From the IMG/VR virus record IMGVR_UViG_3300020196_000019: DNA of 64,000 nucleotides; one strand, written 5' to 3'. The position numbers were made by a program, and so were the translations under genes. Under the pieces are notes generated by a model. It was given only the letters and a program-made list of their open reading frames with translations. It was not told the DNA's origin and made no database searches. This DNA is from an uncultured virus (IMG/VR IMGVR_UViG_3300020196_000019). Taxonomy: Duplodnaviria > Heunggongvirae > Uroviricota > Caudoviricetes. This document shows, piece after piece, positions 1 through 64,000 of the stretch (positions are counted from its first letter, which is position 1; each line of letters starts with the position of its first letter).

Positions 1-1040
1 GGGGTCATCAGTTCCGGGCTTGAGAAAGCTGCGGCCAACTGTTCGGGATCGTTTATGTCAATTCCGTCAAAGCCGGGTGTGGGATCTTTAAGAAGAGGTT
101 GTCCGTTTTTAGCCCGGATTTCATTCTTTGCACGGATGTCTCTTTGAACGGCTCCGCTAAGCAAGCCCAGCAGAGTATTTGAATACTCTAACTCGTAGGA
201 AGACAAGCCTGTAGCCGTGGATACCCCCGCACGAAAGCCGTACCCCGCCCCCGTTACGGCCCCCGGAACTGCGCCCACCCCGCCAACAACCGCCCCAACC
301 CCGGCCCCAATGCCAGCCCCAGCCGCAGTTTGTCCGGCTACAACGTCTGCCTGTGTGGCAAGCTTTGGAAACAGCATTGCCATTTGCTCAGTCATTGCCG
401 TAGTAAAATTGGGCAGTACTGACTTAGAATAAAAAATGTCTCCGGGGGTTTCAGCGGGAGCGGGAAGTAAGGATATTTCTTCGTTTAAACGCTTAATGTC
501 GTTGGCAGCTTTAAGGGCTCCTTCTCGATCTCCGTTGTCTGTTGCCTTTTGAAGAGCTTCGGTAGCTTCTGAAAGTTTATAGTTTTTATATCCAAAGGCT
601 GCGGCTTGTTTGGTTCTCTCCCAATCAAAGACGTATTTTTCCAAAACGTTTCTGTCCGGACGATTTAGCCCGTAGGCTTTTTCGATTGTTTTAAATTGTC
701 CGTTTAATTGATCTAAGCCTGTTGCCGTGGCCAAAGCTCCTGTCGGCTCTAGCTTTTGAACTGTTTGTCCTCTCCAAGTATCGAAGAGGTCTTTCTTTTG
801 TTCTAGGTCGGCCTTATCGAAGTTAACTTTTGCCGAATAGTCTTCCCAAGTTTCAATTTCGGGGAACCCAGCGTCAGTTTGAACATCTGGTTCTGGCGCA
901 ACTTGTTCCTCTTCCGTAGTGTCAGGAATGTTGGCAATGTATTTATTGATTTCCGGGGCAAGGGCATCAAGTTCTTCCTGAGTAAGATTGTCGGGTATGT
1001 CAAACTCGACATTGCCCTTGCCGGGTACGTTTACCAACAT
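1..1040 (-). CDS. Large internal virion (DNA ejection) protein, N-terminal part, truncated by window edge
   Basis: Absent from the ORF track because it has no stop in the window. ATG at 1040 overlaps the upstream stop (TAATG); the frame is open to the edge (MLVNVPGKGNVEFDIPDNL...) with a Gly/Ala-rich hydrophobic stretch. Position follows two ejection-like genes. Confidence 0.65.
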   Translation of the reverse strand, partial: MLVNVPGKGNVEFDIPDNLTQEELDALAPEINKYIANIPDTTEEEQVAPEPDVQTDAGFPEIETWEDYSAKVNFDKADLEQKKDLFDTWRGQTVQKLEPTGALATATGLDQLNGQFKTIEKAYGLNRPDRNVLEKYVFDWERTKQAAAFGYKNYKLSEATEALQKATDNGDREGALKAANDIKRLNEEISLLPAPAETPGDIFYSKSVLPNFTTAMTEQMAMLFPKLATQADVVAGQTAAGAGIGAGVGAVVGGVGAVPGAVTGAGYGFRAGVSTATGLSSYELEYSNTLLGLLSGAVQRDIRAKNEIRAKNGQPLLKDPTPGFDGIDINDPEQLAAAFSSPELMT

Positions 1041-2578
1041 TACTTAGGTTTAGCGGTGTTGTTAGTGCTTGTCGAGCCGGGACTTTTGAGGTCTACAACA
1101 ACCTTTCCGTCGGCCTGTTTTACGAACCGAATTACCGCAACAGGATTAGTTGACGCAGGGACAGGTATAGATGGCTGGTACGCCGTTGGCGTATTTACGC
1201 GAGTTCCCGTAGCCGATGGGGCGGACTGAGGAGCTCTTTGGATGACGTTCGGAACGCTAGAAGACCCTCCTTGCCCCGAAACCGCCTCTTGTACCTGTCT
1301 ATCTTTGCCGGAAAGAGGCATATTTTGAGTGCGCTTGAGGTCTAAAAGTTGCTGTTCAAGAACTTTGTTTTCTTGAATCAAATCGTCAATTCCTTTTCCG
1401 GTGGAAGTGCCGTCTTTATTTTTTGTTTCGAGGGCAGATCCGGTTTTGCCTTCCTCTTTTCTTTTTTTAAGAATTTCAATGTCAGCTTGATTCTGAGTAA
1501 TTCTGTCCTCAATTTCTACGGCTTGTTTCTCTCTTGCCCCACGTATTTCTGCCGCTCCGGGTGCAGCGGCAAGCTTTGGCGCTTCTCCTTTTACCTTTAC
1601 ACCTTCTGGCCCAGAACTGACCTCTGTTACGCCAAGATTTGGATTGGCTTCTTGAACAACTTTTTGACCTTCTCTTGCTTCCCGAAGCTTTCTAAGTTGT
1701 CCTAGGTTAAACGAATCTAATCTTGTTCCGAGGTTTGCTATGGCAACCGGATCAGGATTGGCGTAATCCGAGTTCAGGCTGTATTTTTGAATTTCGGCTC
1801 GAAGGGCAACCGCTTCGTTAAATTTTTCTGCTGGTAAATAATCTTTGTAAGACATAAGTTCATCGGCGGCAATCTGAGTTTCGGTAAGATCTTTAATTGC
1901 AGAATCGCGAAGCTTCCCTATATGGGTTCCCCTAGCCTCTGCGCGGGCATCAGAGATCATTTTTTCGACTGCGGCCCGCAACTCAACGCTGTCTCGGGGT
2001 TGCCCGTAAGAATCTTTATAAAGAGATAAACTTCTTTCCGGTTGTAGGGCTTCCAACTCTTTTAGCGCGAGTCTTCCATCCTCCCCGCCTTGCATAATTC
2101 GAACGCGTAGGGGATTCAAAACATTGTCCCTAAAATCGTAAATCTTTGGCGTACCCTCCCCGACCGCTAGATACTCATTATTTCTTTGCAAATACGACAA
2201 CTGCGCATCCTGTTGTTTAATTCGAACTGTTTCTGCGGCATCTCGTCGTTCCGCAAATTCCCGCATTTGATCTAAGGCGGCGTGCTGTCGAAGAGTGGCA
2301 AAGAAACTGTTTCCTTGTGCATCTTTCCCCGGATAAAGCAGATCTTTAATTTTTTGCTGCTTGGCCTCGTCTTCAATTTGCTGCATTTGACGCAAAATCT
2401 GAATCTGCTGAAGTTGATTCTGTTGCAGGGCCCCGACGTTTTGAATCTGCCCTAGGGTAGCTTGGTTCTGTCGAATTTGCTGATCGGTAAAGTAATTTGG
2501 GTTCCCCGGATCTTGGAAGTTCTGCTGGTTTAAACGGAAGGCTTCCTGTAGGAAGCCCGAATTAAAGTTTGGGTTCAT
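1040..2578 (-). CDS. Putative internal virion/ejection protein
   Basis: 512 aa, Gln-rich and helical/coiled-coil; podovirus position after the tail genes. Confidence 0.5.
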   Translation of the reverse strand: MNPNFNSGFLQEAFRLNQQNFQDPGNPNYFTDQQIRQNQATLGQIQNVGALQQNQLQQIQILRQMQQIEDEAKQQKIKDLLYPGKDAQGNSFFATLRQHAALDQMREFAERRDAAETVRIKQQDAQLSYLQRNNEYLAVGEGTPKIYDFRDNVLNPLRVRIMQGGEDGRLALKELEALQPERSLSLYKDSYGQPRDSVELRAAVEKMISDARAEARGTHIGKLRDSAIKDLTETQIAADELMSYKDYLPAEKFNEAVALRAEIQKYSLNSDYANPDPVAIANLGTRLDSFNLGQLRKLREAREGQKVVQEANPNLGVTEVSSGPEGVKVKGEAPKLAAAPGAAEIRGAREKQAVEIEDRITQNQADIEILKKRKEEGKTGSALETKNKDGTSTGKGIDDLIQENKVLEQQLLDLKRTQNMPLSGKDRQVQEAVSGQGGSSSVPNVIQRAPQSAPSATGTRVNTPTAYQPSIPVPASTNPVAVIRFVKQADGKVVVDLKSPGSTSTNNTAKPK

Positions 2579-2581
2579 AGA

Positions 2582-3796
2582 TTAATTTCCAAAGGCTGAT
2601 CCGGCGTTAGTTCGGCTTTGCGTCCCAAAGGTAAAGGCGTTTCCAAGGAAATCTCCGTAGGCTTCAAACATATTCATAGGCTTCCCGCGCCCGATGCCTC
2701 CACCCCCGAAGGCGTTGAAAGAATAACCGGGATCGTAGAACGGCGCGGGGGCGGTTCCCCCACCCATCACTACGGGCATTGTTGAGGCTCCTGTGGGAGC
2801 GGTAGTCAAAAACTTCTGCTGATTCGCCCCTAGGAAGAGAGGGTTGGTAGCCCCGAGTTCTTGCATCCCGGCAGTTGCAGATTGCATCATCGGCCCGCTA
2901 CCAAGCATTTGATACGGTATACTTTGAAATTGGGCGAGCGGTTGCGTCGGGAAACCTTGCCATCCTCCCCCCATCCCTCCTCCTCCACCTCCACCCCCAC
3001 CTCCTCCAAATCCTCCAAACCCTCCAAACCCACCGCCGCCCCCCAATCCTGTCTGTCCGCCAAAGCCTAGAGCCCCCAATCCTTGTTGCGCTAGGCCACC
3101 AGCAAGACCCCCCGCAAACATATTTGCAGCCCCGCTAATGGCATTAAATGGAGCCGTCACCACGGAGCTTAGCATATTGAAGGGAGCCGAAACAATTGAA
3201 CCAATGGTGTTACTAATTAATCTTTCGAAGGGGCTACGTTTTTGAGCGTTGTAGTACGCGATTTGTTTGTTTTGATTTCGAATGTTGTTGTTGTAAAAAG
3301 CTTCTTGGTCAATGCGGTTTGCAAGAGTTCCAAAGTCTACTCGAAACTGTGAACCCGTTCCTTCGGGAGTCATTGCTCGGGCCATATCTAGCATTGAGGA
3401 TGCGTAATTTTGCCCTTGTTGTTGCAATTCAAGACGGGTGAGGCCGAGGTTTTGGAGGACATCGAAGTTCGTCATTTCCCCGCCGCCAACCCCTCTTCCC
3501 GCCAAACCCAAATACGCCGCGTCTTTTTGGAGGTTTAAACGTGTGTCCCCCGGAACTTCACCCCTCTGGAAAGAATCGGTAATGCTTCCGTATTTTGTAA
3601 GCCTTGAATCTAGGCCGGGAATAGCGTTATAAAGTTGCTTTTGATACGCCTTGTTAAATTCGTCGGCTAAGGCTTGGTAGCGATTCCAAGGCTGGGCAAG
3701 ATACTCGCTATTAATAAGATCGGCGTTTGTGCGTAGACGAATTTCGTCATACATCTGCATCATCGGCCCACGGCTAAAAAAGTCGAAGAAACCCAT
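2582..3796 (-). CDS. Putative DNA pilot/ejection protein
   Basis: 404 aa with Gly/Ala/Gln-rich amphipathic segments and poly-Gly, typical of the small ejection proteins. Confidence 0.5.
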   Translation of the reverse strand: MGFFDFFSRGPMMQMYDEIRLRTNADLINSEYLAQPWNRYQALADEFNKAYQKQLYNAIPGLDSRLTKYGSITDSFQRGEVPGDTRLNLQKDAAYLGLAGRGVGGGEMTNFDVLQNLGLTRLELQQQGQNYASSMLDMARAMTPEGTGSQFRVDFGTLANRIDQEAFYNNNIRNQNKQIAYYNAQKRSPFERLISNTIGSIVSAPFNMLSSVVTAPFNAISGAANMFAGGLAGGLAQQGLGALGFGGQTGLGGGGGFGGFGGFGGGGGGGGGGGMGGGWQGFPTQPLAQFQSIPYQMLGSGPMMQSATAGMQELGATNPLFLGANQQKFLTTAPTGASTMPVVMGGGTAPAPFYDPGYSFNAFGGGGIGRGKPMNMFEAYGDFLGNAFTFGTQSRTNAGSAFGN

Positions 3797-3802
3797 AAAT
3801 CA

Positions 3803-3830
3803 GTTCTATATTAAGGTTTTAAACCGTCAA
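3803..3830 (-). promoter_or_regulatory. Sigma70-like promoter, probably leaderless
   Basis: TTGACG-N16-TAGAAC, 6 nt upstream of the ATG at 3796. Confidence 0.4.
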
Positions 3831-3840
3831 CTCTCATCGT

Positions 3841-6800
3841 TTAAACCGGATTGCCCCAACCGAAGTCTTTAAAAGTGCCGTTTCGCAAAGACTTATACAT
3901 TTGTAAAAGTTCAGGTTGTGAGGCAACATCGCTTATTTGAGCCAAAAACGCAACGTCAATTGGGCAGCTAACTCGATATAAGGGATGCGATCTCGATGGA
4001 ATTGGAATTGCACCCTGCCAAAAGTTTTTATTTGAGTATCCGCTTTTTTCATAGATAAATTGATTCTCGGTCAGGGGAAGTCCAACCCCAAAAGTTCTTC
4101 CGTATCGGTTTGTGTTAGTTCCCATTTTTGGGAAACCCCGGATAATTTTCATAGAATTTTGGCTGGGATTTGCGGCCACTATTTGATCGGTTCCCTGTCC
4201 GATGAAAAAAGAAACTTCAGTTTGCCGCATATCATTTAAAAAAGTTTGAGTTGGCGCAAACCCGCTCTGACCGTTGAGATAAAAATTTAATGCCGGGGTT
4301 GCTGTCTGCCTAGTTTGCATATTAATATCAGACATTATCGTTGTACCGTCATTCTCGGTTGTTTTAAATGTCATTGCTAAAAAATACCATTGTCTAGTTT
4401 TAAATTTTTTAGGCAAAACCACATTTGCATCAAAGCCCGGAACTCGGGTCGGTTCAGAGGCGGTTCCTCCGTAAGACACTCCGCTTCCGTTGTTGACCAT
4501 ATTTAAAAAAGGTCCGGGATTGGTGAAAAATATTTCACGATCCTCTTCGGTGTAATTTTTACTGTACAAAAGCCAACCTAAACCGTTGTCTCTAAAAAAG
4601 ATATCGGAAGTTTGCCCGGGGAATCTTGTCTGTAAAAGTTGGAAATCTATCCCTTGACCCATTAAAACTTGTGGAGTGTTTTCATCTGCAACCGCGCCGT
4701 TAGTTGGGCGATTTTCAGCCCAATCTGTTCTGAATCTAAAAACGAGTATAATTGTGTTTTTGTTTGTGGGAATTACGGCTTGAAGATCTTCCGTTGGGTC
4801 GAAAATGTTTGTTTGTTTTGGAACGATGGCGTTAAAAGACCAATTAAAATTTTGAGTTGGCGACAAGTTATCGTCTGTAATTGTGGCATTTTCAAAATTT
4901 GGTCCGGCCATTGCCGCGTAATATTTGTTCAATTGAACATTTTGAGATTCTTCAGAGGTGGCTGGAATTGTCCTTAGCCATACCATACCCGGCTTTGCCG
5001 GAGAAACATTGGCGTATCGCCCTTTATACGTGTTTGATGTTACGGGGCTAGTAATTCTTAAAAGAGGTTGGAATATATCTCCAAAAAACACATTAAATTG
5101 ATTTGCGGAAGACTTTAAAGTTCCCCCGCCAGCAAAAACAAATTTATTCCCGGCGGTGTAGAATTTATCTAAGGCTACAACGGCAACGTCTTCAAGCGTT
5201 GCTCCTCGGGATTCCACTTCTCGATTGTGTTTGAATACTTGTTCTTCAAAAGTATTTGCGGGCAAAAATCCTGTCACGGCTCCAATTTTTAATCTAAAAA
5301 AATGCGTTAATTCTTTTTCTTTGTTGAAATATTCGTAAAAAGGACTTATTACTGAGCCTTCTCCTAAAACCGGATTTTTGACCAAAGCGGAGCCTGTTCC
5401 AAACGCAAGCATTCTTTGAATCTCTAAAGAGCCGTTAATTTGAACTTCCCCGGGGAAAGAGATTCCCATAACAATTCCAGATTGATTCCTAGTAATTCTA
5501 TTCCACAGGGATCTCGTGCTTGTTCCGAAAGTATCTCCGTGCTGTACAGAAGGCATTGAGGCAGAGGAGTAACCCCGAATAAATTGTCTGGCCGTAAATG
5601 CTCGTGCCCCGGCTTGCAATTTTGTGTTCGGAAAATTATTGATAATTCCGGCTTGCCGATTTCCCCAAGAAAAAGCATTTTCAAAATGGTACATAACAGA
5701 GTAATTTACGTCGTCTTTTCCGTATAAATAAAAACCTTTAAAATTGCCGTCGTTCACGTCTTCGCCCACAATTAAATCTTTGTAGAATTTCGGGATTTTA
5801 GTACTATGGTCTAAAATTGTTAAGTTAATACTTTCCCCTTGTCTAAATTTTTCAGAGTAAAAAGGAAATACTGAAATTTCAATATTTGGGTTAGTAATTA
5901 AGACCGTTGAAGACTCGGTACTGGATACGTTTTGATAGGTGAAAATTCTGTTTCTACGGTCAACTGAAAAAAGTCGATAAGCTCCGCTAAAATCGGCTAA
6001 AGGTCCTGTAGCGCGGACAACAATAGGCTGATTTCTTACAATTCTATCGTCCGCAGGATTATCTATTGCTAGATTAGGGTCTCCCAAATAGTCAAAAGTG
6101 CTTTTTAAAACAACAGTTGTAAGGTTATTTGTTCTTTGAACAGAGGCGATTTGCGATGCCGGAATAAGAAAATCTGTGTAGCATTTAAATTTTCTAGAAA
6201 CTTTTTTAACAATTTTGCAATTTGTCGCTGTTGCCCCATTGGCCAACAGCCATTCAAAAGAATCTCCTGATCCGCGAACTAAATCTAGCTCGTAGATAAA
6301 AGAACCCAACTTCTCAACAGTCTTAAACTCGGACTCCCAAAAATCGTAGGTAGAGAAAAAGGGTCCGTTAACTTGCATATTTGTTCTTTGTTTTTTAATT
6401 GGGGGTTGCCCAGCTTGCTGCTGTTCCTCCCATTCAACTGTCACGGAATCAAAATCGCTGATGCGCTCTTCCGCTTTGTTTTCGTACAAAGGTCTGCTTT
6501 GATTGTTGATAAACACATAAGCACTAGAAGTTGCGGAATCTCCGTTTGTGGGGCCTAAATTTATTTTGCAGGTAGTCAAACTTGTTGGATAAAAAGTTAT
6601 ATTTTCTGGGGTAAGCCCTAGTTTCGTCCCCAAGCTATTATAAATTACTCTGTTTTTAAATGCCATTTCCAAATCGGTTAGTCCGCTTACAGGAACAATC
6701 AAGCCAACAGTAGATTTCATTGTAGTATTGGGAAAAATTTTGGACAAAAGATCTGCTAAATTTTTTATTTTTACAAAAAAATTGTCTATTTGAGTTTGTA

Positions 6801-7023
6801 AAGAGCTTCTAAGATTTCTTATTCCAAACATATCCTTAAGACTCAAAAATCTTCCTGTTCCCTCCGGATTAAGGGAATCGTTATTGGCTATCGATTTAAG
6901 TACGGAAAAAATATAATTAGGGAAACCTAAATTTGCCAAAGCCTTTCGTCGGCCCAAAATTCCTCCCGCGAGGTCGGTAAGTTTGGCTGTTAAAGACAAC
7001 CCAAGTAAACTTCGTAGCGCCAT
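3841..7023 (-). CDS. Large virion/tail protein with C-terminal concanavalin/LamG-like domain
   Basis: 1060 aa, beta-rich; C-terminal QWYFLAMTF...LNFYLNG resembles LamG-like strands. Confidence 0.5.
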   Translation of the reverse strand: MALRSLLGLSLTAKLTDLAGGILGRRKALANLGFPNYIFSVLKSIANNDSLNPEGTGRFLSLKDMFGIRNLRSSLQTQIDNFFVKIKNLADLLSKIFPNTTMKSTVGLIVPVSGLTDLEMAFKNRVIYNSLGTKLGLTPENITFYPTSLTTCKINLGPTNGDSATSSAYVFINNQSRPLYENKAEERISDFDSVTVEWEEQQQAGQPPIKKQRTNMQVNGPFFSTYDFWESEFKTVEKLGSFIYELDLVRGSGDSFEWLLANGATATNCKIVKKVSRKFKCYTDFLIPASQIASVQRTNNLTTVVLKSTFDYLGDPNLAIDNPADDRIVRNQPIVVRATGPLADFSGAYRLFSVDRRNRIFTYQNVSSTESSTVLITNPNIEISVFPFYSEKFRQGESINLTILDHSTKIPKFYKDLIVGEDVNDGNFKGFYLYGKDDVNYSVMYHFENAFSWGNRQAGIINNFPNTKLQAGARAFTARQFIRGYSSASMPSVQHGDTFGTSTRSLWNRITRNQSGIVMGISFPGEVQINGSLEIQRMLAFGTGSALVKNPVLGEGSVISPFYEYFNKEKELTHFFRLKIGAVTGFLPANTFEEQVFKHNREVESRGATLEDVAVVALDKFYTAGNKFVFAGGGTLKSSANQFNVFFGDIFQPLLRITSPVTSNTYKGRYANVSPAKPGMVWLRTIPATSEESQNVQLNKYYAAMAGPNFENATITDDNLSPTQNFNWSFNAIVPKQTNIFDPTEDLQAVIPTNKNTIILVFRFRTDWAENRPTNGAVADENTPQVLMGQGIDFQLLQTRFPGQTSDIFFRDNGLGWLLYSKNYTEEDREIFFTNPGPFLNMVNNGSGVSYGGTASEPTRVPGFDANVVLPKKFKTRQWYFLAMTFKTTENDGTTIMSDINMQTRQTATPALNFYLNGQSGFAPTQTFLNDMRQTEVSFFIGQGTDQIVAANPSQNSMKIIRGFPKMGTNTNRYGRTFGVGLPLTENQFIYEKSGYSNKNFWQGAIPIPSRSHPLYRVSCPIDVAFLAQISDVASQPELLQMYKSLRNGTFKDFGWGNPV

Positions 7024-7030
7024 AAATTTA

Positions 7031-8011
7031 CTATAGCCCCGGAATTCCGGGTGTGTAAACCGGAAGTTTTAACACAATTTCTCCAATCATAATATCATAA
7101 TGCTGAATTTTTGTGTTCGGTGTAGCCTCCGAAAGATTTTTAATTTCCTGAAAAGTTTGAGTGTTATTTTCGTAGTATTGATTCGCCACAGTAATTCCGT
7201 TTCTCACCGTCAAGCTTCCCTCAATCAAAACTGTGTTTTTAGGGCCCGGGGGAGATATTTGTATTTTGTCAGCGTCCCCCTGTTGTCCATCGATTACCGA
7301 CCAAGATTGAATTGTTGAGCCAGTTCCAAAGTCTTGACTAAGTGAGGGGGACAATTCTATTTCCCCTCTCCAAAATTGTGTGGCGACAAAAGAACCCTTA
7401 GCAGTTACATTAGCTTCCGGGAGAGTATTCTCAGAAAGTTTTAAGCTCGCTACATTTTGAATAGAATCTGCTTGAGTATTTGCCGCGTCAATTTCTAATT
7501 GAACGTCGATTTGCGAAGCAACACTATTGCCCCCGGAATACCCCACCATACAGGCAAAATCGTTTCGTATCCAAGGTTCCGTGTCGTCCGCGATGGCTCT
7601 CAAGATTGGAAGCATATCCGGGTCTACGTTTAAATTTTTCCAAGCATCTAGCTGAAGTTGTGGGTCCTCGGCTAATTCACTTAAATGATTATCGTTAGTG
7701 AAGCCCCGTTTTCTGACAGCCACCTCAATGTCTACGTAGTCTTCCCCAAAACTGTTTGACGCAACAATTCGATAAGTAAAAACTCCCGCTGTTTTAACTA
7801 TTCCGGATAGTTTTCCGGTAAGTCTTTCAAAATTTAAATCCGCAACCGGAGCCTCGCTAATTGTAAAATAAGAAGCTGCTCCGGCCCTAGGAGACAATCT
7901 GGTTTCGTAGACAAACTTTTTCCCGGTAAGAGTAGTTAAAAAATCTTTCTTACGCAAAATATCCCCGCTTTTTGGGATAATAATTGGGGCGTTGGAAACA
8001 AGAGCGGCCAT
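7031..8011 (-). CDS. Virion protein with putative Ig-like (He_PIG-type) domain
   Basis: LNFERLTGKLSG...GVFTYRIVASNSFG motif. Confidence 0.5.
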   Translation of the reverse strand: MAALVSNAPIIIPKSGDILRKKDFLTTLTGKKFVYETRLSPRAGAASYFTISEAPVADLNFERLTGKLSGIVKTAGVFTYRIVASNSFGEDYVDIEVAVRKRGFTNDNHLSELAEDPQLQLDAWKNLNVDPDMLPILRAIADDTEPWIRNDFACMVGYSGGNSVASQIDVQLEIDAANTQADSIQNVASLKLSENTLPEANVTAKGSFVATQFWRGEIELSPSLSQDFGTGSTIQSWSVIDGQQGDADKIQISPPGPKNTVLIEGSLTVRNGITVANQYYENNTQTFQEIKNLSEATPNTKIQHYDIMIGEIVLKLPVYTPGIPGL

Positions 8012-8014
8012 ATA

Positions 8015-9136
8015 CTAATTTAACCTTTCTGTTTTTACAAAAAACAATCTTCCCGGCTCGCTTGCCGACCTAACAATTAACATAGCTCCGGTATCGGAAT
8101 TTACGGCGGACGGTCTTTCTTTTAACCCTCCTTGACCTGTTGTGGGTACTGAAATATTGAATTGATTGCCGATACGAAGAAAGTCTATAAAAACGTTTGG
8201 AGGTTCTTCCGGAGTAGCATTCGGGTCGTTTGGAAAAAAATTAGGTATTCTCGGACTTACAATCTGACTAGAATCAAGATTAGAGTAAGGTTTCAGTTCC
8301 CAATACCCAAAAGTACCCATATCCTCGCCAACCGGAACTGCTTCCGCGCCAGTTCCGTCTTTTAAGAAAAATTGATTCGCATAGGCTGGGCCGTACATTC
8401 CGTAAGGAGTGTTAAACGTAGGAATTGCTTTTTCAATTGCGTTGGCAGATCTTTCGTTGAAAGATTTAAAACTAGACCTAAGATTTTCGATAACACTTAA
8501 AACTTTTCCCTTAAAATTTTTAATGCGCCCAAGCACGTTTAAAGTTAAAAAACTCGATGCCTTTGGAATAGTTGGAGATGTCTGCGCAAATCCGAACTCG
8601 ATAGGCAGTCCGGACGGTTCGTGAGCTCTATCAGAGGCAATTGCGTATACGTCAGTTGCAGTTACAAAACTGTCCGGGGAATTTACCCCGTCTTTTAAAG
8701 TTGTGCCTTGTAAAAGATTAAATAAAACCCCAGCTTGCTCCCCGATTCCCCTTAAAAAATATTCTTTTAACGCAAAATCTACACGAAGACCTCGCGTTGT
8801 TTTTCTGGCTGGTTGCTCCGGAAGTCCGATATTTCTTGGGCGATAGGGGGGAGAAACCTGTGTCCCGGCTTTTGAATCTACTCTCACATAATAAACTGTA
8901 GAAGGAAGCAAATTAGTAACTTCCCAACGAAGACCGGAAATTAATTTTCCATTATAACCCGGATGAAAATTAGATAAAGTATACAAAGTTTCGCCGTCGG
9001 AAAGCTCGGTTTCTGTTAGAGTTCTAGCTACGTACAATACATAGTTTGAGGCTCCCGGCACGGAGGTCCAACTTGCCACAAAAGAAGTTGGGGTAACGTT
9101 TGTAAACGGTTGCAAAATAGGGACGTTCAAGGACAT
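8015..9136 (-). CDS. Virion protein with N-terminal fibronectin type III domain
   Basis: TNVTPTSFVASWTSVPGASNYVLYV...VTNLLPSTVYYVRV is an FN3 signature. Confidence 0.65.
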   Translation of the reverse strand: MSLNVPILQPFTNVTPTSFVASWTSVPGASNYVLYVARTLTETELSDGETLYTLSNFHPGYNGKLISGLRWEVTNLLPSTVYYVRVDSKAGTQVSPPYRPRNIGLPEQPARKTTRGLRVDFALKEYFLRGIGEQAGVLFNLLQGTTLKDGVNSPDSFVTATDVYAIASDRAHEPSGLPIEFGFAQTSPTIPKASSFLTLNVLGRIKNFKGKVLSVIENLRSSFKSFNERSANAIEKAIPTFNTPYGMYGPAYANQFFLKDGTGAEAVPVGEDMGTFGYWELKPYSNLDSSQIVSPRIPNFFPNDPNATPEEPPNVFIDFLRIGNQFNISVPTTGQGGLKERPSAVNSDTGAMLIVRSASEPGRLFFVKTERLN

Positions 9137-9144
9137 AGGTTACT

Positions 9145-12100
9145 TTAACCTTCCTCGCATTGAAGGGAAGCGGTAATATTAACTGGAACACCCCCCTGTT
9201 CTACGCTGCGTAAGTTTCTAGCAGAAACAATAAAGGTGTAATCTCCGGGCCCTCGAATAGCAGTTCCGTTGTACGAAAAGAAATTGCTGAGATCAAAAGA
9301 ATTTGTTTTTGTGGCGGAAGAATTAATAAAGAAAGATGCTTGCAAATCAAATCTTGAAACATCTACTTTTTGAGTAGCCTCAGTATCAATTAAAATGCCG
9401 CTGTTTTCTCCGTAGTCTTTAAAATTTAAAGGAACTCTTTCGGAGGATTCTTTTACTTCTAATTGCACATCAGGTCTGCCCCATTTAAACGTGGGGCTAG
9501 AAGACAGACTTGGCAAAGATTTTATGTAGTCGTAAGGAGTTTGATTGCTAGGTTTTGGCGGGAAATTATTAACCCCATTAACCCCGACCAAACTTTTCCC
9601 GTAAATTTTACTAAGAAAAGTGTGAACTGAAGAATTCGCGTACGCGGAATCTGGCTGACCCAAAAAGCGCATTGAATATTTTTGGGAGTCATTTGAAGTT
9701 GCATTAGTTATGATTGTGGGATTTTTTACTGAGCCGCCGGGGCCTAGCAAAAATACAAAATTAACTCCGAACCCATTTGGATTCATTATGTAATCCAAAC
9801 CGCCTCCCCGAATGGTCCCGCCAACAATTCTTGTGAAAGAAGTATTAAATTTTAGCCCTAAAAAAGTATTGTCGTAGATATATTTAGTAGCGTCGTATGT
9901 TTGGGATAAATGGGAAAACCCTCCTAAGTCTGAAGGGTTTTCAGAAAACAGACCGTACGCTCCGTGCAGAGAATATGGGGAGAAAAATAGAGGCCACATT
10001 CCATCGGCAACTTCTTGCTCTAGCATCTCCTTCCAAGGAAGATTTTGGCTCCCAAAACCGCTTAGTCTCGCTATTGCGTCAGCTTTTTGATTGGGGTTAC
10101 TCGAGCTCGGTTTATGATAGTATGCTCCAACATAAACAGGCCCGTTAAGCTCAAAAGAAAAATTGAAAAAACTTTCAAAGATAGGATCACTAACTATGCA
10201 CATATCAAGATGCCTAAAATCAAGTTTGTTTCCGGCTTGATTAACGGCAACTTGATCGACGTTATTATTAAGAGTGTAATTATAAGGAGAATAAATTGAC
10301 AAAAGCGGGTCGTCAGGAGCATTTGTCCCGGCCTCAAAAACTCTCATTGAAAAAAATCTTCCATCCACGGAAGTCGGAACACCGCTTACAATACCGCCTC
10401 GAAGATACACGGATGGATCTCCGATTTCGTTTCCGAGAATATATCTTCTATGAGAAGGATCATAAATTCCGGGTCGAGTTGGGCAATATCGATTTTCTAT
10501 TGCCAAATCCGTAGGATTCACTCCGTGATCGGTTTTCCAATCGGGAGTTAAGTTTACCGGGGGAACTAGGGTCCACCAAGGATTAGAATTTAAGGGCCAG
10601 TTGATAATTTTTGCATTTCTTGGATCAACAAAGGGGTTTGTTATGCTATAGTTAATTACGTTCGGATAACTAAAAGACTTTCCTTTTGTAGCTATGGAAT
10701 CTTTAACTGATTCGCCAAGCCACAAGTCTACTTTTATGGGGGTAATGTCTGTTGTAGGAACTGCTGATTGTGCAGTTATATTTAATTTTTTCGGCACGAT
10801 TACTTTATAATTAGTCGTTTCTGTTCTGGCTACTGTCGCTCCTTGAGAGGCATCGGATATAGAATCTTGAGTGATTCTTTTTTTCATTTTAGGTTTAAAT
10901 TTGAAGGCCAAAACAGGAAAAGTGTCTTTTTGAAAAACATTTTCCCCTAACAAGGGCTCTGTCTGATTGAAAGGAGGAATTATTTTCGAATCTGCGGTAA
11001 CATCTGTTAGTTGCGGAGAATTTAGATTTCCTCCGTCCATATAAACGCTGACTCCGTATTTGCTGAGAGAAAGCGGGCCTTGATCGTTAACTGTACCATT
11101 TGCGGATATAATTCTGTAAAAAACCCTAAACCAAGGGGTGGACAAAGTAGGATACCGCAAATTTTTTAATTCTGCTGGCGTATCCGGTTCTGAATCGCTT
11201 TGAGGCGGACCAAAATTATGAATCCGAACCCACTTGGCGGATTTATTTCCGACGGGAACATAAACATAAAGCCTTGCGCCAACTCCTCCGTACCACCCGT
11301 ACTCAATTTTAAACATTGTTACCTTATTCCATTCCATTACGTATCCGCTGCTTCCGAAGCCGTTAATATTGTCACCATTAAAAGAGCCTTGAGGAATTGT
11401 TTCTAGTCTTCTTGTGAGCCAGCTAAAATTAGGGCTTTTTCTATTAAATCGGCTTCTCACTACAGAAAAAGAGCCGCTGTTTAAACGAAAATACATCGCA
11501 TTTTCGTCGTTTTCAATTCCCCACAAAACCTGACTATTCGAGCCGACTAATTCCGGTTGGCAAGCACGCACGCCAAAAGTAAATCCGGTAATTCTTCCCG
11601 GTTGATAGGCAAAGTATTGCCGGGAAAGAAGTTCAACCATAGAAAAAACATTCCGTCTGGGCACACCGTAGGCCGGGAAAGTGACATCGCCTATCCATTG
11701 ATCCTTAGCTCTTTCCCAAGCGCTAAAACCGTACCCGGAAATATCCCGGTAAGGGAAGCTAGATATGGGGGTTCGGCAAACTAAGTTAACTCCGGCGTTA
11801 GCTTCGTCAGACTCCACGGCAAGAGCAGTTTGATATGTTAGTGCTTCCGAGGGAAGTTGTTCGTCTGGATTATTTTGCACGCTGTACGAGTCGAACCAAC
11901 CTCTGGGTTCTACGGATTGAAATTGATAAAATTTGTTTACAGTCCATCGGGTAGGGTCAATCCCGATTCTGTTAATATCCTCGAAAAGATTAAGAGCTTT
12001 CTCTTCTCGAGGTATCCCAAGTAAGCCAGTTGAAACTTCCGAAACAGCAAGCTGCTCTCGCCTAACAGGAACAGGAGCAACTTTGTCTGCTAAAAATATT

Positions 12101-13368
12101 TTTGGGTCCAGCGTAATAGAAACGCTTTTTTCTCCGACAGCAATCAAGGCGGGCTTGCTGCTAACCAGATCTTCCCCGGAAGACACTACAATTTCTGGAC
12201 CCGGAAGTCTCCAGCTGGCGTTTGCCCCGGATATGGGCCTGAAACTATATACAACTCCGGTAGAATTTGGAAGAGCGTCAAACCCACCACTTTCGAACAA
12301 TTCAACATCCTTTTTAGGGTACATTGCTACGTGTCCCTCTAAAGGACCTATACTTAAAAAGTCTAAATCCTGATTGGGTTTAGGTAAGAATCTTAAGTTT
12401 TTAAAATCAGAGGAAATCGGGTCGATATCATACTGTATCCACCCGGGCTTTTCCGTGGTAGACATAGGAATAACCGCTCCCTCGGTATAAGTGCTAAATT
12501 TATAATATGGCAACCAATTTTTAGGCTCGGTTGGCATCCAATTTTGGTAGCTTGCGCCGAGAAATCTCCACCAATGAGGGCCTAAAACAAAAACGGGAAC
12601 TTGAATTGCGCTGCTGTGACTATGGTACAGGTTGGTAAAAGCACAGCTTTTTTCGGGTTTTACATTTACTAATTTGTAAACGTCGATCAAAAATCTCCCA
12701 AGTTGATCGACAAGCGGGAGAGTAGTTTCGTTCGCAAAAGGAGTTTGTTCCTTAACAAAGGGACCGAACTTTGCTGCGGAAGTAACCCAAGAATCACATC
12801 GCCAAGATCCTGACGGAATTTCAAATTTATACTTTGTGCAAAGTCTTTTTCCTTTGTGCGAAAATTTAAAATAGCATTGATTACAATTCCATCCGACAGG
12901 GTCCCTATTAGGGGGACGAGTTCCGGGTTCGTTCCAAGGTAAATATTCTCTCCAACCGGGAACAGAAGTAGGTACGATAGGGGAATAATATCCTATATTT
13001 TTTTCGGGAAGTTTTCTGGGCGGATCTGACGGTTGAGGTGGGCGAACAAGATCTTCCACCCAAAGATCAGAAGAAGGATTGAGAAAAACATCGGGAGATT
13101 GTGAGCTAGCCGGACTTGAGCTTCCTTCGTTGGGAGCGGGGTTTGAGCTAGTCGAACCCGTACCTCCGTCGTTAGGAGCGGGGTTTGGGGGAGTATATCC
13201 TGAAGAGCCCGAGCTAGTCGAACCCGTACCTCCGTCGTTAGGAGCGGGGTTTGGGGGAGTATATCCTGAAGAGCCCGAGCTAGTCGAACCCGAACCAGAG
13301 CCCGAGCTAGTCGAACCCGAACCAGAGCCCGAGCTAGTCGAACTCGAACCTGTCCCGTAATCTGACAT
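9145..13368 (-). CDS. Large virion structural protein, paralog of 13382-16489
   Basis: 1407 aa; Ser/Gly repeat N-terminus, 4-Cys motif, and shared motifs LLGIPR, YQPGR, KIEYxWYG. Confidence 0.55.
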   Translation of the reverse strand: MSDYGTGSSSTSSGSGSGSTSSGSGSGSTSSGSSGYTPPNPAPNDGGTGSTSSGSSGYTPPNPAPNDGGTGSTSSNPAPNEGSSSPASSQSPDVFLNPSSDLWVEDLVRPPQPSDPPRKLPEKNIGYYSPIVPTSVPGWREYLPWNEPGTRPPNRDPVGWNCNQCYFKFSHKGKRLCTKYKFEIPSGSWRCDSWVTSAAKFGPFVKEQTPFANETTLPLVDQLGRFLIDVYKLVNVKPEKSCAFTNLYHSHSSAIQVPVFVLGPHWWRFLGASYQNWMPTEPKNWLPYYKFSTYTEGAVIPMSTTEKPGWIQYDIDPISSDFKNLRFLPKPNQDLDFLSIGPLEGHVAMYPKKDVELFESGGFDALPNSTGVVYSFRPISGANASWRLPGPEIVVSSGEDLVSSKPALIAVGEKSVSITLDPKIFLADKVAPVPVRREQLAVSEVSTGLLGIPREEKALNLFEDINRIGIDPTRWTVNKFYQFQSVEPRGWFDSYSVQNNPDEQLPSEALTYQTALAVESDEANAGVNLVCRTPISSFPYRDISGYGFSAWERAKDQWIGDVTFPAYGVPRRNVFSMVELLSRQYFAYQPGRITGFTFGVRACQPELVGSNSQVLWGIENDENAMYFRLNSGSFSVVRSRFNRKSPNFSWLTRRLETIPQGSFNGDNINGFGSSGYVMEWNKVTMFKIEYGWYGGVGARLYVYVPVGNKSAKWVRIHNFGPPQSDSEPDTPAELKNLRYPTLSTPWFRVFYRIISANGTVNDQGPLSLSKYGVSVYMDGGNLNSPQLTDVTADSKIIPPFNQTEPLLGENVFQKDTFPVLAFKFKPKMKKRITQDSISDASQGATVARTETTNYKVIVPKKLNITAQSAVPTTDITPIKVDLWLGESVKDSIATKGKSFSYPNVINYSITNPFVDPRNAKIINWPLNSNPWWTLVPPVNLTPDWKTDHGVNPTDLAIENRYCPTRPGIYDPSHRRYILGNEIGDPSVYLRGGIVSGVPTSVDGRFFSMRVFEAGTNAPDDPLLSIYSPYNYTLNNNVDQVAVNQAGNKLDFRHLDMCIVSDPIFESFFNFSFELNGPVYVGAYYHKPSSSNPNQKADAIARLSGFGSQNLPWKEMLEQEVADGMWPLFFSPYSLHGAYGLFSENPSDLGGFSHLSQTYDATKYIYDNTFLGLKFNTSFTRIVGGTIRGGGLDYIMNPNGFGVNFVFLLGPGGSVKNPTIITNATSNDSQKYSMRFLGQPDSAYANSSVHTFLSKIYGKSLVGVNGVNNFPPKPSNQTPYDYIKSLPSLSSSPTFKWGRPDVQLEVKESSERVPLNFKDYGENSGILIDTEATQKVDVSRFDLQASFFINSSATKTNSFDLSNFFSYNGTAIRGPGDYTFIVSARNLRSVEQGGVPVNITASLQCEEG
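13133..13350. repeat. In-frame tandem repeats: 2 x 66 bp, then about 2.7 x 27 bp, sharing GAGCTAGTCGAAC
   Basis: 66-mers start at 13145 and 13211; 27-mers start at 13277, 13304 and 13331. Confidence 0.9.
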
Positions 13369-13381
13369 AACTACAACAGGT

Positions 13382-16300
13382 TTATTGTTCTTCCCAAGTT
13401 AAAGTGGCTAACACTTGCGCAGAGGCGGCTGTAATAGGTTCCGCAGTAAGGAAAAGAGAATCTGCGTCTCCCCTTTCAACAAGAGGAAAAGATAAATATT
13501 CTTTATTGTAAGAAAAATAAGGACTTAAATCGAAGTCATTTCCCCCGACTCCGGTTGTAAAGGTCGCAATAACAGTTCCGGTCCCGGGCAAAATTGCTCG
13601 GTCTTCTTGCAGATCGTAAGCTACTGCTGAATACTTAACATACCCGCTGAAGTTAGCCGTTCTGGGAAAACTCAAATCTGAAGTGGCTGGAAGAGTTCCA
13701 GTATTCGCCAAAAAGCTAGAGGCCGGAATAAAAGTTCTATAGTGATCGTAAGCTTGTTGAGTGTTGGTGTTGCCGCTACCGTCCAACCAGCCGGTATTAG
13801 AGCCGTTAACATACTGCCCAAAAACAGTAACAAAATCAAAATCGTCTCCGGATTTTTCTCTTGAAAAATAAACAAAGTTTCCTTCTCTTCGAAGGGTTCC
13901 GGGGATACCAGCGAACGACCCGAATACTTCAAGTACGGTAGTTCCGAAATAATTGTCTAGGTTCGCAACTCCCGGGTCTAATTCAATCGGGCTTTCTTCT
14001 ACACTTCCGGAAATAAAATGAAAACCCGATTGTTTTGACAAATTATTCTGTGCATTTTTTAAATCCACAAAAGGAATTGTTTTGATTCGCAAAAGATTTG
14101 GAGACGCGGCTCCGGCGTAATTTGAGAATTGAAACCCGGACGGAAGAGTTAGCTCCCCAAATTCCGGGTTTTTGATAAGACGAACAACGCAAGGCTGGTC
14201 CGTAAAAAGACCCAAGCGTGTCGGATAAACCTGTGCGCGATTTCTGGCAAAACGACCTTCGGCGTTTTGAATTTTTTCAAGAAGCTTTATACCAAGTACG
14301 GGAGTGCCGTTTCCAATTACAACTGTGAGGGGCTGGCCCGGAGTGTACTGCGAAATAGTTCCGGAAAGATACACGGAAGAATAGTCCGGAGAAATATTTT
14401 TAATTGTAGTTCCAAATTTAAAATTAGTACCCGAGATTAATCTAGAATTAATAAACGAGGGTAAATAAGGTCTAGTTGTTCCGATTGAATTAACTTTTCT
14501 GTGGAAATTCCAATGATTGGGGCTACTCGCAACCGAACCTGTAACTATGTCGCTTCCATCCGTAGTGGAAATAGAGGAGGGGGTTAAAGACACGCGAGCA
14601 GGGAAAACAGTTTTAGGTAAATCCGTGGTGGCGGAGTTAATTTTAACAGTCCCCTTGTCGCCCCCGTCAATTAAATAAGATGTCCCGTATTTAACAATAT
14701 CTTGACGCGATTGAGATTTTCCAGAATACGAAACATAGCGGAAGGGGAGAGTCGGATTTCCAAGAGAAGGAGTTGTTAGTTGGTTGGAGCAACGAATGTG
14801 GTGAATTGAAATCCATTTTGCCCCTCCGTTTTCGGTAGGTACGTATGCGAAAAATTGAGCTCCAACGGCCCCGTACCAGCTATACTCAATCTTGTACATT
14901 GTGACTCTTGTAAAATCAATATTATGCGCAGAACTGTCGGCTAAGGGAGCCGAATCAACATCTCTAACCCACTTTCCTTCAAAGTATGATTCGCCGTTTG
15001 AAACGTAAGTATCGGAAGCGTACCTATAAAAACGAGGGGACCCGTTCAGAGGATCACCGTTAAAATAACGGCGGGGAATGCGTTGCTCGTAGACATTGGC
15101 ATAATCTTTGGGGACCCAAATATCGGGGGCAGAGTCGCCGTAATCGAAGCCGAAGCGACCGCGAAGAGTAATTGTGGTTCCGTCCGTAGCTAAATACGGT
15201 TGATTGCTCTGCTCGGCAATATGCCGACCCCAATTAGTCTCCATATCAGAATCGTTAGGCCGACGAAGGCGAACCGCTCCGGGAGTGTTTGCGGGAACAC
15301 GAAGAGTAGCGTCAAAAAGAGCAGCGTGACAAAGGCGACGATTGCTGCGGGTAATATACATATCAAATTTTTCAACGAGGGAATCTTCTGCAATTTTTCC
15401 GGCGTAACCCCATTCTCCGGTTGTAATATCTGGGGAGGGGGCAACGCTAGTAAACCTTCGCACGCACCAAAACTTCAAATCCTGTTCTTGGGGGTTTTCG
15501 GCAGAAGGATTGGAAGGATTGAAGCCTCCTGTGCCGATAAGTTCAAAATAATACCCGTTAAAATTGTCAAACATACCCCATTTTTTGTGAGTATCTGTAG
15601 TAGCATCGGGAAGGATTGTCTCCGGATTTGCGGCAACATATTGATAAGAGCCGTTCGAGGTAGCCCCGTTTACGGTCATTCGAACGCCAAAAGTAGCGGA
15701 GCTAACTCTTCCGGGCTGGTATCGAAAAAATCTTTTGCTTGTTAAGACAGCGTATTTTGGGGCGAAAGAAGAAGCATTTTGCTCCGCGACGGTAGAGCCG
15801 GGAGCGGAAACGTAGGCTGCGCTTTCCGTGGGTTCGTGGCGAACCCCCCAGCCTTGACGACCTGCGCCAACAGCTACCGAAGTATATCGCGGGGGAAAAA
15901 AGGCCCATTCAGTTTCATTAACGTTGTAGGTATTAACGTCGCCAAAAATTCCAAGGGCCGTTTCGCTTCTAGGAATACCCAGCAACGACAAAGACACTTC
16001 AGTTGCAACTTTTTGCTGTTCGATAACCGGAATAGCTTCTTGATCTGTGGCGACAACGACGGGCACAGATTCTACGGCTCGTTTTTTGCCGAGTGCAATT
16101 GGGGTTCCGCCGGGAGGACCGACAAGATAAGGATTGTTAACGATAAAATCTACAACCGGAGCGTATTGTGCGCTTCCGCTGGGAACTCCGAGACTAATTA
16201 AAGAGCTAAGAGCAATTTGAGCATTAGAATCTCCGGGAAGAATAAAATCAAAAAACTCTCCGGAGGGTAGGGTGCAGCGATACTGCGCCGGAGTTGCGCT

Positions 16301-16489
16301 AAGGCTATTTCTCCAAAGAGCGGTGTTGAAATTGCCGTTATCATCCGTTAAAACGGAGACACCACCTTGGGGATAAATGCTGGTTGGGGTTACTCCAAAG
16401 GGGCGAAGCGTAAAAGTAACTAAGGCGTTAGCTTGGGGCTGGCCATCGACGTTTCGCAGGGTTCCGTATACGATGCGTGTATCTGCCAT
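13382..16489 (-). CDS. Large virion structural protein, paralog of 9145-13368
   Basis: 1035 aa; N-terminal tail-fibre/prealbumin-like domain (VYGTLRNVDGQP...TDDNGNF) and FFRYQPGR motif; AGGAG RBS. Confidence 0.55.
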   Translation of the reverse strand: MADTRIVYGTLRNVDGQPQANALVTFTLRPFGVTPTSIYPQGGVSVLTDDNGNFNTALWRNSLSATPAQYRCTLPSGEFFDFILPGDSNAQIALSSLISLGVPSGSAQYAPVVDFIVNNPYLVGPPGGTPIALGKKRAVESVPVVVATDQEAIPVIEQQKVATEVSLSLLGIPRSETALGIFGDVNTYNVNETEWAFFPPRYTSVAVGAGRQGWGVRHEPTESAAYVSAPGSTVAEQNASSFAPKYAVLTSKRFFRYQPGRVSSATFGVRMTVNGATSNGSYQYVAANPETILPDATTDTHKKWGMFDNFNGYYFELIGTGGFNPSNPSAENPQEQDLKFWCVRRFTSVAPSPDITTGEWGYAGKIAEDSLVEKFDMYITRSNRRLCHAALFDATLRVPANTPGAVRLRRPNDSDMETNWGRHIAEQSNQPYLATDGTTITLRGRFGFDYGDSAPDIWVPKDYANVYEQRIPRRYFNGDPLNGSPRFYRYASDTYVSNGESYFEGKWVRDVDSAPLADSSAHNIDFTRVTMYKIEYSWYGAVGAQFFAYVPTENGGAKWISIHHIRCSNQLTTPSLGNPTLPFRYVSYSGKSQSRQDIVKYGTSYLIDGGDKGTVKINSATTDLPKTVFPARVSLTPSSISTTDGSDIVTGSVASSPNHWNFHRKVNSIGTTRPYLPSFINSRLISGTNFKFGTTIKNISPDYSSVYLSGTISQYTPGQPLTVVIGNGTPVLGIKLLEKIQNAEGRFARNRAQVYPTRLGLFTDQPCVVRLIKNPEFGELTLPSGFQFSNYAGAASPNLLRIKTIPFVDLKNAQNNLSKQSGFHFISGSVEESPIELDPGVANLDNYFGTTVLEVFGSFAGIPGTLRREGNFVYFSREKSGDDFDFVTVFGQYVNGSNTGWLDGSGNTNTQQAYDHYRTFIPASSFLANTGTLPATSDLSFPRTANFSGYVKYSAVAYDLQEDRAILPGTGTVIATFTTGVGGNDFDLSPYFSYNKEYLSFPLVERGDADSLFLTAEPITAASAQVLATLTWEEQ

Positions 16490-16531
16490 AAGGTACTCCT
16501 ATACTCGGTTAAACATCTTGGCCGTCAAGCA

Positions 16532-18766
16532 TTATTGACGGGGATCGATGGCTCCAATAGCCCAAGCGTCAAGCTGAACAGCGGGCCGAACAATTCTCCC
16601 TCCCCTGCGCTCCTTCAACTGCTGGTTAAGGAGTTCTTTGGCTACGGCCATTCTTGAGGCAAATTGCTCTTGATCCCCGCTAAGCACTCCAAGAGTGGCC
16701 TCTTTAATGGCGCTATAATGATCTAAGATCATAGGTTCTTTTGGATTTACGTAGCTTTGAGGCTTTAATTTGTAAATAAAACGTACAATTTGCCCCTGAG
16801 AAACTTGTTTAAGGTACATTTTAATACGCCTAGAATTTGAGGAGTTTGCGGCAATATTTAAATGGAAATTACTTATAATCCCGGTAGAGGCCGGACTTTG
16901 AGGCCAGCTTCCCGAATACAAAAGAGTATTTGGAATTTTGTTGGAATCGCTTTTTCCGTGAACGGTAAAAGTGTAAGTATTTCCGGAAATTAAACCCGGA
17001 ACAGTAAGCCGTGTTAAGGGAGTTTCTTGTAAAAATACTCGTACGTTATCTTTTTTAACTTCCAAAATATAAAATTTGAAATTTTTATTTAAAGGCCAAG
17101 TTAATACGGCAGTATCCCCTGAAATTGAAACAATATCTGCTGGAACTTTTCCGGTTAAACGACCTGTTTTCGGATTAATAGAAAGACTTTCTGGCCCGGA
17201 AAGTTTAAACGAAGACAGAAAATTTGGGAAACCTTTTCCTAGGTCAAAATTTACAGATGCACCGGGTAAAACTTTTAACTTCCTGTTATTGTACCCGCTA
17301 TTTAAAACAGAAGTAACCGGAGCTAAAAGTTGATAGGCAAATAAACTTGGGGGCGGTTCGGAAACATCCGTGGTTAAAGTCACTATAGAATTTTCATTTA
17401 AAAGCTGTTGCGGCTCGGTAACAAAACCTCTGTCAATTGCCAAGCTGGTTGCGGAGGCCCCTGCGCCCGGGCGATTCCAGCCGGGTCCGTTTTCGTGAAA
17501 ATCATAGTCTCTGTCGTAGATGCTAACAGGAAGATCTGCGATGCTCGCCAAAAGAATTGCATCCGCGAACTCGGGCATAGGGTATTCTCCTTCCCCGCCG
17601 ACGAGTTCGCATTCAAGGAGATTAATAGTGCCGCTCCACCTTCCGGAATTAATCAAAACCTCTTCGGCCTGAGAAACAGCACGGCGAACCTGTTGGATTG
17701 GTTTCTCTAAAAGAGAAGGAACATCGAGGGCAATCTTAGAGCTAACGTGTGAAAGCGAGTTTGTTGGAGATGATAGTAGTTCGCTACTGTAAACAGACTT
17801 TCTTCTGGAAATAATCTGCTCGTTAAAATCGCGTTCAATAATTTCAAAAGCTGTTTTTTTCAGGGCAGCAGATTCATCTTGTTTTTTATTTTGAGAACTT
17901 AAAACAAGTAAACGATTAACTTCGTAGGACGGAATGGCCAATGCAAAACTATCCAAAAAACCTTCTTGGAATTGTAACTTTGAAGAAGCGTCCGGATCTT
18001 GACGGGATAAGAAATTAAATTGGGCAATAGCTGATTCTTGAGACGAATTAATTAAACTTGTAAGTTCGCTATCGTTTAAACGAGAAAGATCTGGCATTTC
18101 TCGAACTAACCTAGACCGAACATACCCAAGAGTTCCGTAGGGGGCGGATTCGGAGGCAGACTGATGTTGCAATTTCTGAGCTACGTTGACCAAGGAATCT
18201 GTTTTGTCTCGAAGATACTTAATAGCGAGATCATTAAGAATTTTTGCTTGATCCAATTGGTTGTTTTCTTCGCGATACAAAGCCAAAAGCATTAATTTAA
18301 GAGCATCTAAATCGTCGATGAGAAGATTGTTAGAATTAGATGCAGCTTCAATTAAAACAGCCTTTCCCACAACCTCAACAGCTTCTACCGAAAGGGTTCG
18401 ATCTAAAAGTTTGTAAGAATTCGGGCTACCGGATACAAAAGAAATCGGGAGCAAGGTGGTTGGGTCGGAGACAAAAACATCAGGACCAGAACTTATGAAC
18501 CTGACCGTTTCCGTGGATAAAAGGGGTGTGCCAGTAAAACGACTCACCCTCGCAACACTTTCCAAAGAACTAGGTTTTTCAAAAATATTTGTAAGTTTAT
18601 TTACTTTAACAACATAAGATTGTAGTGTCCCGACATAAATAGCTTGAGAGTGCAGACGGCGTTGCGCTTCGTTTATCCTCTCAATAGATCGAGAATCTTC
18701 GGAGCTTATGCCCAACTCAATATTCTTTGAAAGACGGGCTCGGGCGGTTCCAAGGGTAAGTGGCAT
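16532..18766 (-). CDS. Putative head-tail adaptor-like protein with Ig/FN3-like insertions
   Basis: N-terminal TLGTARARL...RINEAQRRL helix pattern; LSINPKTGRLTG and VPGLISGNTYTFTV Ig/FN3-like motifs. Confidence 0.45.
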   Translation of the reverse strand: MPLTLGTARARLSKNIELGISSEDSRSIERINEAQRRLHSQAIYVGTLQSYVVKVNKLTNIFEKPSSLESVARVSRFTGTPLLSTETVRFISSGPDVFVSDPTTLLPISFVSGSPNSYKLLDRTLSVEAVEVVGKAVLIEAASNSNNLLIDDLDALKLMLLALYREENNQLDQAKILNDLAIKYLRDKTDSLVNVAQKLQHQSASESAPYGTLGYVRSRLVREMPDLSRLNDSELTSLINSSQESAIAQFNFLSRQDPDASSKLQFQEGFLDSFALAIPSYEVNRLLVLSSQNKKQDESAALKKTAFEIIERDFNEQIISRRKSVYSSELLSSPTNSLSHVSSKIALDVPSLLEKPIQQVRRAVSQAEEVLINSGRWSGTINLLECELVGGEGEYPMPEFADAILLASIADLPVSIYDRDYDFHENGPGWNRPGAGASATSLAIDRGFVTEPQQLLNENSIVTLTTDVSEPPPSLFAYQLLAPVTSVLNSGYNNRKLKVLPGASVNFDLGKGFPNFLSSFKLSGPESLSINPKTGRLTGKVPADIVSISGDTAVLTWPLNKNFKFYILEVKKDNVRVFLQETPLTRLTVPGLISGNTYTFTVHGKSDSNKIPNTLLYSGSWPQSPASTGIISNFHLNIAANSSNSRRIKMYLKQVSQGQIVRFIYKLKPQSYVNPKEPMILDHYSAIKEATLGVLSGDQEQFASRMAVAKELLNQQLKERRGGRIVRPAVQLDAWAIGAIDPRQ

Positions 18767-18770
18767 AAAC

Positions 18771-19616
18771 TTAGTATCCTATGAACATTTTCCAATTCAA
18801 TACCATATACGGAGGAAGATTGGGGTGCGGTCCGGAAACAGCAGTTGTAAGAATTTGGCCGTTCAGGTAAGTCCTCGGTTGCCATCCGTCATTAGTAAGC
18901 GAAGCAGAAAGTCTAGAAGTTGTTATTTTGTTTGGCGCAGTATTGGATTGGGCGTAATCTCGCCAACATCCCTGCCACCTGCATTTTGGGGTTATACCTC
19001 CGCTGCAAACTCTTTGGCAGCAACAATCCCAATATTGAAGAACGTTTTGTCCGCCAACGACAATATCTTCTGGACTTCTGTAAAAATGAACGTGCGGGGG
19101 GAGATGAATCTCTTTCAAGCCTAAAAAATCTGCTCCGGCATAATTTCCGGTTTGGGTAATGCTGCCTTTCATACAACCTTTTTGTTGCTGAAAAGTACAA
19201 TCGTCGGCTCCGGAATCAGATGTGTCGAAGCCGATAAATCCTCTTCCGCGAAGATCCGGAGTTTGAACATTATTATATCTTTGACCATCGCAAAGAGCCC
19301 AAGGTCGAGCTTCTGGATTTGCAAAAAAAGCCACGTTTGATTGACCGCGAACTCCGGGAGTCCCAAAAAATGGAACAATAGTGCCTATTTTATAAGGAAA
19401 AACTTTTTGATAATCTCCTTGTTGATACAGCCAAAAACTCTCGTCAACTCGATAGACAAAAACACTATCCGGACTTGTGTAGGGAAAAAGCCACCCGTAA
19501 ATAATCTGATTAGGCTCACCCTCTAAAAGAAGCTCGTATTTATCTATAAATTCTTTAATCATAGTTTCCGGTGTTTGCCACTTCGGAAAAGATATAGGTT
19601 GTCTTACAATCGGCAT
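18771..19616 (-). CDS. Tail collar domain protein
   Basis: IGTIVPF...WALCDG...TPDLRGR...HPNLPPY motifs. Confidence 0.75.
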   Translation of the reverse strand: MPIVRQPISFPKWQTPETMIKEFIDKYELLLEGEPNQIIYGWLFPYTSPDSVFVYRVDESFWLYQQGDYQKVFPYKIGTIVPFFGTPGVRGQSNVAFFANPEARPWALCDGQRYNNVQTPDLRGRGFIGFDTSDSGADDCTFQQQKGCMKGSITQTGNYAGADFLGLKEIHLPPHVHFYRSPEDIVVGGQNVLQYWDCCCQRVCSGGITPKCRWQGCWRDYAQSNTAPNKITTSRLSASLTNDGWQPRTYLNGQILTTAVSGPHPNLPPYMVLNWKMFIGY

Positions 19617-19619
19617 AAA

Positions 19620-20603
19620 TTAATCTCCGTACCCGACAAACATTTTAAATCCTACAACATAATAAGGCGGCATATTTTGATGCGGTTTCACGTCCGTAAC
19701 AAATGGCCAAGCCTGATCGTTAGAAGTTCCGGACATTGCCCCGCGTGTATCTGTAGCGTAACTACTGGCAGTTGCAGTTGGGCCGACAGAAGTATAACCT
19801 TGTCCCGTAGCGGCAGAAGAAGTACTGACTTCTTGATAACCTTGTTTGTCAATAAACGTGTGCCTATGATTTGGGAGCATTCCCGTCTGATCTATTTTTG
19901 AAGACATAGACCCACCAATAGAAGTCAAAAGACCTTTTAAATTCTCGGACATTCTTTCGTCGGCTTCTAGTCCGCCCGATGGGCTTGTGTACCCACGGCC
20001 AAGGATCATCCTAGATATTAAATTCGGTACTCGTCCGATTCTCGAACTTTGTTGAACGGCTGTAGGATGAGTTCCGTAATTATACCCGTCGCAAAACACC
20101 CAAGGACGTTGTACAATATTATAAGTAACGGGAGGATCGGTATTGGTTACTACGGGTGTTTTTCTATTCCACCCATTGTAAACGCAAGCTACGTCGTCCG
20201 GCCAATAATACCCGCCAGTATTTAGCGGCATATAAGATGCGGCCTGTGTAGTTGGCCAAACAAAGGGAACAATATCGCCAAAAGATCTCCCGTGAAATTT
20301 TCTGTATCCTCGAGTGTTTGGAAGTTGCTCTTTAATAGAAGTTGTAAAACCTGCGTCTAAAAAAAGAGACCCTCCTTTTCTTGGGTCCCACCAAACGGCA
20401 TCCCCATAAAAATTCGCACCAGTATTGTCTGTGTATTTTGGGGGTCCAAAACCGTTTGTGTTTTGATTGAGATGTCCGTTATAAAAAAGTGGGATAGTTT
20501 GAGTGTCTTGAAAATCCATTGCAAGTGCAAGAGCATCTAGGAAATCTTGCGGATTTCCGTAGCAAGAAGGATATTTTGCACCTGTTCGGGGAAAAAATTT
20601 CAT
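19620..20603 (-). CDS. Tail collar domain protein
   Basis: GDIVPF...WVFCDG...VPNLISRMILG...HQNMPPYY motifs. Confidence 0.75.
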   Translation of the reverse strand: MKFFPRTGAKYPSCYGNPQDFLDALALAMDFQDTQTIPLFYNGHLNQNTNGFGPPKYTDNTGANFYGDAVWWDPRKGGSLFLDAGFTTSIKEQLPNTRGYRKFHGRSFGDIVPFVWPTTQAASYMPLNTGGYYWPDDVACVYNGWNRKTPVVTNTDPPVTYNIVQRPWVFCDGYNYGTHPTAVQQSSRIGRVPNLISRMILGRGYTSPSGGLEADERMSENLKGLLTSIGGSMSSKIDQTGMLPNHRHTFIDKQGYQEVSTSSAATGQGYTSVGPTATASSYATDTRGAMSGTSNDQAWPFVTDVKPHQNMPPYYVVGFKMFVGYGD

Positions 20604-20605
20604 TT

Positions 20606-21586
20606 TTAAGTCCCGTAACCAATGTAAACACGATATAACCCGGCGTAAACCGGAGGTAAATTGTCGTGAGGTCTTCCTAGGGTAATGGCTTGAGTACTTG
20701 CGGCAGTATGCGCAGTTGTAGTTGGGGTAGTTTCACCAACGTTAGTATAAATTGCAGCAGACCCGGTTCCGGGATTAGAAGCCCCTCGCCCGCCACCGGA
20801 AGTGCCGACACGGTTGGCTTGAGATTGCCAAGTTTCCCAACCGTACTTATGCGTGTGATCTGGAACTTGATCCCGCTTCAAAACTACGCCTCTGGCCCCT
20901 TGTAGGGATGCGGCTGTAGGCTGGCCAATTCGTAGGGTGTACACGCTATCTTGTGCGTCAAGCAAAGGTGACGTATTGTGCGGATCGCCGGATTCTTGAT
21001 ACATACGAAGAGGATTCAAAGCTGGAAAAGAATTTCTGCTTTGGGGGGTGGCTAAGTCGGCATCTGTGGCGAAAGGAGCTTGAGTTTTTAAAGCTCCGAC
21101 AACCTGTGTTTGCTCTAGGGCGGCTGTGCTGTGGCCGCAAAATCCGCCGTATAAGACTTTTCCAGTTAAATTTGGGGTCACAAAACCCCCGTAGGTATCT
21201 CCGTCACAAACGGCGAAAGGTCTGTAGTTTCTGGTTGTAGCAGAAGTAGATCTTGCAGTCTCAATTTCTTCTTCGTCTAGAATGTTTGCGTCGAGCATTT
21301 CAATATCACCGATTGAATAGGGATAATACCTGCACCATTCATCAGAAGGGGCATCCAGATATTTTCTGGTTCGTATGTACATCTCCAAAGTTCCGGTATT
21401 TGACTCATTGGTTTTTACCCAAATTGAGGAAAAAGTGTCCGGATTGGTAGGGGCAACTGTACTGTACAAGACGCTAGCCTTCGAAGTTGTTAAGACTTGA
21501 AGGTACGGAAGAAGAAGATCGTGAGTTAAATCAGGAGTTGAAAAACAAAATCCGGCGGGAAGTTTTAAGCTGGTAACTGCGCCCAT
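20606..21586 (-). CDS. Tail collar domain protein
   Basis: IGDIEM...FAVCDG...TPNLTGK...HDNLPPVY motifs; start moved to ATG 21586 to avoid overlap with the upstream gene. Confidence 0.7.
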   Translation of the reverse strand: MGAVTSLKLPAGFCFSTPDLTHDLLLPYLQVLTTSKASVLYSTVAPTNPDTFSSIWVKTNESNTGTLEMYIRTRKYLDAPSDEWCRYYPYSIGDIEMLDANILDEEEIETARSTSATTRNYRPFAVCDGDTYGGFVTPNLTGKVLYGGFCGHSTAALEQTQVVGALKTQAPFATDADLATPQSRNSFPALNPLRMYQESGDPHNTSPLLDAQDSVYTLRIGQPTAASLQGARGVVLKRDQVPDHTHKYGWETWQSQANRVGTSGGGRGASNPGTGSAAIYTNVGETTPTTTAHTAASTQAITLGRPHDNLPPVYAGLYRVYIGYGT

Positions 21587-21591
21587 ACATA

Positions 21592-23085
21592 TTATGTTGT
21601 AGGAGTTTGAGTCATTTGGAAGGGGATTTGAGCCGTACTCCCAAAACCCAGCGAAATGGCGGGTGTCCCAATCATAGAAGCGTTGGGGACTACGCTTGAG
21701 CCAGCGGGAGGAATCCAATACTTGTTGGGCCTACCACTAAACACAAAATACCCAAGCAAAGTATTCTTGGCAAACTCAGAAGTGTTAGACGGCTGAGTAG
21801 TATTTGCGGCAGTTGCGAATCTCGCATTAATTGTACGAAGCTGTGCGACAGTTGGGGTGGCCAAAACAATTACCCGCATTGTGTCACTTCCAGATCCCAC
21901 TTCAGCGATTTGCCAGCCTTCAGTCCAGCTTTGGGGTGTCCCGGCATTAAACTGAGCTAGTTTTGCAGCTAAAGTTGCTTTCGTAAAGATATATTCTCTG
22001 TTTATTCCGGTAACGAGTCCGTCGTAGCCGCCGCCGTTCGCAATTGTATTGTAAACAACCGCCGGAACCCACGTGGCATTAATTCGTAAATCATTCCAAA
22101 TATCTCGGGTCTGGCCAGCGGCAATCGTTGGGTACTCTGTTGCGCTGAGAGTAAAGTTTAAAAGAGTAGAAAATTTTCCTTCTGTTGCGTTTGAGGCAAG
22201 GCCGTCATCAAATGGTATGGTGAAAAATTTTTGCGGGTTATTAGGGGTAGTTTCACTTAACGGAGATCCGTAGGGATTAAACGGATAAAAATTGTACCTT
22301 CCAACAAATTGAGATCTGTGTTCTACAAAAGTGTCGTCTGCCCCGCCTAAATATCCGCCTGTATCGGCAATATTTAGCTGCCGGACAGCGTAGGCCACAC
22401 GATTAATCTTATCTAAAAGATCTACAACAACAGAATCATAGCTCTTCAAATAAAGAACTAAGGTGTCGAACCAACCTTTAATTGTAAGCGGATCATACTG
22501 CTCGGGTAAACCTTGAGCCAAAATGGCAAGCATAGCCTGTTCGCGAACAATATCTTTGTCAGGAATAATTGAGGGAAGTCCGACACCTACCGGAGAAATA
22601 GTGGCTGCGCGAATTTGTCTTTGTAGGTAAAGACTTTGGTCTGTAATTGTGGTGACGGGGGACAAAACGTGTCCCGATTTATTAATTTTAAAAGGCGGAA
22701 GAACCCACGCTTCGGGTGGAAGATTGGGATGGCGGTCCAAATGCGAAATAACTGCCACACCAGAATTAACTACTTGACCGTCCCCTTTGAAGTCTTCCCG
22801 ATCCGTTTGAACGGCATCAATTTTTGTGGGGGCTTGATTTCCAGCCGGAGTAACAGAGGTAACTTGCCCGTAAACATTTACAGTCAAAGAAGTTGGGTTA
22901 TTAAACACAACTTCCGGAACATTTCCAGAAATTGCTTGCAGCATAACTTTCGGAAGAATTGCTTCCCGAACAAGTTGCATTGATATTTTCTTAGTTTGAT
23001 TAGATACAACTACCGGAGATACAAAAGAGTCAAAATTAGGTAAGTCGCTTGAACTTACGCTGGGGAGGGAATTAATTGTAGGCAT
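21592..23085 (-). CDS. Putative tail fibre protein
   Basis: Fibre-like N-terminus (INSLPSV...TKKISM) and LTVNVYGQVTSV repeat-like motif. Confidence 0.5.
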   Translation of the reverse strand: MPTINSLPSVSSSDLPNFDSFVSPVVVSNQTKKISMQLVREAILPKVMLQAISGNVPEVVFNNPTSLTVNVYGQVTSVTPAGNQAPTKIDAVQTDREDFKGDGQVVNSGVAVISHLDRHPNLPPEAWVLPPFKINKSGHVLSPVTTITDQSLYLQRQIRAATISPVGVGLPSIIPDKDIVREQAMLAILAQGLPEQYDPLTIKGWFDTLVLYLKSYDSVVVDLLDKINRVAYAVRQLNIADTGGYLGGADDTFVEHRSQFVGRYNFYPFNPYGSPLSETTPNNPQKFFTIPFDDGLASNATEGKFSTLLNFTLSATEYPTIAAGQTRDIWNDLRINATWVPAVVYNTIANGGGYDGLVTGINREYIFTKATLAAKLAQFNAGTPQSWTEGWQIAEVGSGSDTMRVIVLATPTVAQLRTINARFATAANTTQPSNTSEFAKNTLLGYFVFSGRPNKYWIPPAGSSVVPNASMIGTPAISLGFGSTAQIPFQMTQTPTT

Positions 23086-23091
23086 ATAGAC

Positions 23092-23277
23092 TTATCGTGT
23101 AGTGATTTGCTCTAGTGAGTATGGCTCAGTATCCGGCTCGGTCAATATAAATTCATTGGGGAAAGGCCCTAATGGCTCTGTAAGTAGAAATACGGTAATA
23201 GTTCCCACTTTATACCCGGTAAGATTCGGAGGGCACGGATCACAAATTAAAAAAGTTGGGGATTCTTGGTCGGCCAT
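23092..23277 (-). CDS. Small hypothetical protein
   Basis: 61 aa, fills the gap exactly between two tail genes. Confidence 0.5.
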   Translation of the reverse strand: MADQESPTFLICDPCPPNLTGYKVGTITVFLLTEPLGPFPNEFILTEPDTEPYSLEQITTR

Positions 23278-23279
23278 TT

Positions 23280-25457
23280 TTATGCTCCTGATATACCCCC
23301 AACGGGCTCTATAACATCGTCGGCGTGAAGAAGTATTTTGTCAATAGATGCTCTGCCAATCCATTCAATTCTTAATTGAAATTCGTATCCCATTCTAAAT
23401 AAACGATTTGTAGAGGTATCCACGGTATCTGGCGGTGTCACTAGACGAATCTGCGGGCGAAACTGAGGTAGGGATGCGGGAAGTCGCTCAAAGACAAATT
23501 CTTCGGGCGTAGTGGGACAGTACTCGATCTTAGCGCTTTTTGTAAAAGTAGCCCAATCTATCCAACAAGGATATTTGTCGGGACGGAAAAAAACTTTGAA
23601 AACAACGTCTCCTTGTAAGTCGCTGAGCCAAATATCTCCCCTGCTAAGTTTTTTTAAGACGTAAGGTTTTTCAAACTCGTAACTTCTGGTTTCAACAATA
23701 GACTTGATGGTGGTATTCACATTAAAAGCTGAGCCGTCAAACTTTTTCAGAAGGTTCAATTCATAAAGCGACAAAGTTCCGTAATGATCGGCAAAGCCGA
23801 AGGCTCTTTCTTTTCTGTCAATAATTCCACGTATCAATTGATAAAAATTTAAACCAGTCCAAACTCCATCGAAGGCTGAATAAGTAACATTGGCTTTATT
23901 GTTTCTTTGAACTGCGCTAAAATCTAAAGACGCTACTCCGGAATAAACCGTCTGTTTTCCGGTAGAACTAGGTTGCCCCCAAATGTTTAAAAGATACCTA
24001 GAATCGAAATAAATCGCGCTGGCGTGATTCGCTTGCGAAATAGAATCTGCATTTAGCAAAGTTTTAATTTCTTCAGATGAACTGTTTTGCCCGGGCATAG
24101 ATTGAGTGGCGGAAGCATTTCTGTAAGACCGTATTCCGTCGTGGGAGCGAAAGAAAATATCTCCGTTAACATTGGTTACTGTTCTAGGCCCGAGACACCC
24201 AATGTCGGCCAAAGAAACTCTTTGAAAAGAACCCGATTTTTTCCATTCTTTTCTGGGCAGGGAAACCCCAAAAGAACTTACACCGTTGTCGCAGAAAGCA
24301 AATAAATCTCCTTGCCCGGTGGCAGTATCGGCAATTGTTGGGAAGGCAAGATGCCGGATTGCCCCCATTTGCGTAGGCGTAGATAAAACACCTCCGGTGG
24401 ATAAATAGGCATCTTCTTGAAAACTTAAAACGTCAGATTCTTTTCCGGAAAGAATAAAAGTTACCCATCCTCCGCTCCCCTGAATTTGAGAACTTTGAAG
24501 ACGTTGATCTTCTGCGGAGTTTCCGGCCCCGTCGTAATATGACGGATCAGAGGCTTTAACAAGAGACTTGTAATCTACTTTCAGCAGACTTATTTTTCGA
24601 ACGTTTGATCCGAAATTTGCGTCTGGTCCGGTAGTTCCGGGACTAAGAACTTGAATCTTGTAGAGATCGTCGTAATTTCCGTTAATTGCGTTATCGGTCC
24701 CCAAAGCAGCAAAATTATGTCCTTCAATAATCATTGGTGCTCCGACATCAGTTAATTCGGTTGGAATTTCAAAACCTGTAGTGTCTACATATAAAGTCAA
24801 ACCGTTATCAAAACCGTTTTGAGTTGCTGAAGCGCCTCTTTTAGATGTGAGCAATGGGAGTCGTAAGGTTCTCCCGCCGTAAATTAAATCTCCGGCTTTA
24901 ATTTCAAAATCATTTATCAAAACAAACAGTCTTCCTTGGCCAAAGGCCATAGCCGTACCTTTTGGAATTTTCTTCGACCCGGAAACAACCGTTACTGTTT
25001 CCCCGTCAAACACAAGCGGGCTCGAAATTCCGTCTTGAATTATAAGATATTTTCCGGCCTGACAAAAATGATTAAGAGCGTCTCTATCTCTAGAATGAGA
25101 AGTAGATACTCCTATTGGATAAATTTGGGACAAAACTCTGGATTCTAAGTCAATATTATAAACTCTTCCGCGAACGGAGCAAACAAGAAAGGATTTGCCT
25201 GTTTTATTTGTATAAACAATGCCACCTTGAAAACCGTACCCGTTAAACTGTTGCAAATCCGTGTTCGCCACGCTATCTGCTGTCAAAACTATTTCTTCCC
25301 ATCCGGGACGCGAAGACAAAGAAGAGTTTCTACAAACTGTGTTGACCGAAGCCGCATAGCAATTAATCGGAATAAGATTTGGAAAGCGACTGCTATCCAT
25401 CCCTCCTTCGAAGGAAGCATTCCCGTCATACATTCGATTGGGTACGGCGATGCTCAT
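23280..25457 (-). CDS. Tail nozzle / DNA stabilization protein (P22 gp10 / T7 gp12-like)
   Basis: 725 aa, beta-propeller-like; N-terminal FEGGMDS...SRPGW and GDIFFRSHDGIRS patterns. Confidence 0.65.
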   Translation of the reverse strand: MSIAVPNRMYDGNASFEGGMDSSRFPNLIPINCYAASVNTVCRNSSLSSRPGWEEIVLTADSVANTDLQQFNGYGFQGGIVYTNKTGKSFLVCSVRGRVYNIDLESRVLSQIYPIGVSTSHSRDRDALNHFCQAGKYLIIQDGISSPLVFDGETVTVVSGSKKIPKGTAMAFGQGRLFVLINDFEIKAGDLIYGGRTLRLPLLTSKRGASATQNGFDNGLTLYVDTTGFEIPTELTDVGAPMIIEGHNFAALGTDNAINGNYDDLYKIQVLSPGTTGPDANFGSNVRKISLLKVDYKSLVKASDPSYYDGAGNSAEDQRLQSSQIQGSGGWVTFILSGKESDVLSFQEDAYLSTGGVLSTPTQMGAIRHLAFPTIADTATGQGDLFAFCDNGVSSFGVSLPRKEWKKSGSFQRVSLADIGCLGPRTVTNVNGDIFFRSHDGIRSYRNASATQSMPGQNSSSEEIKTLLNADSISQANHASAIYFDSRYLLNIWGQPSSTGKQTVYSGVASLDFSAVQRNNKANVTYSAFDGVWTGLNFYQLIRGIIDRKERAFGFADHYGTLSLYELNLLKKFDGSAFNVNTTIKSIVETRSYEFEKPYVLKKLSRGDIWLSDLQGDVVFKVFFRPDKYPCWIDWATFTKSAKIEYCPTTPEEFVFERLPASLPQFRPQIRLVTPPDTVDTSTNRLFRMGYEFQLRIEWIGRASIDKILLHADDVIEPVGGISGA

Positions 25458-25856
25458 TTACTGTAAGACTAGCTCCCAATTGTTATAGTAGAAGTTCTTT
25501 TCAAACCTGAATTTTGAGCGGACTTTGCTTACTGGCAATACCCAACAATCCTGATTATGGGTCATATCGGCTACAACAATAAAGTCGCAAACAGAGGCTT
25601 CATATTGTCTAGATTTCCTAGGCTCACCATTAGCCTTTGCCTTCGATTTTGTACACCTAGAAATGTACAACTGGTAGTTCCCTTTGGTTATCCTCCACCT
25701 ACTTTTTACCTGAATCCTCTTAGGAGAGCTTTTTATGGGTAAGACCACAAGGTCGTAGCCGGAGTCCACCAAGGGGAAGGCTACGTTGGCTCCCCTGCGT
25801 AGGAACTCGTGGGCTACGAAGCCCACAGCCGCACCTCCGTAGTAATTTGAGGCCAT
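25458..25856 (-). CDS. PD-(D/E)XK endonuclease, homing-endonuclease-like
   Basis: FLRRGANVAFP...YDLVV...RIQVKS...CDFIVV; start uncertain (25856 or 25937). Confidence 0.7.
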   Translation of the reverse strand: MASNYYGGAAVGFVAHEFLRRGANVAFPLVDSGYDLVVLPIKSSPKRIQVKSRWRITKGNYQLYISRCTKSKAKANGEPRKSRQYEASVCDFIVVADMTHNQDCWVLPVSKVRSKFRFEKNFYYNNWELVLQ

Positions 25857-25929
25857 AGGGTTTTCTTCCGCAGAAGCCGTAAGATTAAGGCTAGCGTGAG
25901 GGATTTCCCGGTAGCGGGTAGGAATGGCT

Positions 25930-26421
25930 CTAGGCATTGGACGGCCTCACAAATCTTTGACCATCCAAAGGTCGAATGCGTTTAAACACTCCAATACCTT
26001 CTCTGCTTCCCCCGTTGTTAGTGTTGCCCTCAACGGACTCTACGCTTCGTGGGGATGGTCTCCCTGTAACTATGTAAATATGAGCGTAGCGTTTCATAGA
26101 ACTAAACCAAACCAAACCTAAGTCATTCCTTTTGGGTGTCTCTACCCGAAGTTCTTTTTTATCCCAACTAGGCACATAGGCTCCATAGCCCTTTTGCCCC
26201 AAGGTGTTTAAACACCAATTAACGAAGGCCGCGCACCAAGGAGCCGGAAAGTTTATCCCGGTAGAATTAAGATATTCTTTAACCTTCGGACCCCAATTGC
26301 TTCCGAGGGGCTGTTCAAGGACACCAATTTGACTCTCCCCAACCGAAGCTAAATCCACGGATAAAACCGTGGAAACTGTAAGCAAACACCCCAACGTTGC
26401 AGAGGGAATAAGAAGAGTCAT
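25930..26421 (-). CDS. Endolysin, CHAP/NlpC-P60-like amidase
   Basis: PWCAAFVNWCL (catalytic Cys), HIYIV (His), VEGNT; hydrophobic N-terminus. Confidence 0.75.
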   Translation of the reverse strand: MTLLIPSATLGCLLTVSTVLSVDLASVGESQIGVLEQPLGSNWGPKVKEYLNSTGINFPAPWCAAFVNWCLNTLGQKGYGAYVPSWDKKELRVETPKRNDLGLVWFSSMKRYAHIYIVTGRPSPRSVESVEGNTNNGGSREGIGVFKRIRPLDGQRFVRPSNA

Positions 26422-26425
26422 AGGA

Positions 26426-26788
26426 TTAAAGCGAGAAGGCTATGATAAGACCGATGAAAATGCTGACATAATAAGTAAGCGCAATTACAGGCTTCTTTAT
26501 GTCTCCATTTTCCCAATCCGTCTCAAATTCCGTCTTTCCGCTATAGGTGATATCTTCCACATACCGGGCAAGGGAAGGGGCAAGCCACCTATCGCTGTGA
26601 ACGCTGATGAGGGCAGAGCATACAATATAAAACAACTTTACTATGGCTCTCCCAATAAACTCGGGGGAAATGCCTGTGTTAAACCACCCAAGGACGTGAT
26701 TAATGACAACAAAACCAACAAGCGAAAACAAACCTGTAAAAACCAAATTAAGGTTATGCTTTAACCAAAAAATAGTTTTTTCTAACAT
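26426..26788 (-). CDS. Putative holin
   Basis: 120 aa with about 3 hydrophobic segments, next to the endolysin. Confidence 0.5.
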   Translation of the reverse strand: MLEKTIFWLKHNLNLVFTGLFSLVGFVVINHVLGWFNTGISPEFIGRAIVKLFYIVCSALISVHSDRWLAPSLARYVEDITYSGKTEFETDWENGDIKKPVIALTYYVSIFIGLIIAFSL

Positions 26789-27213
26789 TAGAAGGGAACC
26801 CCAAAAAACTTTCTAACAACCCAAAAAATTGGGCCACGGAGGGCAAACAAGCCAACGGCAATCAAAAGACCTCGCCAGATCCAAAGTTCTTTTAGAGCCT
26901 TGCGTTGCTTTGCCTTCCAATACTCTGCATCTTTTACGGCTTCGTTTTTCTCCTTAACTACTTGCTCGTAGGCTTCGGAAGTAGCCCTGCAATTCTCTAC
27001 AGCAGATTGAAGTTGCTTCTTTGCGGCTTCCAAATGTTTTTTAACCTTCGGATCGGCTTGTTCAATGGCAACGTCTAGGCGAGCATCGACAGCTGAAAAA
27101 TCGGCGTACTTGTAGGGTCTGGTTGTGGAGCAACCAGCCAATACTATCACGGCCAAACAGATTAGGCCAAGTTGCATATACTGGTATTTTCTCAATAAAT
27201 ATTTAATAGTCAA
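26788..27213 (-). CDS. Putative spanin (lipoprotein with C-terminal TM)
   Basis: Lipobox VLAGC, coiled coil, C-terminal hydrophobic helix. Confidence 0.55.
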   Translation of the reverse strand: MTIKYLLRKYQYMQLGLICLAVIVLAGCSTTRPYKYADFSAVDARLDVAIEQADPKVKKHLEAAKKQLQSAVENCRATSEAYEQVVKEKNEAVKDAEYWKAKQRKALKELWIWRGLLIAVGLFALRGPIFWVVRKFFGVPF

Positions 27214-27215
27214 TT

Positions 27216-27464
27216 CTATTTGGTAAAAAGATTTTTAACGGAATCAAAGAAAAAACTTACGATAAAAGACGTAGCGACTGTAGCAATAGCAACAATTCCG
27301 CTAAGTTTGTAATAAAAAACTTCTAAGTGGTGAACACGTTTATCAATGTTATGGACAGTTTTGTGGATTTGTTCGCCCTCGCTTTTAATTAAAAGCTGAC
27401 GCTCTTCGATGCGGGCAAGCCGCTCTCGAATTTCCATTAAAGGTTTTAAATCAGCGGGGGGCAT
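27216..27464 (-). CDS. Small membrane protein (holin/XhlA-like)
   Basis: Coiled coil plus C-terminal TM, first gene of the lysis cassette. Confidence 0.45.
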   Translation of the reverse strand: MPPADLKPLMEIRERLARIEERQLLIKSEGEQIHKTVHNIDKRVHHLEVFYYKLSGIVAIATVATSFIVSFFFDSVKNLFTK

Positions 27465-27465
27465 C

Positions 27466-27750
27466 TTAGTGTTTTTTCACTTGTTTAAGTTGAGTAAGTT
27501 TACGTCGTAGCCTGTCGGCCACAGCATCTACATTTACATCAGTAATTTGCAAAGACAAGAGTAACTGAGGGATAATATTAAAAAATTCTTCAAAGTGAGA
27601 AACCGACCAAGCCCAAGAGGGATACTTGGGGTTTCTCTTGGCAATACACAAATCAACATCCTCCAAGGCACGCTCAATAATCGCAACGGAAAGAGATATA
27701 AAAGGATTAGAACCTCTCATATCACAACCGACACGATATTTGGCGTTCAA
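27466..27750 (-). CDS. Hypothetical protein
   Basis: 94 aa ORF; start uncertain. Confidence 0.45.
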   Translation of the reverse strand: MNAKYRVGCDMRGSNPFISLSVAIIERALEDVDLCIAKRNPKYPSWAWSVSHFEEFFNIIPQLLLSLQITDVNVDAVADRLRRKLTQLKQVKKH

Positions 27751-27754
27751 ATTA

Positions 27755-27799
27755 GAAAATGAAAGGGGGAGCCCTAGGATTAGTAGGACTCCCCCCTTC
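27755..27799 (-). terminator. Rho-independent terminator after major capsid gene
   Basis: GAAGGGGGGAGTCCTA-loop-TAGGGCTCCCCCTTTC followed by ATTTTC. Confidence 0.7.
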
Positions 27800-27822
27800 G
27801 GTGGGTCAAAGTTCCCTAAGAA

Positions 27823-29253
27823 TTAGAGAACGTCAGCCCGCTTGTGAATGATAACATAGCCGAAGTACGGCTGAACGGGCTTCGTGCCAGTTCCAAAGGT
27901 GGCGCGAAAATACCCGACTTGGCCGTCCGGGTTCGTCTGCCGATCCTTGATGTTGACCCAACGGAAGTCACCGCGATAGGACGGAGCATCAAAGTCCGCA
28001 CCAGCGATGTTAACCGAAGGAGCCTTCGGGACGAGGTACGAGCAAACATCCTTATGATAGAGGATGGAAGCTTCGTACGGAGCCGTCTCGTAATCCGCAT
28101 TGACATCCCACCGGAAGCCTTTGGCTCCGGCGCTAGTGCGCTTGTACGGATACACACGGACAAAGCCGTTAGTAGTCGAGTCAAACGTGTAGCGAGGGAG
28201 GTGCATATCAATGGCGTGGTAGAACCCGAAGTAGCTACGCTCAATGCCCAGCGGAGCCAGAAGCTCGTTGGGTTTGGCATAGCGCAGATCGGTGGAGAGT
28301 TTTTCACTATTCCGAGTGTACTTCCAAATGAGGTTTTCGCTGGTTTCCGCGCTCGTGATGAGGAGGAACAGGGGAGCCCCGTTCTCGCGACCCATCGCGT
28401 TCACAGAAGCGCCATCGCGAATCATCGAGAGATACAACTTCTTGAGAGAAGCGTAATCGAGATCCCCAATAGCATTCGCACCAGCTGAGCCGCCGAGTAC
28501 GGTGTTAAGCTTATCTGCGGCGGTTGCGCCAGCAACTCCGGAGAAGATTGAGCCAGTACCAGTTCCGGTAACAGTCAGACCTTCGGCCCTGTTTGCGCCG
28601 GAGCTCTGAGTTGCCACCAAGGAAGTAATGTTGCTAGCTGTTTTGGCAATCAGCTTATTAGCCGACAACCGAATGTACTCATCGCGATACCGTTCCTGCC
28701 AAATATAATTGGTGGAATCGGCAAGGACGGACATCATATTGCTCAGCTGTTCCCGACGACGAACCGGGAAGATCAGGTCTTGGAGAGACAGATCCGGGGA
28801 CTCAATGGCGGCGTGCGCCAGCGAGTACTTGCGGAGGGTCTGACCAAAGCGGATATTGCCGATCAGCGGAGGGTTGATGTTGGTGCGAGGATTGGTCGCG
28901 TCAGAAGCTTGACCAAAGCTGGGATCGTTGCCAGCGGCTCCGGCGCTGTCCCCGGCGGGCTGAACGGCAAGGCCGTCTGCGCCGACGGTAACGTTACTGT
29001 TCGTCGGATTAGAACGAAGAGTATCGGACCAAGTGTGAGCAAGAGCATTTCCGTTACCATCAACAAAGTGAGGCAGGGAGCGCTCGAAGGTCAGCACGGA
29101 AACGGTATCACCCATTTCCTCGGGAAAGGTTTCGGTGGACTGTGAAGCGACCTTATTCCAGATCGAGGTGTCCACCGTACGGCGGTAGATCTCAGGGCCG
29201 ATGCGCCCAGCTTCACGAACAAGTAGCTGTTCGATTTCGTAAGTAGTAGCCAT
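27823..29253 (-). CDS. Major capsid protein
   Basis: 476 aa; strong C-ending codon bias, own promoter and terminator, downstream of portal and scaffold. Confidence 0.75.
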   Translation of the reverse strand: MATTYEIEQLLVREAGRIGPEIYRRTVDTSIWNKVASQSTETFPEEMGDTVSVLTFERSLPHFVDGNGNALAHTWSDTLRSNPTNSNVTVGADGLAVQPAGDSAGAAGNDPSFGQASDATNPRTNINPPLIGNIRFGQTLRKYSLAHAAIESPDLSLQDLIFPVRRREQLSNMMSVLADSTNYIWQERYRDEYIRLSANKLIAKTASNITSLVATQSSGANRAEGLTVTGTGTGSIFSGVAGATAADKLNTVLGGSAGANAIGDLDYASLKKLYLSMIRDGASVNAMGRENGAPLFLLITSAETSENLIWKYTRNSEKLSTDLRYAKPNELLAPLGIERSYFGFYHAIDMHLPRYTFDSTTNGFVRVYPYKRTSAGAKGFRWDVNADYETAPYEASILYHKDVCSYLVPKAPSVNIAGADFDAPSYRGDFRWVNIKDRQTNPDGQVGYFRATFGTGTKPVQPYFGYVIIHKRADVL

Positions 29254-29463
29254 ATTTTTAGTTTAAACGAGCCTCCTAGCTCATTTATCAAAGCGGGATT
29301 CGGCCATTGGGGACAAAAACCACTTTGAAGGTTTTTTCTGCGTTTGGCCTCCCCCGGCATCAGGGAGCTTTTAATGCCCGTACACCATCAAAAGCCACTT
29401 CCATTTTTGTAGGCCTTAGAACCATCGGCGCTTCCGTTTTTATAGCCTTTGCTTCTAAGTGCA

Positions 29464-29491
29464 AAACTATTAGACGGGCTTCTGATGTCAA
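29464..29491 (-). promoter_or_regulatory. Sigma70-like promoter for the capsid gene
   Basis: TTGACA-N16-TAGTTT about 210 nt upstream of the capsid ATG. Confidence 0.55.
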
Positions 29492-29516
29492 TACTATTTT
29501 ATAAAAAATGTTTAAA

Positions 29517-29702
29517 CTAGCTAGTTTTCCACTTTTCGGAGGGGTCGGGGGCAACCCTAGCTTTTATGGCGCTTTGGGCTTCCTTCAACTCGGTTGTCAG
29601 AAACAGGGCGGGCTCCCCATCTCGAAGGCCGGGTACAATAAAGCCTTCGTCTAGAAGGTATTGGAGGGCGGCAAGAGCTTCGGAATCGTTATCTTTGCTC
29701 AT
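29517..29702 (-). CDS. Hypothetical protein
   Basis: 61 aa ORF in operon context. Confidence 0.55.
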   Translation of the reverse strand: MSKDNDSEALAALQYLLDEGFIVPGLRDGEPALFLTTELKEAQSAIKARVAPDPSEKWKTS

Positions 29703-29716
29703 AAATTAAGGCTATA

Positions 29717-30499
29717 TTATAAACCGTATTCGGCAACAAGTTGCTTTGTTTTTTGAACAACATCTAAATTGTTTTTTGCTGACATTAAATGAATGTACCC
29801 TATTTGGAGAGCCTCTTCTTCGATTGGCCATCCGGGGAATAAGGTAGTAATTTGTTGACCTTGTTGATCGGAGAATCCTTTTAAAAAGTATTGCTCTGCC
29901 AAAACTGCTTTGGCCCAATTTTTTTCATAGCCGTCGTATTCTGTCCAAAACCATTTGTTTTTGGGATCAAGAACAAAATCAATAGCTTTGTTTGTGTAAG
30001 CCTCGATAAAATCAATTTTTTGCCCGCCAAAAATACCGACGTTTAAAGCTTCTTTGTCCAAGTAATTTTCCAAACAATGCTTGGAGGGACAATGTTTTTG
30101 GAATTTTTTAAGTTCATAACTATTACCTTCGCAATTTTCCGGACATTGAGTTAGAACATCAGAAAAAAGAAATTGATCGCTCAAAGGTTTTCGAAGCTGA
30201 ACATCATAGTCAATATGCAAGAAAGGTTCTTTAAACCCACAAATAAACCTGCTAGCGTAAATTTTGGGAAGACTCCAAACTTGTTCGTAACCTTTAGGAA
30301 CAAAGAAAGAATCCACAAAAAATTCGTCAAAGTTTACTTTTTTAAAATACGGGTAAAATTTTTTATCAACTATAAAAAAAATTTTAGAAAATTGTTCTGT
30401 TTGCCGCAAAAAATAAACACAGAGCTTGTGGAGGTTAACCAAATGATCTGAGGGAAATCTCAGATAACTTTGGGAGCTAAAAGATAGCCACGCATTCAT
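29717..30499 (-). CDS. Glycosyltransferase-like protein (GT-A DxD; DUF6734-like)
   Basis: WSLPKIYA...EPFLHIDYDV...LNVGIFGG...EQYFL...YIHL; start at ATG 30499 coupled to the upstream stop (TGATG). Confidence 0.6.
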   Translation of the reverse strand: MNAWLSFSSQSYLRFPSDHLVNLHKLCVYFLRQTEQFSKIFFIVDKKFYPYFKKVNFDEFFVDSFFVPKGYEQVWSLPKIYASRFICGFKEPFLHIDYDVQLRKPLSDQFLFSDVLTQCPENCEGNSYELKKFQKHCPSKHCLENYLDKEALNVGIFGGQKIDFIEAYTNKAIDFVLDPKNKWFWTEYDGYEKNWAKAVLAEQYFLKGFSDQQGQQITTLFPGWPIEEEALQIGYIHLMSAKNNLDVVQKTKQLVAEYGL

Positions 30500-31110
30500 C
30501 AATAACCGGAAGTGCCGACACCGCCACCGCCACAACCTCCGCTTCCACTTCCGCTTCCACTTCCAGTAGGTGATCCCGGAGGAAAATAAAAAGTTATGTT
30601 TAGGGTGTACGTCGAAGTTCCGGCCTTGGTAATTGAGGTTATTGTTACAGGACGGGAAAAATAAAGACCGTTCGGAGGAATAATGTGGGGATAAGTAGGC
30701 CAACCATTAATTATAAAGTCACCGCTAAAATTATCGCGATAACAGAATAGACCGAATAAATATTCCGATGGCGTTATAACGCCCTTTAAAAAACTTATCG
30801 GCGGATTAACAGAAAAAGTTTCGGGTTCAAGTCTCCCGGGATAACGAAAGGGGAGACGGAAAAAAAAATAATTCCGTCCGTCAATTTCAAATGCGCTTCC
30901 GGCAGAGGGGGGCCAAGTCTGTAAAAGTTTCCGGCTTGCGGGAAGATCGGATTCGTCAATGGGTTGAAGCTGATTGTTTACAAAAACAATAGAAGAAGAT
31001 TTTCTTTTTGCTAGTCTTGAGTCGGGAGAAACAGGCAGTTGAGATCTGGAAACGCCCTTAACAAAAATAGTGCGCCCGTTTTTAGTTCGAATAAACCTAC
31101 TCATAGACAA
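30499..31110 (-). CDS. Hypothetical virion-associated protein with Gly/Ser C-terminal tail
   Basis: 203 aa ORF. Confidence 0.5.
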   Translation of the reverse strand: MSMSRFIRTKNGRTIFVKGVSRSQLPVSPDSRLAKRKSSSIVFVNNQLQPIDESDLPASRKLLQTWPPSAGSAFEIDGRNYFFFRLPFRYPGRLEPETFSVNPPISFLKGVITPSEYLFGLFCYRDNFSGDFIINGWPTYPHIIPPNGLYFSRPVTITSITKAGTSTYTLNITFYFPPGSPTGSGSGSGSGGCGGGGVGTSGY

Positions 31111-31214
31111 ACTAAAAAATGAGGCAGATTTTTAGTGTGTCAATTGTCTTAGGGAAGTCCGATTGCATCACCTGAATACAGCGGTCTTCGCGGCTCACGG
31201 CTTGCTCGGCGGAT

Positions 31215-31814
31215 TTACGCTATCCGCAGAATTTTGTCTGGCAGATAAAAAACTGTTCCAGAAGGAATTTGAGACGAAGAAACAAGCGAAATTCCACCCG
31301 ATATTTCAGCTGGTGATGAGAAGTTAGTCGCCCACGTCAGGTAGCTCGAATCATACTCAAAGCTCAAGGTGTAATCGGAGTCGCCAAGAGTCATCGAGTA
31401 GGGGCCAAGAGGACCAGTACTTGCTATAATATAATAGGAGCCGTCTGGGATTGTGAAGGCCGTATTCCCCTTCTGGGTTATAAACGTAGTTCCTGTTGAC
31501 GGAGAACTTGCATCAAGCGGGATTATTCCAGTAATTGTATTCGCACTCATCCTAAAATTCGAAAAGGTAAGGCTTCCGTTATTGGCTATAGCTGTTATCA
31601 ATCCTAAGTTGTGCCTAGCTCCGTTGAAATCCAAGGATTGGAGCCTATTTGAAGTGGTCAGCTGTGTTAAAAATCTTGAACCTGACGCAGCAAGGGTGGT
31701 TGAGTAATTTGCCTGAAACGAACCGTCGCCCGAAGACCCCGATACCGTTGGCGCGATTACAGCGGATACGGCAGACGACACCGGTGATGCTGGCATTTTC
31801 CGATATAATGGCAT
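31215..31814 (-). CDS. Hypothetical structural protein
   Basis: 199 aa, Ser/Thr beta-rich, GAGG RBS. Confidence 0.5.
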   Translation of the reverse strand: MPLYRKMPASPVSSAVSAVIAPTVSGSSGDGSFQANYSTTLAASGSRFLTQLTTSNRLQSLDFNGARHNLGLITAIANNGSLTFSNFRMSANTITGIIPLDASSPSTGTTFITQKGNTAFTIPDGSYYIIASTGPLGPYSMTLGDSDYTLSFEYDSSYLTWATNFSSPAEISGGISLVSSSQIPSGTVFYLPDKILRIA

Positions 31815-31830
31815 TACTCGTATACCTCTT

Positions 31831-33363
31831 TTAAGTAGTAATCTCTGTTACCTTAGCATTTCCGGCGGTGGCAAAAATCGCCATCACTCTTCCGGTATAT
31901 TTTTCAATTTCCAGATAATCGCCACTAGTAAGCCTGACGGAATAATTTGAAGTGGAAGCCGTTCCGTCCCCATAAAGAACGTGAAGGGTCCCCGCGCCTT
32001 CGTTGAAAATAGTCAAAAGCTTTCTGTTTACGTTTAATGGCCTCAATTCAACTGAGTTGACGGATGAGAAGGTGCTTACGGTAGCCATCCCGGTTGCGCC
32101 ACGATCTGAGGTTTGGGCGGTTCCGGAAACAGTAACAGGAAGTTCCCGAAGGGTACTATTAATGTCCACGATAGAATGAGTGAGAGTCCTGTGACCCGGA
32201 AAATTATCAAAAACGCTAGGCTGTCCCTTGTATGGTGCGCGAACAGAAACATAGCGTATGCTCCAGCTACCGCCACCAGCGCCAGTTATACTTACTCTAA
32301 TCCAGCGATTTTTGATATTGGCAACGTGATGAAGAGACAAAACATATAGTCCATTTAAGCCGCTTCGAAATCTTGCATTTGAAAAATTTAAAGCGGTTGT
32401 ATCAAGATTTGAGGTCGGCATTCTTTCTTGATATAGATTTAATCCGCCTTGAGAAGTAGTGTCGCTAAAGGATGTAAAAGCGCTATTGGCGGACAATTGA
32501 AGATTGTGAGTATATCCGCCCCCGCCCCCATAAAGATAAATATAAACATAATCGGCATCTGCGCCGCAATCAAAAGCGGCGTGAGTACCTGCTCCGCTAT
32601 ACCCGAGCCAAGGGCTTTGATTTACTGTTCCCTCCGGAAGAGGAAGGGAAGTGGCGGAGATGGGGAGAGGGTTGTTTGTTCCTACAACACTCGCCACATC
32701 TCCGTTATTAAAGGCAAGGCCAACACCTCCACTTAAGGTAAACCCGCCGTTTGTCCCAAGTATTCTTTCTGTACCGCCCTCGATTATTGCATTTTCACTT
32801 AAGCTAATGGGGAGAGGATTTACCTTGCTTACCTGATGAAAAGCCCCGGCCTCTATGTCTGCCCATCCAATCTGAACTCCCCTGTTTGGTATACCATCAT
32901 TTTCAAGCGAGGAAAAATCAAGCGGTATTTGATTTCCATTTTCAGCATCAACTAAATTCGCCGTCACCGTGCCGCTGATTGGCATACCAGCATTTGCATC
33001 TTGTGATACTGGAATTACAGAGCCGCCGGGACTATCAAAATAAGCGGGAACAAAAACAGGAGTGCCGGAATCATATTGTTGATCGGCTAATGTCGCCGTC
33101 ACCGTTCCCGAGACAGGAAAGGTCCCGCCAGCACCATCTACTTTTAGCTTGTCACCCGAAACAGCCGAAGGAAGCTTTCCGACAAGACGTTTTAAAAAGC
33201 CAATGATATTGGAATCATTAGCGGAATCAGAAGCCGCCGGAGAAGAATTTACTGCTCCGATTTCGTTGTCTAAGTTGTTAAGAGGAGTTGTGAGAGTTGA
33301 GGGAGCCGTTACAACATTTACGTCGCTTGCGCTACCCGACCCGGTTCCTGAAAAAACGCTCAT
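31831..33363 (-). CDS. Putative head fibre/decoration protein
   Basis: PVSGTVTA and NPLP repeats; C-terminal RKLLTIFN jelly-roll-like domain; AGGAG RBS. Confidence 0.5.
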   Translation of the reverse strand: MSVFSGTGSGSASDVNVVTAPSTLTTPLNNLDNEIGAVNSSPAASDSANDSNIIGFLKRLVGKLPSAVSGDKLKVDGAGGTFPVSGTVTATLADQQYDSGTPVFVPAYFDSPGGSVIPVSQDANAGMPISGTVTANLVDAENGNQIPLDFSSLENDGIPNRGVQIGWADIEAGAFHQVSKVNPLPISLSENAIIEGGTERILGTNGGFTLSGGVGLAFNNGDVASVVGTNNPLPISATSLPLPEGTVNQSPWLGYSGAGTHAAFDCGADADYVYIYLYGGGGGYTHNLQLSANSAFTSFSDTTSQGGLNLYQERMPTSNLDTTALNFSNARFRSGLNGLYVLSLHHVANIKNRWIRVSITGAGGGSWSIRYVSVRAPYKGQPSVFDNFPGHRTLTHSIVDINSTLRELPVTVSGTAQTSDRGATGMATVSTFSSVNSVELRPLNVNRKLLTIFNEGAGTLHVLYGDGTASTSNYSVRLTSGDYLEIEKYTGRVMAIFATAGNAKVTEITT

Positions 33364-33378
33364 TGATTAATCTCCTTG

Positions 33379-33735
33379 TTAGACCGTGTAGGCCTCTAAG
33401 ATATAGTAAGCTTTATTTGCGGCGGTGCAAAAAATTCTAATGTCCGTAAGCGGAACAAAACTGTCCCCAAAAACAACCCCGCCATTATTAGCGGGAAGAC
33501 GAAGACTATCGGCGGTTCCAGCTGAGCCGAAGCCAACAGTCATTTGAGTGTCGCTTTGATTTTGAATCAGCAAATATTGGCGGGTAGGCCTAGCGGGAAG
33601 CGCGGCCTGTGTGGCACTTTGAGAGCCAGCAACAGAAACTCCGTTTACAATATTTGAAACAATGTTTCCGCCTTCGGTAGCTCCGAGGGTCGATGAAATA
33701 TCGGCAAGATAATCAATCTCGTTTTTGCGAGGCAT
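33379..33735 (-). CDS. Putative decoration/spike protein
   Basis: RQYLLIQNQS...VGFG jelly-roll-like motif. Confidence 0.45.
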   Translation of the reverse strand: MPRKNEIDYLADISSTLGATEGGNIVSNIVNGVSVAGSQSATQAALPARPTRQYLLIQNQSDTQMTVGFGSAGTADSLRLPANNGGVVFGDSFVPLTDIRIFCTAANKAYYILEAYTV

Positions 33736-33741
33736 AACTTT

Positions 33742-33769
33742 AAATTAGATTTTTGGTTTTTCCTGTCAA
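33742..33769 (-). promoter_or_regulatory. Sigma70-like promoter, probably leaderless
   Basis: TTGACA-N16-TAATTT, 6 nt upstream of ATG 33735. Confidence 0.5.
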
Positions 33770-33774
33770 CACTA

Positions 33775-34986
33775 CTACCGTAAACCAGCTTCCAAGGCGG
33801 CAACCAAGCCTAGGCTTTTATCCATAGGTTCGGGAGTATTGGCCCCAGCCCCGGCAGTTACAGGTCCGCTAGAAGGTGTGGCCGAAGCGTATTTCTGTAG
33901 CTGAGTGCGGAGAGAGGTAATTTCTTCGTTAGACTTGGCAACGTAGGTGTCGAACATCTGACGGATAACCGGGAAGCTGACGGCCTGTAGGGTAAGCTGA
34001 GCCTTCTGCTTCGGAGTCAATTCCGTGTTCTCTACGCTGAGAGCCGTGGTGTAAATCTGTTCCAAAGACTTATTCCAAGCTTCATTGTCTGCGGACTTGC
34101 GGAAGTAAACCGGACCATTTTCGGTAAAGTCTCGAAAGGTGTCTTGGTAGCTTTTCAAGGTCTCCGTCACCGCCCGCTCTTGGAACTCCTTCGCGGCTTT
34201 TTCGCGCTGTTCCTCCATCACTTTGATGGTTGTGGAAATATCCTTTCGCAGTTCATCATCCTTAGATTTAAGTTCTAGAAGACTATCGATGGCCTTCCGC
34301 GCCTCGAAGGCATCGCTTTGACTTAGCTCTTTGGTAATGGAGTTAATTTTCTTACGACGCTCAACCGGATCTTCAACCGCCGCCGCCTTAAGAAAGGCAT
34401 CGGGATCTAGGTCGTTGGCCTTTGCCAAGATCTCCAAGTCGCTTGCAAGTTTCATCTTCGGGGCGGTAATCTGTTCGTTATATTCCGGGCTGGCTTCAAG
34501 GTTGATAACCTTGAGCTTGGACTCGTACTCCTCGATGCGTTTCTGATACTTGGTAAGTTCGTCAGAATTAACGGACTTGGATTGCTTAGATTCAAGTTCA
34601 GCAATCTTAGTCTCATAGGATTTTAGGCGTTCGCGCTCGGCCTTAAGATCGCTGGTAATTTTTTGGAAGGCGGCGCTTACCGCCGGGTTGGCATCCTTCG
34701 GAAGAACGGGTTCTTCTGCGGCCTTCGGAGTCTCCTTCGCGGTCTCTTTCTTAAAGACATCGGGAAGAGCTTCAATCTTTGGGTCAAACTCGTTGCCCGC
34801 CGTGGAAGCTTCGGTGGGAGCCTTTGCGGGTTCCTTGGCGGAGGGGGTTGTTACGGCTGGCGTGATAGTATCGTTTGATTTGACGGGCTCGGGAGTCTTT
34901 CCAATACTGTCAATCTCGGAACCAATAATGTCGGCAAAAGTTGACTGAGTTGCGGCTGGTGCGGTAGGTGCTTCGACGGGGGGCAT
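33775..34986 (-). CDS. Capsid scaffolding protein
   Basis: Disordered Pro/Glu/Ala N-terminus, coiled coil, downstream of the portal; AAGGAG RBS. Confidence 0.6.
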   Translation of the reverse strand: MPPVEAPTAPAATQSTFADIIGSEIDSIGKTPEPVKSNDTITPAVTTPSAKEPAKAPTEASTAGNEFDPKIEALPDVFKKETAKETPKAAEEPVLPKDANPAVSAAFQKITSDLKAERERLKSYETKIAELESKQSKSVNSDELTKYQKRIEEYESKLKVINLEASPEYNEQITAPKMKLASDLEILAKANDLDPDAFLKAAAVEDPVERRKKINSITKELSQSDAFEARKAIDSLLELKSKDDELRKDISTTIKVMEEQREKAAKEFQERAVTETLKSYQDTFRDFTENGPVYFRKSADNEAWNKSLEQIYTTALSVENTELTPKQKAQLTLQAVSFPVIRQMFDTYVAKSNEEITSLRTQLQKYASATPSSGPVTAGAGANTPEPMDKSLGLVAALEAGLR

Positions 34987-34999
34987 TTGTTAGTCTCCT

Positions 35000-35296
35000 T
35001 TATATGTTAGCTTCTGGGGAAGGATTCTTCGACCAAGGCTCAACTTCGTCAACCGGGTCGGGTTTATTCTTAGTAATAGTTAAAACCTCCAAGTTTCGAA
35101 GGGCATCGTAATAACCCTCCCGGCGAGCGTTGCACAGAGCATTATGCTCAATGTAAGAAACATTTTCACCCGGTAAGTTAATGGCTCGAGGTTGGCCGAC
35201 ATCTTTTAACAGCCGAAGAGCTTCTTGAATAATAGGGGCTTGAAGCGCAATACGAAGTTCCTCCGGCTTTGAAGAGGCGAACCATTCATTTAACAT
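35000..35296 (-). CDS. Small conserved head-module protein
   Basis: Between portal and scaffold; RREGY motif. Confidence 0.5.
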   Translation of the reverse strand: MLNEWFASSKPEELRIALQAPIIQEALRLLKDVGQPRAINLPGENVSYIEHNALCNARREGYYDALRNLEVLTITKNKPDPVDEVEPWSKNPSPEANI

Positions 35297-35328
35297 ATCG
35301 GGGGACTTTGAGGACTAACTCCTATTGG

Positions 35329-37533
35329 TCAAGCGTTTTCGTAAGAAATTTTTTGAGCGTTCTTTGCGTCTTCAATGGCCATTTCTTGCTGGGCTTTGGC
35401 CATACGTATCTGGCTATCGGTCTGAGCTTTGGCCCTTGCGATCTCCATTGCGTTTTGTGCTTTCATAGCCTCAAATTGAATTTTTTGCTGTTCGGGAGAA
35501 GGTTGGGAGCCAGCCGATTGCTGTTGGGCAGCTTGTAGTTTCCTACCCGTATTTTCAACAAACTCACGCATCAAATTGAGAATCTTGAGATACTGTCCTA
35601 CTTCCTTCTCCTTAGACTGATCTTTTGCCAAGAACTGTAGGTGCGCGGCGCAATGCGGAAGTTGCGCGGAAAAATAACGAAGCATAGCCATCTCATCGAT
35701 CTGTTGCTCTTGTTCGAGCATTTCAAGATTTTGAGCAACATCTATAAAGTGAACCCTACAATGTTCTCCGTGAAGATCATCGGGGCTAACCGGGAGAGAC
35801 TTCCCGCTATTCATTGCGGCATTTTCAAGGGTGGCCATCTTTGCGTCGAGAGTAGGACGAAGCTTCTGGGCGTTGGGGGGAGGAACATATCGATCAACAT
35901 TCGAATAGCCGACTCGTGCGGCTACTCGATCACGTAGCAGGTTTTGACGACCAACTTCATCGAAGCCACCGGAAATTTGCAAGAACTCATTGAAAGCTTG
36001 TAGACGTTGGGCGGGAGAACCGTAACCAACGGCGCGAACAGGTTCAACGTCCAGCAACTCAGGCTTAAGAGACTTAACATCAATCTTGCGCATCTTAAGA
36101 CGCTCGTGGAGTTGTTTCACCTGATCGTAGCCGCTTTGATATTCTCCGTAGCTTTTGTTAATCATCCGGCGAAAGACTTCTTTAAGAAATTTTTGCCAAG
36201 GGGTGTAAAACAAATTCATTGCGCTAGTAGTAAGAACGCTTTGATTAGCGACAGTAGCCCGAATCTCTTCAGCGGTGCGCGGTTTGGTAAGTCCGTCTCC
36301 GGTGGCCTCAATTTGATAGGAACCCGCAACATTCGCACGTTGACGACCAAGATCCCCCAAAATCGGAAGAGCCGCGTCCCCAATGTTTGTCATCCTTGCG
36401 GGAACAACTGAAACATTTGGGGGGAGAATAGTGACGGGACCCTGCTGACTAAGAACAAAATTATCGGCATCTGCGGGAGTGGCGGGCTGAAGAAGAATCG
36501 TGGAGCTAAGAAGAGCGCCATCTACCATTGTGTTTCGGAAGCGATTGCTGACGGCAATAGAGGGAAAAATCTTGTGCCCGAGGCCACGAACGGAATGAAG
36601 GAGCCCATTCCCAACGCTAAAAGGGAAAAAGATAAAAGCTTCTGTGGCGCGGTTAAAACGACGGTCTTTTCGAAAAAGAAATTCTCCCGTTCCGTCGCGA
36701 GTGCCAATAAAATGTGAATAAGTTCCGTCGCTCTCTCGACAATAATAATGACATACCGGGATAGAGGGAGAACGAACATAGCTGTAATGAAGCTCGTTAG
36801 TTTTAATTTCTTTCTGAAGTTGCTCCCAATCGTCGTGTTCCCTGCCAATTTGTCCGGCACTAGCAGAAGCCCGTTTAATCGCTTCTTTTACTTCGTTTAC
36901 ATTCCAACCTGCGGCCTTTGCGGCTTTTGGGTCATCAATAAAATCAAACAATTCGTGAGCCAAATAACTGCGTTTAACCACAATAAACTCGACCATATCC
37001 TCATTCATAGGAGTTTGATCGGGAACAAGAAAATCTCCCAAACCGCAAACATTATACCGCCAGCTTGTTTCGTTCTCAAAAAAAACTGCGCCTAGGCCGT
37101 AAGCTACAAAATGATGCGCTAAGAGATTGTAAAAATAATGAAAACGATCCCAACCAATCAAAGTGCGATGGAATTCTTCAGAAAGAATCTCTCCAATTTC
37201 AAGATTGGCGGGATCGCTGCCGACATTTAAACGGATATTGGCCAAACGATCTACGCCGTTAACCAAATCAACGTACGCAGAAAGAGACTTTTCTAAGTCA
37301 GCGTAAGCTTCTCCAAAATTAAGGTTACTGCGATAGCTCTGGCCCAAAGCCTTCAGGGTTGAAGGATTGTATGGAGCCGCTCCGTCAAACATCGACATAA
37401 TCCGACTGCGATCTTGACTACGAATATTGTCAGCATCCCGAAGCTTCCTATACATAGTATAGGCGCTTTGGTGATCTTTAATGCGAACGCGGGGTTGCCG
37501 CCCTGTTTCGGTAATGGTTTCTAAGCCTTGCAC
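35329..37533 (-). CDS. Portal protein
   Basis: 734 aa directly after terminase; C-terminal Gln-rich coiled-coil barrel as in P22-like portals. Confidence 0.75.
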   Translation of the reverse strand: MQGLETITETGRQPRVRIKDHQSAYTMYRKLRDADNIRSQDRSRIMSMFDGAAPYNPSTLKALGQSYRSNLNFGEAYADLEKSLSAYVDLVNGVDRLANIRLNVGSDPANLEIGEILSEEFHRTLIGWDRFHYFYNLLAHHFVAYGLGAVFFENETSWRYNVCGLGDFLVPDQTPMNEDMVEFIVVKRSYLAHELFDFIDDPKAAKAAGWNVNEVKEAIKRASASAGQIGREHDDWEQLQKEIKTNELHYSYVRSPSIPVCHYYCRESDGTYSHFIGTRDGTGEFLFRKDRRFNRATEAFIFFPFSVGNGLLHSVRGLGHKIFPSIAVSNRFRNTMVDGALLSSTILLQPATPADADNFVLSQQGPVTILPPNVSVVPARMTNIGDAALPILGDLGRQRANVAGSYQIEATGDGLTKPRTAEEIRATVANQSVLTTSAMNLFYTPWQKFLKEVFRRMINKSYGEYQSGYDQVKQLHERLKMRKIDVKSLKPELLDVEPVRAVGYGSPAQRLQAFNEFLQISGGFDEVGRQNLLRDRVAARVGYSNVDRYVPPPNAQKLRPTLDAKMATLENAAMNSGKSLPVSPDDLHGEHCRVHFIDVAQNLEMLEQEQQIDEMAMLRYFSAQLPHCAAHLQFLAKDQSKEKEVGQYLKILNLMREFVENTGRKLQAAQQQSAGSQPSPEQQKIQFEAMKAQNAMEIARAKAQTDSQIRMAKAQQEMAIEDAKNAQKISYENA

Positions 37534-37536
37534 GTC

Positions 37537-39333
37537 CTAAAGAGTCTGGTGAAAGATGCTTAGATTGTCAACATCCGAACTAGCTAACAATATGTTAGAT
37601 GAGTCAATGGCCCCCGGGTCCTTCCGTTTAACCACTTGCCGCCAACTGTCTCGTTGGGTTTGTAAGAAAGTCCCAGAAGGATAAAAGCCGTGAACGTGTC
37701 TGGCCACGTCTAAGCATATAAAAGCCGCATCGGCTAAGTCGGGGCTTTTCCCCACCCTACTCTTGTAGTCTACCTTCGGCTCTAAGCGTATCTTTCCGCC
37801 CGCAATAGTCTGATACTTTCGATTGGTCATTTCGGTAGCTAATTGCGGAGTTACTCCTCCAAGTTGAAAGCTGCGGAGAGCTTCCAAGGCGACGTACCAA
37901 AGTTCTGTTGCTCGTAGGTCAAACTTGTCTTTTGCCGGAGTTGGACTTACCGCACTAACAGGAAGATCGGTGGGTTTGTTACCAAATTGCACACGCATAA
38001 TTTGATTGCTCCCAAGAATCTCGGCCAAAATATCGCAGAAGGGAGCGCCGCCGCCTGTTGCGTCAACGCCGATGTTCTTCGGTAAAACATTGTATTTCCG
38101 ACAAAGTTCAAAGACTTGTCGGGCTAATTGAAAGTGCCGTGGGTCTGGGCTTCGCACGTCTTCTACCAAATGAACAAAATCCTCATAGACAAACGTAGGT
38201 ACTCCTGTGGCAATGTTTTTCCCGAGCTTGCCAACACAAGCAATGGTTCTGTCGCCACCACGGCTAAACGAAGGGTCGATGCCCATTACTCGCACAACAT
38301 CTGTAAGGCTAGGTTTGTTTTCCGCATTAAACTTACGGATATCGGCCTCGGAGAACACGCAGTCATCTACCCCTGCGGGGGCCGGGAAGCTTCGTATAAA
38401 CCGCCAAAATTGCAGAGAGTTTTCACCCTCGTAGGCCTTTGCTTCGTTAATTTTTTTTGTGGTGAGTAAATACGGCCAACGATCATCGCTGGTGAGATTA
38501 GGGGACTTCATTCCGTCTAAGTGAAGACACAGACCGAGCTTGGTTTGCCATTCGCCATCTTCCACGGTGACAGAACTCCACCCAGCCTTGGGTTGGCAAA
38601 ACTGCCCAAAGGGGTCGTACATTGATTTAAAATTTCCCAACCCTACAAATTGAAACTCCGGATTAGAGTCGAGATTGTATAAAGCCTCTACGACAGATGA
38701 CGAAATATCAGTCATCTCGTCCACAATCAAATATACTCGTTTTTGTTTCAACCCGATCAACTTTGAGGATGCTTCTTTTTCTTTCTCCGGACTAGATGGG
38801 ATTAGAACTATGGCAGAACGATCTGAGCTTTCCCCCTCGTCCAAGCGAAGAATACCTAATGAATCTACAAGCTTCCCGGGAAGACCGGGAACCGCCAAAT
38901 ATAACTCACGAATAGCCCCCCAAATACGCATCCTCGCTTCTTTCAAACTTGTTGAGGTAACTAACACAAGAGTTTCGGAGGGCGATGCCAGCCAATTTAC
39001 TAAGGCCCAAACTGCCATTGTCTGGGACTTTCCGGAACTCTTGGGGCCGCTGACGGCCATATACTGATTCTCGCACGCCGCTTGCAGCATTTGTTCGGCC
39101 CAAGGATGAAACTCAAAACCGCTTTTAGTTTTTCCTTTGGAAGTATTTATAGGCCAAAGACAAGTGATAATTCTTTTAAGGTGTTCGTATTTGCCCAAAC
39201 CACCAGTTTGCTCGTTTAAACCCTGCCGGAAACAAACCAACTCAATGTCTAAGTCGCTGGCTTCATCCGGCCACACTCTTCCGTAGCGTTCCCGCATATC
39301 TACATATAGTCTCAAAAAATTTTCGTTTGACAA
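37537..39333 (-). CDS. terL: Terminase large subunit
   Basis: Walker A GPKSSGKS, Walker B LIVDE, GN coupling motif, RNase H-like GIDPS...GGD and SPDLADA. Confidence 0.9.
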   Translation of the reverse strand: MSNENFLRLYVDMRERYGRVWPDEASDLDIELVCFRQGLNEQTGGLGKYEHLKRIITCLWPINTSKGKTKSGFEFHPWAEQMLQAACENQYMAVSGPKSSGKSQTMAVWALVNWLASPSETLVLVTSTSLKEARMRIWGAIRELYLAVPGLPGKLVDSLGILRLDEGESSDRSAIVLIPSSPEKEKEASSKLIGLKQKRVYLIVDEMTDISSSVVEALYNLDSNPEFQFVGLGNFKSMYDPFGQFCQPKAGWSSVTVEDGEWQTKLGLCLHLDGMKSPNLTSDDRWPYLLTTKKINEAKAYEGENSLQFWRFIRSFPAPAGVDDCVFSEADIRKFNAENKPSLTDVVRVMGIDPSFSRGGDRTIACVGKLGKNIATGVPTFVYEDFVHLVEDVRSPDPRHFQLARQVFELCRKYNVLPKNIGVDATGGGAPFCDILAEILGSNQIMRVQFGNKPTDLPVSAVSPTPAKDKFDLRATELWYVALEALRSFQLGGVTPQLATEMTNRKYQTIAGGKIRLEPKVDYKSRVGKSPDLADAAFICLDVARHVHGFYPSGTFLQTQRDSWRQVVKRKDPGAIDSSNILLASSDVDNLSIFHQTL

Positions 39334-39374
39334 CCTTTAGTATTTTAGAGAAAGTCCGAGCATTAAAATGAATA

Positions 39375-39872
39375 ATGTTAATAGAAAATGTAAAGTTAGT
39401 GGGCATCGACCCGGGCAAAAGCGGGGGAATAGCCTACGTAAAACTAAACGAAACAATCAGCGCCGAGCCCTTCGGAAAAACGGAGGGAGACATTCTGGGC
39501 CAACTTCAAAGAATCATTGCTCCAAAAACAAAAGTATACATCGAGCAGGTAGGGGGGTTCGCGGGAAGGGGGCTACCGGGAAGTGCGATGTTCAACTTCG
39601 GAAGAAACTTCGGGTTTCTGCTGGGAGTGTTAATGGAGAGGAATGCCAGAGTTTCTCTTGTAACTCCTCAGAGATGGCAAAAAACTTTGGGGGCGGGAAC
39701 GAGGGGGGAAAGAACTCGAGACAAGTGGAAACTTCATCTAAAAAGTCTTGCCCAACTTTCATTTCCGGAATTACCAAACATTTCTCTTTCGACGAGTGAT
39801 GCGTTATTGATATTAAAATATGCTATGATTCAAGAATCTCAATTCAATGCCTCTGTTCGACTACCAAGCTAA
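39375..39872 (+). CDS. RuvC-like Holliday junction resolvase
   Basis: VGIDPGKSGGIA, YIEQV, MFNFGRNFG, VTPQRWQK, SDALLI. Confidence 0.85.
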   Translation: MLIENVKLVGIDPGKSGGIAYVKLNETISAEPFGKTEGDILGQLQRIIAPKTKVYIEQVGGFAGRGLPGSAMFNFGRNFGFLLGVLMERNARVSLVTPQRWQKTLGAGTRGERTRDKWKLHLKSLAQLSFPELPNISLSTSDALLILKYAMIQESQFNASVRLPS

Positions 39873-41079
39873 GAGCGCGGAAAGAATCCTAAATGCCATT
39901 CGTTCGGGCCAGAGATTCGTCCTCGACGCTTCCGATACGGGAAGTGGAAAGACTCCAAAGACGTGCCATATTCTCAAAACCCTCGGGAAGCCGTTTGCGA
40001 TTATATGCCCGAAAATGGTCATTCCTACGTGGCAAAGATGGTGCGCGGAATACGACATCCAACCTCAATTCATACTTAACTACGAAAAACTCAAAACCGG
40101 GAAAACTCCTTACGGAAAATTTGAAGATGGAGTGTGGAAATGGGATGTGGAGATGGACACATTTTTCGTCTTTGACGAAGCACACAAATGTAAGGGGAGA
40201 GAATCGCAAAACGGAAAAGTACTTTCGGCTTCCAAGCCCTATGCGGGAATCCTTCTTTCAGCGACAGTTGCGGACAACCCTTTGGACTTGTTTCATACGG
40301 GATACGTCCTCGGCTTGCACGAGAAAAGCAACTATTGGTCTTGGGCTCACGCCCACGGTGTTCGGCCTATGGTTTTTACGGTTGGGGGCAGAATTAGAAG
40401 GCAAATGGTTTGGTGGGGAAAAATGGAAGATCTTAAAAAAATTAGAGACGCTATTTTTCCCGGGAAAGGAGACAAGGTAAGAGTCGATGAAGTGCCAGAT
40501 TTTCCGCGAAACAATGTTTTTGCCGAGGCCATTGATTACAACTGTTCGGAACTCCAAAAGAAATTGGCTCTCTTGGCAGACCCCGAGTTTACAGAAATCA
40601 CGGAAGTACGACGCGAGATTGAATTACTTCGAGTGCCGCTTATTGCCGAGATCGCTAAAGAGCGACACGACGAGGGGAAGTCGGTGGTCATCTTCGCCAA
40701 TTATCACGAGTCTATTGACACTTTGTGCAAGGCTCTTCGATGCCATCATCTTGATGGGCGAGTACCCGAAAAACAAAGACAACGCATTATCCAAGATTTC
40801 CAAGATAACAAAACGACAATGGTTGTTTGCCAAATCCAACTTGGCATCGGCATTGACCTACACGATCTCCACGGTAGGCCAAGGGTCAGTCTATTATGCC
40901 CAACTTTTTCAGCGGTTGACCTTAAGCAAGCCATTGGGCGTATTTGGAGACAAGGGGCGAAAAGCACGTCTTTCCAGTACATATATTTCTGTGCGGGGAG
41001 CTACGAAGAAGAAGTCTGCAAAAAACTACAAAAGAAATTGCGGCAAATCGAAACCCTAACCGACGGAGACCTTCAATGA
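39847..41079 (+). CDS. SF2 (SNF2-like) helicase
   Basis: DTGSGKT, DEAH, LSAT, QAIGRIWRQG. Confidence 0.9.
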   Translation: MPLFDYQAKSAERILNAIRSGQRFVLDASDTGSGKTPKTCHILKTLGKPFAIICPKMVIPTWQRWCAEYDIQPQFILNYEKLKTGKTPYGKFEDGVWKWDVEMDTFFVFDEAHKCKGRESQNGKVLSASKPYAGILLSATVADNPLDLFHTGYVLGLHEKSNYWSWAHAHGVRPMVFTVGGRIRRQMVWWGKMEDLKKIRDAIFPGKGDKVRVDEVPDFPRNNVFAEAIDYNCSELQKKLALLADPEFTEITEVRREIELLRVPLIAEIAKERHDEGKSVVIFANYHESIDTLCKALRCHHLDGRVPEKQRQRIIQDFQDNKTTMVVCQIQLGIGIDLHDLHGRPRVSLLCPTFSAVDLKQAIGRIWRQGAKSTSFQYIYFCAGSYEEEVCKKLQKKLRQIETLTDGDLQ

Positions 41080-42179
41080 AAAAACACGCAGAATTCCCAC
41101 CCTCATCGCTTTCAATGTTTGAAAAGTGCGCCCGCTACATTCCAGAGGCAGGGGAAGATAAGATTTGGGCCAAAGAAGGAACGGCAATGCACGAGGCAAT
41201 GGAAACGGGAAATCTTGATGGCTTGGACGGGGAGCAAAGAGTGTGCGTTGAAAAATGTTGGGAGGTCTTCGAGGAGGAGACAAAAGGGGCCAAACACGTA
41301 CACAAAGAACTTACTTTGGAAATTGCCGATAAAACCACCTTTGGCACGGCGGACCTTGTGGCACTTTGGGGGGATAGGGCTTTTATTGGGGACGCAAAGT
41401 TTGGTAGGACAATGGTAACATCGGCCAAAGACAACCTTCAAGGGTGGGCCTACGCCATTGGGCTTTTTGAGAAACATCCGGAGCTACAAGACATTACGGT
41501 AATGTTTGTGCAACCCCGTTTGGATATGGTCACAAGCCATACGTTTAACCGCCTTCGGGACTTTCAAAGAATTAAAGAACGAATTGACGGAATTATATCA
41601 ACGGCAACCGCAGCCCGAAAAAGTAAGAAAAAAGATTACTACAAACCGAACGAAATTTCTTGTCTTTATTGCGGGCAGAGGGCAGTTTGTCCGGCTGTGT
41701 CTAAGATCGTAAAACCAATTGCCCTCGCCAACGACAATACGCTCGCAAAAAGCATTCCGAAGTTGGTTGATCCAAAAAAACTGACAACTCCTGTTCTTCG
41801 TGCGAAAGGAGAGGTAACTCGGAGGGTTTTGGAAAAATGGTGTGATGCTGTTAAGAAATGGTGCGACGAAGTAAAAGAACACAATCTTAATTCTGCAATC
41901 GCCGGGGAAGATGTGCCGGGATACGGCATTAAGTACCGGAAAAATCCGAGGAAGATTCTTAGCATTGATGCGGCCTACGAGGCTGTAAGGGATCAGCTGT
42001 CGAAGGAAGAGTTTACTCAGCTTTGCACCGTGAGCATTTCCGCGTTGGTAGAAAAATTGCTGTTGAAGGACAGCAAGATCAGCGCAGGGAAACTACGAGA
42101 TCACCTCGTAGGTCAGTTAGAAGAAAAAAATGCGATAACCGAGGAAGTAAGTACACCATACTTAAGTCCCAATAAATAA
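41076..42179 (+). CDS. Cas4-like PD-(D/E)XK nuclease (DUF2800-like)
   Basis: HAEFPPSS...C, GTAMH, GTAD, DAKFG, Q..AY, CLYC...C; start at ATGA overlap 41076. Confidence 0.8.
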   Translation: MKKHAEFPPSSLSMFEKCARYIPEAGEDKIWAKEGTAMHEAMETGNLDGLDGEQRVCVEKCWEVFEEETKGAKHVHKELTLEIADKTTFGTADLVALWGDRAFIGDAKFGRTMVTSAKDNLQGWAYAIGLFEKHPELQDITVMFVQPRLDMVTSHTFNRLRDFQRIKERIDGIISTATAARKSKKKDYYKPNEISCLYCGQRAVCPAVSKIVKPIALANDNTLAKSIPKLVDPKKLTTPVLRAKGEVTRRVLEKWCDAVKKWCDEVKEHNLNSAIAGEDVPGYGIKYRKNPRKILSIDAAYEAVRDQLSKEEFTQLCTVSISALVEKLLLKDSKISAGKLRDHLVGQLEEKNAITEEVSTPYLSPNK

Positions 42180-42196
42180 AGGAGTAAATATACGAT

Positions 42197-42958
42197 ATGA
42201 AAGCCTCGCTTAAAGAGAAACCTAAAGAAGAAACAAAAGAACTAGCCGTGAAAGAAGAGTCCCAGCTTGCCAATGCCTCTGCCAACTTCGATGAAGCGGG
42301 CGAGATTTTGGCTAGCGACCTTAACACCCCACGGATGCAGTTAATCAACAAAATGAGCACGCTGAGCGATACCTTTGCTCCGGGCTCGTGGGTCTTCGAC
42401 AAGGAGATCGTAGTTGCCGACGGGAAAGCCGCCTTTGAGCTAACTGTGTTGGCCATTCGGAAGAGCTACATCGAGCTCTTGGAGTACGGAACTGAGCAAC
42501 AGCCTAAGAGAGTCAACAAACTCTCGGAAGTAGCCGCTCTTGGGCAGATTGCCTACGGAAAGACACAAGCCGATGCCATCCGGAAGGAGAATCAGATTCC
42601 CTTTACCGAGATGGCCGATTGCTTGGTGCTTATTCCGGCTCCCGAAAAGATTAGCGAAGTCAACGCCCTTCGCTTCTCCGAGGACTATAACGGCAAGCGT
42701 TATGGCTTGGCCTTGTGGACCCTCCGGGGCTCTGCTTACAAAACGGCAAAGCAGATCTTCACGTCAATGAGGTCTGTTCTCCGAAACGGCTTGGAGACGG
42801 GTAAGTGGGAATGCTCGTCCAAGTACGTCCAGAAGGACAACAAACAAAGTTGGTATGAGCCTTCGGTGAAACTTCTTGGCCTACACGACGACAAGTTTGT
42901 GGCGTGGGCAAAGAAAATTAAAGAAGCAATTACCGCAACTCCAACAGCCGCAGAATAA
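42197..42958 (+). CDS. Putative ssDNA-binding/annealing protein
   Basis: Position between nuclease and polymerase; PRMQLIN...PGSWV pattern; AAGGAG RBS. Confidence 0.5.
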   Translation: MKASLKEKPKEETKELAVKEESQLANASANFDEAGEILASDLNTPRMQLINKMSTLSDTFAPGSWVFDKEIVVADGKAAFELTVLAIRKSYIELLEYGTEQQPKRVNKLSEVAALGQIAYGKTQADAIRKENQIPFTEMADCLVLIPAPEKISEVNALRFSEDYNGKRYGLALWTLRGSAYKTAKQIFTSMRSVLRNGLETGKWECSSKYVQKDNKQSWYEPSVKLLGLHDDKFVAWAKKIKEAITATPTAAE

Positions 42959-42962
42959 GTTT

Positions 42963-43265
42963 GTGGCTGAAACCTACCCCAGCCCGGAGGAAGTAGCTCG
43001 CATTGCGAGCGAAACCGTTCTTGCTTTGATGACTCGTGGGGGCACAGCTTCCTCGGGTTCAGACAAGTCCGGGCCGGGGGATTGGTTTTGGAAGGACAGT
43101 TGGAGATACAACACCGACAGGGTTATTTCCCACCTGTCCACAGCAACACAAATGTTGGATGGAAATAAGCCTTCCGATGAGGAGGGTGTTGAGGGACATT
43201 TGGCCCGAGCCTTGTGTCGAGCCGCTTTTGTTTACGTAAAATTCAAACAAGGGAGAACTCAATGA
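42963..43265 (+). CDS. dATP/dGTP diphosphohydrolase-like protein (DUF5664-like)
   Basis: W...RVISHL...DEEG..HLARALCRAAF resembles the family; GTG start assumed. Confidence 0.45.
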   Translation: MAETYPSPEEVARIASETVLALMTRGGTASSGSDKSGPGDWFWKDSWRYNTDRVISHLSTATQMLDGNKPSDEEGVEGHLARALCRAAFVYVKFKQGRTQ

Positions 43266-43501
43266 GTGCAACCATTTCAGTTAAGTTTACAGAACAGGAG
43301 GGGGAGAAAGACCAAGTGAAAATTGAGGTCTTTGTTGAAAAGTTTTCCCCATCTCAAGCCGAATTACATATTGCCAAGTCTTTTCACGTGGCAGTTGTTG
43401 AGTGTATTGATGATGTGGTGAAACGCATCGAAAAAGAAAAAACCCAAGAAACTGAGGTTGAAAAAGATGAACCACGAATCATTACGCCCGACGGCAATTG
43501 A
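43262..43501 (+). CDS. Hypothetical protein
   Basis: ATGA overlap, GGAG RBS. Confidence 0.55.
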   Translation: MSATISVKFTEQEGEKDQVKIEVFVEKFSPSQAELHIAKSFHVAVVECIDDVVKRIEKEKTQETEVEKDEPRIITPDGN

Positions 43502-45236
43502 CTTTGAAAGTTACTACGACGATAAACTTTCCATAGGCCTACAGGGTCAGGAAAAATATCTCGAAGAAACCGATGTCTATATGGTGGCAATTGCCGCCGA
43601 TGACATCAACTACTGCGGACCCGTAGAGAAGGCTCCGTGGGACAGGCTTCACAATCGGTTGTGGCTAGCGCACAACTACAGCTTTGACGGATGTGTGATT
43701 AATGTCCTTCAAAGGAAGGGGATTATCCCGAAGGTAAAAGAAAAAAGCCAGTTCTGCACATCCAACCTTGCGGCTTACCTGCAATGCCCGCGTAGCCTTG
43801 CCGACTCCTCTTACTTTCTTCTTGGCAGGGAGGTTAGCAAAGATCCCCGAAAGTTTATGAAGGGAAAGCAATGGCGGGATGTGGAGGAGGAAAAGAAGAA
43901 AGAGATCATCGCCTATGCAGAGGCAGACGCGAAGACTTGTTTGGAGTTATACACAAAATATTCACAGAAGATGCCGTCGAAGGAGGTGAATCTTGCTAAT
44001 CATACCACCAAAATGGGGTGGGAAGGTCTGGCGGTAGACAAGAACAAGGTTAAGGAGGGCATTGAAAAGCTTGAGTGGGCGATGATAAAGGCCGAGAGGG
44101 AAATTCCTTGGGCGCAGAACGATCTTCCTCCGCTTAGCCTTGTGGAGTTGGCCAAGTGGTGTCGGGATAAGGGCATTGAGCCGCCCGTCACGACCAACGA
44201 AGACAGTCCGGAGTGCATTGAGTGGGAAGAAATCTACGGTGAGAAATATCCGGTGGTTGCGGCGATGCGAACCTACCGGAAGGCCAACACCATCCTCTCC
44301 AAGATCAAAATTTTGGAAACTCGGATGCGTTCGGACGGAACCTTTCCCTTTGGCTTGCGTTACTGCGGAGCCTTTACCGGAAGATTTTCCGGGGACAGCC
44401 GCTTTAATATGCAGAACCTACCGAGAGGAGAAATCCTCGGGGTAGACCTTCGTAGTTGCATTATTCCGAGACCGGGGAAGATATTTATTATTGCGGACTT
44501 CGCGCAAATTGAGCCGAGGGTCTTGGCGAAGATTGCCAAGAACGAAAAGTTACTAGAGGCAATGCGGAAAGGCTACGGAATTTACGAGGCCTTTGCGGCT
44601 TCTGCCCTCGGTTGGCAGGGCGAGCCGGGAACCTTTAAGAAAAACGATCCGAGTGGTTATATGCTGGCAAAGGCTTCCGTCCTTGGTTTGGGCTATGGCG
44701 CAGGTTGGAAAAAATTCAAGCAGATTGCGGCCATTCAATACGGGCTGACTTTGAATGACGATGAGGCTGCGAAAACAGTTGACAACTTCCGGATGCGGAA
44801 CAGACAGATTGTGGAATTATGGCAGAAACTCGAACAAGGCTTAAAGAAATCTTACAAGTCCGACTTCGAGGTGGAGCTTCCGTCCGGAAGGTCTCTTATC
44901 TACAGGGAGGTGGACGATTCCTTGCGGAGTCCCTATGGGAAGCCAGCTTGGGGGGCGAGTCAGGGTTACAGCAAGGACAAGACTACGTTGTGGGGCGGGA
45001 AGCTATGCGAGAACGTCATCCAAGCTACGGCAAGGGATATTCTTGCGGAGAGCATCCTACAATTGGAGAAAGCGGGTCTTCGGGTAGTTTGTCACATCCA
45101 CGACGAAGTGATTATCGAATGCGATCCCGACACAGACATTCAAGAGGTTCGGAGGATTATGTGCAAGGCCCCGGAATGGATGAAAGATCTTCCCATTGAT
45201 GTAGAGGCAGAGAAGGCAACTTTTTATAAAAAATGA
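43467..45236 (+). CDS. polA: DNA polymerase family A with 3'-5' exonuclease
   Basis: Exo motifs DFE, HNYSFD, YAEAD; TGRFS, motif A DFAQIEPR, motif B AKASVLGLGYG, motif C HIHDE. Confidence 0.92.
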   Translation: MNHESLRPTAIDFESYYDDKLSIGLQGQEKYLEETDVYMVAIAADDINYCGPVEKAPWDRLHNRLWLAHNYSFDGCVINVLQRKGIIPKVKEKSQFCTSNLAAYLQCPRSLADSSYFLLGREVSKDPRKFMKGKQWRDVEEEKKKEIIAYAEADAKTCLELYTKYSQKMPSKEVNLANHTTKMGWEGLAVDKNKVKEGIEKLEWAMIKAEREIPWAQNDLPPLSLVELAKWCRDKGIEPPVTTNEDSPECIEWEEIYGEKYPVVAAMRTYRKANTILSKIKILETRMRSDGTFPFGLRYCGAFTGRFSGDSRFNMQNLPRGEILGVDLRSCIIPRPGKIFIIADFAQIEPRVLAKIAKNEKLLEAMRKGYGIYEAFAASALGWQGEPGTFKKNDPSGYMLAKASVLGLGYGAGWKKFKQIAAIQYGLTLNDDEAAKTVDNFRMRNRQIVELWQKLEQGLKKSYKSDFEVELPSGRSLIYREVDDSLRSPYGKPAWGASQGYSKDKTTLWGGKLCENVIQATARDILAESILQLEKAGLRVVCHIHDEVIIECDPDTDIQEVRRIMCKAPEWMKDLPIDVEAEKATFYKK

Positions 45237-47401
45237 AAAAGATTACGTTGTTCAGATTGCCTTCTCTTCTGGCTCACGAAGTAAAGCCTTGTCTTCCTTG
45301 GGAAGAGAAAGCTCCGACGTGGAAGACTCCAACTAATAAAAAGGAAGCTGATGCTGCGGCGAGTGACCCTCACTACGAAGGGTGTTATCTTAGCGCCTAC
45401 GAGGGGCTAACTCCCGGCCTTCGGGTTACAGCCAACAACAAGCCCTACAAGATGCACGGATTGATTGCGGACTTTGATTGTTTGGTCAGGCCGGAGGATA
45501 TGGAGGAGACCTTCAAGAATATGCGGGATGAGAACCGCCCCACCATCTACCACAACACGATGAGCGGGGGTGTCCGGGCCATTTGGATGTTTGAATGCCC
45601 GCTTCCCATTTATGGGGAAGCTCACGACAGCGCCATTAGTCATTTGATGGATGTCCTACATATTAAGAAGTTATTCCCACGCCTCGATCCGTGCGGGGAG
45701 CAGACCAATCAGTATTACATTTGGTATCCCCATAATCTGACCAATACGGGAAACATTTTGGGGAAGGAGCGACTCAACGCGATTGTCTTCGATGCCTTGG
45801 ACAGAAAGAAAAACTACCGGGGGCAGGGGGATGTGGAAATTCCTTTGGAAGAGGTGAAGAGACGCATTGACGAAATGTATCCGGGGCAATGGACGGGTAG
45901 CTTCGAGCCGAAGAGCCGGGGAAACCCCTTTTGGAATCCTTCCCGAAACTCCCCCCGGGCGGCGATGGTTACTCCGACGGGGATGGTGGCCTTCGGTGAG
46001 GAAAAGGGCTTTTACAGTTGGGCAGAACTTTTAGGCCGGGAATGGGTGGAGACCTTCGAACAGGCGAGATTTGGGAGGCCTTCTGCGGAATGGTACTTCA
46101 ACACCGACAGGTATTGGCGGAAGGACAGTCACGGTTGGTGGAGAAGTTACGCGAAGGAGGATGCGAAGGTGGAGGTTCAGCACCGCTACAGGCTTACCAA
46201 ACGTCCGAGGAATCCCGATGATCTAAGCGAAGTGGATAGGGCCTTACTGCACATCCGAGAGGTCAACACCGTGGAGGGAGTTATTCCCCTCCCCTTCCAC
46301 CCCGAGGATGTCATCCAGTTAGACGATGTGGGAAGGGTTATTAACACCAGCAAGGTTCGTCCGATGGAACCAGCCGCACAGGCAGGGGAATGGGGAAAAA
46401 GCTTCCCTTTCCTCGGAGAGTTCTTTACGGGGTTCTTTGAGTCGGAGGAGGATGTTGACCCTCTTCCCTATTTCCTTGCTTGGCTACGCAGGTTCTACGA
46501 GGGGGGTATGAACAAGAAGCCTAATCAGGGTCAGGCTATTTTTCTTGCCGGAGGGGTGGGGACGGGAAAGACCCTCTTGGGGCAGGTTATCCTCGGAACA
46601 ATCATCGGTGGCTTTAGCGATGCCTCGGCTTATCTATGCGGATCGAGCTCTTGGAATGGACATCTTCTTCGGGTTCCTTTGTGGAGCGTGGACGATACGA
46701 TGGCAGCGGTTAGCTACGACAAACACGCCGCCTTCAGTAATATGATTAAGAGAGGGGTAGCCAACGTAACCCACGTCTATGAGGAGAAGTACGCCCCGAC
46801 GGTGAAGATGACTTGGAAGGGGCGGATTGTCGTAACAATGAATGATGACGCAGAGAGCATTAATGCCATCCCTCTCCCCGACGGTTCAATTTTGGACAAG
46901 ATTATGCTCTTTAAGGTGGCTAACCGTAAGTTTCCATTCCCGAAGGGGGACGTGCTAGATCACACCATAAAGACGGAGCTACCTCACTTCTTACGGTGGC
47001 TACTTTCGTGGGAAATTCCCACCGAAGTAAGGTCGAAGGACGAACGCTTCGGTATTAAGAGCTACCATCATCCAACCCTACTTGCGGGAGCAAGGGTGCA
47101 GACCAGAGGTAATATGATGTCGGAGCTCATCGATCTTTGGGTCGAGACCAAAAGAGAGAAGGAAGAGACACATTGGCACGGAACGGCCACAGACTTGTTT
47201 TTGGATATGTCCGTCAACGAAAGACTGACATCGGTTATCCGAAGCTATATCCCTTCCGCAGATGCCCTTGGAAGGCGTATGTCTATCTTGTTAAACATCA
47301 GAGATGACATTAAGAGAGCAATCACAAAGGGGAGAGCGCAATACTTTATAACAATTCCAGCCCTAGACAAGCCGAAGGAAGGTGCAAGAATCAAGCTATG
47401 A
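45233..47401 (+). CDS. Primase-helicase (PrimPol-like N-terminus plus SF3/D5-like helicase)
   Basis: ADFD and TMSGG.R in the N-terminus; Walker A GGVGTGKT, VDD, VTMN. Confidence 0.8.
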   Translation: MKKITLFRLPSLLAHEVKPCLPWEEKAPTWKTPTNKKEADAAASDPHYEGCYLSAYEGLTPGLRVTANNKPYKMHGLIADFDCLVRPEDMEETFKNMRDENRPTIYHNTMSGGVRAIWMFECPLPIYGEAHDSAISHLMDVLHIKKLFPRLDPCGEQTNQYYIWYPHNLTNTGNILGKERLNAIVFDALDRKKNYRGQGDVEIPLEEVKRRIDEMYPGQWTGSFEPKSRGNPFWNPSRNSPRAAMVTPTGMVAFGEEKGFYSWAELLGREWVETFEQARFGRPSAEWYFNTDRYWRKDSHGWWRSYAKEDAKVEVQHRYRLTKRPRNPDDLSEVDRALLHIREVNTVEGVIPLPFHPEDVIQLDDVGRVINTSKVRPMEPAAQAGEWGKSFPFLGEFFTGFFESEEDVDPLPYFLAWLRRFYEGGMNKKPNQGQAIFLAGGVGTGKTLLGQVILGTIIGGFSDASAYLCGSSSWNGHLLRVPLWSVDDTMAAVSYDKHAAFSNMIKRGVANVTHVYEEKYAPTVKMTWKGRIVVTMNDDAESINAIPLPDGSILDKIMLFKVANRKFPFPKGDVLDHTIKTELPHFLRWLLSWEIPTEVRSKDERFGIKSYHHPTLLAGARVQTRGNMMSELIDLWVETKREKEETHWHGTATDLFLDMSVNERLTSVIRSYIPSADALGRRMSILLNIRDDIKRAITKGRAQYFITIPALDKPKEGARIKL

Positions 47402-47580
47402 GCAACTTAGAGATCATTGCATCTTGGGTTTTTTCATTGCTACAAGGTTTGTTTTTATACGTTTTACTCCCAATTCTATGCACTACGATTGCAATTTTGC
47501 TTTGTGTAGTTGCAATTGCTGGGTTCTTGATGATTCGGGCTCGCTCGAAGGGTCCGGATTGGTTTGACCGAAACGGGTAA
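47398..47580 (+). CDS. Small membrane protein
   Basis: Long hydrophobic stretch, ATGA overlap. Confidence 0.5.
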   Translation: MSNLEIIASWVFSLLQGLFLYVLLPILCTTIAILLCVVAIAGFLMIRARSKGPDWFDRNG

Positions 47581-47644
47581 ATTCTGGTTGCTAAAGAGGT
47601 AGGGCAACTCTTTGGGTTGCATATCTGCGTTTAAACACTACAAA

Positions 47645-47852
47645 TGGGGTGGACTTCGACCCTTGGGGTGGACTTAAGAGGGGTGGTTTTTGCTTTTCCA
47701 AGTCGTTGATAACCAATTGCTGGGTGGACTTAAAGGACTTAAATATACTTCTAAAAGAGTTTATTATAATGTATATGTTAAATGCGCTACGGCCCTTGGT
47801 CGCTCCGTCGCCATAGTCTTTTTCCTAAGTCCTAAGTCCTATGTCCACCCCA
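47645..47852. promoter_or_regulatory. Putative replication origin
   Basis: Direct repeats TGGGGTGGACTT and inverted copies flanking an AT-rich core, downstream of the primase. Confidence 0.6.
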
Positions 47853-47868
47853 CAAATGGATTGCAGTA

Positions 47869-48156
47869 ATGCAAATTGCACGCAATCTGCATCTACAAAT
47901 TGTGAAGCACTCTTACGACCTAAAGATCTACAACGGACGGATAAAAATTTACGTAGACGGCTATGTAATGTTTACGTTTAACCAAATCGACTTTAAGGGC
48001 TATTACGCTTACAAGGACGACACCACCCTATACGGCATAGACATTTACCTCATCGAAAGTTCAGGCGGAAGCGGCGGCTCCCACACGATGGAAATTTATT
48101 TTAAAACAAAGGAGAATTGGCTTGGCGTTCTCGGTCTCCTAGATAAACATTTGTAA
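47869..48156 (+). CDS. Hypothetical protein
   Basis: 95 aa ORF; start uncertain. Confidence 0.55.
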   Translation: MQIARNLHLQIVKHSYDLKIYNGRIKIYVDGYVMFTFNQIDFKGYYAYKDDTTLYGIDIYLIESSGGSGGSHTMEIYFKTKENWLGVLGLLDKHL

Positions 48157-48157
48157 A

Positions 48158-48436
48158 GTGAAAACGAAGCTCGAAACACGAAACTCGAAACGGGAAGCCA
48201 TAAGCGATGTCAACGAAGACGCTATGTTTGCCGACGATCACGATAACGCCCTTGTAGGCTTCGTGGAGCATTTTAAAGTGGGTCCGGTTGCAGTTTACGA
48301 TAAGTCCATTGTTCTCCGTAATCTTTGCGAACGAGACGGTATGAGCCTTGAAGATGCCGAGGAATGGTTTTACTACAACATCCTTGGCTCTTGGGTGGGC
48401 AACGGGACCCCGGCGTTTATTACTTTTTTAGAATAG
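48158..48436 (+). CDS. Conserved phage hypothetical protein
   Basis: AMFADD.DNALVG...AVYD...EDAEEWFYYNILGSWVG..TP pattern. Confidence 0.65.
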   Translation: MKTKLETRNSKREAISDVNEDAMFADDHDNALVGFVEHFKVGPVAVYDKSIVLRNLCERDGMSLEDAEEWFYYNILGSWVGNGTPAFITFLE

Positions 48437-48448
48437 AACTATTGACTC

Positions 48449-48730
48449 TTGAGCGCAGACATTAAGAATTCAAATCACTTTTGGCCGCAAGGGGAGATGC
48501 GTAAGGATTTCACTCTTGAGAGAGAAATTATTCGTCTCCACAACTTTTACGCAAAAGTAATGGAGCATTGCGAAATGTATCACAAAGAAGTTAAAAGCCT
48601 TACCGCTCGCCTCGACGAAACGTGGCATCTTGTCAAAACCAGCACAGACACTATACTGGCTCTCAGGAAAGAGATTGAAGAACTTGAAACCAAAATGTCA
48701 GAGCACAGTAAAGAAAGATCCGGCTTATAA
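48449..48730 (+). CDS. Hypothetical coiled-coil protein
   Basis: 93 aa ORF; start uncertain. Confidence 0.5.
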   Translation: MSADIKNSNHFWPQGEMRKDFTLEREIIRLHNFYAKVMEHCEMYHKEVKSLTARLDETWHLVKTSTDTILALRKEIEELETKMSEHSKERSGL

Positions 48731-49088
48731 GCTAGAAAAGGTTTCTGCCTCGAAGGTTCCAGAACTGCCCAAGATTACGTTTTTGGCAGAGAGACCTGTA
48801 AAATATGTAGAGATGGATTTTGACGTACCCGACGAGGTACTTGACGAGATTGCAGCCTACGGTATGAAATTAATTAAGGACGATAAAAACGCCCTTTTTA
48901 ATTATGCCTTCACGAAAATGCTCGAAGACTTGTGCGAAAAAGGCCCCGAAAGATGGAGCGGCTTCTACCCGGAGTACGTGTCCGGCTCTCTGCCCGGGGA
49001 AGCTGGAAAAGACTCTTCGAAAGAAAGAACTCAAAAGCGAAAAAGCCCTCGTAAAGTATCTGGGAAAGCTAATAAAGAGGGTCAGTAA
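48696..49088 (+). CDS. Hypothetical protein
   Basis: Frame of track ORF 48630-49088; true start uncertain. Confidence 0.4.
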   Translation, partial: CQSTVKKDPAYKLEKVSASKVPELPKITFLAERPVKYVEMDFDVPDEVLDEIAAYGMKLIKDDKNALFNYAFTKMLEDLCEKGPERWSGFYPEYVSGSLPGEAGKDSSKERTQKRKSPRKVSGKANKEGQ

Positions 49089-49160
49089 ATAAATCTCTAA
49101 TAGGGTCAATTGCAATACGTATGTTGACCGACAGCATAAAAAATTTTTTAGGAAAAATTT

Positions 49161-49439
49161 ATGGCTATTACCTTTGGCCCGAAACCCGAGAACCCGGCCT
49201 TTTTTAGCAATCAAGTTCAAGGGTTAGTTAACCGGACGGGCGACCTCCAACATCGCGTTGAATCTCTTGAGTACAAATACAAACAGATCTTTGAGTGCCT
49301 AACAGAGACTTTGGGGCGCATCCGCTCCTTGGAGCAGCATTACTTGTGGCTGGAAGGAACCGGGCCTTCCGCCAAGAAAATGCGTTGCAAGATGACCCCC
49401 AAACCTTCTAAACCTAGCTCTAAGGAGAAAAAACAATAA
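49161..49439 (+). CDS. Hypothetical protein
   Basis: 92 aa, AGGA RBS. Confidence 0.5.
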   Translation: MAITFGPKPENPAFFSNQVQGLVNRTGDLQHRVESLEYKYKQIFECLTETLGRIRSLEQHYLWLEGTGPSAKKMRCKMTPKPSKPSSKEKKQ

Positions 49440-49839
49440 AACTAGCTCTTAGCTGGATTTGCTACCATCTTGGCAACCTTTGGAGCCTAACTTTTCTTCA
49501 GCTTGGCCTTGGCTACCGGGTCTACAATCGTCTTATGATGTGGTCTTCAGATTTGGATACCCGTCAGAAGATTTGGAAAAACGTTTAGCGTCTTTATAGC
49601 GTCTTTAATAAGAGCCACGGCTATTTAAGAAAAAAGCCGATCCCTAAAATAAAATTTTTTTTTATTGTATGGGAGTCAACAATTCGCGTATGCGGGCGCG
49701 GGTGGGGGGTGGAGGGGTCGTAGGCCACAGAAAGAGGCAGGGGTGGCCGTTAAGGGCTACGCCCTTAAAACTTCGATTTGTCGTACAATAGGCATTATAT
49801 CAACTACGTTGATATAATCTTGATGGACAACGCCTTCGT

Positions 49840-50373
49840 TTAACCTGCTTTAGCAGGGTTAAACGGCAGATCGATCAGCGGTTTGGGCGGATTTGAAATC
49901 GTATCCGATTTCAAATTGGGAGTCGATGCCAGAAAAGCTACATTGATGATTGGCCTATTGTCAGTTCTACCCTGTTGATTCTCAAGACCATAGACTGACT
50001 TTGCAACATTGTGAACTTTATTGAGGGCATTGAAAGTTGTATCTACTTCATTTACAGAGACCATTGAAGATTGTTCTATTGCATTGATTCCACGATCAAC
50101 CTGTTTCTGCACCCTTTCCAGATAGCGTTTCTGTAAATTAGCAACAGAATCCTCTACAATGGATTGCTGAATTGCAATAGCTCTCTCTGCTGTTTCTCCG
50201 TGAACTTGTTCCCGTTCCTTGTCCCATTTACCCCGAAACACCCAACTACATATTGTGCCATAGGAGATATTATACTTCTTAGCTAAGTCCTTGTTAGTCA
50301 GTCTTGTAGTCAGATATGCAATCTTAACTTGCTCTTTTACATTCTGCCCAACCCTCACTCTCTTCTCACTCAT
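49840..50373 (-). CDS. Putative terminase small subunit
   Basis: N-terminal HTH (LTNKDLAKKYNISYGTICSWVFRGKW), helical core, YGL...IINV tail. Confidence 0.6.
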   Translation of the reverse strand: MSEKRVRVGQNVKEQVKIAYLTTRLTNKDLAKKYNISYGTICSWVFRGKWDKEREQVHGETAERAIAIQQSIVEDSVANLQKRYLERVQKQVDRGINAIEQSSMVSVNEVDTTFNALNKVHNVAKSVYGLENQQGRTDNRPIINVAFLASTPNLKSDTISNPPKPLIDLPFNPAKAG

Positions 50374-50379
50374 AGGGCT

Positions 50380-50408
50380 ACTCTAACAATTACTTACAGA
50401 TATTGCAA
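50380..50408 (-). promoter_or_regulatory. Sigma70-like leaderless promoter of the terS-like gene
   Basis: TTGCAA-N17-TAGAGT-N6-ATG. Confidence 0.55.
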
Positions 50409-50452
50409 CATCAGACCGAGCGTGTGCGTATGGAGGAATGGTTTCGCCGTCC

Positions 50453-50508
50453 CACCCTTTAGGGTGTCACGCAAAGTTCGTTTAACCGCAACCTAGGAGG
50501 CAACGATG
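50453..50508 (+). repeat. Early element copy 1 (hairpin-TGTCACG-N12-AACCGCAACCTAG-RBS)
   Basis: CACCCT-TT-AGGGTG tcacg caaagttcgttt AACCGCAACCTAGGAGG caacg ATG. Confidence 0.9.
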
Positions 50509-50572
50509 ACCAACGGCAAGTCGCCATCAGCAACTAGCCAGAGGGCATCCCAACCCAGAAAGAATCAAATCT

Positions 50573-50674
50573 ATGACAACCTATGAAACTGACTTCAATG
50601 ATCTCTGTGAATTGTTCGGAGTTTCCTTCGAGGAGAAGGAGATCGTGGCGATCAACCCTCCGTATTCTGAGTAA
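50573..50674 (+). CDS. Small hypothetical protein (33 aa)
   Basis: MTTYETDFNDLCELFGVSFEEKEIVAINPPYSE, below the track cutoff. Confidence 0.4.
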   Translation: MTTYETDFNDLCELFGVSFEEKEIVAINPPYSE

Positions 50675-50714
50675 TCAGTAGACCACAACTGATTATTTAC
50701 TAGGAAAACTTAAA

Positions 50715-50737
50715 CTCCCCCTCGGGGGAAAAGGAGA
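50715..50737 (+). repeat. RBS-hairpin repeat copy A
   Basis: CTCCCCCTCGGGGGAAAAGGAGA. Confidence 0.9.
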
Positions 50738-50745
50738 ACACGACT

Positions 50746-50976
50746 ATGAGTAAGAAGCACTTCGAGAAGATTGCTTGTGTATTGGCAAATAACTCTGACC
50801 AGAAGGCCAGAGAATCCTTAACGAAAGATATGATTGCATTCCTTGGAACCACCAACCCTCGCTTCAACCCCTTCCGTTTCATCGAAGCTGTAGAGACGCT
50901 GGCGAAGGGTCAGAGACCGAGCGGTTTTTCCAAGGCGACCTTCGACCACTACTTCGTAGTGTCACGAGCCGTTTAA
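50746..50976 (+). CDS. Early hypothetical protein
   Basis: MSKKHFEKIA...NPRFNPFRF; strong RBS. Confidence 0.7.
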   Translation: MSKKHFEKIACVLANNSDQKARESLTKDMIAFLGTTNPRFNPFRFIEAVETLAKGQRPSGFSKATFDHYFVVSRAV

Positions 50977-50991
50977 CCAACCGCAACCTAG
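50947..50991 (+). repeat. Early element copy 2
   Basis: CACTAC-TTC-GTAGTG tcacg N12 AACCGCAACCTAG; no immediate RBS. Confidence 0.9.
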
Positions 50992-51017
50992 AAAGCGAAC
51001 CGACAACCGAAACCAAC

Positions 51018-51040
51018 CTCCCCCTCGGGGGAAAAGGAGA
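51018..51040 (+). repeat. RBS-hairpin repeat copy B
   Basis: CTCCCCCTCGGGGGAAAAGGAGA. Confidence 0.9.
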
Positions 51041-51046
51041 CTGAAA

Positions 51047-51331
51047 ATGCTAATCACAAATCCAGTATTGCGTATGGCGAAACTCGAAGCCTTAGAAGCG
51101 AGACTCTGTATGCCGTCCAAAGGCTCCGTGCCTAGCTGGCTCGGGGACTCTGACCTACGCAACAGGGAGAAGAGGCTTGCCCATAGCCAAGCCGTCTCTG
51201 ATCGTCAGAGAATCGAAGGAGCTTGCGTCCTTGCCTTGCAAGGCAAACGGCTGAAGGAATGTGCCTCTGCCTACCGCTTGCAGGATAAGAAGACCATCAA
51301 AGTCGCCTTCCACTACAAACCCAAACAATAA
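51047..51331 (+). CDS. Early hypothetical protein
   Basis: 94 aa, strong RBS. Confidence 0.65.
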   Translation: MLITNPVLRMAKLEALEARLCMPSKGSVPSWLGDSDLRNREKRLAHSQAVSDRQRIEGACVLALQGKRLKECASAYRLQDKKTIKVAFHYKPKQ

Positions 51332-51336
51332 CCAAC

Positions 51337-51359
51337 CTCCCCCTCGGGGGAAAAGGAGA
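51337..51359 (+). repeat. RBS-hairpin repeat copy C
   Basis: CTCCCCCTCGGGGGAAAAGGAGA. Confidence 0.9.
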
Positions 51360-51369
51360 ACACACCTAT

Positions 51370-51477
51370 ATGACACCAGAACTATATCAAACCCTCGATG
51401 CAACCCTTCGCTACGGATTCCCCGCCTTCGTCACTCTGTTAGTGGCGTATGCGTGGTGGAGTTCACGGCGAAAATAA
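51370..51477 (+). CDS. Small single-TM protein (35 aa)
   Basis: MTPELYQTLDATLRYGFPAFVTLLVAYAWWSSRRK after the RBS repeat. Confidence 0.6.
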   Translation: MTPELYQTLDATLRYGFPAFVTLLVAYAWWSSRRK

Positions 51478-51481
51478 CCCC

Positions 51482-51537
51482 CACTCTTTAGAGTGTCACG
51501 CAAATCGAGTTTAACCGCAACCTAGGAGGCAACTATG
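51482..51537 (+). repeat. Early element copy 3
   Basis: CACTCT-TT-AGAGTG tcacg N12 AACCGCAACCTAGGAGG. Confidence 0.9.
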
Positions 51538-52134
51538 CAAACCAAAACCCGAGAACAATGGCTACAAAAGGCAGTCTCCGTCATTGGAGATCGCCTATTC
51601 ACCCCGAAAAACTTACCCCTACCCGAGAAAGTCCGAGTCAGCGTAGGGTGGCCAGGAGGTCGTGCGGACAAGAGTAAGGCAGTCGGCCAGCATTGGAAAC
51701 CTACTGCCTCGAGTGACCAGCATCACGAGATATTTATATCTCCCAAGATTGCTGACAACTCAGAGGAGATTCTAAGCACCCTTGTCCACGAGCTTGTCCA
51801 CGCTCAGTTGTATGCTGAGTATCCTACAGAGGGACACGGAAGACATTTCCGTAGGGTAGCAGAGGCAGTTGGCCTTGTCGGAGACCCAACCTCCGCAGGG
51901 GCATCACCCGAGCTACGCTCAGGACTATTCAAGGAGTTCCTTGCCCTCGAGGGGAATTGTCCCTCGGGTAGCATCGATTACTCCACCCGTAAGAAGGATG
52001 GAACCAGACTGATTAAGGCTGAGTGCAACGCTTGTGGATACGTCATCCGCACGTCCCGCAAGTGGATAGAAGACATTGGACTCCCCATCTGCAAGTGCGG
52101 AGGAGAGTTCCACGAACCCGAGAAGGGCGAATGA
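51535..52134 (+). CDS. SprT-like zinc metallopeptidase with C-terminal Zn ribbon
   Basis: HELVH, GHGRHF, CNAC...CKC. Confidence 0.75.
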   Translation: MQTKTREQWLQKAVSVIGDRLFTPKNLPLPEKVRVSVGWPGGRADKSKAVGQHWKPTASSDQHHEIFISPKIADNSEEILSTLVHELVHAQLYAEYPTEGHGRHFRRVAEAVGLVGDPTSAGASPELRSGLFKEFLALEGNCPSGSIDYSTRKKDGTRLIKAECNACGYVIRTSRKWIEDIGLPICKCGGEFHEPEKGE

Positions 52135-52202
52135 CCCACCACTACTTCGTAGTGTCACGAAAAGTTTGTTTAACCGCAACCTAGGAGGCAACGATGAACA
52201 CC
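52131..52202 (+). repeat. Early element copy 4 (72-bp exact repeat)
   Basis: Identical to 52412-52483. Confidence 0.95.
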
Positions 52203-52412
52203 ACCGAACGAAAACAATTCGAGGCAGACCTCTTCCACACTTGGCAGAGGCGAGCCACTACCGCAGAAGCCGAGAACATCCGACTAAGGAAGATCATCCA
52301 GAACATCGCCCCAATCTTCAGCCAGAGGCTTGAGGAGGTGCTTGCCAGCCTTGAGCGGGACGAACGGCGACAGGCTAACCCGCATTGGACTGACAAATAC
52401 CATAGGCCGTGA
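52194..52412 (+). CDS. Early hypothetical protein flanked by 72-bp direct repeats
   Basis: 72 aa, AGGAGG RBS. Confidence 0.7.
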   Translation: MNTTERKQFEADLFHTWQRRATTAEAENIRLRKIIQNIAPIFSQRLEEVLASLERDERRQANPHWTDKYHRP

Positions 52413-52483
52413 TGACCCACCACTACTTCGTAGTGTCACGAAAAGTTTGTTTAACCGCAACCTAGGAGGCAACGATGAACACC
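52412..52483 (+). repeat. Early element copy 5 (72-bp exact repeat)
   Basis: Identical to 52131-52202. Confidence 0.95.
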
Positions 52484-53584
52484 TACAACCTAACCCACAA
52501 CCAACTGAGAGCGGAGTGTGCAAAGCGACTGATCGGTTCGCCCAAGTGGCGAGCCAACGCATCGCCTACAGAGCTACGCACCGCTCTCTTGAAAGCCGAT
52601 TCCGCCAAGGGTGATTACTCACCCGCAACGGAGCAACCCCAACCCCAACCCAAGGAGACCACTACTATGCCCGAAGCATCGAAGCCCGAGGCCGTTCCGC
52701 CTTCCACGGATGCCCTCGCCAACACGCTCTTGCAAGTGCTACTGCCTCACTTGCCCCAGCAAGGAGTTCAAGAGGCACGTGTTCGTCAGATCGTCAGCGA
52801 GATCATCGAGACCAGACTTCCCAAGGAAGTTAAGGTCAAGCTCCCCGACGGCACAGAGAACAAGGTGGGAGTTGTCCACGAAGCGTTTAACCGCATCCTC
52901 CAAGCCGTCTCTGCCGACATTAGCGGTGGCATTCTGCTAGTGGGCGGAGCGGGGAGTGGCAAGACCACTACCTGCCACAAGGTAGCGGAGGCTCTTGGCC
53001 TACCCTTCCGCACCATCAGCGTGTGTAAGCAGACTACGCTCTCCCATCTGATGGGATTCATTAACGTGAGTGGGGAGTATGTCACTACCCCCTTCCGTGA
53101 AGCCTATGAGAAAGGTGGCGTGTTCCTCCTCGATGAGTTCGATGCGGGCAACGAGAACGTAGTTCTCTCGCTCAACTCGGCTCTCGCCAACGGAATATGT
53201 GAATTCCCCGACAAGCAAGTTCAACGCAACCCCAACTTCCGTTGTATCGCTTCGGCCAACACCTACGGCACAGGGGCGACCCTCGCCTTCGTAGGTAGGA
53301 ACAAGCTCGATGGTGCTACCCTCGACCGCTTCGTTGTCATCGAACACGACTACGACACGAAGCTCGAGTATGCTCTCTGTGGCAATCAGACTTGGGCGGA
53401 CAGGGTTATGTCCATCCGCAGGGCTATCGACAAGCTCAACATCCGTCACATCGTCAGTCCCCGAGCGTCCATCAACGGAGCCAAGCTCCTTGCCCTCGGA
53501 TGGAAGCAGAGCGAGGTGGAGCAAGCGTGTGTATGGAAGGGCTTAGATAAGAGCGAGGTGCAGAGAGTCCTCGCCACCCTCTAA
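52475..53584 (+). CDS. MoxR/CbbQ-like AAA+ ATPase
   Basis: GGAGSGKT, LLDEFD, ASANTYG, LDGATLDRF, VSPRA. Confidence 0.85.
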   Translation: MNTYNLTHNQLRAECAKRLIGSPKWRANASPTELRTALLKADSAKGDYSPATEQPQPQPKETTTMPEASKPEAVPPSTDALANTLLQVLLPHLPQQGVQEARVRQIVSEIIETRLPKEVKVKLPDGTENKVGVVHEAFNRILQAVSADISGGILLVGGAGSGKTTTCHKVAEALGLPFRTISVCKQTTLSHLMGFINVSGEYVTTPFREAYEKGGVFLLDEFDAGNENVVLSLNSALANGICEFPDKQVQRNPNFRCIASANTYGTGATLAFVGRNKLDGATLDRFVVIEHDYDTKLEYALCGNQTWADRVMSIRRAIDKLNIRHIVSPRASINGAKLLALGWKQSEVEQACVWKGLDKSEVQRVLATL

Positions 53585-53634
53585 AGAGGGTGTCACGTAA
53601 ACCCAAAGCAACCGCAACCTAGGAGACAACGATG
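53575..53634 (+). repeat. Early element copy 6
   Basis: CACCCTCT-AA-AGAGGGTG tcacg N12 AACCGCAACCTAGGAG; hairpin contains the ATPase stop codon. Confidence 0.9.
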
Positions 53635-54516
53635 AGCAAACGTTCAAATGCAACCAATGACGGAAGTGCAGGAAAGGTGTATCCACTCACCTACCAGCGG
53701 TTCCTCGAGATCGCTACCGACCCCGACCCTGCGAACAAGTGCAGATACCCGCATTCAATTACTCAGAATGCGACCAGCAAAAGCTGGGCGGACGGCACAA
53801 GCTATGAGCAGAGCATCACCCGCCTACGCCAAGGTTGGCCAGAGGGTGTAGCCAAGGCTCGGGAGTTGGCCTCCAAGCTCGAGAGCCGTTTAACCGCTGA
53901 GTATAGCTTCGCAACCGATACAAAGTGGGATGTGACGGGCGACTACTTCGACATTGGGCGAGTTCTCGAGGGAGAACCCGACTGCTGGGCGAGCGACATA
54001 GAATTGGACGACCAGTTCTCTAACGATAAGAAGGGCAAGATCGTGAGGGTATTGGTGAACGTAGCCGTCTCCGCTCACTACAATGCGGACATTCTCCTCG
54101 AGCGTGGCGTGTATGCCCTCGCCATCGTGGACTTGCTTGAGCGGATGGGCAAGAGCGTGGAGCTAGTTGCCAGTTGCAAGCTCGAGTATAACGGCAAGCG
54201 GTGGGCTTGGGAGTTGCCTTTGAAGCAAGCTGGCGAGGAGCTATCGATGGACAGAGTAGCCTTTATTGTCGGTTCCCCCGCTGGCTTTCGTAGGAGTTGG
54301 TTCCGAGTCATCACCCACACCGACTACCCCGACAGCGGAATGAGTTTGGGTATGCCCACCGATTGGACAGAGGAGGAGCTACGCAAGAGAGAGGTGGACA
54401 TCTACGTCGGAGCGTTGATGAGCGGACGCACACCTTGGCAGGGCAAGACTGATCTAGGGTTTATCATCAAGCAACTCGAGACAGCGGGCATCAAAGTCTC
54501 GAAGGAAGCGGTTTGA
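53632..54516 (+). CDS. VWA-like partner of the AAA ATPase
   Basis: Follows the MoxR-like ATPase; GDYFDIGRVLEGEPDC and VRVLVNVAVS...VDLLE..G patterns. Confidence 0.55.
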   Translation: MSKRSNATNDGSAGKVYPLTYQRFLEIATDPDPANKCRYPHSITQNATSKSWADGTSYEQSITRLRQGWPEGVAKARELASKLESRLTAEYSFATDTKWDVTGDYFDIGRVLEGEPDCWASDIELDDQFSNDKKGKIVRVLVNVAVSAHYNADILLERGVYALAIVDLLERMGKSVELVASCKLEYNGKRWAWELPLKQAGEELSMDRVAFIVGSPAGFRRSWFRVITHTDYPDSGMSLGMPTDWTEEELRKREVDIYVGALMSGRTPWQGKTDLGFIIKQLETAGIKVSKEAV

Positions 54517-54532
54517 GGTTAGGTTAAGGGTG

Positions 54533-54567
54533 CTGATGTCATAGGGTTCGATTCCCTATGGCATCGG
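54533..54567 (+). other. Hairpin with tRNA T-loop (TTCGATT)
   Basis: GATGTCATAGGG-TTCGATT-CCCTATGGCATC. Confidence 0.75.
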
Positions 54568-54571
54568 TTAA

Positions 54572-54599
54572 ACGAAACACGAAACACGAAACACGAAAC
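54572..54599 (+). repeat. Tandem heptamer (ACGAAAC)x4
   Basis: Read directly. Confidence 0.9.
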
Positions 54600-54614
54600 A
54601 TTAACGGAGGTACA

Positions 54615-54803
54615 ATGAAACACGTTCGCTACTACAACCTACGAGAATTACAGGACATCGCAGAGAGCGAGGGCTTTTCACTTACGGAAGCTCCCAAGGA
54701 AAAGAAAATCTTTATTTCTAAGGAGGAAGATACGGATGACTTCGGTTATTTCGAGCAAGTGTCAAAGGACAAGTACATCTTCAAACTTTTTTGGGTTGGA
54801 TAA
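54615..54803 (+). CDS. Early hypothetical protein, paralog of 56900-57076
   Basis: GGAGG RBS before ATG 54615. Confidence 0.65.
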   Translation: MKHVRYYNLRELQDIAESEGFSLTEAPKEKKIFISKEEDTDDFGYFEQVSKDKYIFKLFWVG

Positions 54804-54824
54804 AAACAAAGGAGAATAACTACA

Positions 54825-55121
54825 ATGTCATCCCCCTATTCCATCTGCAAAGCAGACCGCATCCACCGCAAAATCCTCGTGCTGACCCGCCTTGCCCGCA
54901 GGTTCTACGAGGAGAACGAAACCGATAAACTCTGCGAAATCCTCAGCGATGCCTTGGACACCACTCTTCGGAACATCGAAGCCGTCGTGGACGCACATTG
55001 CGAGCATACGCTCTTGACTGCCCTCCTTCGCAATCCGTACACGGCGAGCTTTTACGACGTGGACGAACTCTGTTGTCTTCTTAACGTCCCAAACTCGAAG
55101 TCCCAAACCACTACTTCGTAG
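54825..55121 (+). CDS. Early hypothetical protein
   Basis: AAGGAG RBS. Confidence 0.65.
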   Translation: MSSPYSICKADRIHRKILVLTRLARRFYEENETDKLCEILSDALDTTLRNIEAVVDAHCEHTLLTALLRNPYTASFYDVDELCCLLNVPNSKSQTTTS

Positions 55122-55164
55122 TGTCACGCAAACAAACTTCAACCGCAACCTAGAGGGCACAATG
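55109..55164 (+). repeat. Early element copy 7
   Basis: CACTAC-TTC-GTAGTG tcacg N12 AACCGCAACCTAGAGGG. Confidence 0.9.
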
Positions 55165-55413
55165 ACAACCGACAAACACAATCCCACCTTTACGATGGAC
55201 AACATCAACCAGTACATCGACAGCCGTGTGGAGCAACTGCAAATGTACATCTCCGACTTCCAACAACAATCCCTGCGAGCGAAGGGCGAACACTTTCGTA
55301 ATCTTTGCTCGATGATCGGAGACTACAACGGACGGAAGATGGAGCTTATTACCTTGCAATCCAACTTTCGCCTCGGAGTATACAACCCCTTCAAAGCACC
55401 ACCGAAACACTAA
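55162..55413 (+). CDS. Early hypothetical protein
   Basis: 83 aa after the element. Confidence 0.65.
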   Translation: MTTDKHNPTFTMDNINQYIDSRVEQLQMYISDFQQQSLRAKGEHFRNLCSMIGDYNGRKMELITLQSNFRLGVYNPFKAPPKH

Positions 55414-55432
55414 CCAAAAGGAACGAAACACT

Positions 55433-55840
55433 ATGAAACGAACCCGAACCATTGAAATCGAAGACACGCTACCAGAGCGGGTAGAACAAGCCATCGAAGC
55501 GGTTAAACAGGAGCTTCTCAATTACCTTGAGGAGAATCCCAACCAACGCAGAACGCCGTGCATCAGCAACACCTTGGACTACAGCGGAACCATCCACGAA
55601 ATCATTGATAGTGCCGTGCCCATCTACACCCGAGAGATCAACGACACTTGGTATCTGCACGGAAGCGAACTCGAGGAAGCCTACGAAAACGCTGGCCTCG
55701 GGCACAACCCTCGGGAAAACAACGGAATGGTAGCCATCTACTGCTTCATCTCCGACAGGGTACATAATTGGTACAATAACAATGCGAGCGACATCTTCAA
55801 CGAATGGAAGGAGAAGCAAGATGAAAAAGAAACTGATTAA
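55433..55840 (+). CDS. Early hypothetical acidic protein
   Basis: 135 aa; HEIIDSAVPIYT motif. Confidence 0.65.
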   Translation: MKRTRTIEIEDTLPERVEQAIEAVKQELLNYLEENPNQRRTPCISNTLDYSGTIHEIIDSAVPIYTREINDTWYLHGSELEEAYENAGLGHNPRENNGMVAIYCFISDRVHNWYNNNASDIFNEWKEKQDEKETD

Positions 55841-56027
55841 CTATATGCTTGACGTTGCCTTCACCATCGAAACGCCCATCTCGAATTGGTACGACATTCC
55901 CGCCATCGACCTTGTGGATGCCTTGCAACGCAGGGTGGACTACCTGCGAGAGAATCTTGATGAGGCGGGGGATGCCTTTGGACTTTGCGATAGCTACGAA
56001 ATCGAAACGGAGGAAACAACCAAATGA
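55821..56027 (+). CDS. Early hypothetical protein
   Basis: AGGAG RBS before ATG 55821. Confidence 0.6.
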   Translation: MKKKLINYMLDVAFTIETPISNWYDIPAIDLVDALQRRVDYLRENLDEAGDAFGLCDSYEIETEETTK

Positions 56028-56206
56028 AGAAATACAGAATCGAAGCAACCGCCGTCACCACCTACGAGCTTATCGTAGAGGCAGACAGCAAAGAAGAAGC
56101 CATCAAGAAAACTCTGAACGGAGAACACGCCGATTGTTGGGAAGCCATAGACGAAAGTTCTTTCGACTATGACAAGGCTTCCGTAGAGGAGTTGTCCGAA
56201 GAATGA
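56024..56206 (+). CDS. DpnD/PcfM-like small protein
   Basis: MKKYRIE...VEADSKEEA. Confidence 0.55.
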   Translation: MKKYRIEATAVTTYELIVEADSKEEAIKKTLNGEHADCWEAIDESSFDYDKASVEELSEE

Positions 56207-56523
56207 AGAAGCAATACACCCTGCTGAACGGAGAACAACAAAACTCCGAACACCCATCCTTCCATATCCCAACCTTGAAAGAGCGGTTAAACGTCAAGCC
56301 AGACACCTACGTAAAACTTTGCTTTCGCATACTGAATCCCAAGAAGGACAAGCCTTCGGGAGAACGTATGTGGGTGAAGGTACTCTCAACGACCCCCATT
56401 GGAGGGGAGTACGAGGGAGCCTTGGCAAACCAACCCTTCTTTGCGAAGGGCATCAAGTTCGGTAGCAGGGTTCAATTTTCTGCGAAACATATCATCGACA
56501 TTCAACCCCCCGAGGAGGAATAA
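56203..56523 (+). CDS. DUF2314-like protein
   Basis: GERMWVKV...YEGALANQP...G..V.F...HIID. Confidence 0.55.
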   Translation: MKKQYTLLNGEQQNSEHPSFHIPTLKERLNVKPDTYVKLCFRILNPKKDKPSGERMWVKVLSTTPIGGEYEGALANQPFFAKGIKFGSRVQFSAKHIIDIQPPEEE

Positions 56524-56527
56524 CAAC

Positions 56528-56674
56528 GTGAACACGGACAAAAACTTTCTCGAACATCTTTGGGAGAAGCGGGTGCAAGAACTCGAAGCGGAGGGATGCA
56601 CCACCTCTGACGCACAGAGCATAGCAGATGCAGAGATGGAAAAGAATGCAACTTGGGGATGGGCAAAGGAATGA
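56528..56674 (+). CDS. Small hypothetical protein
   Basis: GAGGAGG RBS, GTG start; ELEAEGCTTSDAQ motif. Confidence 0.55.
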   Translation: MNTDKNFLEHLWEKRVQELEAEGCTTSDAQSIADAEMEKNATWGWAKE

Positions 56675-56898
56675 ACGGCATCACAGAAGAACGCTTGCTG
56701 GGCATCCTTGAGTACGTGAAGGACAACGAAGCCCTTCCAGAACTCTCCACCCACGAAGACGAACAACTTGTCGGGCGAAACAAACTAGTTTGGGACTACG
56801 AAGTGTGGAGCCGTGGGTACTGGCTCACCGACAAGGGCGTGGATTGGATGACCAGCCTACGCAACGCAAACATTCAACCTGAAAACGTGGAGAACTAA
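56671..56898 (+). CDS. Early hypothetical protein
   Basis: ATGA overlap; YWLTDKG winged-helix-like tail. Confidence 0.55.
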   Translation: MNGITEERLLGILEYVKDNEALPELSTHEDEQLVGRNKLVWDYEVWSRGYWLTDKGVDWMTSLRNANIQPENVEN

Positions 56899-56899
56899 A

Positions 56900-57076
56900 A
56901 TGTATACACTTGAACAAATTAGCCAGCTTGCCGAGGAGTGGGGATGGAAGACCACTAGATGTTTAAACGACTTCGAGGATGCCGTGCTTATCAGCACCCA
57001 TCGTCACGAGGACTACTTCGGGCAATTCGACAAACAGGAGGACGGAAGATTCAACTTTCGTTTCAAGCAACTATGA
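56900..57076 (+). CDS. Early hypothetical protein (58 aa), paralog of 54615-54803
   Basis: MYTLEQISQLAEEWGW...DYFGQFD; below the track cutoff; GGAG RBS. Confidence 0.6.
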   Translation: MYTLEQISQLAEEWGWKTTRCLNDFEDAVLISTHRHEDYFGQFDKQEDGRFNFRFKQL

Positions 57077-57309
57077 GCCTACCAATTATTACGCAAGGAA
57101 ATGTACGCACAAGTGACGGACAACTTCACTACCTGCTCAGCCGTCAGAAGCCTATGGGCTTTGCCCTCACGGAAGAGCGGGTAGGCAAGGCTGACCGCTT
57201 TGTGATTCGGGGAACCGACTTTTCCGATTCCGAGCAGTTTACCATTTGCGAACTATATGCAGGTGAGGAACTTGTGCCCATACACTCGGAGAAAATACAG
57301 GGCTACTAG
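57073..57309 (+). CDS. Early hypothetical protein
   Basis: ATGA overlap. Confidence 0.55.
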   Translation: MSLPIITQGNVRTSDGQLHYLLSRQKPMGFALTEERVGKADRFVIRGTDFSDSEQFTICELYAGEELVPIHSEKIQGY

Positions 57310-57315
57310 CCGACC

Positions 57316-57371
57316 CATTACTACGTAATGTCACGCAAATCGACTTCAACCGCAACCTAGGAGGTACAATG
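57316..57371 (+). repeat. Early element copy 8
   Basis: CATTAC-TAC-GTAATG tcacg N12 AACCGCAACCTAGGAGG. Confidence 0.9.
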
Positions 57372-57803
57372 AGCAACCAAACTGACGAACAAAAAATGGA
57401 ACAACTGGCTAAGATTCTCACGGACTTTGCCGAAAATAACAACATCCCGCCCTACTTACGCTGGGGCTTGCAGGTGCTATTCGTGGCGGGTAGCGACAGC
57501 ACCGAGCGTAGCAACGTGGTAGCAGGGCTAATGAGTGTGGGGGAACGAGCCTTCGACAAAGCCATCGAGAAGATTAAAGCCTCGGGCGATGCGGAGGGAG
57601 GGGAGAAGCTGATTAACGACAAGGCACAGATGCTCAAGATGGCTATGGCCATTGACCTTGCAGGGGCGATGGCATCCCTATTGAAAGGCAAGCTGGGCGA
57701 GGCTGGAAAAGACGTGATAGTAGCCGTTGCTTCCGAACCCTCGAAACCCGAAGCAGTCTTCCCGTACAAAGGCAAGGATAACCCCTTTGCAGGGAGGAAC
57801 TAA
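57369..57803 (+). CDS. Early hypothetical protein
   Basis: 144 aa after the element. Confidence 0.7.
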   Translation: MSNQTDEQKMEQLAKILTDFAENNNIPPYLRWGLQVLFVAGSDSTERSNVVAGLMSVGERAFDKAIEKIKASGDAEGGEKLINDKAQMLKMAMAIDLAGAMASLLKGKLGEAGKDVIVAVASEPSKPEAVFPYKGKDNPFAGRN

Positions 57804-57820
57804 AATAAGACGTTTAACCA

Positions 57821-58093
57821 ATGAAACAAAACCATATTGAAACTCTCGATGCGATACAATGGAAGAAGTGGCAAAGTATGATGGAATCTTTTTCGCCTAG
57901 GTTGCAGAACGTGTGTCGTTCGGCGGGCTTGTTTCTTTGTGGGCGTATGTGGAAAAAGGGACACGGCGTTAGCGGTAGCGACATCAACCATCGCCTCTTC
58001 GATCTGTGGCTTTTTTGTGACACGAACACTTACGAGTACTTAGGCAGATGTGTAGAGGTTGCCTTTGAACAAGGAGGAACTGATGAGCAATAA
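57821..58093 (+). CDS. Hypothetical protein
   Basis: 90 aa ORF. Confidence 0.5.
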   Translation: MKQNHIETLDAIQWKKWQSMMESFSPRLQNVCRSAGLFLCGRMWKKGHGVSGSDINHRLFDLWLFCDTNTYEYLGRCVEVAFEQGGTDEQ

Positions 58094-58409
58094 ACCGATG
58101 GCTTCCATTGAGCCAGCCTTCACGACCAAGGATGGAGGGGAGATTCGTGCTGTCCTACACAAAGACGGCTCGCCCGATGACGGGTATGCCTATGGAAACC
58201 CCGCCTCTTCCCACATTCTCACCGACTTTGAGACGGAGGGAAACTTGGGCGTGGTGCGTCTCGGACTTACCAAAACTACGTGGGGGAGTTTATTCCTCAC
58301 CAACTACCAAGAGATGTACCTAAGTGTGAGTGAGGCCAAAGACCTTGTGCGTCACTTACAAAATGCCATCTATGACGCAACCCCAACAGGAAAGGCTACC
58401 GCAGTATGA
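58083..58409 (+). CDS. Hypothetical protein
   Basis: AGGAGG RBS before MSNKP. Confidence 0.6.
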   Translation: MSNKPMASIEPAFTTKDGGEIRAVLHKDGSPDDGYAYGNPASSHILTDFETEGNLGVVRLGLTKTTWGSLFLTNYQEMYLSVSEAKDLVRHLQNAIYDATPTGKATAV

Positions 58410-58612
58410 ACGAAAAGAAAAAGTATGTTGTCTTCGCTGAATGCACTTCCTACTACTCAATGGAAGTAGAGGCGAGTAGTGCAGATGAGGCGAATCGGAT
58501 TGCCGAAGAAAGTGACGGCGGGGAGTGGACAGAGGATTCCAACGGCAAGTGGATTATCAATGACGAACTTACTCACTTAGTAGACACCACAAATAAGGAG
58601 GAGCAGGTATGA
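58406..58612 (+). CDS. DpnD/PcfM-like small protein
   Basis: KKYVV...EVEASSADEA..IA. Confidence 0.55.
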   Translation: MNEKKKYVVFAECTSYYSMEVEASSADEANRIAEESDGGEWTEDSNGKWIINDELTHLVDTTNKEEQV

Positions 58613-58743
58613 AAATAAACCAAATCGAAACCAATGAGCTACGCAAGCTCAAGGAAACACTCGAGGGCAAGAATCAACAGGAGTCCGTGTACTTCCGTCA
58701 CGTAGCGGAGGAACTGGCTCGCCGTACGGAGGTACAGAAATGA
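58609..58743 (+). CDS. Small hypothetical protein (44 aa)
   Basis: AGGAGG RBS, ATGA overlaps on both sides. Confidence 0.55.
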   Translation: MKINQIETNELRKLKETLEGKNQQESVYFRHVAEELARRTEVQK

Positions 58744-58916
58744 TCTTCGAGCGTGGCGAGTACAAGGGCAACCCAATGCTCATCATCAAGCGGGACGAGA
58801 AAGACCGCTTCCCTTTCAGCCTTGGCCTCAAGAAAGCCGAGATGTTGTTAAAGGAGGATGTGCAGAAGGAACTTGAGAAGTTTGTTCTCGATAACACGGC
58901 GGGAGAAGCACCCTAA
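58740..58916 (+). CDS. Small hypothetical protein (58 aa)
   Basis: MIFERGEYKGNPMLIIK...FPFSLGLKKAEMLL; GGAGG RBS. Confidence 0.6.
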   Translation: MIFERGEYKGNPMLIIKRDEKDRFPFSLGLKKAEMLLKEDVQKELEKFVLDNTAGEAP

Positions 58917-59137
58917 TGGCTACATTGATTAACAAGCGTTTGTTTAAACAGCATTTGTTGAGCCTGTCGGCTCTCAATGCGTCCAAGCGAAACGAAGCAC
59001 GAAGGGAGATGGGTTTACTGGCGAACCTAAAGCCGTGTACCCGAGTCTCGGAAGAGACCTACAACGAGGCGACTTCTACCTTGTTGAATTGGATGAAGAA
59101 CCACGTCATTGAAACCAAGAAGGGGAAAACACTATGA
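58916..59137 (+). CDS. Small basic protein, possible histone fold
   Basis: LINKRLFKQHL...TRVSEETY...LLNWMKNHV...KGKTL. Confidence 0.45.
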   Translation: MATLINKRLFKQHLLSLSALNASKRNEARREMGLLANLKPCTRVSEETYNEATSTLLNWMKNHVIETKKGKTL

Positions 59138-59280
59138 GCAAAACAAAAACAATAACACCCATAATGGTTGAGGATTGGCTTAAAAGCGAAGCCTGTTCTT
59201 ATCAAATCTTGGCTGACGTGGCAAATGGCAAATTAAAACCTTCAGAGTTAAAAGAAGATATTTCTATTTACATAGATAAC
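59134..59280 (+). CDS. Small hypothetical protein
   Basis: ATGA overlap; MSKTKTITPIMVEDWL... Confidence 0.5.
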
Positions 59281-59294
59281 GAAAGGAGTTCACG

Positions 59295-59483
59295 ATGAAG
59301 AAGCAACCAATCAAAAACTTTATCGCCAAGCTGGAAGCGTTGGCCGATGAGTTGCGGGACTTGCGAGATAGCAAGGTTAATCCTTGCAAAGATGAAAATG
59401 TAGAGGGCGTATGCCCTTGTCACACCTTCGATCAAGCAATTGACCACATCGAAAACACACAACAGATACTTAAAACTCTATAA
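59295..59483 (+). CDS. Hypothetical protein
   Basis: AAGGAG RBS. Confidence 0.55.
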   Translation: MKKQPIKNFIAKLEALADELRDLRDSKVNPCKDENVEGVCPCHTFDQAIDHIENTQQILKTL

Positions 59484-59498
59484 GAAAGGGAAAACACT

Positions 59499-60077
59499 AT
59501 GAGCAAAACCAAAACAAAAACCAAAAAGAAAGTTAATCCGTACGACAGCATTCCATTCGGAGCAACCGAGGAGCAACACGAAGTTCTTCGGGAATGGCTT
59601 GACCTCGATGCAAAGAGCGGAAGCGGATGGAATCCGCATAGCTACAGGGGCAAGAACGATATTCTAACCAAGCACAATCGGAAAGCCCTACAGAGAGCCT
59701 TCGACAAGTATAAGATTAAAAACGTTGTCGTTGAGTTTGATGGATGCGGAGACAGCGGACAAATTGAGCAGGTACTTGTCAATGGAGAGACCTACGAGAA
59801 TAGAGCTTCTCAAACTGCGTACGACTTCATTAGCCACACAGGCTCCACTTATTGCGGAGACGGAACAAGAAACCACGGCTGGGCGTTGAATCCAAGCCTG
59901 TACGATGCCATCGAATCGTATTGCTACGGCATCCTAGAGGGGGAACACGGCGGATGGGAGATCAATGGTGGCTCCTTCGGCAGTTTCAACTTCCAGAACA
60001 AGAATGGGAAGTTTACCTGCACACTCGAAATGAACGAGCGTATTGAGGAGACCCATAGCTCCACGGAAAGCTACTAA
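59499..60077 (+). CDS. DUF6878-like protein
   Basis: VEFDGCGDSGQIE and GWEINGGSFG motifs. Confidence 0.65.
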   Translation: MSKTKTKTKKKVNPYDSIPFGATEEQHEVLREWLDLDAKSGSGWNPHSYRGKNDILTKHNRKALQRAFDKYKIKNVVVEFDGCGDSGQIEQVLVNGETYENRASQTAYDFISHTGSTYCGDGTRNHGWALNPSLYDAIESYCYGILEGEHGGWEINGGSFGSFNFQNKNGKFTCTLEMNERIEETHSSTESY

Positions 60078-60430
60078 TGGCAAACCCCTACCACCACGCC
60101 GTTAGCTCTGCCAAGAAGTGGGGCGGAAAGCCCGAGGACTACCAAGCCATTCACGATTGGTTCGATGAATCAAAGATGATGATGGCGGACTTCCGCCACA
60201 GAGCCTTGCGTCATCACGCCGAAGGGTGCTTTATGGCCGAACGTATCTTCGGGCACACGCTTACCAACGCCCTTGGTAGAAAAATACCTGTCCGCTGGGT
60301 GGCGGAACAGCACGTGAAGGAAGACCTCGGGTTTATCCCATCGATGCAAGATTGGCTGTCACAGATTCAGCCGAAGCCTTGGATGGGTAAAACCCAAAAA
60401 CTACAGGAGGAACTGGCAACCGCCGTTTAA
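60077..60430 (+). CDS. DUF6915-like His-rich protein
   Basis: MANPYHHAVSSAKKWGG...IHDWFDESK...RHRALRHH...EQHVKEDLG. Confidence 0.75.
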   Translation: MANPYHHAVSSAKKWGGKPEDYQAIHDWFDESKMMMADFRHRALRHHAEGCFMAERIFGHTLTNALGRKIPVRWVAEQHVKEDLGFIPSMQDWLSQIQPKPWMGKTQKLQEELATAV

Positions 60431-60435
60431 ACATT

Positions 60436-60720
60436 ATGGACTATTGGGTAAGAACACGAGACCAGATTACAGAAAACAAAAACGAAGACCTCATTGTGTT
60501 CGTTTGGACACGAGAGGAGCTAGAGGCATCCGTGGAGGATATGACGGACGATGAGTGGGAGATGTTTCTTGAGAAAGTTCGGGACACTAACCATCCCGAA
60601 AAACTCGTTCGGCACACGAAGGCGATGAAAAGCCTTCGCCAAGCGGACGTGGACTTGGAAGCGTCTCTGTTTGATTTGGTAGAAGAAGTAAAGAAAGGAA
60701 TAAAGGAGAAAAAAAAATGA
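60436..60720 (+). CDS. Hypothetical protein, paralog of the next gene
   Basis: LIVFVWTREE...MTDDEWE. Confidence 0.55.
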   Translation: MDYWVRTRDQITENKNEDLIVFVWTREELEASVEDMTDDEWEMFLEKVRDTNHPEKLVRHTKAMKSLRQADVDLEASLFDLVEEVKKGIKEKKK

Positions 60721-61001
60721 GTATGATATGCACAAAAAAGAAAATGCTGGAAAGATTGTCCTCCGTAGGGGAAAACGAGAAGATTCTATTCCTGTTTTGG
60801 GAAAAAGCGGAGTTTGATAGGGACATCAAAGGCCGAGAACTTTTTAATTCGGAATGGGAGAAGATTCTTGAAAGCGTTGAAACCGATTCAGCCGATCAAC
60901 TTATTAGCGATCAAATCACCGAACAAGTAGGTGAGATTGCTTGTGAGGAAGAAGTACTAGAGAAACAAATTAAAAGATTCCACAGGAGGAAAAAGAAATG
61001 A
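60717..61001 (+). CDS. Hypothetical protein
   Basis: ILFLFWEKAE...LFNSEWE. Confidence 0.55.
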   Translation: MSMICTKKKMLERLSSVGENEKILFLFWEKAEFDRDIKGRELFNSEWEKILESVETDSADQLISDQITEQVGEIACEEEVLEKQIKRFHRRKKK

Positions 61002-61504
61002 GTATTTGTAAGAAGTTCTTTGCGAAGTATTTGCCCAAGGGTGTGAAGAATAAGTGCAACCAGTTGGGAAAGCGTTATCGCCGTTTGGAAGACAGAGACG
61101 AGCGGAACGATACCGATGACTTCCACGGAAGCGATGAGCCAAGCGAAATCCGCGATAAGATTATCGCGTTGATGGAGCCAGCGGTTAAACGCTACGCCAA
61201 AGATTTGTTCAGTCCGAAGGCGTTGGAAAAAGCTGATTACATCTCTATGGAGGGAGAGTTTGTAATGACCGAATCTTTCGGTGATGACAGCATTGAATTT
61301 TTCTGCGTAAAGCGTAGGAAATTAAAAGGGCATCTGGATGGTCTTGAACAAGGCTACGTGGCAAGCGTACGCACAAGTTATTGGGACGCTCCCGAATGGA
61401 CTTGTGACGATTCCACCGCAGTTCCCACCTTGGGCGAAGCCTTCGAGTGGGGCTTCGGGGACGCTATGGCGTACCATTTTATTAGCGAGGAGGTGCGTAC
61501 GTAA
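60998..61504 (+). CDS. Hypothetical protein
   Basis: 168 aa, ATGA overlap. Confidence 0.55.
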   Translation: MSICKKFFAKYLPKGVKNKCNQLGKRYRRLEDRDERNDTDDFHGSDEPSEIRDKIIALMEPAVKRYAKDLFSPKALEKADYISMEGEFVMTESFGDDSIEFFCVKRRKLKGHLDGLEQGYVASVRTSYWDAPEWTCDDSTAVPTLGEAFEWGFGDAMAYHFISEEVRT

Positions 61505-61528
61505 ATACGTACGAGCTACTTATGCAAA

Positions 61529-61559
61529 TGTCACGAAAAGGGACGGCAACCGCAACCTA
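61529..61559 (+). repeat. Early element copy 9 (hairpin displaced)
   Basis: TGTCACG aaaagggacggc AACCGCAACCTA; hairpin CGTACGTA-AA-TACGTACG at 61496-61513. Confidence 0.8.
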
Positions 61560-61569
61560 TAGGCAAAGG

Positions 61570-61722
61570 ATGAAGAAGACGGAAAAGACTAGGGAGAAGA
61601 ACGCAAAGGCTATCGTGATTGCCCATCTTATTCTTAACGGACAACGAATTAACTTCGGGAGAGACAAAGACCTAAAGCGTAGGACTTCGATTGCTCTCGA
61701 AACAATGATGGAGAGACTATGA
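61570..61722 (+). CDS. Small hypothetical protein
   Basis: ATG after element copy 9. Confidence 0.5.
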   Translation: MKKTEKTREKNAKAIVIAHLILNGQRINFGRDKDLKRRTSIALETMMERL

Positions 61723-62201
61723 AAAATAGACTACTGAACTCTATAAAACACAAATGGCTAAAAGCCGACAAACTCGCAAAGGTTGTCAGGCGAAAGCAAG
61801 CCAAGATCGAGGAGAAGTCTTGTCATATAGAAAGCAATTTAATGAGGATTGAGGAAAAGTATCAAGAGTCGTTGGTAAAAAGCCTAACGAATGGCGGGAA
61901 GTGGGTATTGTCTCCTTCTGATATACTTCGTGAGATTGCAAAGATTCTTACAAGAGAAAAAATAGTTTTTACCATTTACAAAGATAAGAGAAATTCCTCG
62001 AATTGGAATGATCGCTCTCCGTATTTTAATCGAATCACCATCCGTGGTTGTAGTAATGTGGACAAGATCGTGGATAGCTTTGTAAACGTGGAGCTTCACG
62101 CTCTTGCGGATGACGTGATAAATCGTAGAGATTCAAACCCTTCCACGCTTTCTTTTATTGTTAATGATTACTCAAAGGAGGGGACAAATGAAAACAACTA
62201 A
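61719..62201 (+). CDS. Hypothetical protein
   Basis: 160 aa, GGAG RBS. Confidence 0.55.
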   Translation: MKNRLLNSIKHKWLKADKLAKVVRRKQAKIEEKSCHIESNLMRIEEKYQESLVKSLTNGGKWVLSPSDILREIAKILTREKIVFTIYKDKRNSSNWNDRSPYFNRITIRGCSNVDKIVDSFVNVELHALADDVINRRDSNPSTLSFIVNDYSKEGTNENN

Positions 62202-62481
62202 TGCGGACGGACAAGAGCTATGGTTGCTCATAGATAAAAACTTTGAGCCTGTCCGATATAGCAGACCCTTCACCCGCTTTGGAAAAAGGATTATTTTCTA
62301 CACACGAGGAGAAGCACTCAAGAAGCAGAGCTTCGGAATGGGGAAAGCCGTGTCCGTTCGGAAGCTACGAGAGTGGGCGAAAGAAGTGGAAACGTTTAAC
62401 CTAAACGATGCGAAGATTAAAAAAGAGATACTTGATGAAAACCACAAAAATGTTCAAAGGCGTTATCTCCAAAAATTATAG
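62188..62481 (+). CDS. Hypothetical protein
   Basis: AGGAGG RBS before MKTT. Confidence 0.55.
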   Translation: MKTTNADGQELWLLIDKNFEPVRYSRPFTRFGKRIIFYTRGEALKKQSFGMGKAVSVRKLREWAKEVETFNLNDAKIKKEILDENHKNVQRRYLQKL

Positions 62482-62595
62482 AAAACTCAAATGAAAAAGA
62501 AAAAACTTATCGCTATTCATTTAGACACCCTTCAATTTTACCTTGAAGATGCGGAGAAACAATTCCAACCTGTGTGACGCGATGCCAAATTACAA

Positions 62596-62941
62596 TATGA
62601 CTTGGGCAGAAAGAAGGCGAAAAATCAAGAATTGGGAACGATTTTGCAAATCGTTTCATTCCAAGCTTTTTAAGAAAAAGAAAAACGTAATTTATGACGC
62701 TCGTTTAGACATCCTTGAATCTTATCTCAAAGATGCGGAGAAACAGCATCGAGCCACGCTCAAACAGATGAAGCGTCACGGAATCGATCAAGCGTACATC
62801 AACAATGGGTGCAAGGGGGAAATAGAGTGGGGCATCTCTGATTTGAGCTACCAAGAGGGACGCATTGAAATACTTCGGAGGGTAAAAAACCTTCTTATGT
62901 GGGGATGTTTTACGAGCCGACCACCCGACAACAAGGAATGA
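62596..62941 (+). CDS. Hypothetical protein
   Basis: Frame of track ORF 62543-62941; start uncertain. Confidence 0.45.
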
Positions 62942-63246
62942 GAAAACGATCTTCGTTTATACGCCATCAAAGGCAACTGCGAAGCAACAATTCAAACCTG
63001 TGCGACGTGATGCCTAACCAAGACAGCAAGGAGCAACTCCATCTGTTGGCCTTGGCCATTTACGATGCCTTGCAACTTTGCACCGAAATGTCGAAGACCG
63101 AGGGCGTAAATATGGAGACTGATGCCGTATCTGCAATAATGAAAAAGTTTCCTGTCTTCCACCAAGAGGGAGCCCTTCGCATCTACAACGAATGGAAGAC
63201 AGGCAATCCCTTTGGAAGCTGGAAGGCAGTCCTTGAAAAAAGATAG
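62899..63246 (+). CDS. Hypothetical protein
   Basis: Track ORF; true start may be later. Confidence 0.4.
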   Translation: MGMFYEPTTRQQGMRKRSSFIRHQRQLRSNNSNLCDVMPNQDSKEQLHLLALAIYDALQLCTEMSKTEGVNMETDAVSAIMKKFPVFHQEGALRIYNEWKTGNPFGSWKAVLEKR

Positions 63247-63536
63247 AAACGCCGTTTACCACGCCAAACTACGCCGAGACCTGTACATCATTCGGGCGGT
63301 GATTCTGCTTGGCAGAGCCGTTCACTATTGCCTTGTCTTCGGGGTTCTTCGGTTCTTGTGGGGTGGGGATTCTCACAGCGAAAGGGTTAGTTGCCCCACC
63401 GCCTACCAAGTCGTTCAGTTTTACCTTCGAGATTGGCACTTTGCGTTGCACAGCCTTTGGGATTGGTGGTGGCAACTTAACCAAGACCTACCAAAAAACT
63501 TGCGTCTTCCCCCTCTTCCACCCTATCCTCGGAGAA

Positions 63537-63833
63537 ATGAAAGAGGGCGGTAAGGTTGTTTGTATAAACGACGAGTGGCCAGCGGGCATTCTACGATACT
63601 ATACCGATCTTCCCAAGAAGGGTCAGATTTACACCATCCGAACCATTGAGGTCGGAATTGGTTGGGACGGAACCGAAGGCGAGGTGGCAGTCACCCTTCA
63701 AGAAATCGTAAACCCCGTTTCCAAAACCCCACCGCACAGGGAAAGAGGGTTTAAACAAGAACGCTTTGCCGACATAGAGCCTCCAGAAAAGGAGACCGAG
63801 GAGGTCGAGGAGCCTCTGGAAGTTGCTGTTTGA
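63537..63833 (+). CDS. Hypothetical protein
   Basis: GGAG RBS before MKEGGKVVCIND; GQIYTIR...ERGF..ERF pattern. Confidence 0.6.
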   Translation: MKEGGKVVCINDEWPAGILRYYTDLPKKGQIYTIRTIEVGIGWDGTEGEVAVTLQEIVNPVSKTPPHRERGFKQERFADIEPPEKETEEVEEPLEVAV

Positions 63834-63864
63834 CAGCAAAAAACTACGTGATAGTACTTTAGTT

Positions 63865-64000
63865 ATGTCAGTCCTACGCAAATACTTAGTAAAAGTTCCC
63901 CAAAACGTTGTTTTGGTGTTTGAGGTCACAGCAGAGTCTCCCTTAGCAGCAAAAAATCTTGTTGTATCGGGAGATGTGAAAGAAGTTTGGCAAGAGGCAG
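63865..64000 (+). CDS. DpnD/PcfM-like small protein, partial
   Basis: MSVLRKYLVKV...FEVTAESPLAA; preceded by TTGACA-N16-TAGTAC. Confidence 0.45.
   Translation, partial: MSVLRKYLVKVPQNVVLVFEVTAESPLAAKNLVVSGDVKEVWQEA

Follow-up and report, generated by a model that had tools for sequence, protein, structure and literature searches.

What reads the sequence that recurs at gene boundaries across the early region of this uncultured lake-water phage, and what the hairpin joined to most of its copies contributes, are the questions raised by this locus. The window, meaning the whole 64,000-nt stretch that was analysed, contains nine matches to TGTCACG-N12-AACCGCAACCTA, all on the + strand between 50.4 and 61.6 kb and each with 0 mismatches in a pattern search that tolerated three, with box 1 starting at 50465, 50960, 51494, 52153, 52434, 53591, 55122, 57329 and 61529. 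The same pattern gave a mean of 0.00 and a largest count of 0 in 100 dinucleotide-preserving shuffles. A covariance model trained on 30 copies and run over the window recovered just these nine (39.7-64.5 bits), the runner-up scoring 10.1 bits (E 0.37). The first-pass annotation's nine + strand copies with exact boxes and 12-nt spacing are thus confirmed, as is their absence from the replication and virion modules, in which neither search located a copy.

Copies in the early region of the window

Copy 1 (50453..50508) stands at the head of a rightward gene block, facing a divergent gene, and comprises a hairpin (CACCC-TTTA-GGGTG, 50453-50466), box 1 (TGTCACG, 50465-50471), box 2 (AACCGCAACCTA, 50484-50495), a C-A pair at 50501-50502 and an ATG at 50506. 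Copy 2 (50947..50997; hairpin CACTAC-TTC-GTAGTG, 50947-50961; boxes 50960-50990) has no directly following ATG; the upstream 76-aa ORF runs through its hairpin and box 1 to a stop at 50974-50976, and a second, different hairpin and RBS repeat precedes the next gene at 51047. Copy 3 (51482..51537; hairpin CACTC-TTTA-GAGTG, 51482-51495; boxes 51494-51524; C-A 51530-51531; ATG 51535) is located 5′ of a SprT-like gene, copy 4 (52140..52196; hairpin CACTAC-TTC-GTAGTG, 52140-52154; boxes 52153-52183; ATG 52194) 5′ of a 72-aa ORF, copy 5 (52421..52477; hairpin 52421-52435; boxes 52434-52464; ATG 52475) 5′ of a CobS-like AAA ATPase gene, and copy 6 (53575..53634; hairpin CACCCTC-TAAA-GAGGGTG, 53575-53592; boxes 53591-53621; ATG 53632) 5′ of a DUF7192 gene. 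The slot of copy 7 (55109..55164; hairpin CACTAC-TTC-GTAGTG, 55109-55123; boxes 55122-55152; ATG 55162) is present solely in the window's lineage, copy 8 (57316..57371; hairpin CATTAC-TAC-GTAATG, 57316-57330; boxes 57329-57359; ATG 57369) leads a 4.2-kb stretch of tightly packed genes without additional copies, and copy 9 (61529..61572; boxes 61529-61559; ATG 61570) has no hairpin.

The upstream stop codon falls in the loop of copy 6 (the AAA gene stop, 53582-53584, the 5′ arm being coding) and in the 3′ arm of copy 7 (where the 98-aa ORF 54825-55121 terminates); in copies 3, 4, 5 and 8 it precedes the hairpin by 4-8 nt. The ATG lies 9-10 nt downstream of box 2 in eight of the nine copies, and the earlier observation that seven run into an RBS and ATG holds, with GGAGG, GGAGA or GAGGG directly 3′ of the box in these seven and AAAGG at 61529.

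Hairpin, conserved blocks and gene order in lake relatives

The hairpin is a base-paired structure under selection, its register locked to box 1. In eight of the nine window copies, all except 61529, a stem of 5-7 bp with perfect Watson-Crick pairing encloses a loop of 3-4 nt, and the stem sequences listed in the first-pass annotation are correct; rather than merely abutting box 1 as described there, the 3′ arm terminates at the G of GTCAC and overlaps the box by 2 nt. Anchored stems of at least 4 bp occurred in 1.8% of shuffled upstream sequences and at 0 of 48 other GTCAC sites in the window. An anchored perfect stem is present in 26 of the 30 distinct copies from the window and its relatives; the hairpin is missing from the other four, which retain both boxes, and is therefore not obligatory. 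In a fixed register 78% of cells are paired, compared with 63.8% in shuffles, and the stem covariation score of 0.385, compared with 0.18 in shuffles, was reached by 0 of 500 shuffles. A synonymous ACC to ACT change in the coding 5′ arm, within the AAA gene, is mirrored in the non-coding 3′ arm. RNAalifold returned 0 pairs and no consensus structure from the full 30-row alignment because the hairpins vary in length and register. No other conserved pairing was found within the element in the 30-copy alignment, an Rfam search of the element gave no match, and none of the + strand hairpins had the score of an intrinsic terminator.

Variants of the element are present in four related lineages from lake metagenomes, giving 30 distinct copies in total with the common core hairpin-TGTCAC-N17/18-CAACCTA. 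The spacing between boxes is invariant in each lineage, at 18 nt in lineages A, A′ and B (19 distinct copies) and 17 nt in lineage C (11 copies), and the spacer sequence is free to vary. A complete 80-kb relative carries six copies, all in the orthologous region and none elsewhere. Positions +1 to +3 after CAACCTA show no conservation and are followed by a third conserved block, R-N-C-A-A, at +4 to +8 (purine at +4 in 30/30, C at +6 in 28/30, A at +7 in 24/30 with G in four, A at +8 in 23/30), and S-N-A-A-A is conserved 3′ of TGTCAC (A at +3 in 27/30 and at +4 in 26/30); partial homogenisation among the copies of a single genome, the first four in L010 being identical over all 31 nt, inflates the apparent conservation and invariance, a point missed in the first pass. 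In the relatives the distance from box to ATG ranges from 6 to 31 nt, and the third block is kept at both distances and whether or not +1 to +5 is SD-like, so that C-A-A is fixed to the box and not to the ATG. The conserved A is itself the A of the ATG in four of the 30 distinct copies, a leaderless-type arrangement (G001 25281, with counterparts at L008 5131 and L014 383, and G001 35236), at L010 2886 the ATG follows it by 1 nt, and some copies have an ATG at 6-7 nt without an SD.

The 72-aa ORF is flanked by two 72-nt copies that are 100% identical (52131-52202 and 52412-52483), its homologues occupy other slots in L012 and L010, and a 98-aa gene (90.7% identity) is found before the SprT copy in L010 and before copy 7 in the window. 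Because genes switch slots and an ORF lies between identical 72-nt copies, the elements behave like the promoter-early stem-loop (PeSL) cassettes of T4-like phages; this cassette-type gene shuffling had also been missed, as had the likeness of the hairpins to those of N4 and LUZ7. Being alike, the copies could also act as recombination points that shift small genes between slots.

A candidate promoter cassette and its alternatives

Judging from these sequence features, each copy may be a compact PeSL-type promoter cassette that is restricted to a single clade of uncultured freshwater phages, a reading to which we assign a probability of about one half; among the explanations weighed, the best supported is a bipartite promoter specific to the phage and joined to a structural element. 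The geometry fits a promoter of the sigma-70-family type, the boxes being near -35 and -10 and the start at C/A: the boxes lie 23-24 bp apart centre to centre, which is the -35/-10 geometry of sigma-70-family promoters, and bacterial transcripts usually start at a pyrimidine-purine pair located 7 nt 3′ of a -10-like hexamer. In sequence the boxes do not resemble sigma-70 elements, CAACCT sharing with TATAAT only the A at -11 and the T at -7. The fixed spacing, the C-A block at the would-be start, the placement of copy 1 and the restriction to one strand and one region argue for the promoter and structural parts of what the first-pass annotation had called a promoter/operator; the operator part finds no support, the neighbouring HTH protein looking more like a small terminase than a regulator or repressor (its PHROG matches are small terminases, and its best fold match, 2ao9, is weak at E 0.23). 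Copy 1 is the sole conserved sequence at the block head in the three lineages for which that region was available, the interval upstream being 80 nt in the window compared with about 330 nt of unlike sequence in the relatives, and its hairpin is retained in all three with differing stems. The 47-64 kb interval shows no enrichment of sigma-70-like sites (17, compared with 14.7 +/- 3.5 expected).

If the element is a promoter, it would be read by a bacterial-type multisubunit RNA polymerase with a specificity factor other than the housekeeping sigma, making contact with TGTCAC (about -37 to -32) and CAACCTA (about -13 to -7), and the conserved C-A located 7 nt 3′ of the second box would serve as the transcription start. 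This factor may be phage-encoded and unrecognised, delivered with the virion, or a host alternative sigma, in which case the element would represent the promoter type of that host factor. Predicted leaders would measure 0-1 nt in some relatives, 3-5 nt for most window copies and 20-25 nt, with an AAAGGA Shine-Dalgarno, in other copies. The hairpin could extrude from DNA and aid recognition, as in N4 and LUZ7, or form an RNA stem-loop closing and insulating the upstream message. A start at the conserved C-A would place the GGAGG of seven window copies at -6 to -2, off their own transcript and usable only in read-through RNA, which is awkward for the promoter model; this upstream position of GGAGG in a sigma-type geometry was likewise overlooked earlier. 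Also counted against the model are the four hairpin-less copies, the unlikeness of CAACCT to TATAAT, the failure of the searches to turn up a reader gene, the partial homogenisation of copies and the empty RNAalifold consensus.

The earlier statement that no RNA polymerase or sigma factor gene is visible in the window holds, and extends to the complete 80-kb relative, including 16 kb absent from the window; none was found with Pfam, PHROGs, NCBIfam, a PDB sequence search, a motif scan or tblastn with N4 proteins (gp15, gp16, gp1, gp2 and mini-vRNAP, nothing below E 0.09). A giant 3795-aa virion protein, whose gene is placed where N4 encodes its virion polymerase, was rejected as an N4-type polymerase, with 0 of the 4 vRNAP Pfam domains seen in N4 gp50; neither motif B nor BLASTP similarity was found in it, and its C-terminal 900 aa share 32% identity with giant proteins of Stx, Vibrio and Ralstonia podophages. 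The Stx phages are transcribed by the host enzyme. The sequence was not found in any RNA run.

An N4/LUZ7-type hairpin promoter is an unlikely alternative, in which the hairpin would extrude in supercoiled DNA and a phage polymerase unrecognisable by sequence would bind the template-strand hairpin and TCAC junction and initiate at the G that follows TGTCAC, 12-13 nt away from the middle of the loop, CAACCTA and C-A-A forming part of a conserved 5′ leader. The resemblance extends to stems of 4-7 bp without wobble pairs (0 in 84 bp of 15 distinct stems), 3-nt loops in 10 of 15 distinct hairpins (loops on the + strand being TTC, TCC or TAC in most) and C(GNA)G in 6/10 triloops on the template strand compared with 1/10 on the + strand; in the N4 sequence, gp1 and gp2 are preceded by GTTGC-TTC-GCAAC and AGAAGC-TCC-GCTTCT. 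Conservation affects the outer stem bases, the inner ones being free to vary, as in N4 according to the accessible text of PMC4496689, and that of PMC9163698 gives LUZ7 nine early starts, a few promoters without a hairpin, and initiation at a G that lies 13-14 nt away from the middle of the hairpin. The copy 1 hairpin kept despite stem changes, the S-N-A-A-A expected of an initially transcribed region and the position of the giant virion protein gene point the same way; on the other side, no N4-like polymerase was found, four of 30 copies keep both boxes without a hairpin, and the model explains neither the fixed 17/18-nt distance to CAACCTA nor why C-A-A is conserved 30 nt 3′ of its presumed start.

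Fairly unlikely, too, is an intercistronic signal that acts as RNA within a long early transcript, in the manner of T7 RNase III sites or of the start-associated sequences (SAS) of Cluster K mycobacteriophages. Hairpin and UCAC would then form a processing, stabilising or attenuation site ending the upstream message, and CAACCUA...CAA a leader element that lets a bound phage or host factor regulate how the following gene is translated. The position of the hairpin on or just 3′ of the upstream stop in copies 3-8, the sense orientation of every copy, the regular ATG distance with a well-spaced SD in seven window copies, and the example of SAS/ESAS as one-orientation repeats with lineage variants before start codons of a non-structural half (PMC3203893, accessible sections) would suit such a signal. 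However, copy 1 keeps all its parts in three lineages with no upstream gene or conserved upstream promoter, the ATG distance varies in the relatives, some copies lack an SD, as RNA the stems have little stability (-2.2 to -10.8 kcal/mol) and are free of G-U pairs, and neither further pairing nor an Rfam match was found. A DNA site bound by a protein with no role in initiating transcription, whether a repressor 'stoperator', an integron-attC-like recombination site or a nicking or priming signal, is very improbable. Asymmetric sites in a single orientation at gene boundaries and the movement of genes between slots would be in keeping with it, and GTGTC resembles the kind of short site used by T7-type primases. 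However, no integrase or recombinase was found in 30 large window ORFs (PHROGs) or 47 early-region ORFs, the HTH protein is not repressor-like, the tight link to gene starts and restriction to 11 kb misfit priming or nicking signals, and inner-stem covariation is not needed for protein half-sites; homologous recombination between 50-70-nt repeats accounts for the shuffling without a dedicated enzyme, as proposed for PeSLs in the available portion of PMC2839356.

Comparison with known systems

The first-pass annotation had likened the upstream box to that of ECF41 sigma-factor promoters, given as TGTCACA-n16(+/-1)-CGTC in the accessible part of Wecke et al. (2012, PMC3426412). The likeness is sound for the bipartite layout and the upstream box, TGTCAC being common to both (6/7 positions), and fails downstream, where CGCA, GCAA or CAAC rather than CGTC is found at 15-17 nt and the invariant box spans 7-12 nt; an ECF41 sigma gene was not seen. 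Non-sigma-70 promoter motifs of phages YuA (nine sites) and 14-1 (eleven sites), as far as the available text of PMC10914365 describes them, are likewise highly conserved and phage-specific, occur at mapped or presumed starts in phages without a polymerase gene, and are inactive or unexplained in the absence of phage factors. Like the PeSL cassettes they serve as a precedent for the promoter reading. They are based on mapped transcription starts, whereas the element is known from sequence alone; that text, compared without the motif sequences, describes no hairpin or two-box geometry.

The SAS and extended SAS (ESAS) of Cluster K mycobacteriophages (Pope et al. 2011, PMC3203893, accessible sections) share with the element many one-orientation copies just 5′ of start codons in the non-structural half only, an upstream inverted repeat in about half or more of the copies, subcluster-specific variants and a discussion of promoter or translation roles. 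SAS includes the SD core 3-7 bp from the start, whereas in the element the SD is outside the invariant box, which is 6-31 nt away from the ATG, and the 17-bp ESAS repeats are without base-pair covariation, unlike the covarying stems of the element. The hairpins read by N4 virion RNA polymerase and those of LUZ7, as described in the available parts of PMC4496689 and PMC9163698, resemble the element in their 4-7 bp stems, C-G-closed 3-nt T-N-C coding-strand loops, conserved outer and covarying inner stem positions, conserved bases 3′ of the stem and a G 12-13 nt away from the middle of the loop, and about nine copies in the early region of which a few lack the hairpin. The element differs in having a second invariant box 17-18 nt downstream, a conserved C-A-A and a hairpin dispensable in 4/30 copies, in two genomes (the window and the 80-kb relative) without an N4-type polymerase.

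PeSL cassettes were described in the T4-like phages RB49 and phi1 (Arbiol et al. 2010, PMC2839356), which belong to a different host clade, and have no sequence similarity to the element. In the accessible portion of that paper their boxes fit the sigma-70 consensus, unlike those of the element, and their stem-loops are GC-rich, contain G-T pairs, occupy five positions and have demonstrated transcription termination, whereas the stems of the element are short, perfectly Watson-Crick, without a T-run and in one register with box 1. Both recur as intergenic cassettes in groups of small, non-essential early genes and share the order of upstream stop, stem-loop, two promoter boxes, SD and ATG, a stem-loop that may overlap the upstream box, and copies that flank ORFans and mediate their gain, loss and relocation.

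Genomic setting and distribution of the element

The phage of the window is novel; its DNA polymerase and terminase share 21-30% identity with those of the nearest isolated phages, and a blastn search of 50300-58200 against approximately 50,700 phage records returned no match. Virion genes occupy the negative strand up to the large terminase gene (37537-39333) and are followed on the positive strand by a replication block encoding a resolvase, helicase, exonuclease, family-A polymerase and primase-like protein (39375-47401) and by a short gene block (47869-49439). After a negative-strand HTH gene (49840-50373) begins the positive-strand block of small genes that bears the nine copies of the element (50453-61572), which is composed of a hairpin, a first box, a spacer and a second box. 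The window sequence occurs in 24 lake or freshwater metagenome runs, of DNA or guessed to be DNA, and no RNA run containing 50400-58400 was among the runs listed. For the host, two scans of genome contigs with AAA and DNA polymerase alignments yielded no relative.

Several other repeats and signals were identified. The gene for a 1407-aa virion protein (9145-13368) contains in-frame tandem repeats of 66 nt and 27 nt near its 5′ end (13103-13350, negative strand). In the interval that separates the replication block from the small genes after it, both the window (47640-47790) and its relative, an IMG/VR contig of 80,254 bp rated 100% complete with proteins 79-85% identical to those of the window, carry four copies of GGGGTGGACTT-like iterons (1290-1420 of the relative's stretch L004) and, behind them, conserved AT-rich sequence (GAGTTTATTATAATG / ...TATAGTATG); the region may be an origin or a promoter of the host type. 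The relative has a tRNA-Tyr gene (anticodon GTA; L004 1198-1280, positive strand) between its replication block and the iterons; no tRNA genes were found in the window. A G-rich tract followed by long perfect hairpins with 3-nt loops is present at 49695-49818 of the window, 3555-3676 of L004 and 820-940 of the related locus L010. In the window these hairpins, TTAAGGGC-TAC-GCCCTTAA (49750-49768) and ATTATATCAAC-TAC-GTTGATATAAT (49794-49818), lie just beyond the 3′ end of the HTH gene; their TATCAAC...GTTGATA core is conserved in three lineages, and a role in termination, in packaging or at an origin is possible.

The pattern TGTCACG-N12-AACCGCAACCTA has nine matches in the window, all on the positive strand and with 0 mismatches when three were allowed, and did not occur in 100 shuffles. 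Pattern search and inspection of the flanks confirmed the coordinates and stem sequences listed in the first-pass annotation, which had also described a hairpin abutting the first box and a ribosome-binding site with ATG behind the second. A hairpin is indeed found in eight of nine copies, but its stem takes in the TG of box 1, the 3′ arm ending at the G of GTCAC; GGAGG, GGAGA or GAGGG stands directly behind box 2 in seven of nine copies, and an ATG follows at 9-10 nt in eight of nine. The unit thus repeated between early and ORFan genes runs in the order stop codon, stem-loop, boxes, Shine-Dalgarno (SD), ATG. In copy 2 (box 1 at 50960), a second repeat, AACCTCCCCCTCGGGGGAAAAGGAGA, present three times in the window, stands after box 2 in place of the RBS and ATG. 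This second repeat, AAC(C/T)TCCCCCTCGGGGGAAAAGGAGA (50712-50747, 51015-51050 and 51334-51369, positive strand), directly precedes the ATGs at 50746, 51047 and 51370; its C5/G5 hairpin can extend, pairing CCUCC with the GGAG of the SD, so that it is a possible SD-sequestering leader, and it is terminator-like on the negative strand only.

The exact motif had no match in IMG/VR, nor in the 80,254-bp relative with up to three mismatches. The relative instead carries six copies of a variant, TGTCACC...CTCAACCTA, one base shorter than the window form, at orthologous sites that head the block or precede the AAA and DUF7192 genes. A covariance model run on these two genomes recovered only the known nine and six copies, with the next match at 10 bits, and in both the element has one orientation and is confined to the non-structural half. 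An exact Rfam match, one of the refuting findings named in the first-pass annotation, was absent at the gathering threshold across the 64-kb window.

A metagenome scan added eight further loci. Once copies with the same sequence between -24 and +12 had been merged, 30 distinct ones remained: nine from the window, six from the related contig G001, and four, six, four and one from loci L008, L010, L012 and L014, respectively; copies in L007, L009, L011 and L013 were duplicates and left out. The 30 copies form four lineages: A and A′ have TGTCACG-N12-AACCGCAACCTA, B has TGTCACG ... ACTTCAACCTA at the same length as A, and C is one base shorter. Common to all is TGTCAC, 18 nt (A, A′, B) or 17 nt (C), and CAACCTA, and no indels occur inside any lineage despite widely differing spacers. 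No comparable repeat family was found in the distant DUF7192-carrying phages L018, L019, L021 and L022. The element is real and clade-specific. The genes for a CobS-like AAA ATPase (PHROG 249, AAA_5) and the DUF7192 protein (52475-54516, positive strand) form a conserved pair, with a copy of the element before each in all four lineages.

The copies also mark sites at which small genes change position. Either side of a 72-aa ORF, 52131-52202 and 52412-52483 are identical over 72 nt; in L012 the SprT gene, one copy and the AAA gene stand in direct succession and the 72-aa homologue lies behind another copy, and in L010 the homologue lies behind DUF7192. Similarly, the gene of the 98-aa ORF (54825-55121 in the window; 90.7% identical) stands before the SprT copy in L010 and before copy 7 (box 1 at 55122) in the window, a slot missing from the other lineages. 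Such slot changes are the behaviour described for the promoter-early stem-loop (PeSL) cassettes of phages RB49 and phi1 (PMC2839356). L010 shows within-genome homogenisation, its first four copies having the same 31 nt throughout; lineage-specific invariant bases therefore need not reflect a co-evolving reader.

Conserved blocks, putative start and hairpin

Behind CAACCTA, positions +1 to +3 are mixed among the 30 copies, followed by a third conserved block: every copy has a purine at +4 (25 G, 5 A), 28 have C at +6, 24 have A and four have G at +7, and 23 have A at +8. The block is constant whether the ATG lies at 6, 7, 9-11, 13-14 or 26-31 nt and whether +1 to +5 read GGAGG, AAGGA, ATTGC, ACTGC, TTTAG or TGTGG; its position is thus independent of ATG distance and SD-like sequence, which ties it to the box and not to translation signals. 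A sigma-70-family holoenzyme recognises promoters laid out in this way, with a C-A 7 nt behind AACCTA and 23-24 bp between the centres of the two boxes; a T7-like start immediately behind the box is disfavoured by the lack of conservation at +1 to +3. Were transcription to start at the C-A, window messages would have leaders of 3-5 nt, four copies of lineage C would lack a leader altogether (…ATTACC|ATG, …ATTGCC|ATG, …TGTGGC|ATG), and the long-distance forms would hold AAAGGA within a 20-25-nt leader. The weak point of this start is the GGAGG of the window copies, which at -6 to -2 would serve read-through RNA only.

A perfect stem of at least 4 bp ending at the G of GTCAC is present in 26 of the 30 copies and one of at least 5 bp in 23, compared with 1.8% and 0.4%, respectively, of shuffled upstream sequences; the window's 48 other GTCAC sites all lack one. 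With a fixed register of 6 bp and a 3-nt loop, which misplaces hairpins with 4-nt loops, 78.0% of cells are paired versus 63.8 ± 2.0% in shuffles, and slid registers give 27-41%. The covariation score of 0.385 (0.180 in shuffles) was reached by none of 500 shuffles. RNAalifold returned no consensus structure for all 30 rows, which we attribute to the differing hairpin lengths. Compensation at orthologous sites is real: where the AAA gene stops, Thr-Leu is encoded by the 5′ arm and the stop codon falls in the loop, and the orthologous ends read ACC-CTC, ACC-CTG and ACT-CTT, each complemented by the non-coding 3′ arm. The 15 distinct hairpins comprise 84 bp with 0 wobble pairs, and their folding energies range from -2.2 to -10.8 kcal/mol as RNA and from -2.2 to -6.3 as DNA. 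Loops are of 3 nt in ten and 4 nt in five; the 3-nt loops are mostly TTC, TCC or TAC, and the template strand reads C(GNA)G in six of those ten. No T-run follows the hairpins, and none on the positive strand was flagged as terminator-like. Both boxes are kept in the four copies without a hairpin. Together, boxes, spacing, the start-like C-A block and the base-paired stem are under selection.

Candidate readers and competing interpretations

The first-pass annotation saw no RNA polymerase or sigma factor gene, and this holds across every ORF scanned in the window and the relative (58 + 35 + 47 + 31), none of which gave a sigma or polymerase family match, an RNA_pol match or a polymerase motif combination. 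Searches by tblastn with N4 gp1, gp2, gp15, gp16 and the mini-vRNAP found nothing below E 0.09, and PDB sequence searches with four unannotated proteins returned nothing meaningful.

Of the individual candidates, the largest is a 3795-aa ORF adjoining the virion genes of the relative (2201-13588 of its stretch L005, negative strand), whose homologue is present in the window only as its N-terminus, the first 346 codons (3-1040, negative strand). Its Pfam matches are LPD38, a weak ART-PolyVal and two others, with no polymerase family, in the scan that assigned four vRNAP families to N4 gp50; its PHROG matches are to families of unknown function only, NCBIfam and PDB sequence searches gave no match, and an Atlas search gave no usable match. 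BLASTP found no similarity to gp50, and polymerase motif B, which the same pattern detects in gp50, is absent. The middle contains a domain of approximately 200 aa common to actinophage and cyanophage proteins and no more, and over its final 900 aa the protein shares 32% identity with giant proteins encoded by Stx, Vibrio and Ralstonia podophages and by Burkholderia phages. On these searches the reading as a virion polymerase was rejected; we read the protein as a polyvalent ejection protein of the kind described in PMC5512222, and not as evidence for a virion polymerase.

The divergent 177-aa HTH protein (49840-50373, negative strand) was likewise rejected as regulator or reader: it matches terminase-small-subunit and DNA-binding PHROGs, its fold model is mediocre (pLDDT 67.8), and its best PDB match is a weak one (E 0.23) to the prophage protein 2ao9, which we take to be terminase-small-subunit-like. 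The HTH gene has no SD, and its message may be leaderless, since a TTGCAA-17-TAGAGT site, found by eye, ends 6 nt short of the ATG; in lineages B and C the gene has a palindrome, GTATTGCATTGCAATAC, upstream. Two other readings of the sequence were considered by eye. A sigma-54 promoter was rejected, as the GG is missing and no TTGC is conserved at N4-5; pairing of box 2 with the 16S rRNA 3′ end appears unlikely, as the complementary parts stand in the wrong order relative to the E. coli sequence.

The best supported interpretation, to which we assign a probability of about one half, is that of a PeSL-like promoter cassette in which a non-housekeeping two-box signal is read by a bacterial-type polymerase. 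An element acting in RNA as a boundary or leader would fit the position on stop codons and SDs, but is fairly unlikely given that copy 1, which heads the rightward gene block, and the box-anchored C-A-A do not fit. A hairpin promoter of the N4/LUZ7 type, with its start behind TGTCAC, is unlikely as well: the hairpin fits well, whereas the second box and the missing polymerase do not. That the element is a DNA site without a role in transcription appears very improbable.

A further reading, also fairly unlikely and offered tentatively, is that the element represents a new class of structure-assisted promoter, in which a short N4-type DNA hairpin is fused to a two-box signal in a phage whose genome shows neither a polymerase nor a sigma factor that can be recognised; reading would then fall either to the host polymerase, redirected by some phage factor or one delivered with the virion, or to a polymerase from a family not yet described. 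If so, hairpin-dependent transcription would extend beyond N4-like phages, and proof that the hairpin works as DNA would mean that such promoters are not peculiar to them. Phage-specific promoters with no assigned reader point to undiscovered transcription factors or polymerases and are compact, orthogonal parts for synthetic biology. This signal is unusually well defined, with three conserved blocks, fixed spacing and a covarying hairpin, and its four natural variants are ready-made specificity mutants.

Comparison with described promoter and repeat systems

A narrow literature search, of text passages, found no description of the motif. The closest described systems are the PeSLs, the SAS/ESAS repeats (PMC3203893), the N4/LUZ7 promoters, the ECF41 -35 box (PMC3426412) and the phage-specific promoter motifs, as yet unexplained, of YuA and 14-1 (PMC10914365). 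T7-like promoters have approximately 20 contiguous conserved bp running into a conserved +1 to +3 and a polymerase gene in the genome; in the element +1 to +3 behind the box vary, and the scans found no such gene. The resemblance of box 1 to the ECF41 -35 element TGTCACA, pointed out in the first-pass annotation, covers TGTCAC in 29 copies of the 30, the other one having GGTCAC; at the seventh position the copies have G or C, never the A of ECF41, and the resemblance does not continue downstream. The ECF41 -10 is described as CGTC (or TGTT) 16 ± 1 bp downstream (PMC3426412), whereas the window copies have CGCA, GCAA or CAAC at that distance (15-17 nt).

Like the element, the SAS/ESAS repeats of Cluster K phages have one orientation and are restricted to the non-structural half. 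They are, however, 13-bp asymmetric boxes that include the SD core and lie 3-7 bp from the start codon (PMC3203893), whereas the box of the element ends 6-31 nt from the ATG and the SD lies outside the invariant box.

Hairpin promoters of the N4/LUZ7 type have stems of 4-7 bp with 3-nt loops, as the element does, and initiate transcription 11-14 nt past the loop centre, at a purine; the element has a G at 12 nt (A, B) or 13 nt (C), with a conserved N-A-A-A behind it. Such phages encode an N4-type virion polymerase and/or RNAPII, for which the searches found no counterpart here. Virion-polymerase promoters of N4 are described as a GC-rich heptamer between inverted repeats, with conserved and free stem positions, and the hairpins in the N4 left end sequence (GTTGC-TTC-GCAAC and AGAAGC-TCC-GCTTCT) fit this published description (PMC4496689). 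LUZ7 has nine early starts, with hairpins of at least 4 bp and 3-nt loops and a G start 13-14 nt from the hairpin centre; a few of its early promoters lack a hairpin (PMC9163698).

The PeSLs of RB49 and phi1 run from stop codon through stem-loop, sigma-70 boxes and SD to ATG, their stem-loops terminate transcription, and recombination between copies moves ORFans (PMC2839356). The element repeats this intergenic order, and copies of both flank ORFans in modular shuffling. The boxes differ: those of PeSLs follow the host sigma-70 consensus, whereas TGTCAC and CAACCTA do not match it, and none of the nine sites was listed in a sigma-70 scan of the positive strand. Gene-shuffling promoter/stem-loop cassettes, known from T4-like coliphages, thus appear to occur with another promoter type in an unrelated clade of uncultured phages from freshwater.

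Follow-up and report, generated by a model that had tools for sequence, protein, structure and literature searches.

Hairpin-and-box cassettes ahead of early genes in an uncultured phage point to a clade-specific promoter-like signal

A phage early region carries nine copies of a cassette in which a short hairpin is generally fused to a bipartite box, and comparison of four related phage lineages indicates that these hairpins are real, are under selection, and go together with a promoter-like signal ahead of early genes. The best explanation, which we put forward tentatively, is that the cassettes are PeSL-like early-gene units whose bipartite promoter box is ECF-like and specific to the clade, and would be read via a dedicated specificity factor.

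Architecture of the early-gene cassettes

The window, i.e., the whole stretch of 64,000 nucleotides that was analyzed, derives from an uncultured phage from lake water. All nine cassettes lie on the + strand and precede genes in the region 50.4–61.6 kb, and they are absent from the rest of the window (Table 1). The order of elements is hairpin, TGTCAC, an 18-nt gap of fixed length, CAACCTA, ribosome site, and ATG. The 3′ arm of the hairpin finishes in the TG of the box, which consists of block A, TGTCAC(G/C), and block B, CAACCTA; in 8 of the 9 window cassettes, a Shine-Dalgarno (SD) sequence and an ATG follow within 13 nt after the box. Cassette 1 opens the series and adjoins a divergent HTH gene back to back. 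Cassette 2 sits within the 3′ end of an ORF (50746-50976) and is followed by a 64-nt leader with a CCCCCTCGGGGG hairpin and a ribosome site, and then by the ATG at 51047; a second hairpin-plus-ribosome-site repeat, CCCCCTCGGGGG-AAAAGGAGA, is present in 3 copies in the window. In cassette 6, the AAA gene's TAA stop codon falls within the hairpin loop. Cassettes 4 and 5 share 100% identity across 72 nt (52131-52202 = 52412-52483) and enclose a 72-aa ORFan; the relatives L013 and G001 lack this ORF between their SprT-like and AAA genes. The linear box recurs a ninth time at 61529, beyond the span covered by the original prediction; no hairpin abuts it, but one of 7 bp (61496-61513) stands by itself 16 nt upstream, so that hairpin and box are separable modules.

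Table 1. Cassettes and associated genes in the window (positions in nt)
Feature	Position	Strand	Hairpin	Box	Gene start or description
Cassette 1	50453..50508	+	CACCC-TTTA-GGGTG, 50453-50466	TGTCAC 50465-50470; CAACCTA 50489-50495	GGAGG; ATG 50506
Cassette 2	50947..50990	+	CACTAC-TTC-GTAGTG, 50947-50961	CAACCTA 50984-50990	
Cassette 3	51482..51537	+	CACTC-TTTA-GAGTG, 51482-51495	box; CAACCTA 51518-51524	ATG 51535, SprT-like gene
Cassette 4	52140..52196	+	CACTAC-TTC-GTAGTG, 52140-52154	CAACCTA 52177-52183	ATG 52194, 72-aa ORFan
Cassette 5	52421..52477	+	CACTAC-TTC-GTAGTG, 52421-52435		ATG 52475, AAA/CobS-like ATPase
Cassette 6	53575..53634	+	CACCCTC-TAAA-GAGGGTG, 53575-53592	CAACCTA 53615-53621	ATG 53632, DUF7192 gene
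Cassette 7	55109..55164	+	CACTAC-TTC-GTAGTG, 55109-55123	CAACCTA 55146-55152	ATG 55162
Cassette 8	57316..57371	+	CATTAC-TAC-GTAATG, 57316-57330	CAACCTA 57353-57359	ATG 57369
Cassette 9	61496..61572	+		box only: TGTCAC 61529-61534; CAACCTA 61553-61559	ATG 61570
72-aa ORFan	52194..52412	+			between identical cassettes 4 and 5
HTH protein gene	49840..50373	-			177 aa, N-terminal HTH (YjcR/small-terminase-like or regulator), divergent from cassette 1
Giant ejection (polyvalent) protein gene	3..1040	-			first 346 codons; complete form is P0010, 4302 aa

Exact matches to CACTACTTCGTAGTG coincide with the hairpins of cassettes 2, 4, 5, and 7, and CATTACTACGTAATG matches exactly at that of cassette 8; the combined search returned 9 matches, both strands of the near-palindrome counted, versus 0.86 expected, and none of 100 shuffles reached 9. 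The original prediction had read the minus strand as C-GAA-G in copies 2, 4, 5, and 7 and as C-GTA-G in copy 8, with TTTA/TAAA loops in copies 1, 3, and 6, and all of these were re-found in sequence and position. Its argument on register also stands: as read off the sequence, a cUUCGg tetraloop would disrupt the stem, and full pairing is possible only with the triloop. Its caveat that the hairpin lies further upstream of the gene than in N4 has to be withdrawn, since the distance is 40 nt here, whereas the three C-TYC-G hairpins in the N4 sequence end 52, 13, and 41 nt ahead of the next ATG.

Conservation across related lineages

Across the four lineages, 23 of 27 distinct cassettes contain a perfect hairpin that ends exactly on the G of GTCAC. 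Perfect hairpins of at least 4 bp abutting TCAC were likewise found in 23 of 27 cassettes, compared with 1.5% of shuffled upstream sequences; the background for abutting hairpins is 24 of 1379 TG dinucleotides (+ strand, 39401-64000). Stems of the 23 hairpins measure 4–7 bp, and the loop has 3 nt in 17 of them and 4 nt in 6. Within the class with a 6-bp stem and a 3-nt loop (15 of 27 cassettes), 90 of 90 stem cells are Watson-Crick and G-U pairs number zero, which is compatible with, though no proof of, a DNA-level role. The same 15 cassettes show stem covariation, with double changes in 4 of 6 pairs and a score matched by 0 of 500 shuffles. The box occurs without an abutting hairpin at three sites, and in unrelated contigs from IMG/VR, none of 47 chance matches to the linear box had the hairpin.

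GTCAC and CAACCTA are separated by exactly 18 nt in the window, L013, and L011 lineages (18 of 18 distinct cassettes) and by 17 nt in the G001/L009 lineage (9 of 9), and the sequence of the gap is variable despite this constant length; such fixed spacing across a varying gap is the hallmark of a two-site DNA signal. TGTCAC is present in 26 of 27 cassettes, the remaining one having GGTCAC. The bases preceding CAACCTA are uniform per genome but differ from one genome to another (CCG for both the window and L013, CTT for L011, and mostly CCT/GCT/ACT for G001), as would be expected of a single trans-acting factor evolving in step with all of its sites. Loops at orthologous sites differ, being TTC/TTC/TCC/TAAA at the AAA gene and TAC/TTC/none at the MSNQ gene. 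The commonest coding-strand loops are TTC and TCC, closed by C-G; a GNA loop closed by C-G lies on the template strand in 13 of 23 hairpins, compared with 2 on the coding strand.

Search for an RNA polymerase or specificity factor

The original prediction had suggested a possible virion RNA polymerase, to be looked for in the complete ejection protein. The window fragment of this protein is 100% identical to P0010 across 346 residues, and the P0010 gene closes the late operon and converges on the + strand genes. By its Pfam match to LPD38 (E 3e-38), P0010 is a polyvalent protein of the LPD38 type; Pfam searches of P0010 and 9 relatives returned LPD38 and DUF6861 only, plus weak ART-PolyVal in some. 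Its C-terminal 945 aa form a generic module common to at least 307 polyvalent proteins, whose cargo is methylase, SNF2, ART, zeta-toxin, or XRE; among these are the 2793-aa proteins of short-tailed Stx phages. The central cassette of ~980 aa is lineage-variable and differs between lineages with a common promoter box. With the LPD38 phage-type polyvalent proteins as described (PMC5512222), P0010 shares LPD38, the late-operon position, and, in some relatives, ART-PolyVal; it is set apart from them by its 4302 aa, the variable central cassette, and the lack of an HExxH peptidase motif, which was not found in P0010.

The tests for an RNA polymerase worked at the sequence and profile level. PHROG 2206 (N4 vRNAP) matched N4 gp50 and had no match in P0010, an HMM of the P0010 family scored negatively against N4 gp50, and a PDB search with the family profile brought up no chain with an E of 1 or less. 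Motif B (Rx3Kx7YG), present in N4 gp50, is missing from 10 of 10 giant proteins, and DxDGD was not found in six-frame ORFs of at least 100 aa. PF00940, which in the positive control recovered N4 gp16 and, weakly, gp50, had no match in P0010 or its relatives and yielded 0 candidates for a T7-like RNAP in the complete relative genome G001. A single attempt at a structure model of the ejection protein gave a pLDDT of 49, too low to use. No RNAP domain was detected by these searches in complete P0010 or in any other protein examined, and they lend no support to an injected N4-type RNA polymerase reading the hairpins, which is left a weak proposal.

A sigma factor, activator, or RNA polymerase for the box was likewise not found. 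Sigma70_r2 yielded 0 candidates in G001, and the sole Sigma70_r4_2 match in that genome (12 bits, below cut-off) falls in the HTH of the YjcR-like 177-aa protein. A sigma-70 scan called no + strand site in any cassette and one - strand site, GTGACA-17-TATTTT (51499-51471), overlapping cassette 3. Since sigma-70-like sites do occur elsewhere in the phage, e.g., TAGGCA-18-TATAAT at 49789-49818, the cassette box is a different class of signal. There were no + strand terminator calls at any cassette, and intrinsic terminators are few on this strand; as RNA, the hairpins are weak (-2.2 to -10.8 kcal/mol) and lack a U-tract, and would be poor terminators for bacterial polymerase. Rfam gave no match to the cassette, and none of the listed sequencing runs that contain this sequence is recorded as RNA.

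Alternative explanations

In an N4-like promoter, the template-strand hairpin would extrude from supercoiled or single-stranded DNA and be recognized by a polymerase that enters with the DNA or is specific to the phage in some other way. Transcription would begin ~11 nt from the loop, within the conserved TCACG, and the leader would include the CAACCTA block; we consider this very unlikely for the cassettes, even though the resemblance extends to several features. The N4 promoters P1–P3, read by gp50, also place a hairpin before early genes with conserved bases after it, and are described with stems of 5–7 bp and a 3-nt loop (PMC4496689), compared with 4–7 bp and 3–4 nt here. Their TTC/TCC coding-strand loops, which give C-GAA-G/C-GGA-G on the template (PMC4496689), are the commonest loops here too (in N4, GC-TTC-GC at 90 and GC-TCC-GC at 557 and 4546). 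The prevalence of C-GNA-G on the template strand, the reported high stability of C-G-closed d(GNA) loops in DNA (PMC3201870, PMC13037366), and the lack of G-U pairs in the 6-bp class all agree with it, and the N4 ruler would put the start in the invariant TCAC(G). The gene order is similar, a giant gene for a very large virion protein ending the late operon convergent with + strand genes, and the N4 vRNAP is likewise described as a polyvalent protein (PMC5512222). However, in N4 the loop centre is fixed at -11 and the loop bases are read by the polymerase, the features given being template -10G/-11G/-12A, -9C, a required -8G, and an invariant GC-rich heptamer (PMC4496689). Here, orthologous sites differ in loop sequence, and the distance from loop to box shifts with stem (4–7) and loop (3–4) length because it is the base of the hairpin, CA...TG joined to TCAC, that is fixed. 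The base matching -8G is A or C, a heptamer such as AC-TTC-GT is not GC-rich, and the hairpin is missing at three sites. Nine sites are spread over 11 kb, with a second conserved block 18 nt on, whereas N4 has three at the entering genome end (PMC4496689). An RNAP signal is lacking in P0010 and its 9 relatives, and both the generic C-terminal module and the central cassette that varies among lineages having the same box argue against a polymerase there. Of the N4-like reading, the link of selected hairpins to a promoter-like signal before early genes, the stem and loop size class, and the commonest loops are supported, and loop conservation, a fixed loop position, and an RNAP domain are not.

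A role at the RNA level, in which long RNAs from host-type promoters (e.g., 49789-49818) would carry the cassette as a processing site, a 3′/5′-end stabilizer, or a translational-regulator site, seems unlikely on balance. All copies are sense-strand, 8 of 9 in the window lie at a short constant distance from SD and ATG, many copies have an A/U-rich gap 3′ of the hairpin, and the CCCCCTCGGGGG-AAAAGGAGA repeat shows that RNA hairpins before start codons recur in this phage; long transcripts are plausible given the few intrinsic terminators on the + strand. Nevertheless, exact 17/18-nt spacing of two short single-stranded blocks across a variable gap would be unusual for an RNA site, the 90 stem cells hold no G-U pair, and several hairpins are marginal as RNA (-2.2, -4.2, -4.5 kcal/mol) and belong to no stable RNA loop class; the stems are shorter than RNase III requires, and Rfam has no matching family. 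Highly improbable, in our view, is an operator- or stoperator-like function, whereby a DNA-binding protein of the phage would bind duplex TGTCAC...CAACCTA and switch the early region off or on, candidates being the divergent 177-aa HTH protein and a 94-aa HTH-like early protein (51047-51331). It would account for numerous sites in a single orientation in short intergenic gaps and for the near-palindromic GTGTCAC; the HTH gene beside cassette 1 is divergent with its own sigma-70-like promoter, as read off the sequence, and box uniformity within genomes fits a phage-encoded binder. Blocks A and B, however, are unrelated in sequence and asymmetric, operators require neither a covarying hairpin nor a fixed link to SD and ATG, and the HTH protein resembles a small terminase or a YjcR-type protein.

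Relation to PeSL cassettes and ECF promoters

The PeSL of T4-type phages are described as flanking ORFans and as combining a promoter, a stem-loop that lies before, at, or across the -35 box, an SD, and an ATG (PMC2839356). As in the accounts of RB49 and phi1, the cassettes studied here are repeated intergenic units of ~60–100 bp before small early genes, composed of a promoter (putative here) and a stem-loop with SD and ATG at the 3′ end; they also sit on either side of ORFans and provide homology through which cassettes can be gained and lost, here in the single case of cassettes 4 and 5 (PMC2839356). In contrast, the PeSL promoter is reported as a strong sigma-70 consensus and its stem-loop as G/C-rich and terminating transcription (PMC2839356), whereas the present box, TGTCAC-N17/18-CAACCTA, is unlike TTGACA/TATAAT, and the hairpins are short, weak, all Watson-Crick, and base-fused to the box. 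In block A and spacer, the box matches the ECF41 promoter signature, given as TGTCACA-n16-CGTC with a spacer of 16 ± 1 (PMC3426412): the -35-like heptamer is TGTCAC(G/C), and between heptamer and CAAC there are 17 nt in 18 cassettes or 16 nt in 9. The second block differs, being CGTC in ECF41 (PMC3426412) and (G/T)CAACCTA here, and the search of the phage yielded no ECF sigma gene.

Several observations sit uneasily with the PeSL/ECF reading. Block B is unlike the ECF -10 motif CGTC, and CAACCTA acting as a -10 element would place the start 3′ of the GGAGG that, in the window, is itself at proper Shine-Dalgarno distance. The template-strand GNA bias is left unexplained.

Under the PeSL/ECF reading, blocks A and B would constitute a bipartite promoter laid out like ECF-sigma promoters such as ECF41, and the reader would be the bacterial RNA polymerase core with a dedicated specificity factor, phage-encoded or phage-induced. 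The hairpin would then be an accessory module. It could insulate against or attenuate read-through from the upstream gene, against which stands cassette 1, with a hairpin and no + strand gene upstream; it could modulate the box, because the first two box bases are buried by pairing; or it could supply homology for the shuffling of cassettes.

Architecture of the repeated cassette

The hairpins of the original prediction, whose sequences and coordinates proved exact, are units of a larger element that occurs in nine plus-strand copies in the window. This element, here called the cassette, consists of a perfect hairpin, the motif TGTCAC(G) (block A), which shares the last two bases of the hairpin, and the motif CAACCTA (block B), placed exactly 18 nt from GTCAC; in eight of the nine copies, GGAGG-like bases and an ATG follow block B within 13 nt. 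Copy 9 lacks an abutting hairpin and has a separate one upstream, and copy 2 carries a 64-nt leader with a second repeat (CCCCCTCGGGGG plus ribosome site) that is present three times in the window. This second repeat forms a GC hairpin, CCCCCTCGGGGG-AAAAGGAGA, for which the chance expectation is 0, and its copies directly precede the ribosome sites of three small early genes. Coordinates of all features are collected in the table.

The window covers about 64 kb of an unclassified tailed phage that has been recorded only in metagenomes of lake water; the longest contig of this phage in the protein collection measures 78,490 nt. It is absent from INPHARED, where blastn with 50400-57400 gave no match, and no RNA records of the window sequence were present among the 24 runs listed. 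The sole complete relative, G001 from IMG/VR (80,254 nt, CheckV 100% complete, DNA identity about 67-85%), is collinear with the window and circularly permuted. Metagenome contigs resolved three further early-region lineages, namely L013, L011 and a G001-like group (L009, L010, L015). Protein-guided scans of IMG/VR returned G001 as the only close relative, L019 and L020 being distant (DNA polymerase identity 25-27%). Relatives of the large terminase were detected in 185,579 species genomes only as L076 and L077 (39-42% identity), on contigs belonging to MAGs labelled Blastopirellula sp. and Opitutae. These labels are a hint only that hosts of the wider phage group may lie in Planctomycetota/Verrucomicrobiota; the box pattern (both blocks and the gap) had 0 matches in the two MAGs, and the literature offered nothing useful on a promoter consensus for Planctomycetes.

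Features of the window and their coordinates
Feature	Position	Strand	Description
Giant ejection protein gene	3-1040 (left edge of window)	minus	first 346 codons
Late operon	1-39333	minus	large terminase (PHROG 2), portal-sized and capsid-sized genes
Late operon, lysis functions	within 1-39333	minus	CHAP, amidase-like
Late operon, fibre-like proteins	within 1-39333	minus	1035 and 1407 aa
Late operon, 1060-aa protein	within 1-39333	minus	without annotation
CGTTTAAMC-type words, examples	482-491; 18073-18082; 39213-39221; 47628-47636
Replication module	39.4-47.4 kb	plus	resolvase, helicase, DUF2800 nuclease, family A DNA polymerase, primase-like protein
GGGTGGACTT repeats	47640-47740		three to four, beside an A/T-rich stretch, just after the primase-like gene
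Large non-coding region	49440-49870		conserved in G001; T-run and G-rich tract at about 49690-49745
Sigma-70-like site	49789-49818		TAGGCA-18-TATAAT, within the non-coding region; spacer is a conserved 7-bp inverted repeat with TAC loop
12-bp inverted repeat	49837-49865		CGTTTAACCTGC-TTTA-GCAGGGTTAAACG, at the 3' end of the YjcR/small-terminase-like gene
Small-gene block	from 50.4 kb onward	plus
CCCCCTCGGGGG-AAAAGGAGA hairpin	50717-50737; 51020-51040; 51339-51359
SprT-like zinc-peptidase early protein	51535-52134
tRNA-like fragment	54520-54610 (L002, 8050-8125)		T-arm with GGTTCGATTCC loop, CGAAACA repeats after it
Rfam match	54529-54565		weak, mascRNA/menRNA (tRNA-like), 26.5 bits, below gathering
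40-nt direct repeat	59117-59156; 59482-59521		93% identical; in two adjacent small genes, spans the ribosome site and the opening codons
Cassette copy 9	61529	plus	separate hairpin 16 nt upstream

Conservation and covariation of the hairpin

To compare the cassettes across lineages, 27 distinct copies were pooled from the window, L013, L011, L014, G001, L009, L010 and L015. The spacing between GTCAC and CAACCTA is 18 nt in all 18 rows of three lineages and 17 nt in all 9 rows of the fourth; the gap between the blocks is exact in length and variable in sequence, and the bases before CAACCTA are uniform inside each genome and different between genomes. A perfect hairpin with a 4-7 bp stem and a 3- or 4-nt loop, its 3' arm ending on the G of GTCAC, is present in 23 of the 27 cassettes. 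Such a hairpin arose in 1.5% of cases when the upstream 21 nt were shuffled, at 24 of 1379 TG dinucleotides on the plus strand of 39401-64000, and at 0 of 47 chance matches to the linear box in unrelated IMG/VR contigs, many of these 47 being mutual copies. Abutting hairpins are thus far more frequent than chance. When IMG/VR was searched, the window-type box pattern gave only a chance match in a microvirus, and a looser pattern gave G001 and 47 chance loci.

Covariation was scored on 15 of the 27 cassettes, those with a 6-bp stem and a 3-nt loop that align without gaps; the other 12 rows were excluded solely because their arms occupy other columns. All 90 stem cells of this set are standard pairs, both sides have changed in four of the six pairs, and the 15 aligned stems contain no one-sided (G-U) changes. 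None of 500 shuffles reached the covariation score, and slid registers were only 17-42% paired. Individual sites illustrate the pattern: upstream of the MSNQ gene, CATTAC/GTAATG in the window corresponds to CATTCC/GGAATG in L011, and at the DUF7192-gene site, where the 5' arm forms the final codons of an AAA gene (A-T-L-stop), the synonymous changes ACC/ACT and CTC/CTT/CTG, read from the alignment rows, are matched in the 3' arm. With nine copies, four lineages and covariation, the observation on the hairpins is confirmed and is stronger than the original prediction knew.

Comparison with N4 promoters

The original prediction read the template-strand C-GNA-G hairpins as N4-like promoters, possibly used by an injected virion RNA polymerase. 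Perfect triloop hairpins were catalogued in the first 7 kb of N4, where three stand out: GTTGC-TTC-GCAAC at 90, AAGAAGC-TCC-GCTTCTT at 557 and AAGCTGC-TCC-GCAGCTT at 4546. In each, the heptamer is GC-rich and the stem is followed by T-rich bases; the distances to the gp1, gp2 and gp15 ATGs are 52, 13 and 41 nt. We infer from the description in PMC4496689 that they are P1-P3, these sites not being annotated. The resemblance of the present hairpins is real and extends to their size and to TTC and TCC loops closed by C-G. Their distance to the ATG, 40 nt, falls inside the N4 range, so the placement further upstream than in N4 that had been held against the comparison does not apply.

The two sets of hairpins differ in three respects. 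According to the description in PMC4496689, the loop and flanking bases of N4 promoters are invariant and enzyme-read (-10G, -11G, -12A, -9C, -8G), whereas loops here include TTC, TCC, TAC, GTA, TTA, ATA, TTTA and TAAA and vary between orthologous sites. The same description places the N4 loop centre at a fixed -11, whereas here the stem base is fixed to TCAC and the loop shifts with stem and loop length. Finally, both blocks are kept without a hairpin at three sites. The template-strand GNA loop itself holds for 13 of 23 rows (6 of 15 distinct hairpins); the remaining rows are non-GNA, with a coding-strand GNA in two. Four of the non-GNA loops contain a stop codon, which accounts for their sequence.

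The giant ejection protein and the search for a polymerase

A search with the giant protein of G001 (P0001, 3795 aa) returned P0010, a 4302-aa protein. Its residues 1-346 match the product of the cut gene in the window at 100% identity, so P0010 is the complete ejection protein of the window phage. Pfam searches of the giants identified LPD38 and DUF6861, with a weak ART-PolyVal match in some relatives, and PHROGs assigned three families of unknown function to P0010, in its last ~900 residues only. The C-terminal module is common to giants of short-tailed Stx phages and of Vibrio and Ralstonia phages, and occurs in at least 307 polyvalent proteins with cargo such as methylases, SNF2 helicases, ART, zeta toxin, lysozyme and XRE; PF00940 was found in none of the 120 listed among these. 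Across ten giants, conserved N- and C-terminal parts flank a variable central cassette (about 1651-2631 in P0010) bounded by LGAA motifs. In G001, block 1651-2631 is replaced by a 562-aa block with an HD/RelA-SpoT-like domain. Lineages with the same promoter box differ in this central part, which makes it an unlikely place for the cognate polymerase. The (L/I)LGAA motifs of P0010 (1104, 1488, 1650, 2631, 3352) stand at borders of conserved and variable blocks and may be processing sites.

Searches for the RNA polymerase that the N4 reading predicts in the complete ejection protein were negative at the profile and motif levels. PHROG 2206 was not found in P0010 in a search that matched N4 gp50, the N4 virion RNA polymerase; phmmer of P0001 and P0010 against the PDB gave no match, a profile of the giant family gave nothing there at E up to 1, and an HMM from six giants scored negatively against gp50. 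Motif B (Rx3Kx7YG) occurs in 0 of 10 giants and at 1663 in gp50; a conserved DxDxD is absent among the giants, and DxDGD is absent from all six-frame ORFs of at least 100 aa in the window and G001. A six-frame search for PF00940, which in N4 detects gp16 (E 1e-14) and, faintly, gp50 (E 0.007), gave no candidate in G001. ESM Atlas returned no usable match for residues 1000-2900 of P0001, and the AlphaFold2 model of residues 2136-2850, a conserved unannotated module (9-row alignment), had a mean pLDDT of 49.3. At the structural level, one of the unannotated modules may still harbour a polymerase fold; judged by size, stretches longer than 700 contiguous residues are limited to residues 1-760 and the generic C-terminal module. 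BLASTP of gp50 against P0010 produced one weak 316-aa C-terminal alignment (E 0.023), and homology is not claimed because the family HMM gave no support.

Among the remaining proteins, PDB sequence searches with those of 1060, 1407, 1035 and 722 aa found nothing relevant. The 1060-aa virion protein has only 2 representatives in 1.84 billion proteins, and an Rx3Kx7YG-like string at its residue 962, 85 residues from the C-terminus, was taken as chance. When 42 window proteins were compared with N4 by tblastn, only the DNA polymerase and two very weak matches inside gp50 emerged. One of these two pairs the SprT-like early protein with the metallopeptidase region of gp50 (27% over 77 aa, E 0.002); the giant protein here contains no HExxH.

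What may read the box

The two-block box has the look of a bipartite promoter that a single factor recognises and co-evolves with, given its exact spacing, variable gap and genome-uniform bases before CAACCTA. Any start would fall at or before the end of CAACCTA, since GGAGG follows directly at Shine-Dalgarno distance, which would fit a promoter conserved up to +1 more readily than one with a classical -10 element. In its layout, TGTCAC(N)-n16/17-short block, the box matches the ECF41 promoters described in PMC3426412 (TGTCACA-n16-CGTC), from which it differs in the second block. A sigma factor for the box was not found: Sigma70_r2 had 0 candidates in G001, the 28 ORFs analysed in the G001 plus-strand block, including the part missing from the window, contain no sigma or polymerase families, and the one r4_2-like match, at 12 bits, falls on the HTH at the N-terminus of a 177-aa YjcR-like protein divergent from cassette 1. 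Sigma-70-like sites do occur elsewhere, one of them in the non-coding region.

The cassettes share the architecture of PeSLs, repeated units of early promoter, stem-loop, Shine-Dalgarno sequence and ATG that flank ORFans and recombine, and whose stem-loop, in the account of PMC2839356, lies between, on or upstream of the promoter boxes. In one case the likeness goes further: a 72-aa ORF without counterpart in L013 and G001 lies between cassettes 4 and 5, which match at every position over 72 nt. The present cassettes depart from PeSLs in promoter class and in the kind of hairpin. We rank first, at slightly less than an even chance, a PeSL-like cassette with a clade-specific bipartite promoter, whose box would be read by a putative specificity factor. 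Three observations suggestive of a DNA-level role of the hairpins are not covered by it: template-strand GNA is in excess, the centres are A/T-rich or GNA, and wobble pairs are lacking. An RNA-level element ranks second and is rather unlikely, and an operator-type site, in third place, is very unlikely. The N4-like mechanism with a virion polymerase is about as improbable as the operator: real as the hairpin resemblance is, the reading fails on loop sequence, loop position and presence of the hairpin, and no protein evidence supports it. A small share of the probability is assigned to none of these readings.

It is also conceivable, at low probability, that the cassettes are promoters of a specificity system beyond current sequence libraries, with recognition through a base-anchored DNA hairpin beside TCAC. 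Such a system would involve a new sigma-like factor or a polymerase, concealed either in a small early protein or in those modules of the injected 4302-aa protein that are conserved but carry no annotation.

Several other readings were rejected: intrinsic terminators (no U-tract, weak stems), RNase III sites (stems too short), sigma-54 promoters (GG of TGGCAC missing, no TTGC) and minus-strand sigma-70 promoters (no conserved -10). A nick-site reading was also dropped, as only the CACTAC variant resembles the nick-site consensus of T5/LUZ24-type phages.

Other repeated and non-coding elements

The word CGTTTAAMC is strongly enriched on both strands, mainly within genes, with 32 matches where 1.65 would be expected. 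Palindromic GTTTAAAC sites number 17 in the window and 34 in G001, and GTTTAAMC occurs 56 and 95 times, respectively, supplying a stop codon in 3 of the 56 and appearing also in the gap of many cassettes. The stem of the tRNA-like fragment shows compensatory differences between the window and G001; ARAGORN reported no tRNA. The large non-coding region may be a packaging or control region, and the GGGTGGACTT repeats are a candidate replication origin with iterons.

Significance

GNA-type triloops and a giant ejection protein alone do not indicate an N4-type virion polymerase. To our knowledge, few phage promoter classes outside sigma-70, T7-like and N4 are known, and the clade, recorded from lake metagenomes alone, offers a signal that is compact and easy to test, in which a covarying hairpin is joined to a two-block box that covaries with lineage. 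If recognition does run through the base-anchored hairpin, the use of a hairpin in promoter recognition would have arisen twice, independently in N4 and in this clade. Promoter activity of the box would point to a specificity factor that has so far escaped recognition. The signal also provides a handle on early genes, and possibly on host links, in related uncultured phages.
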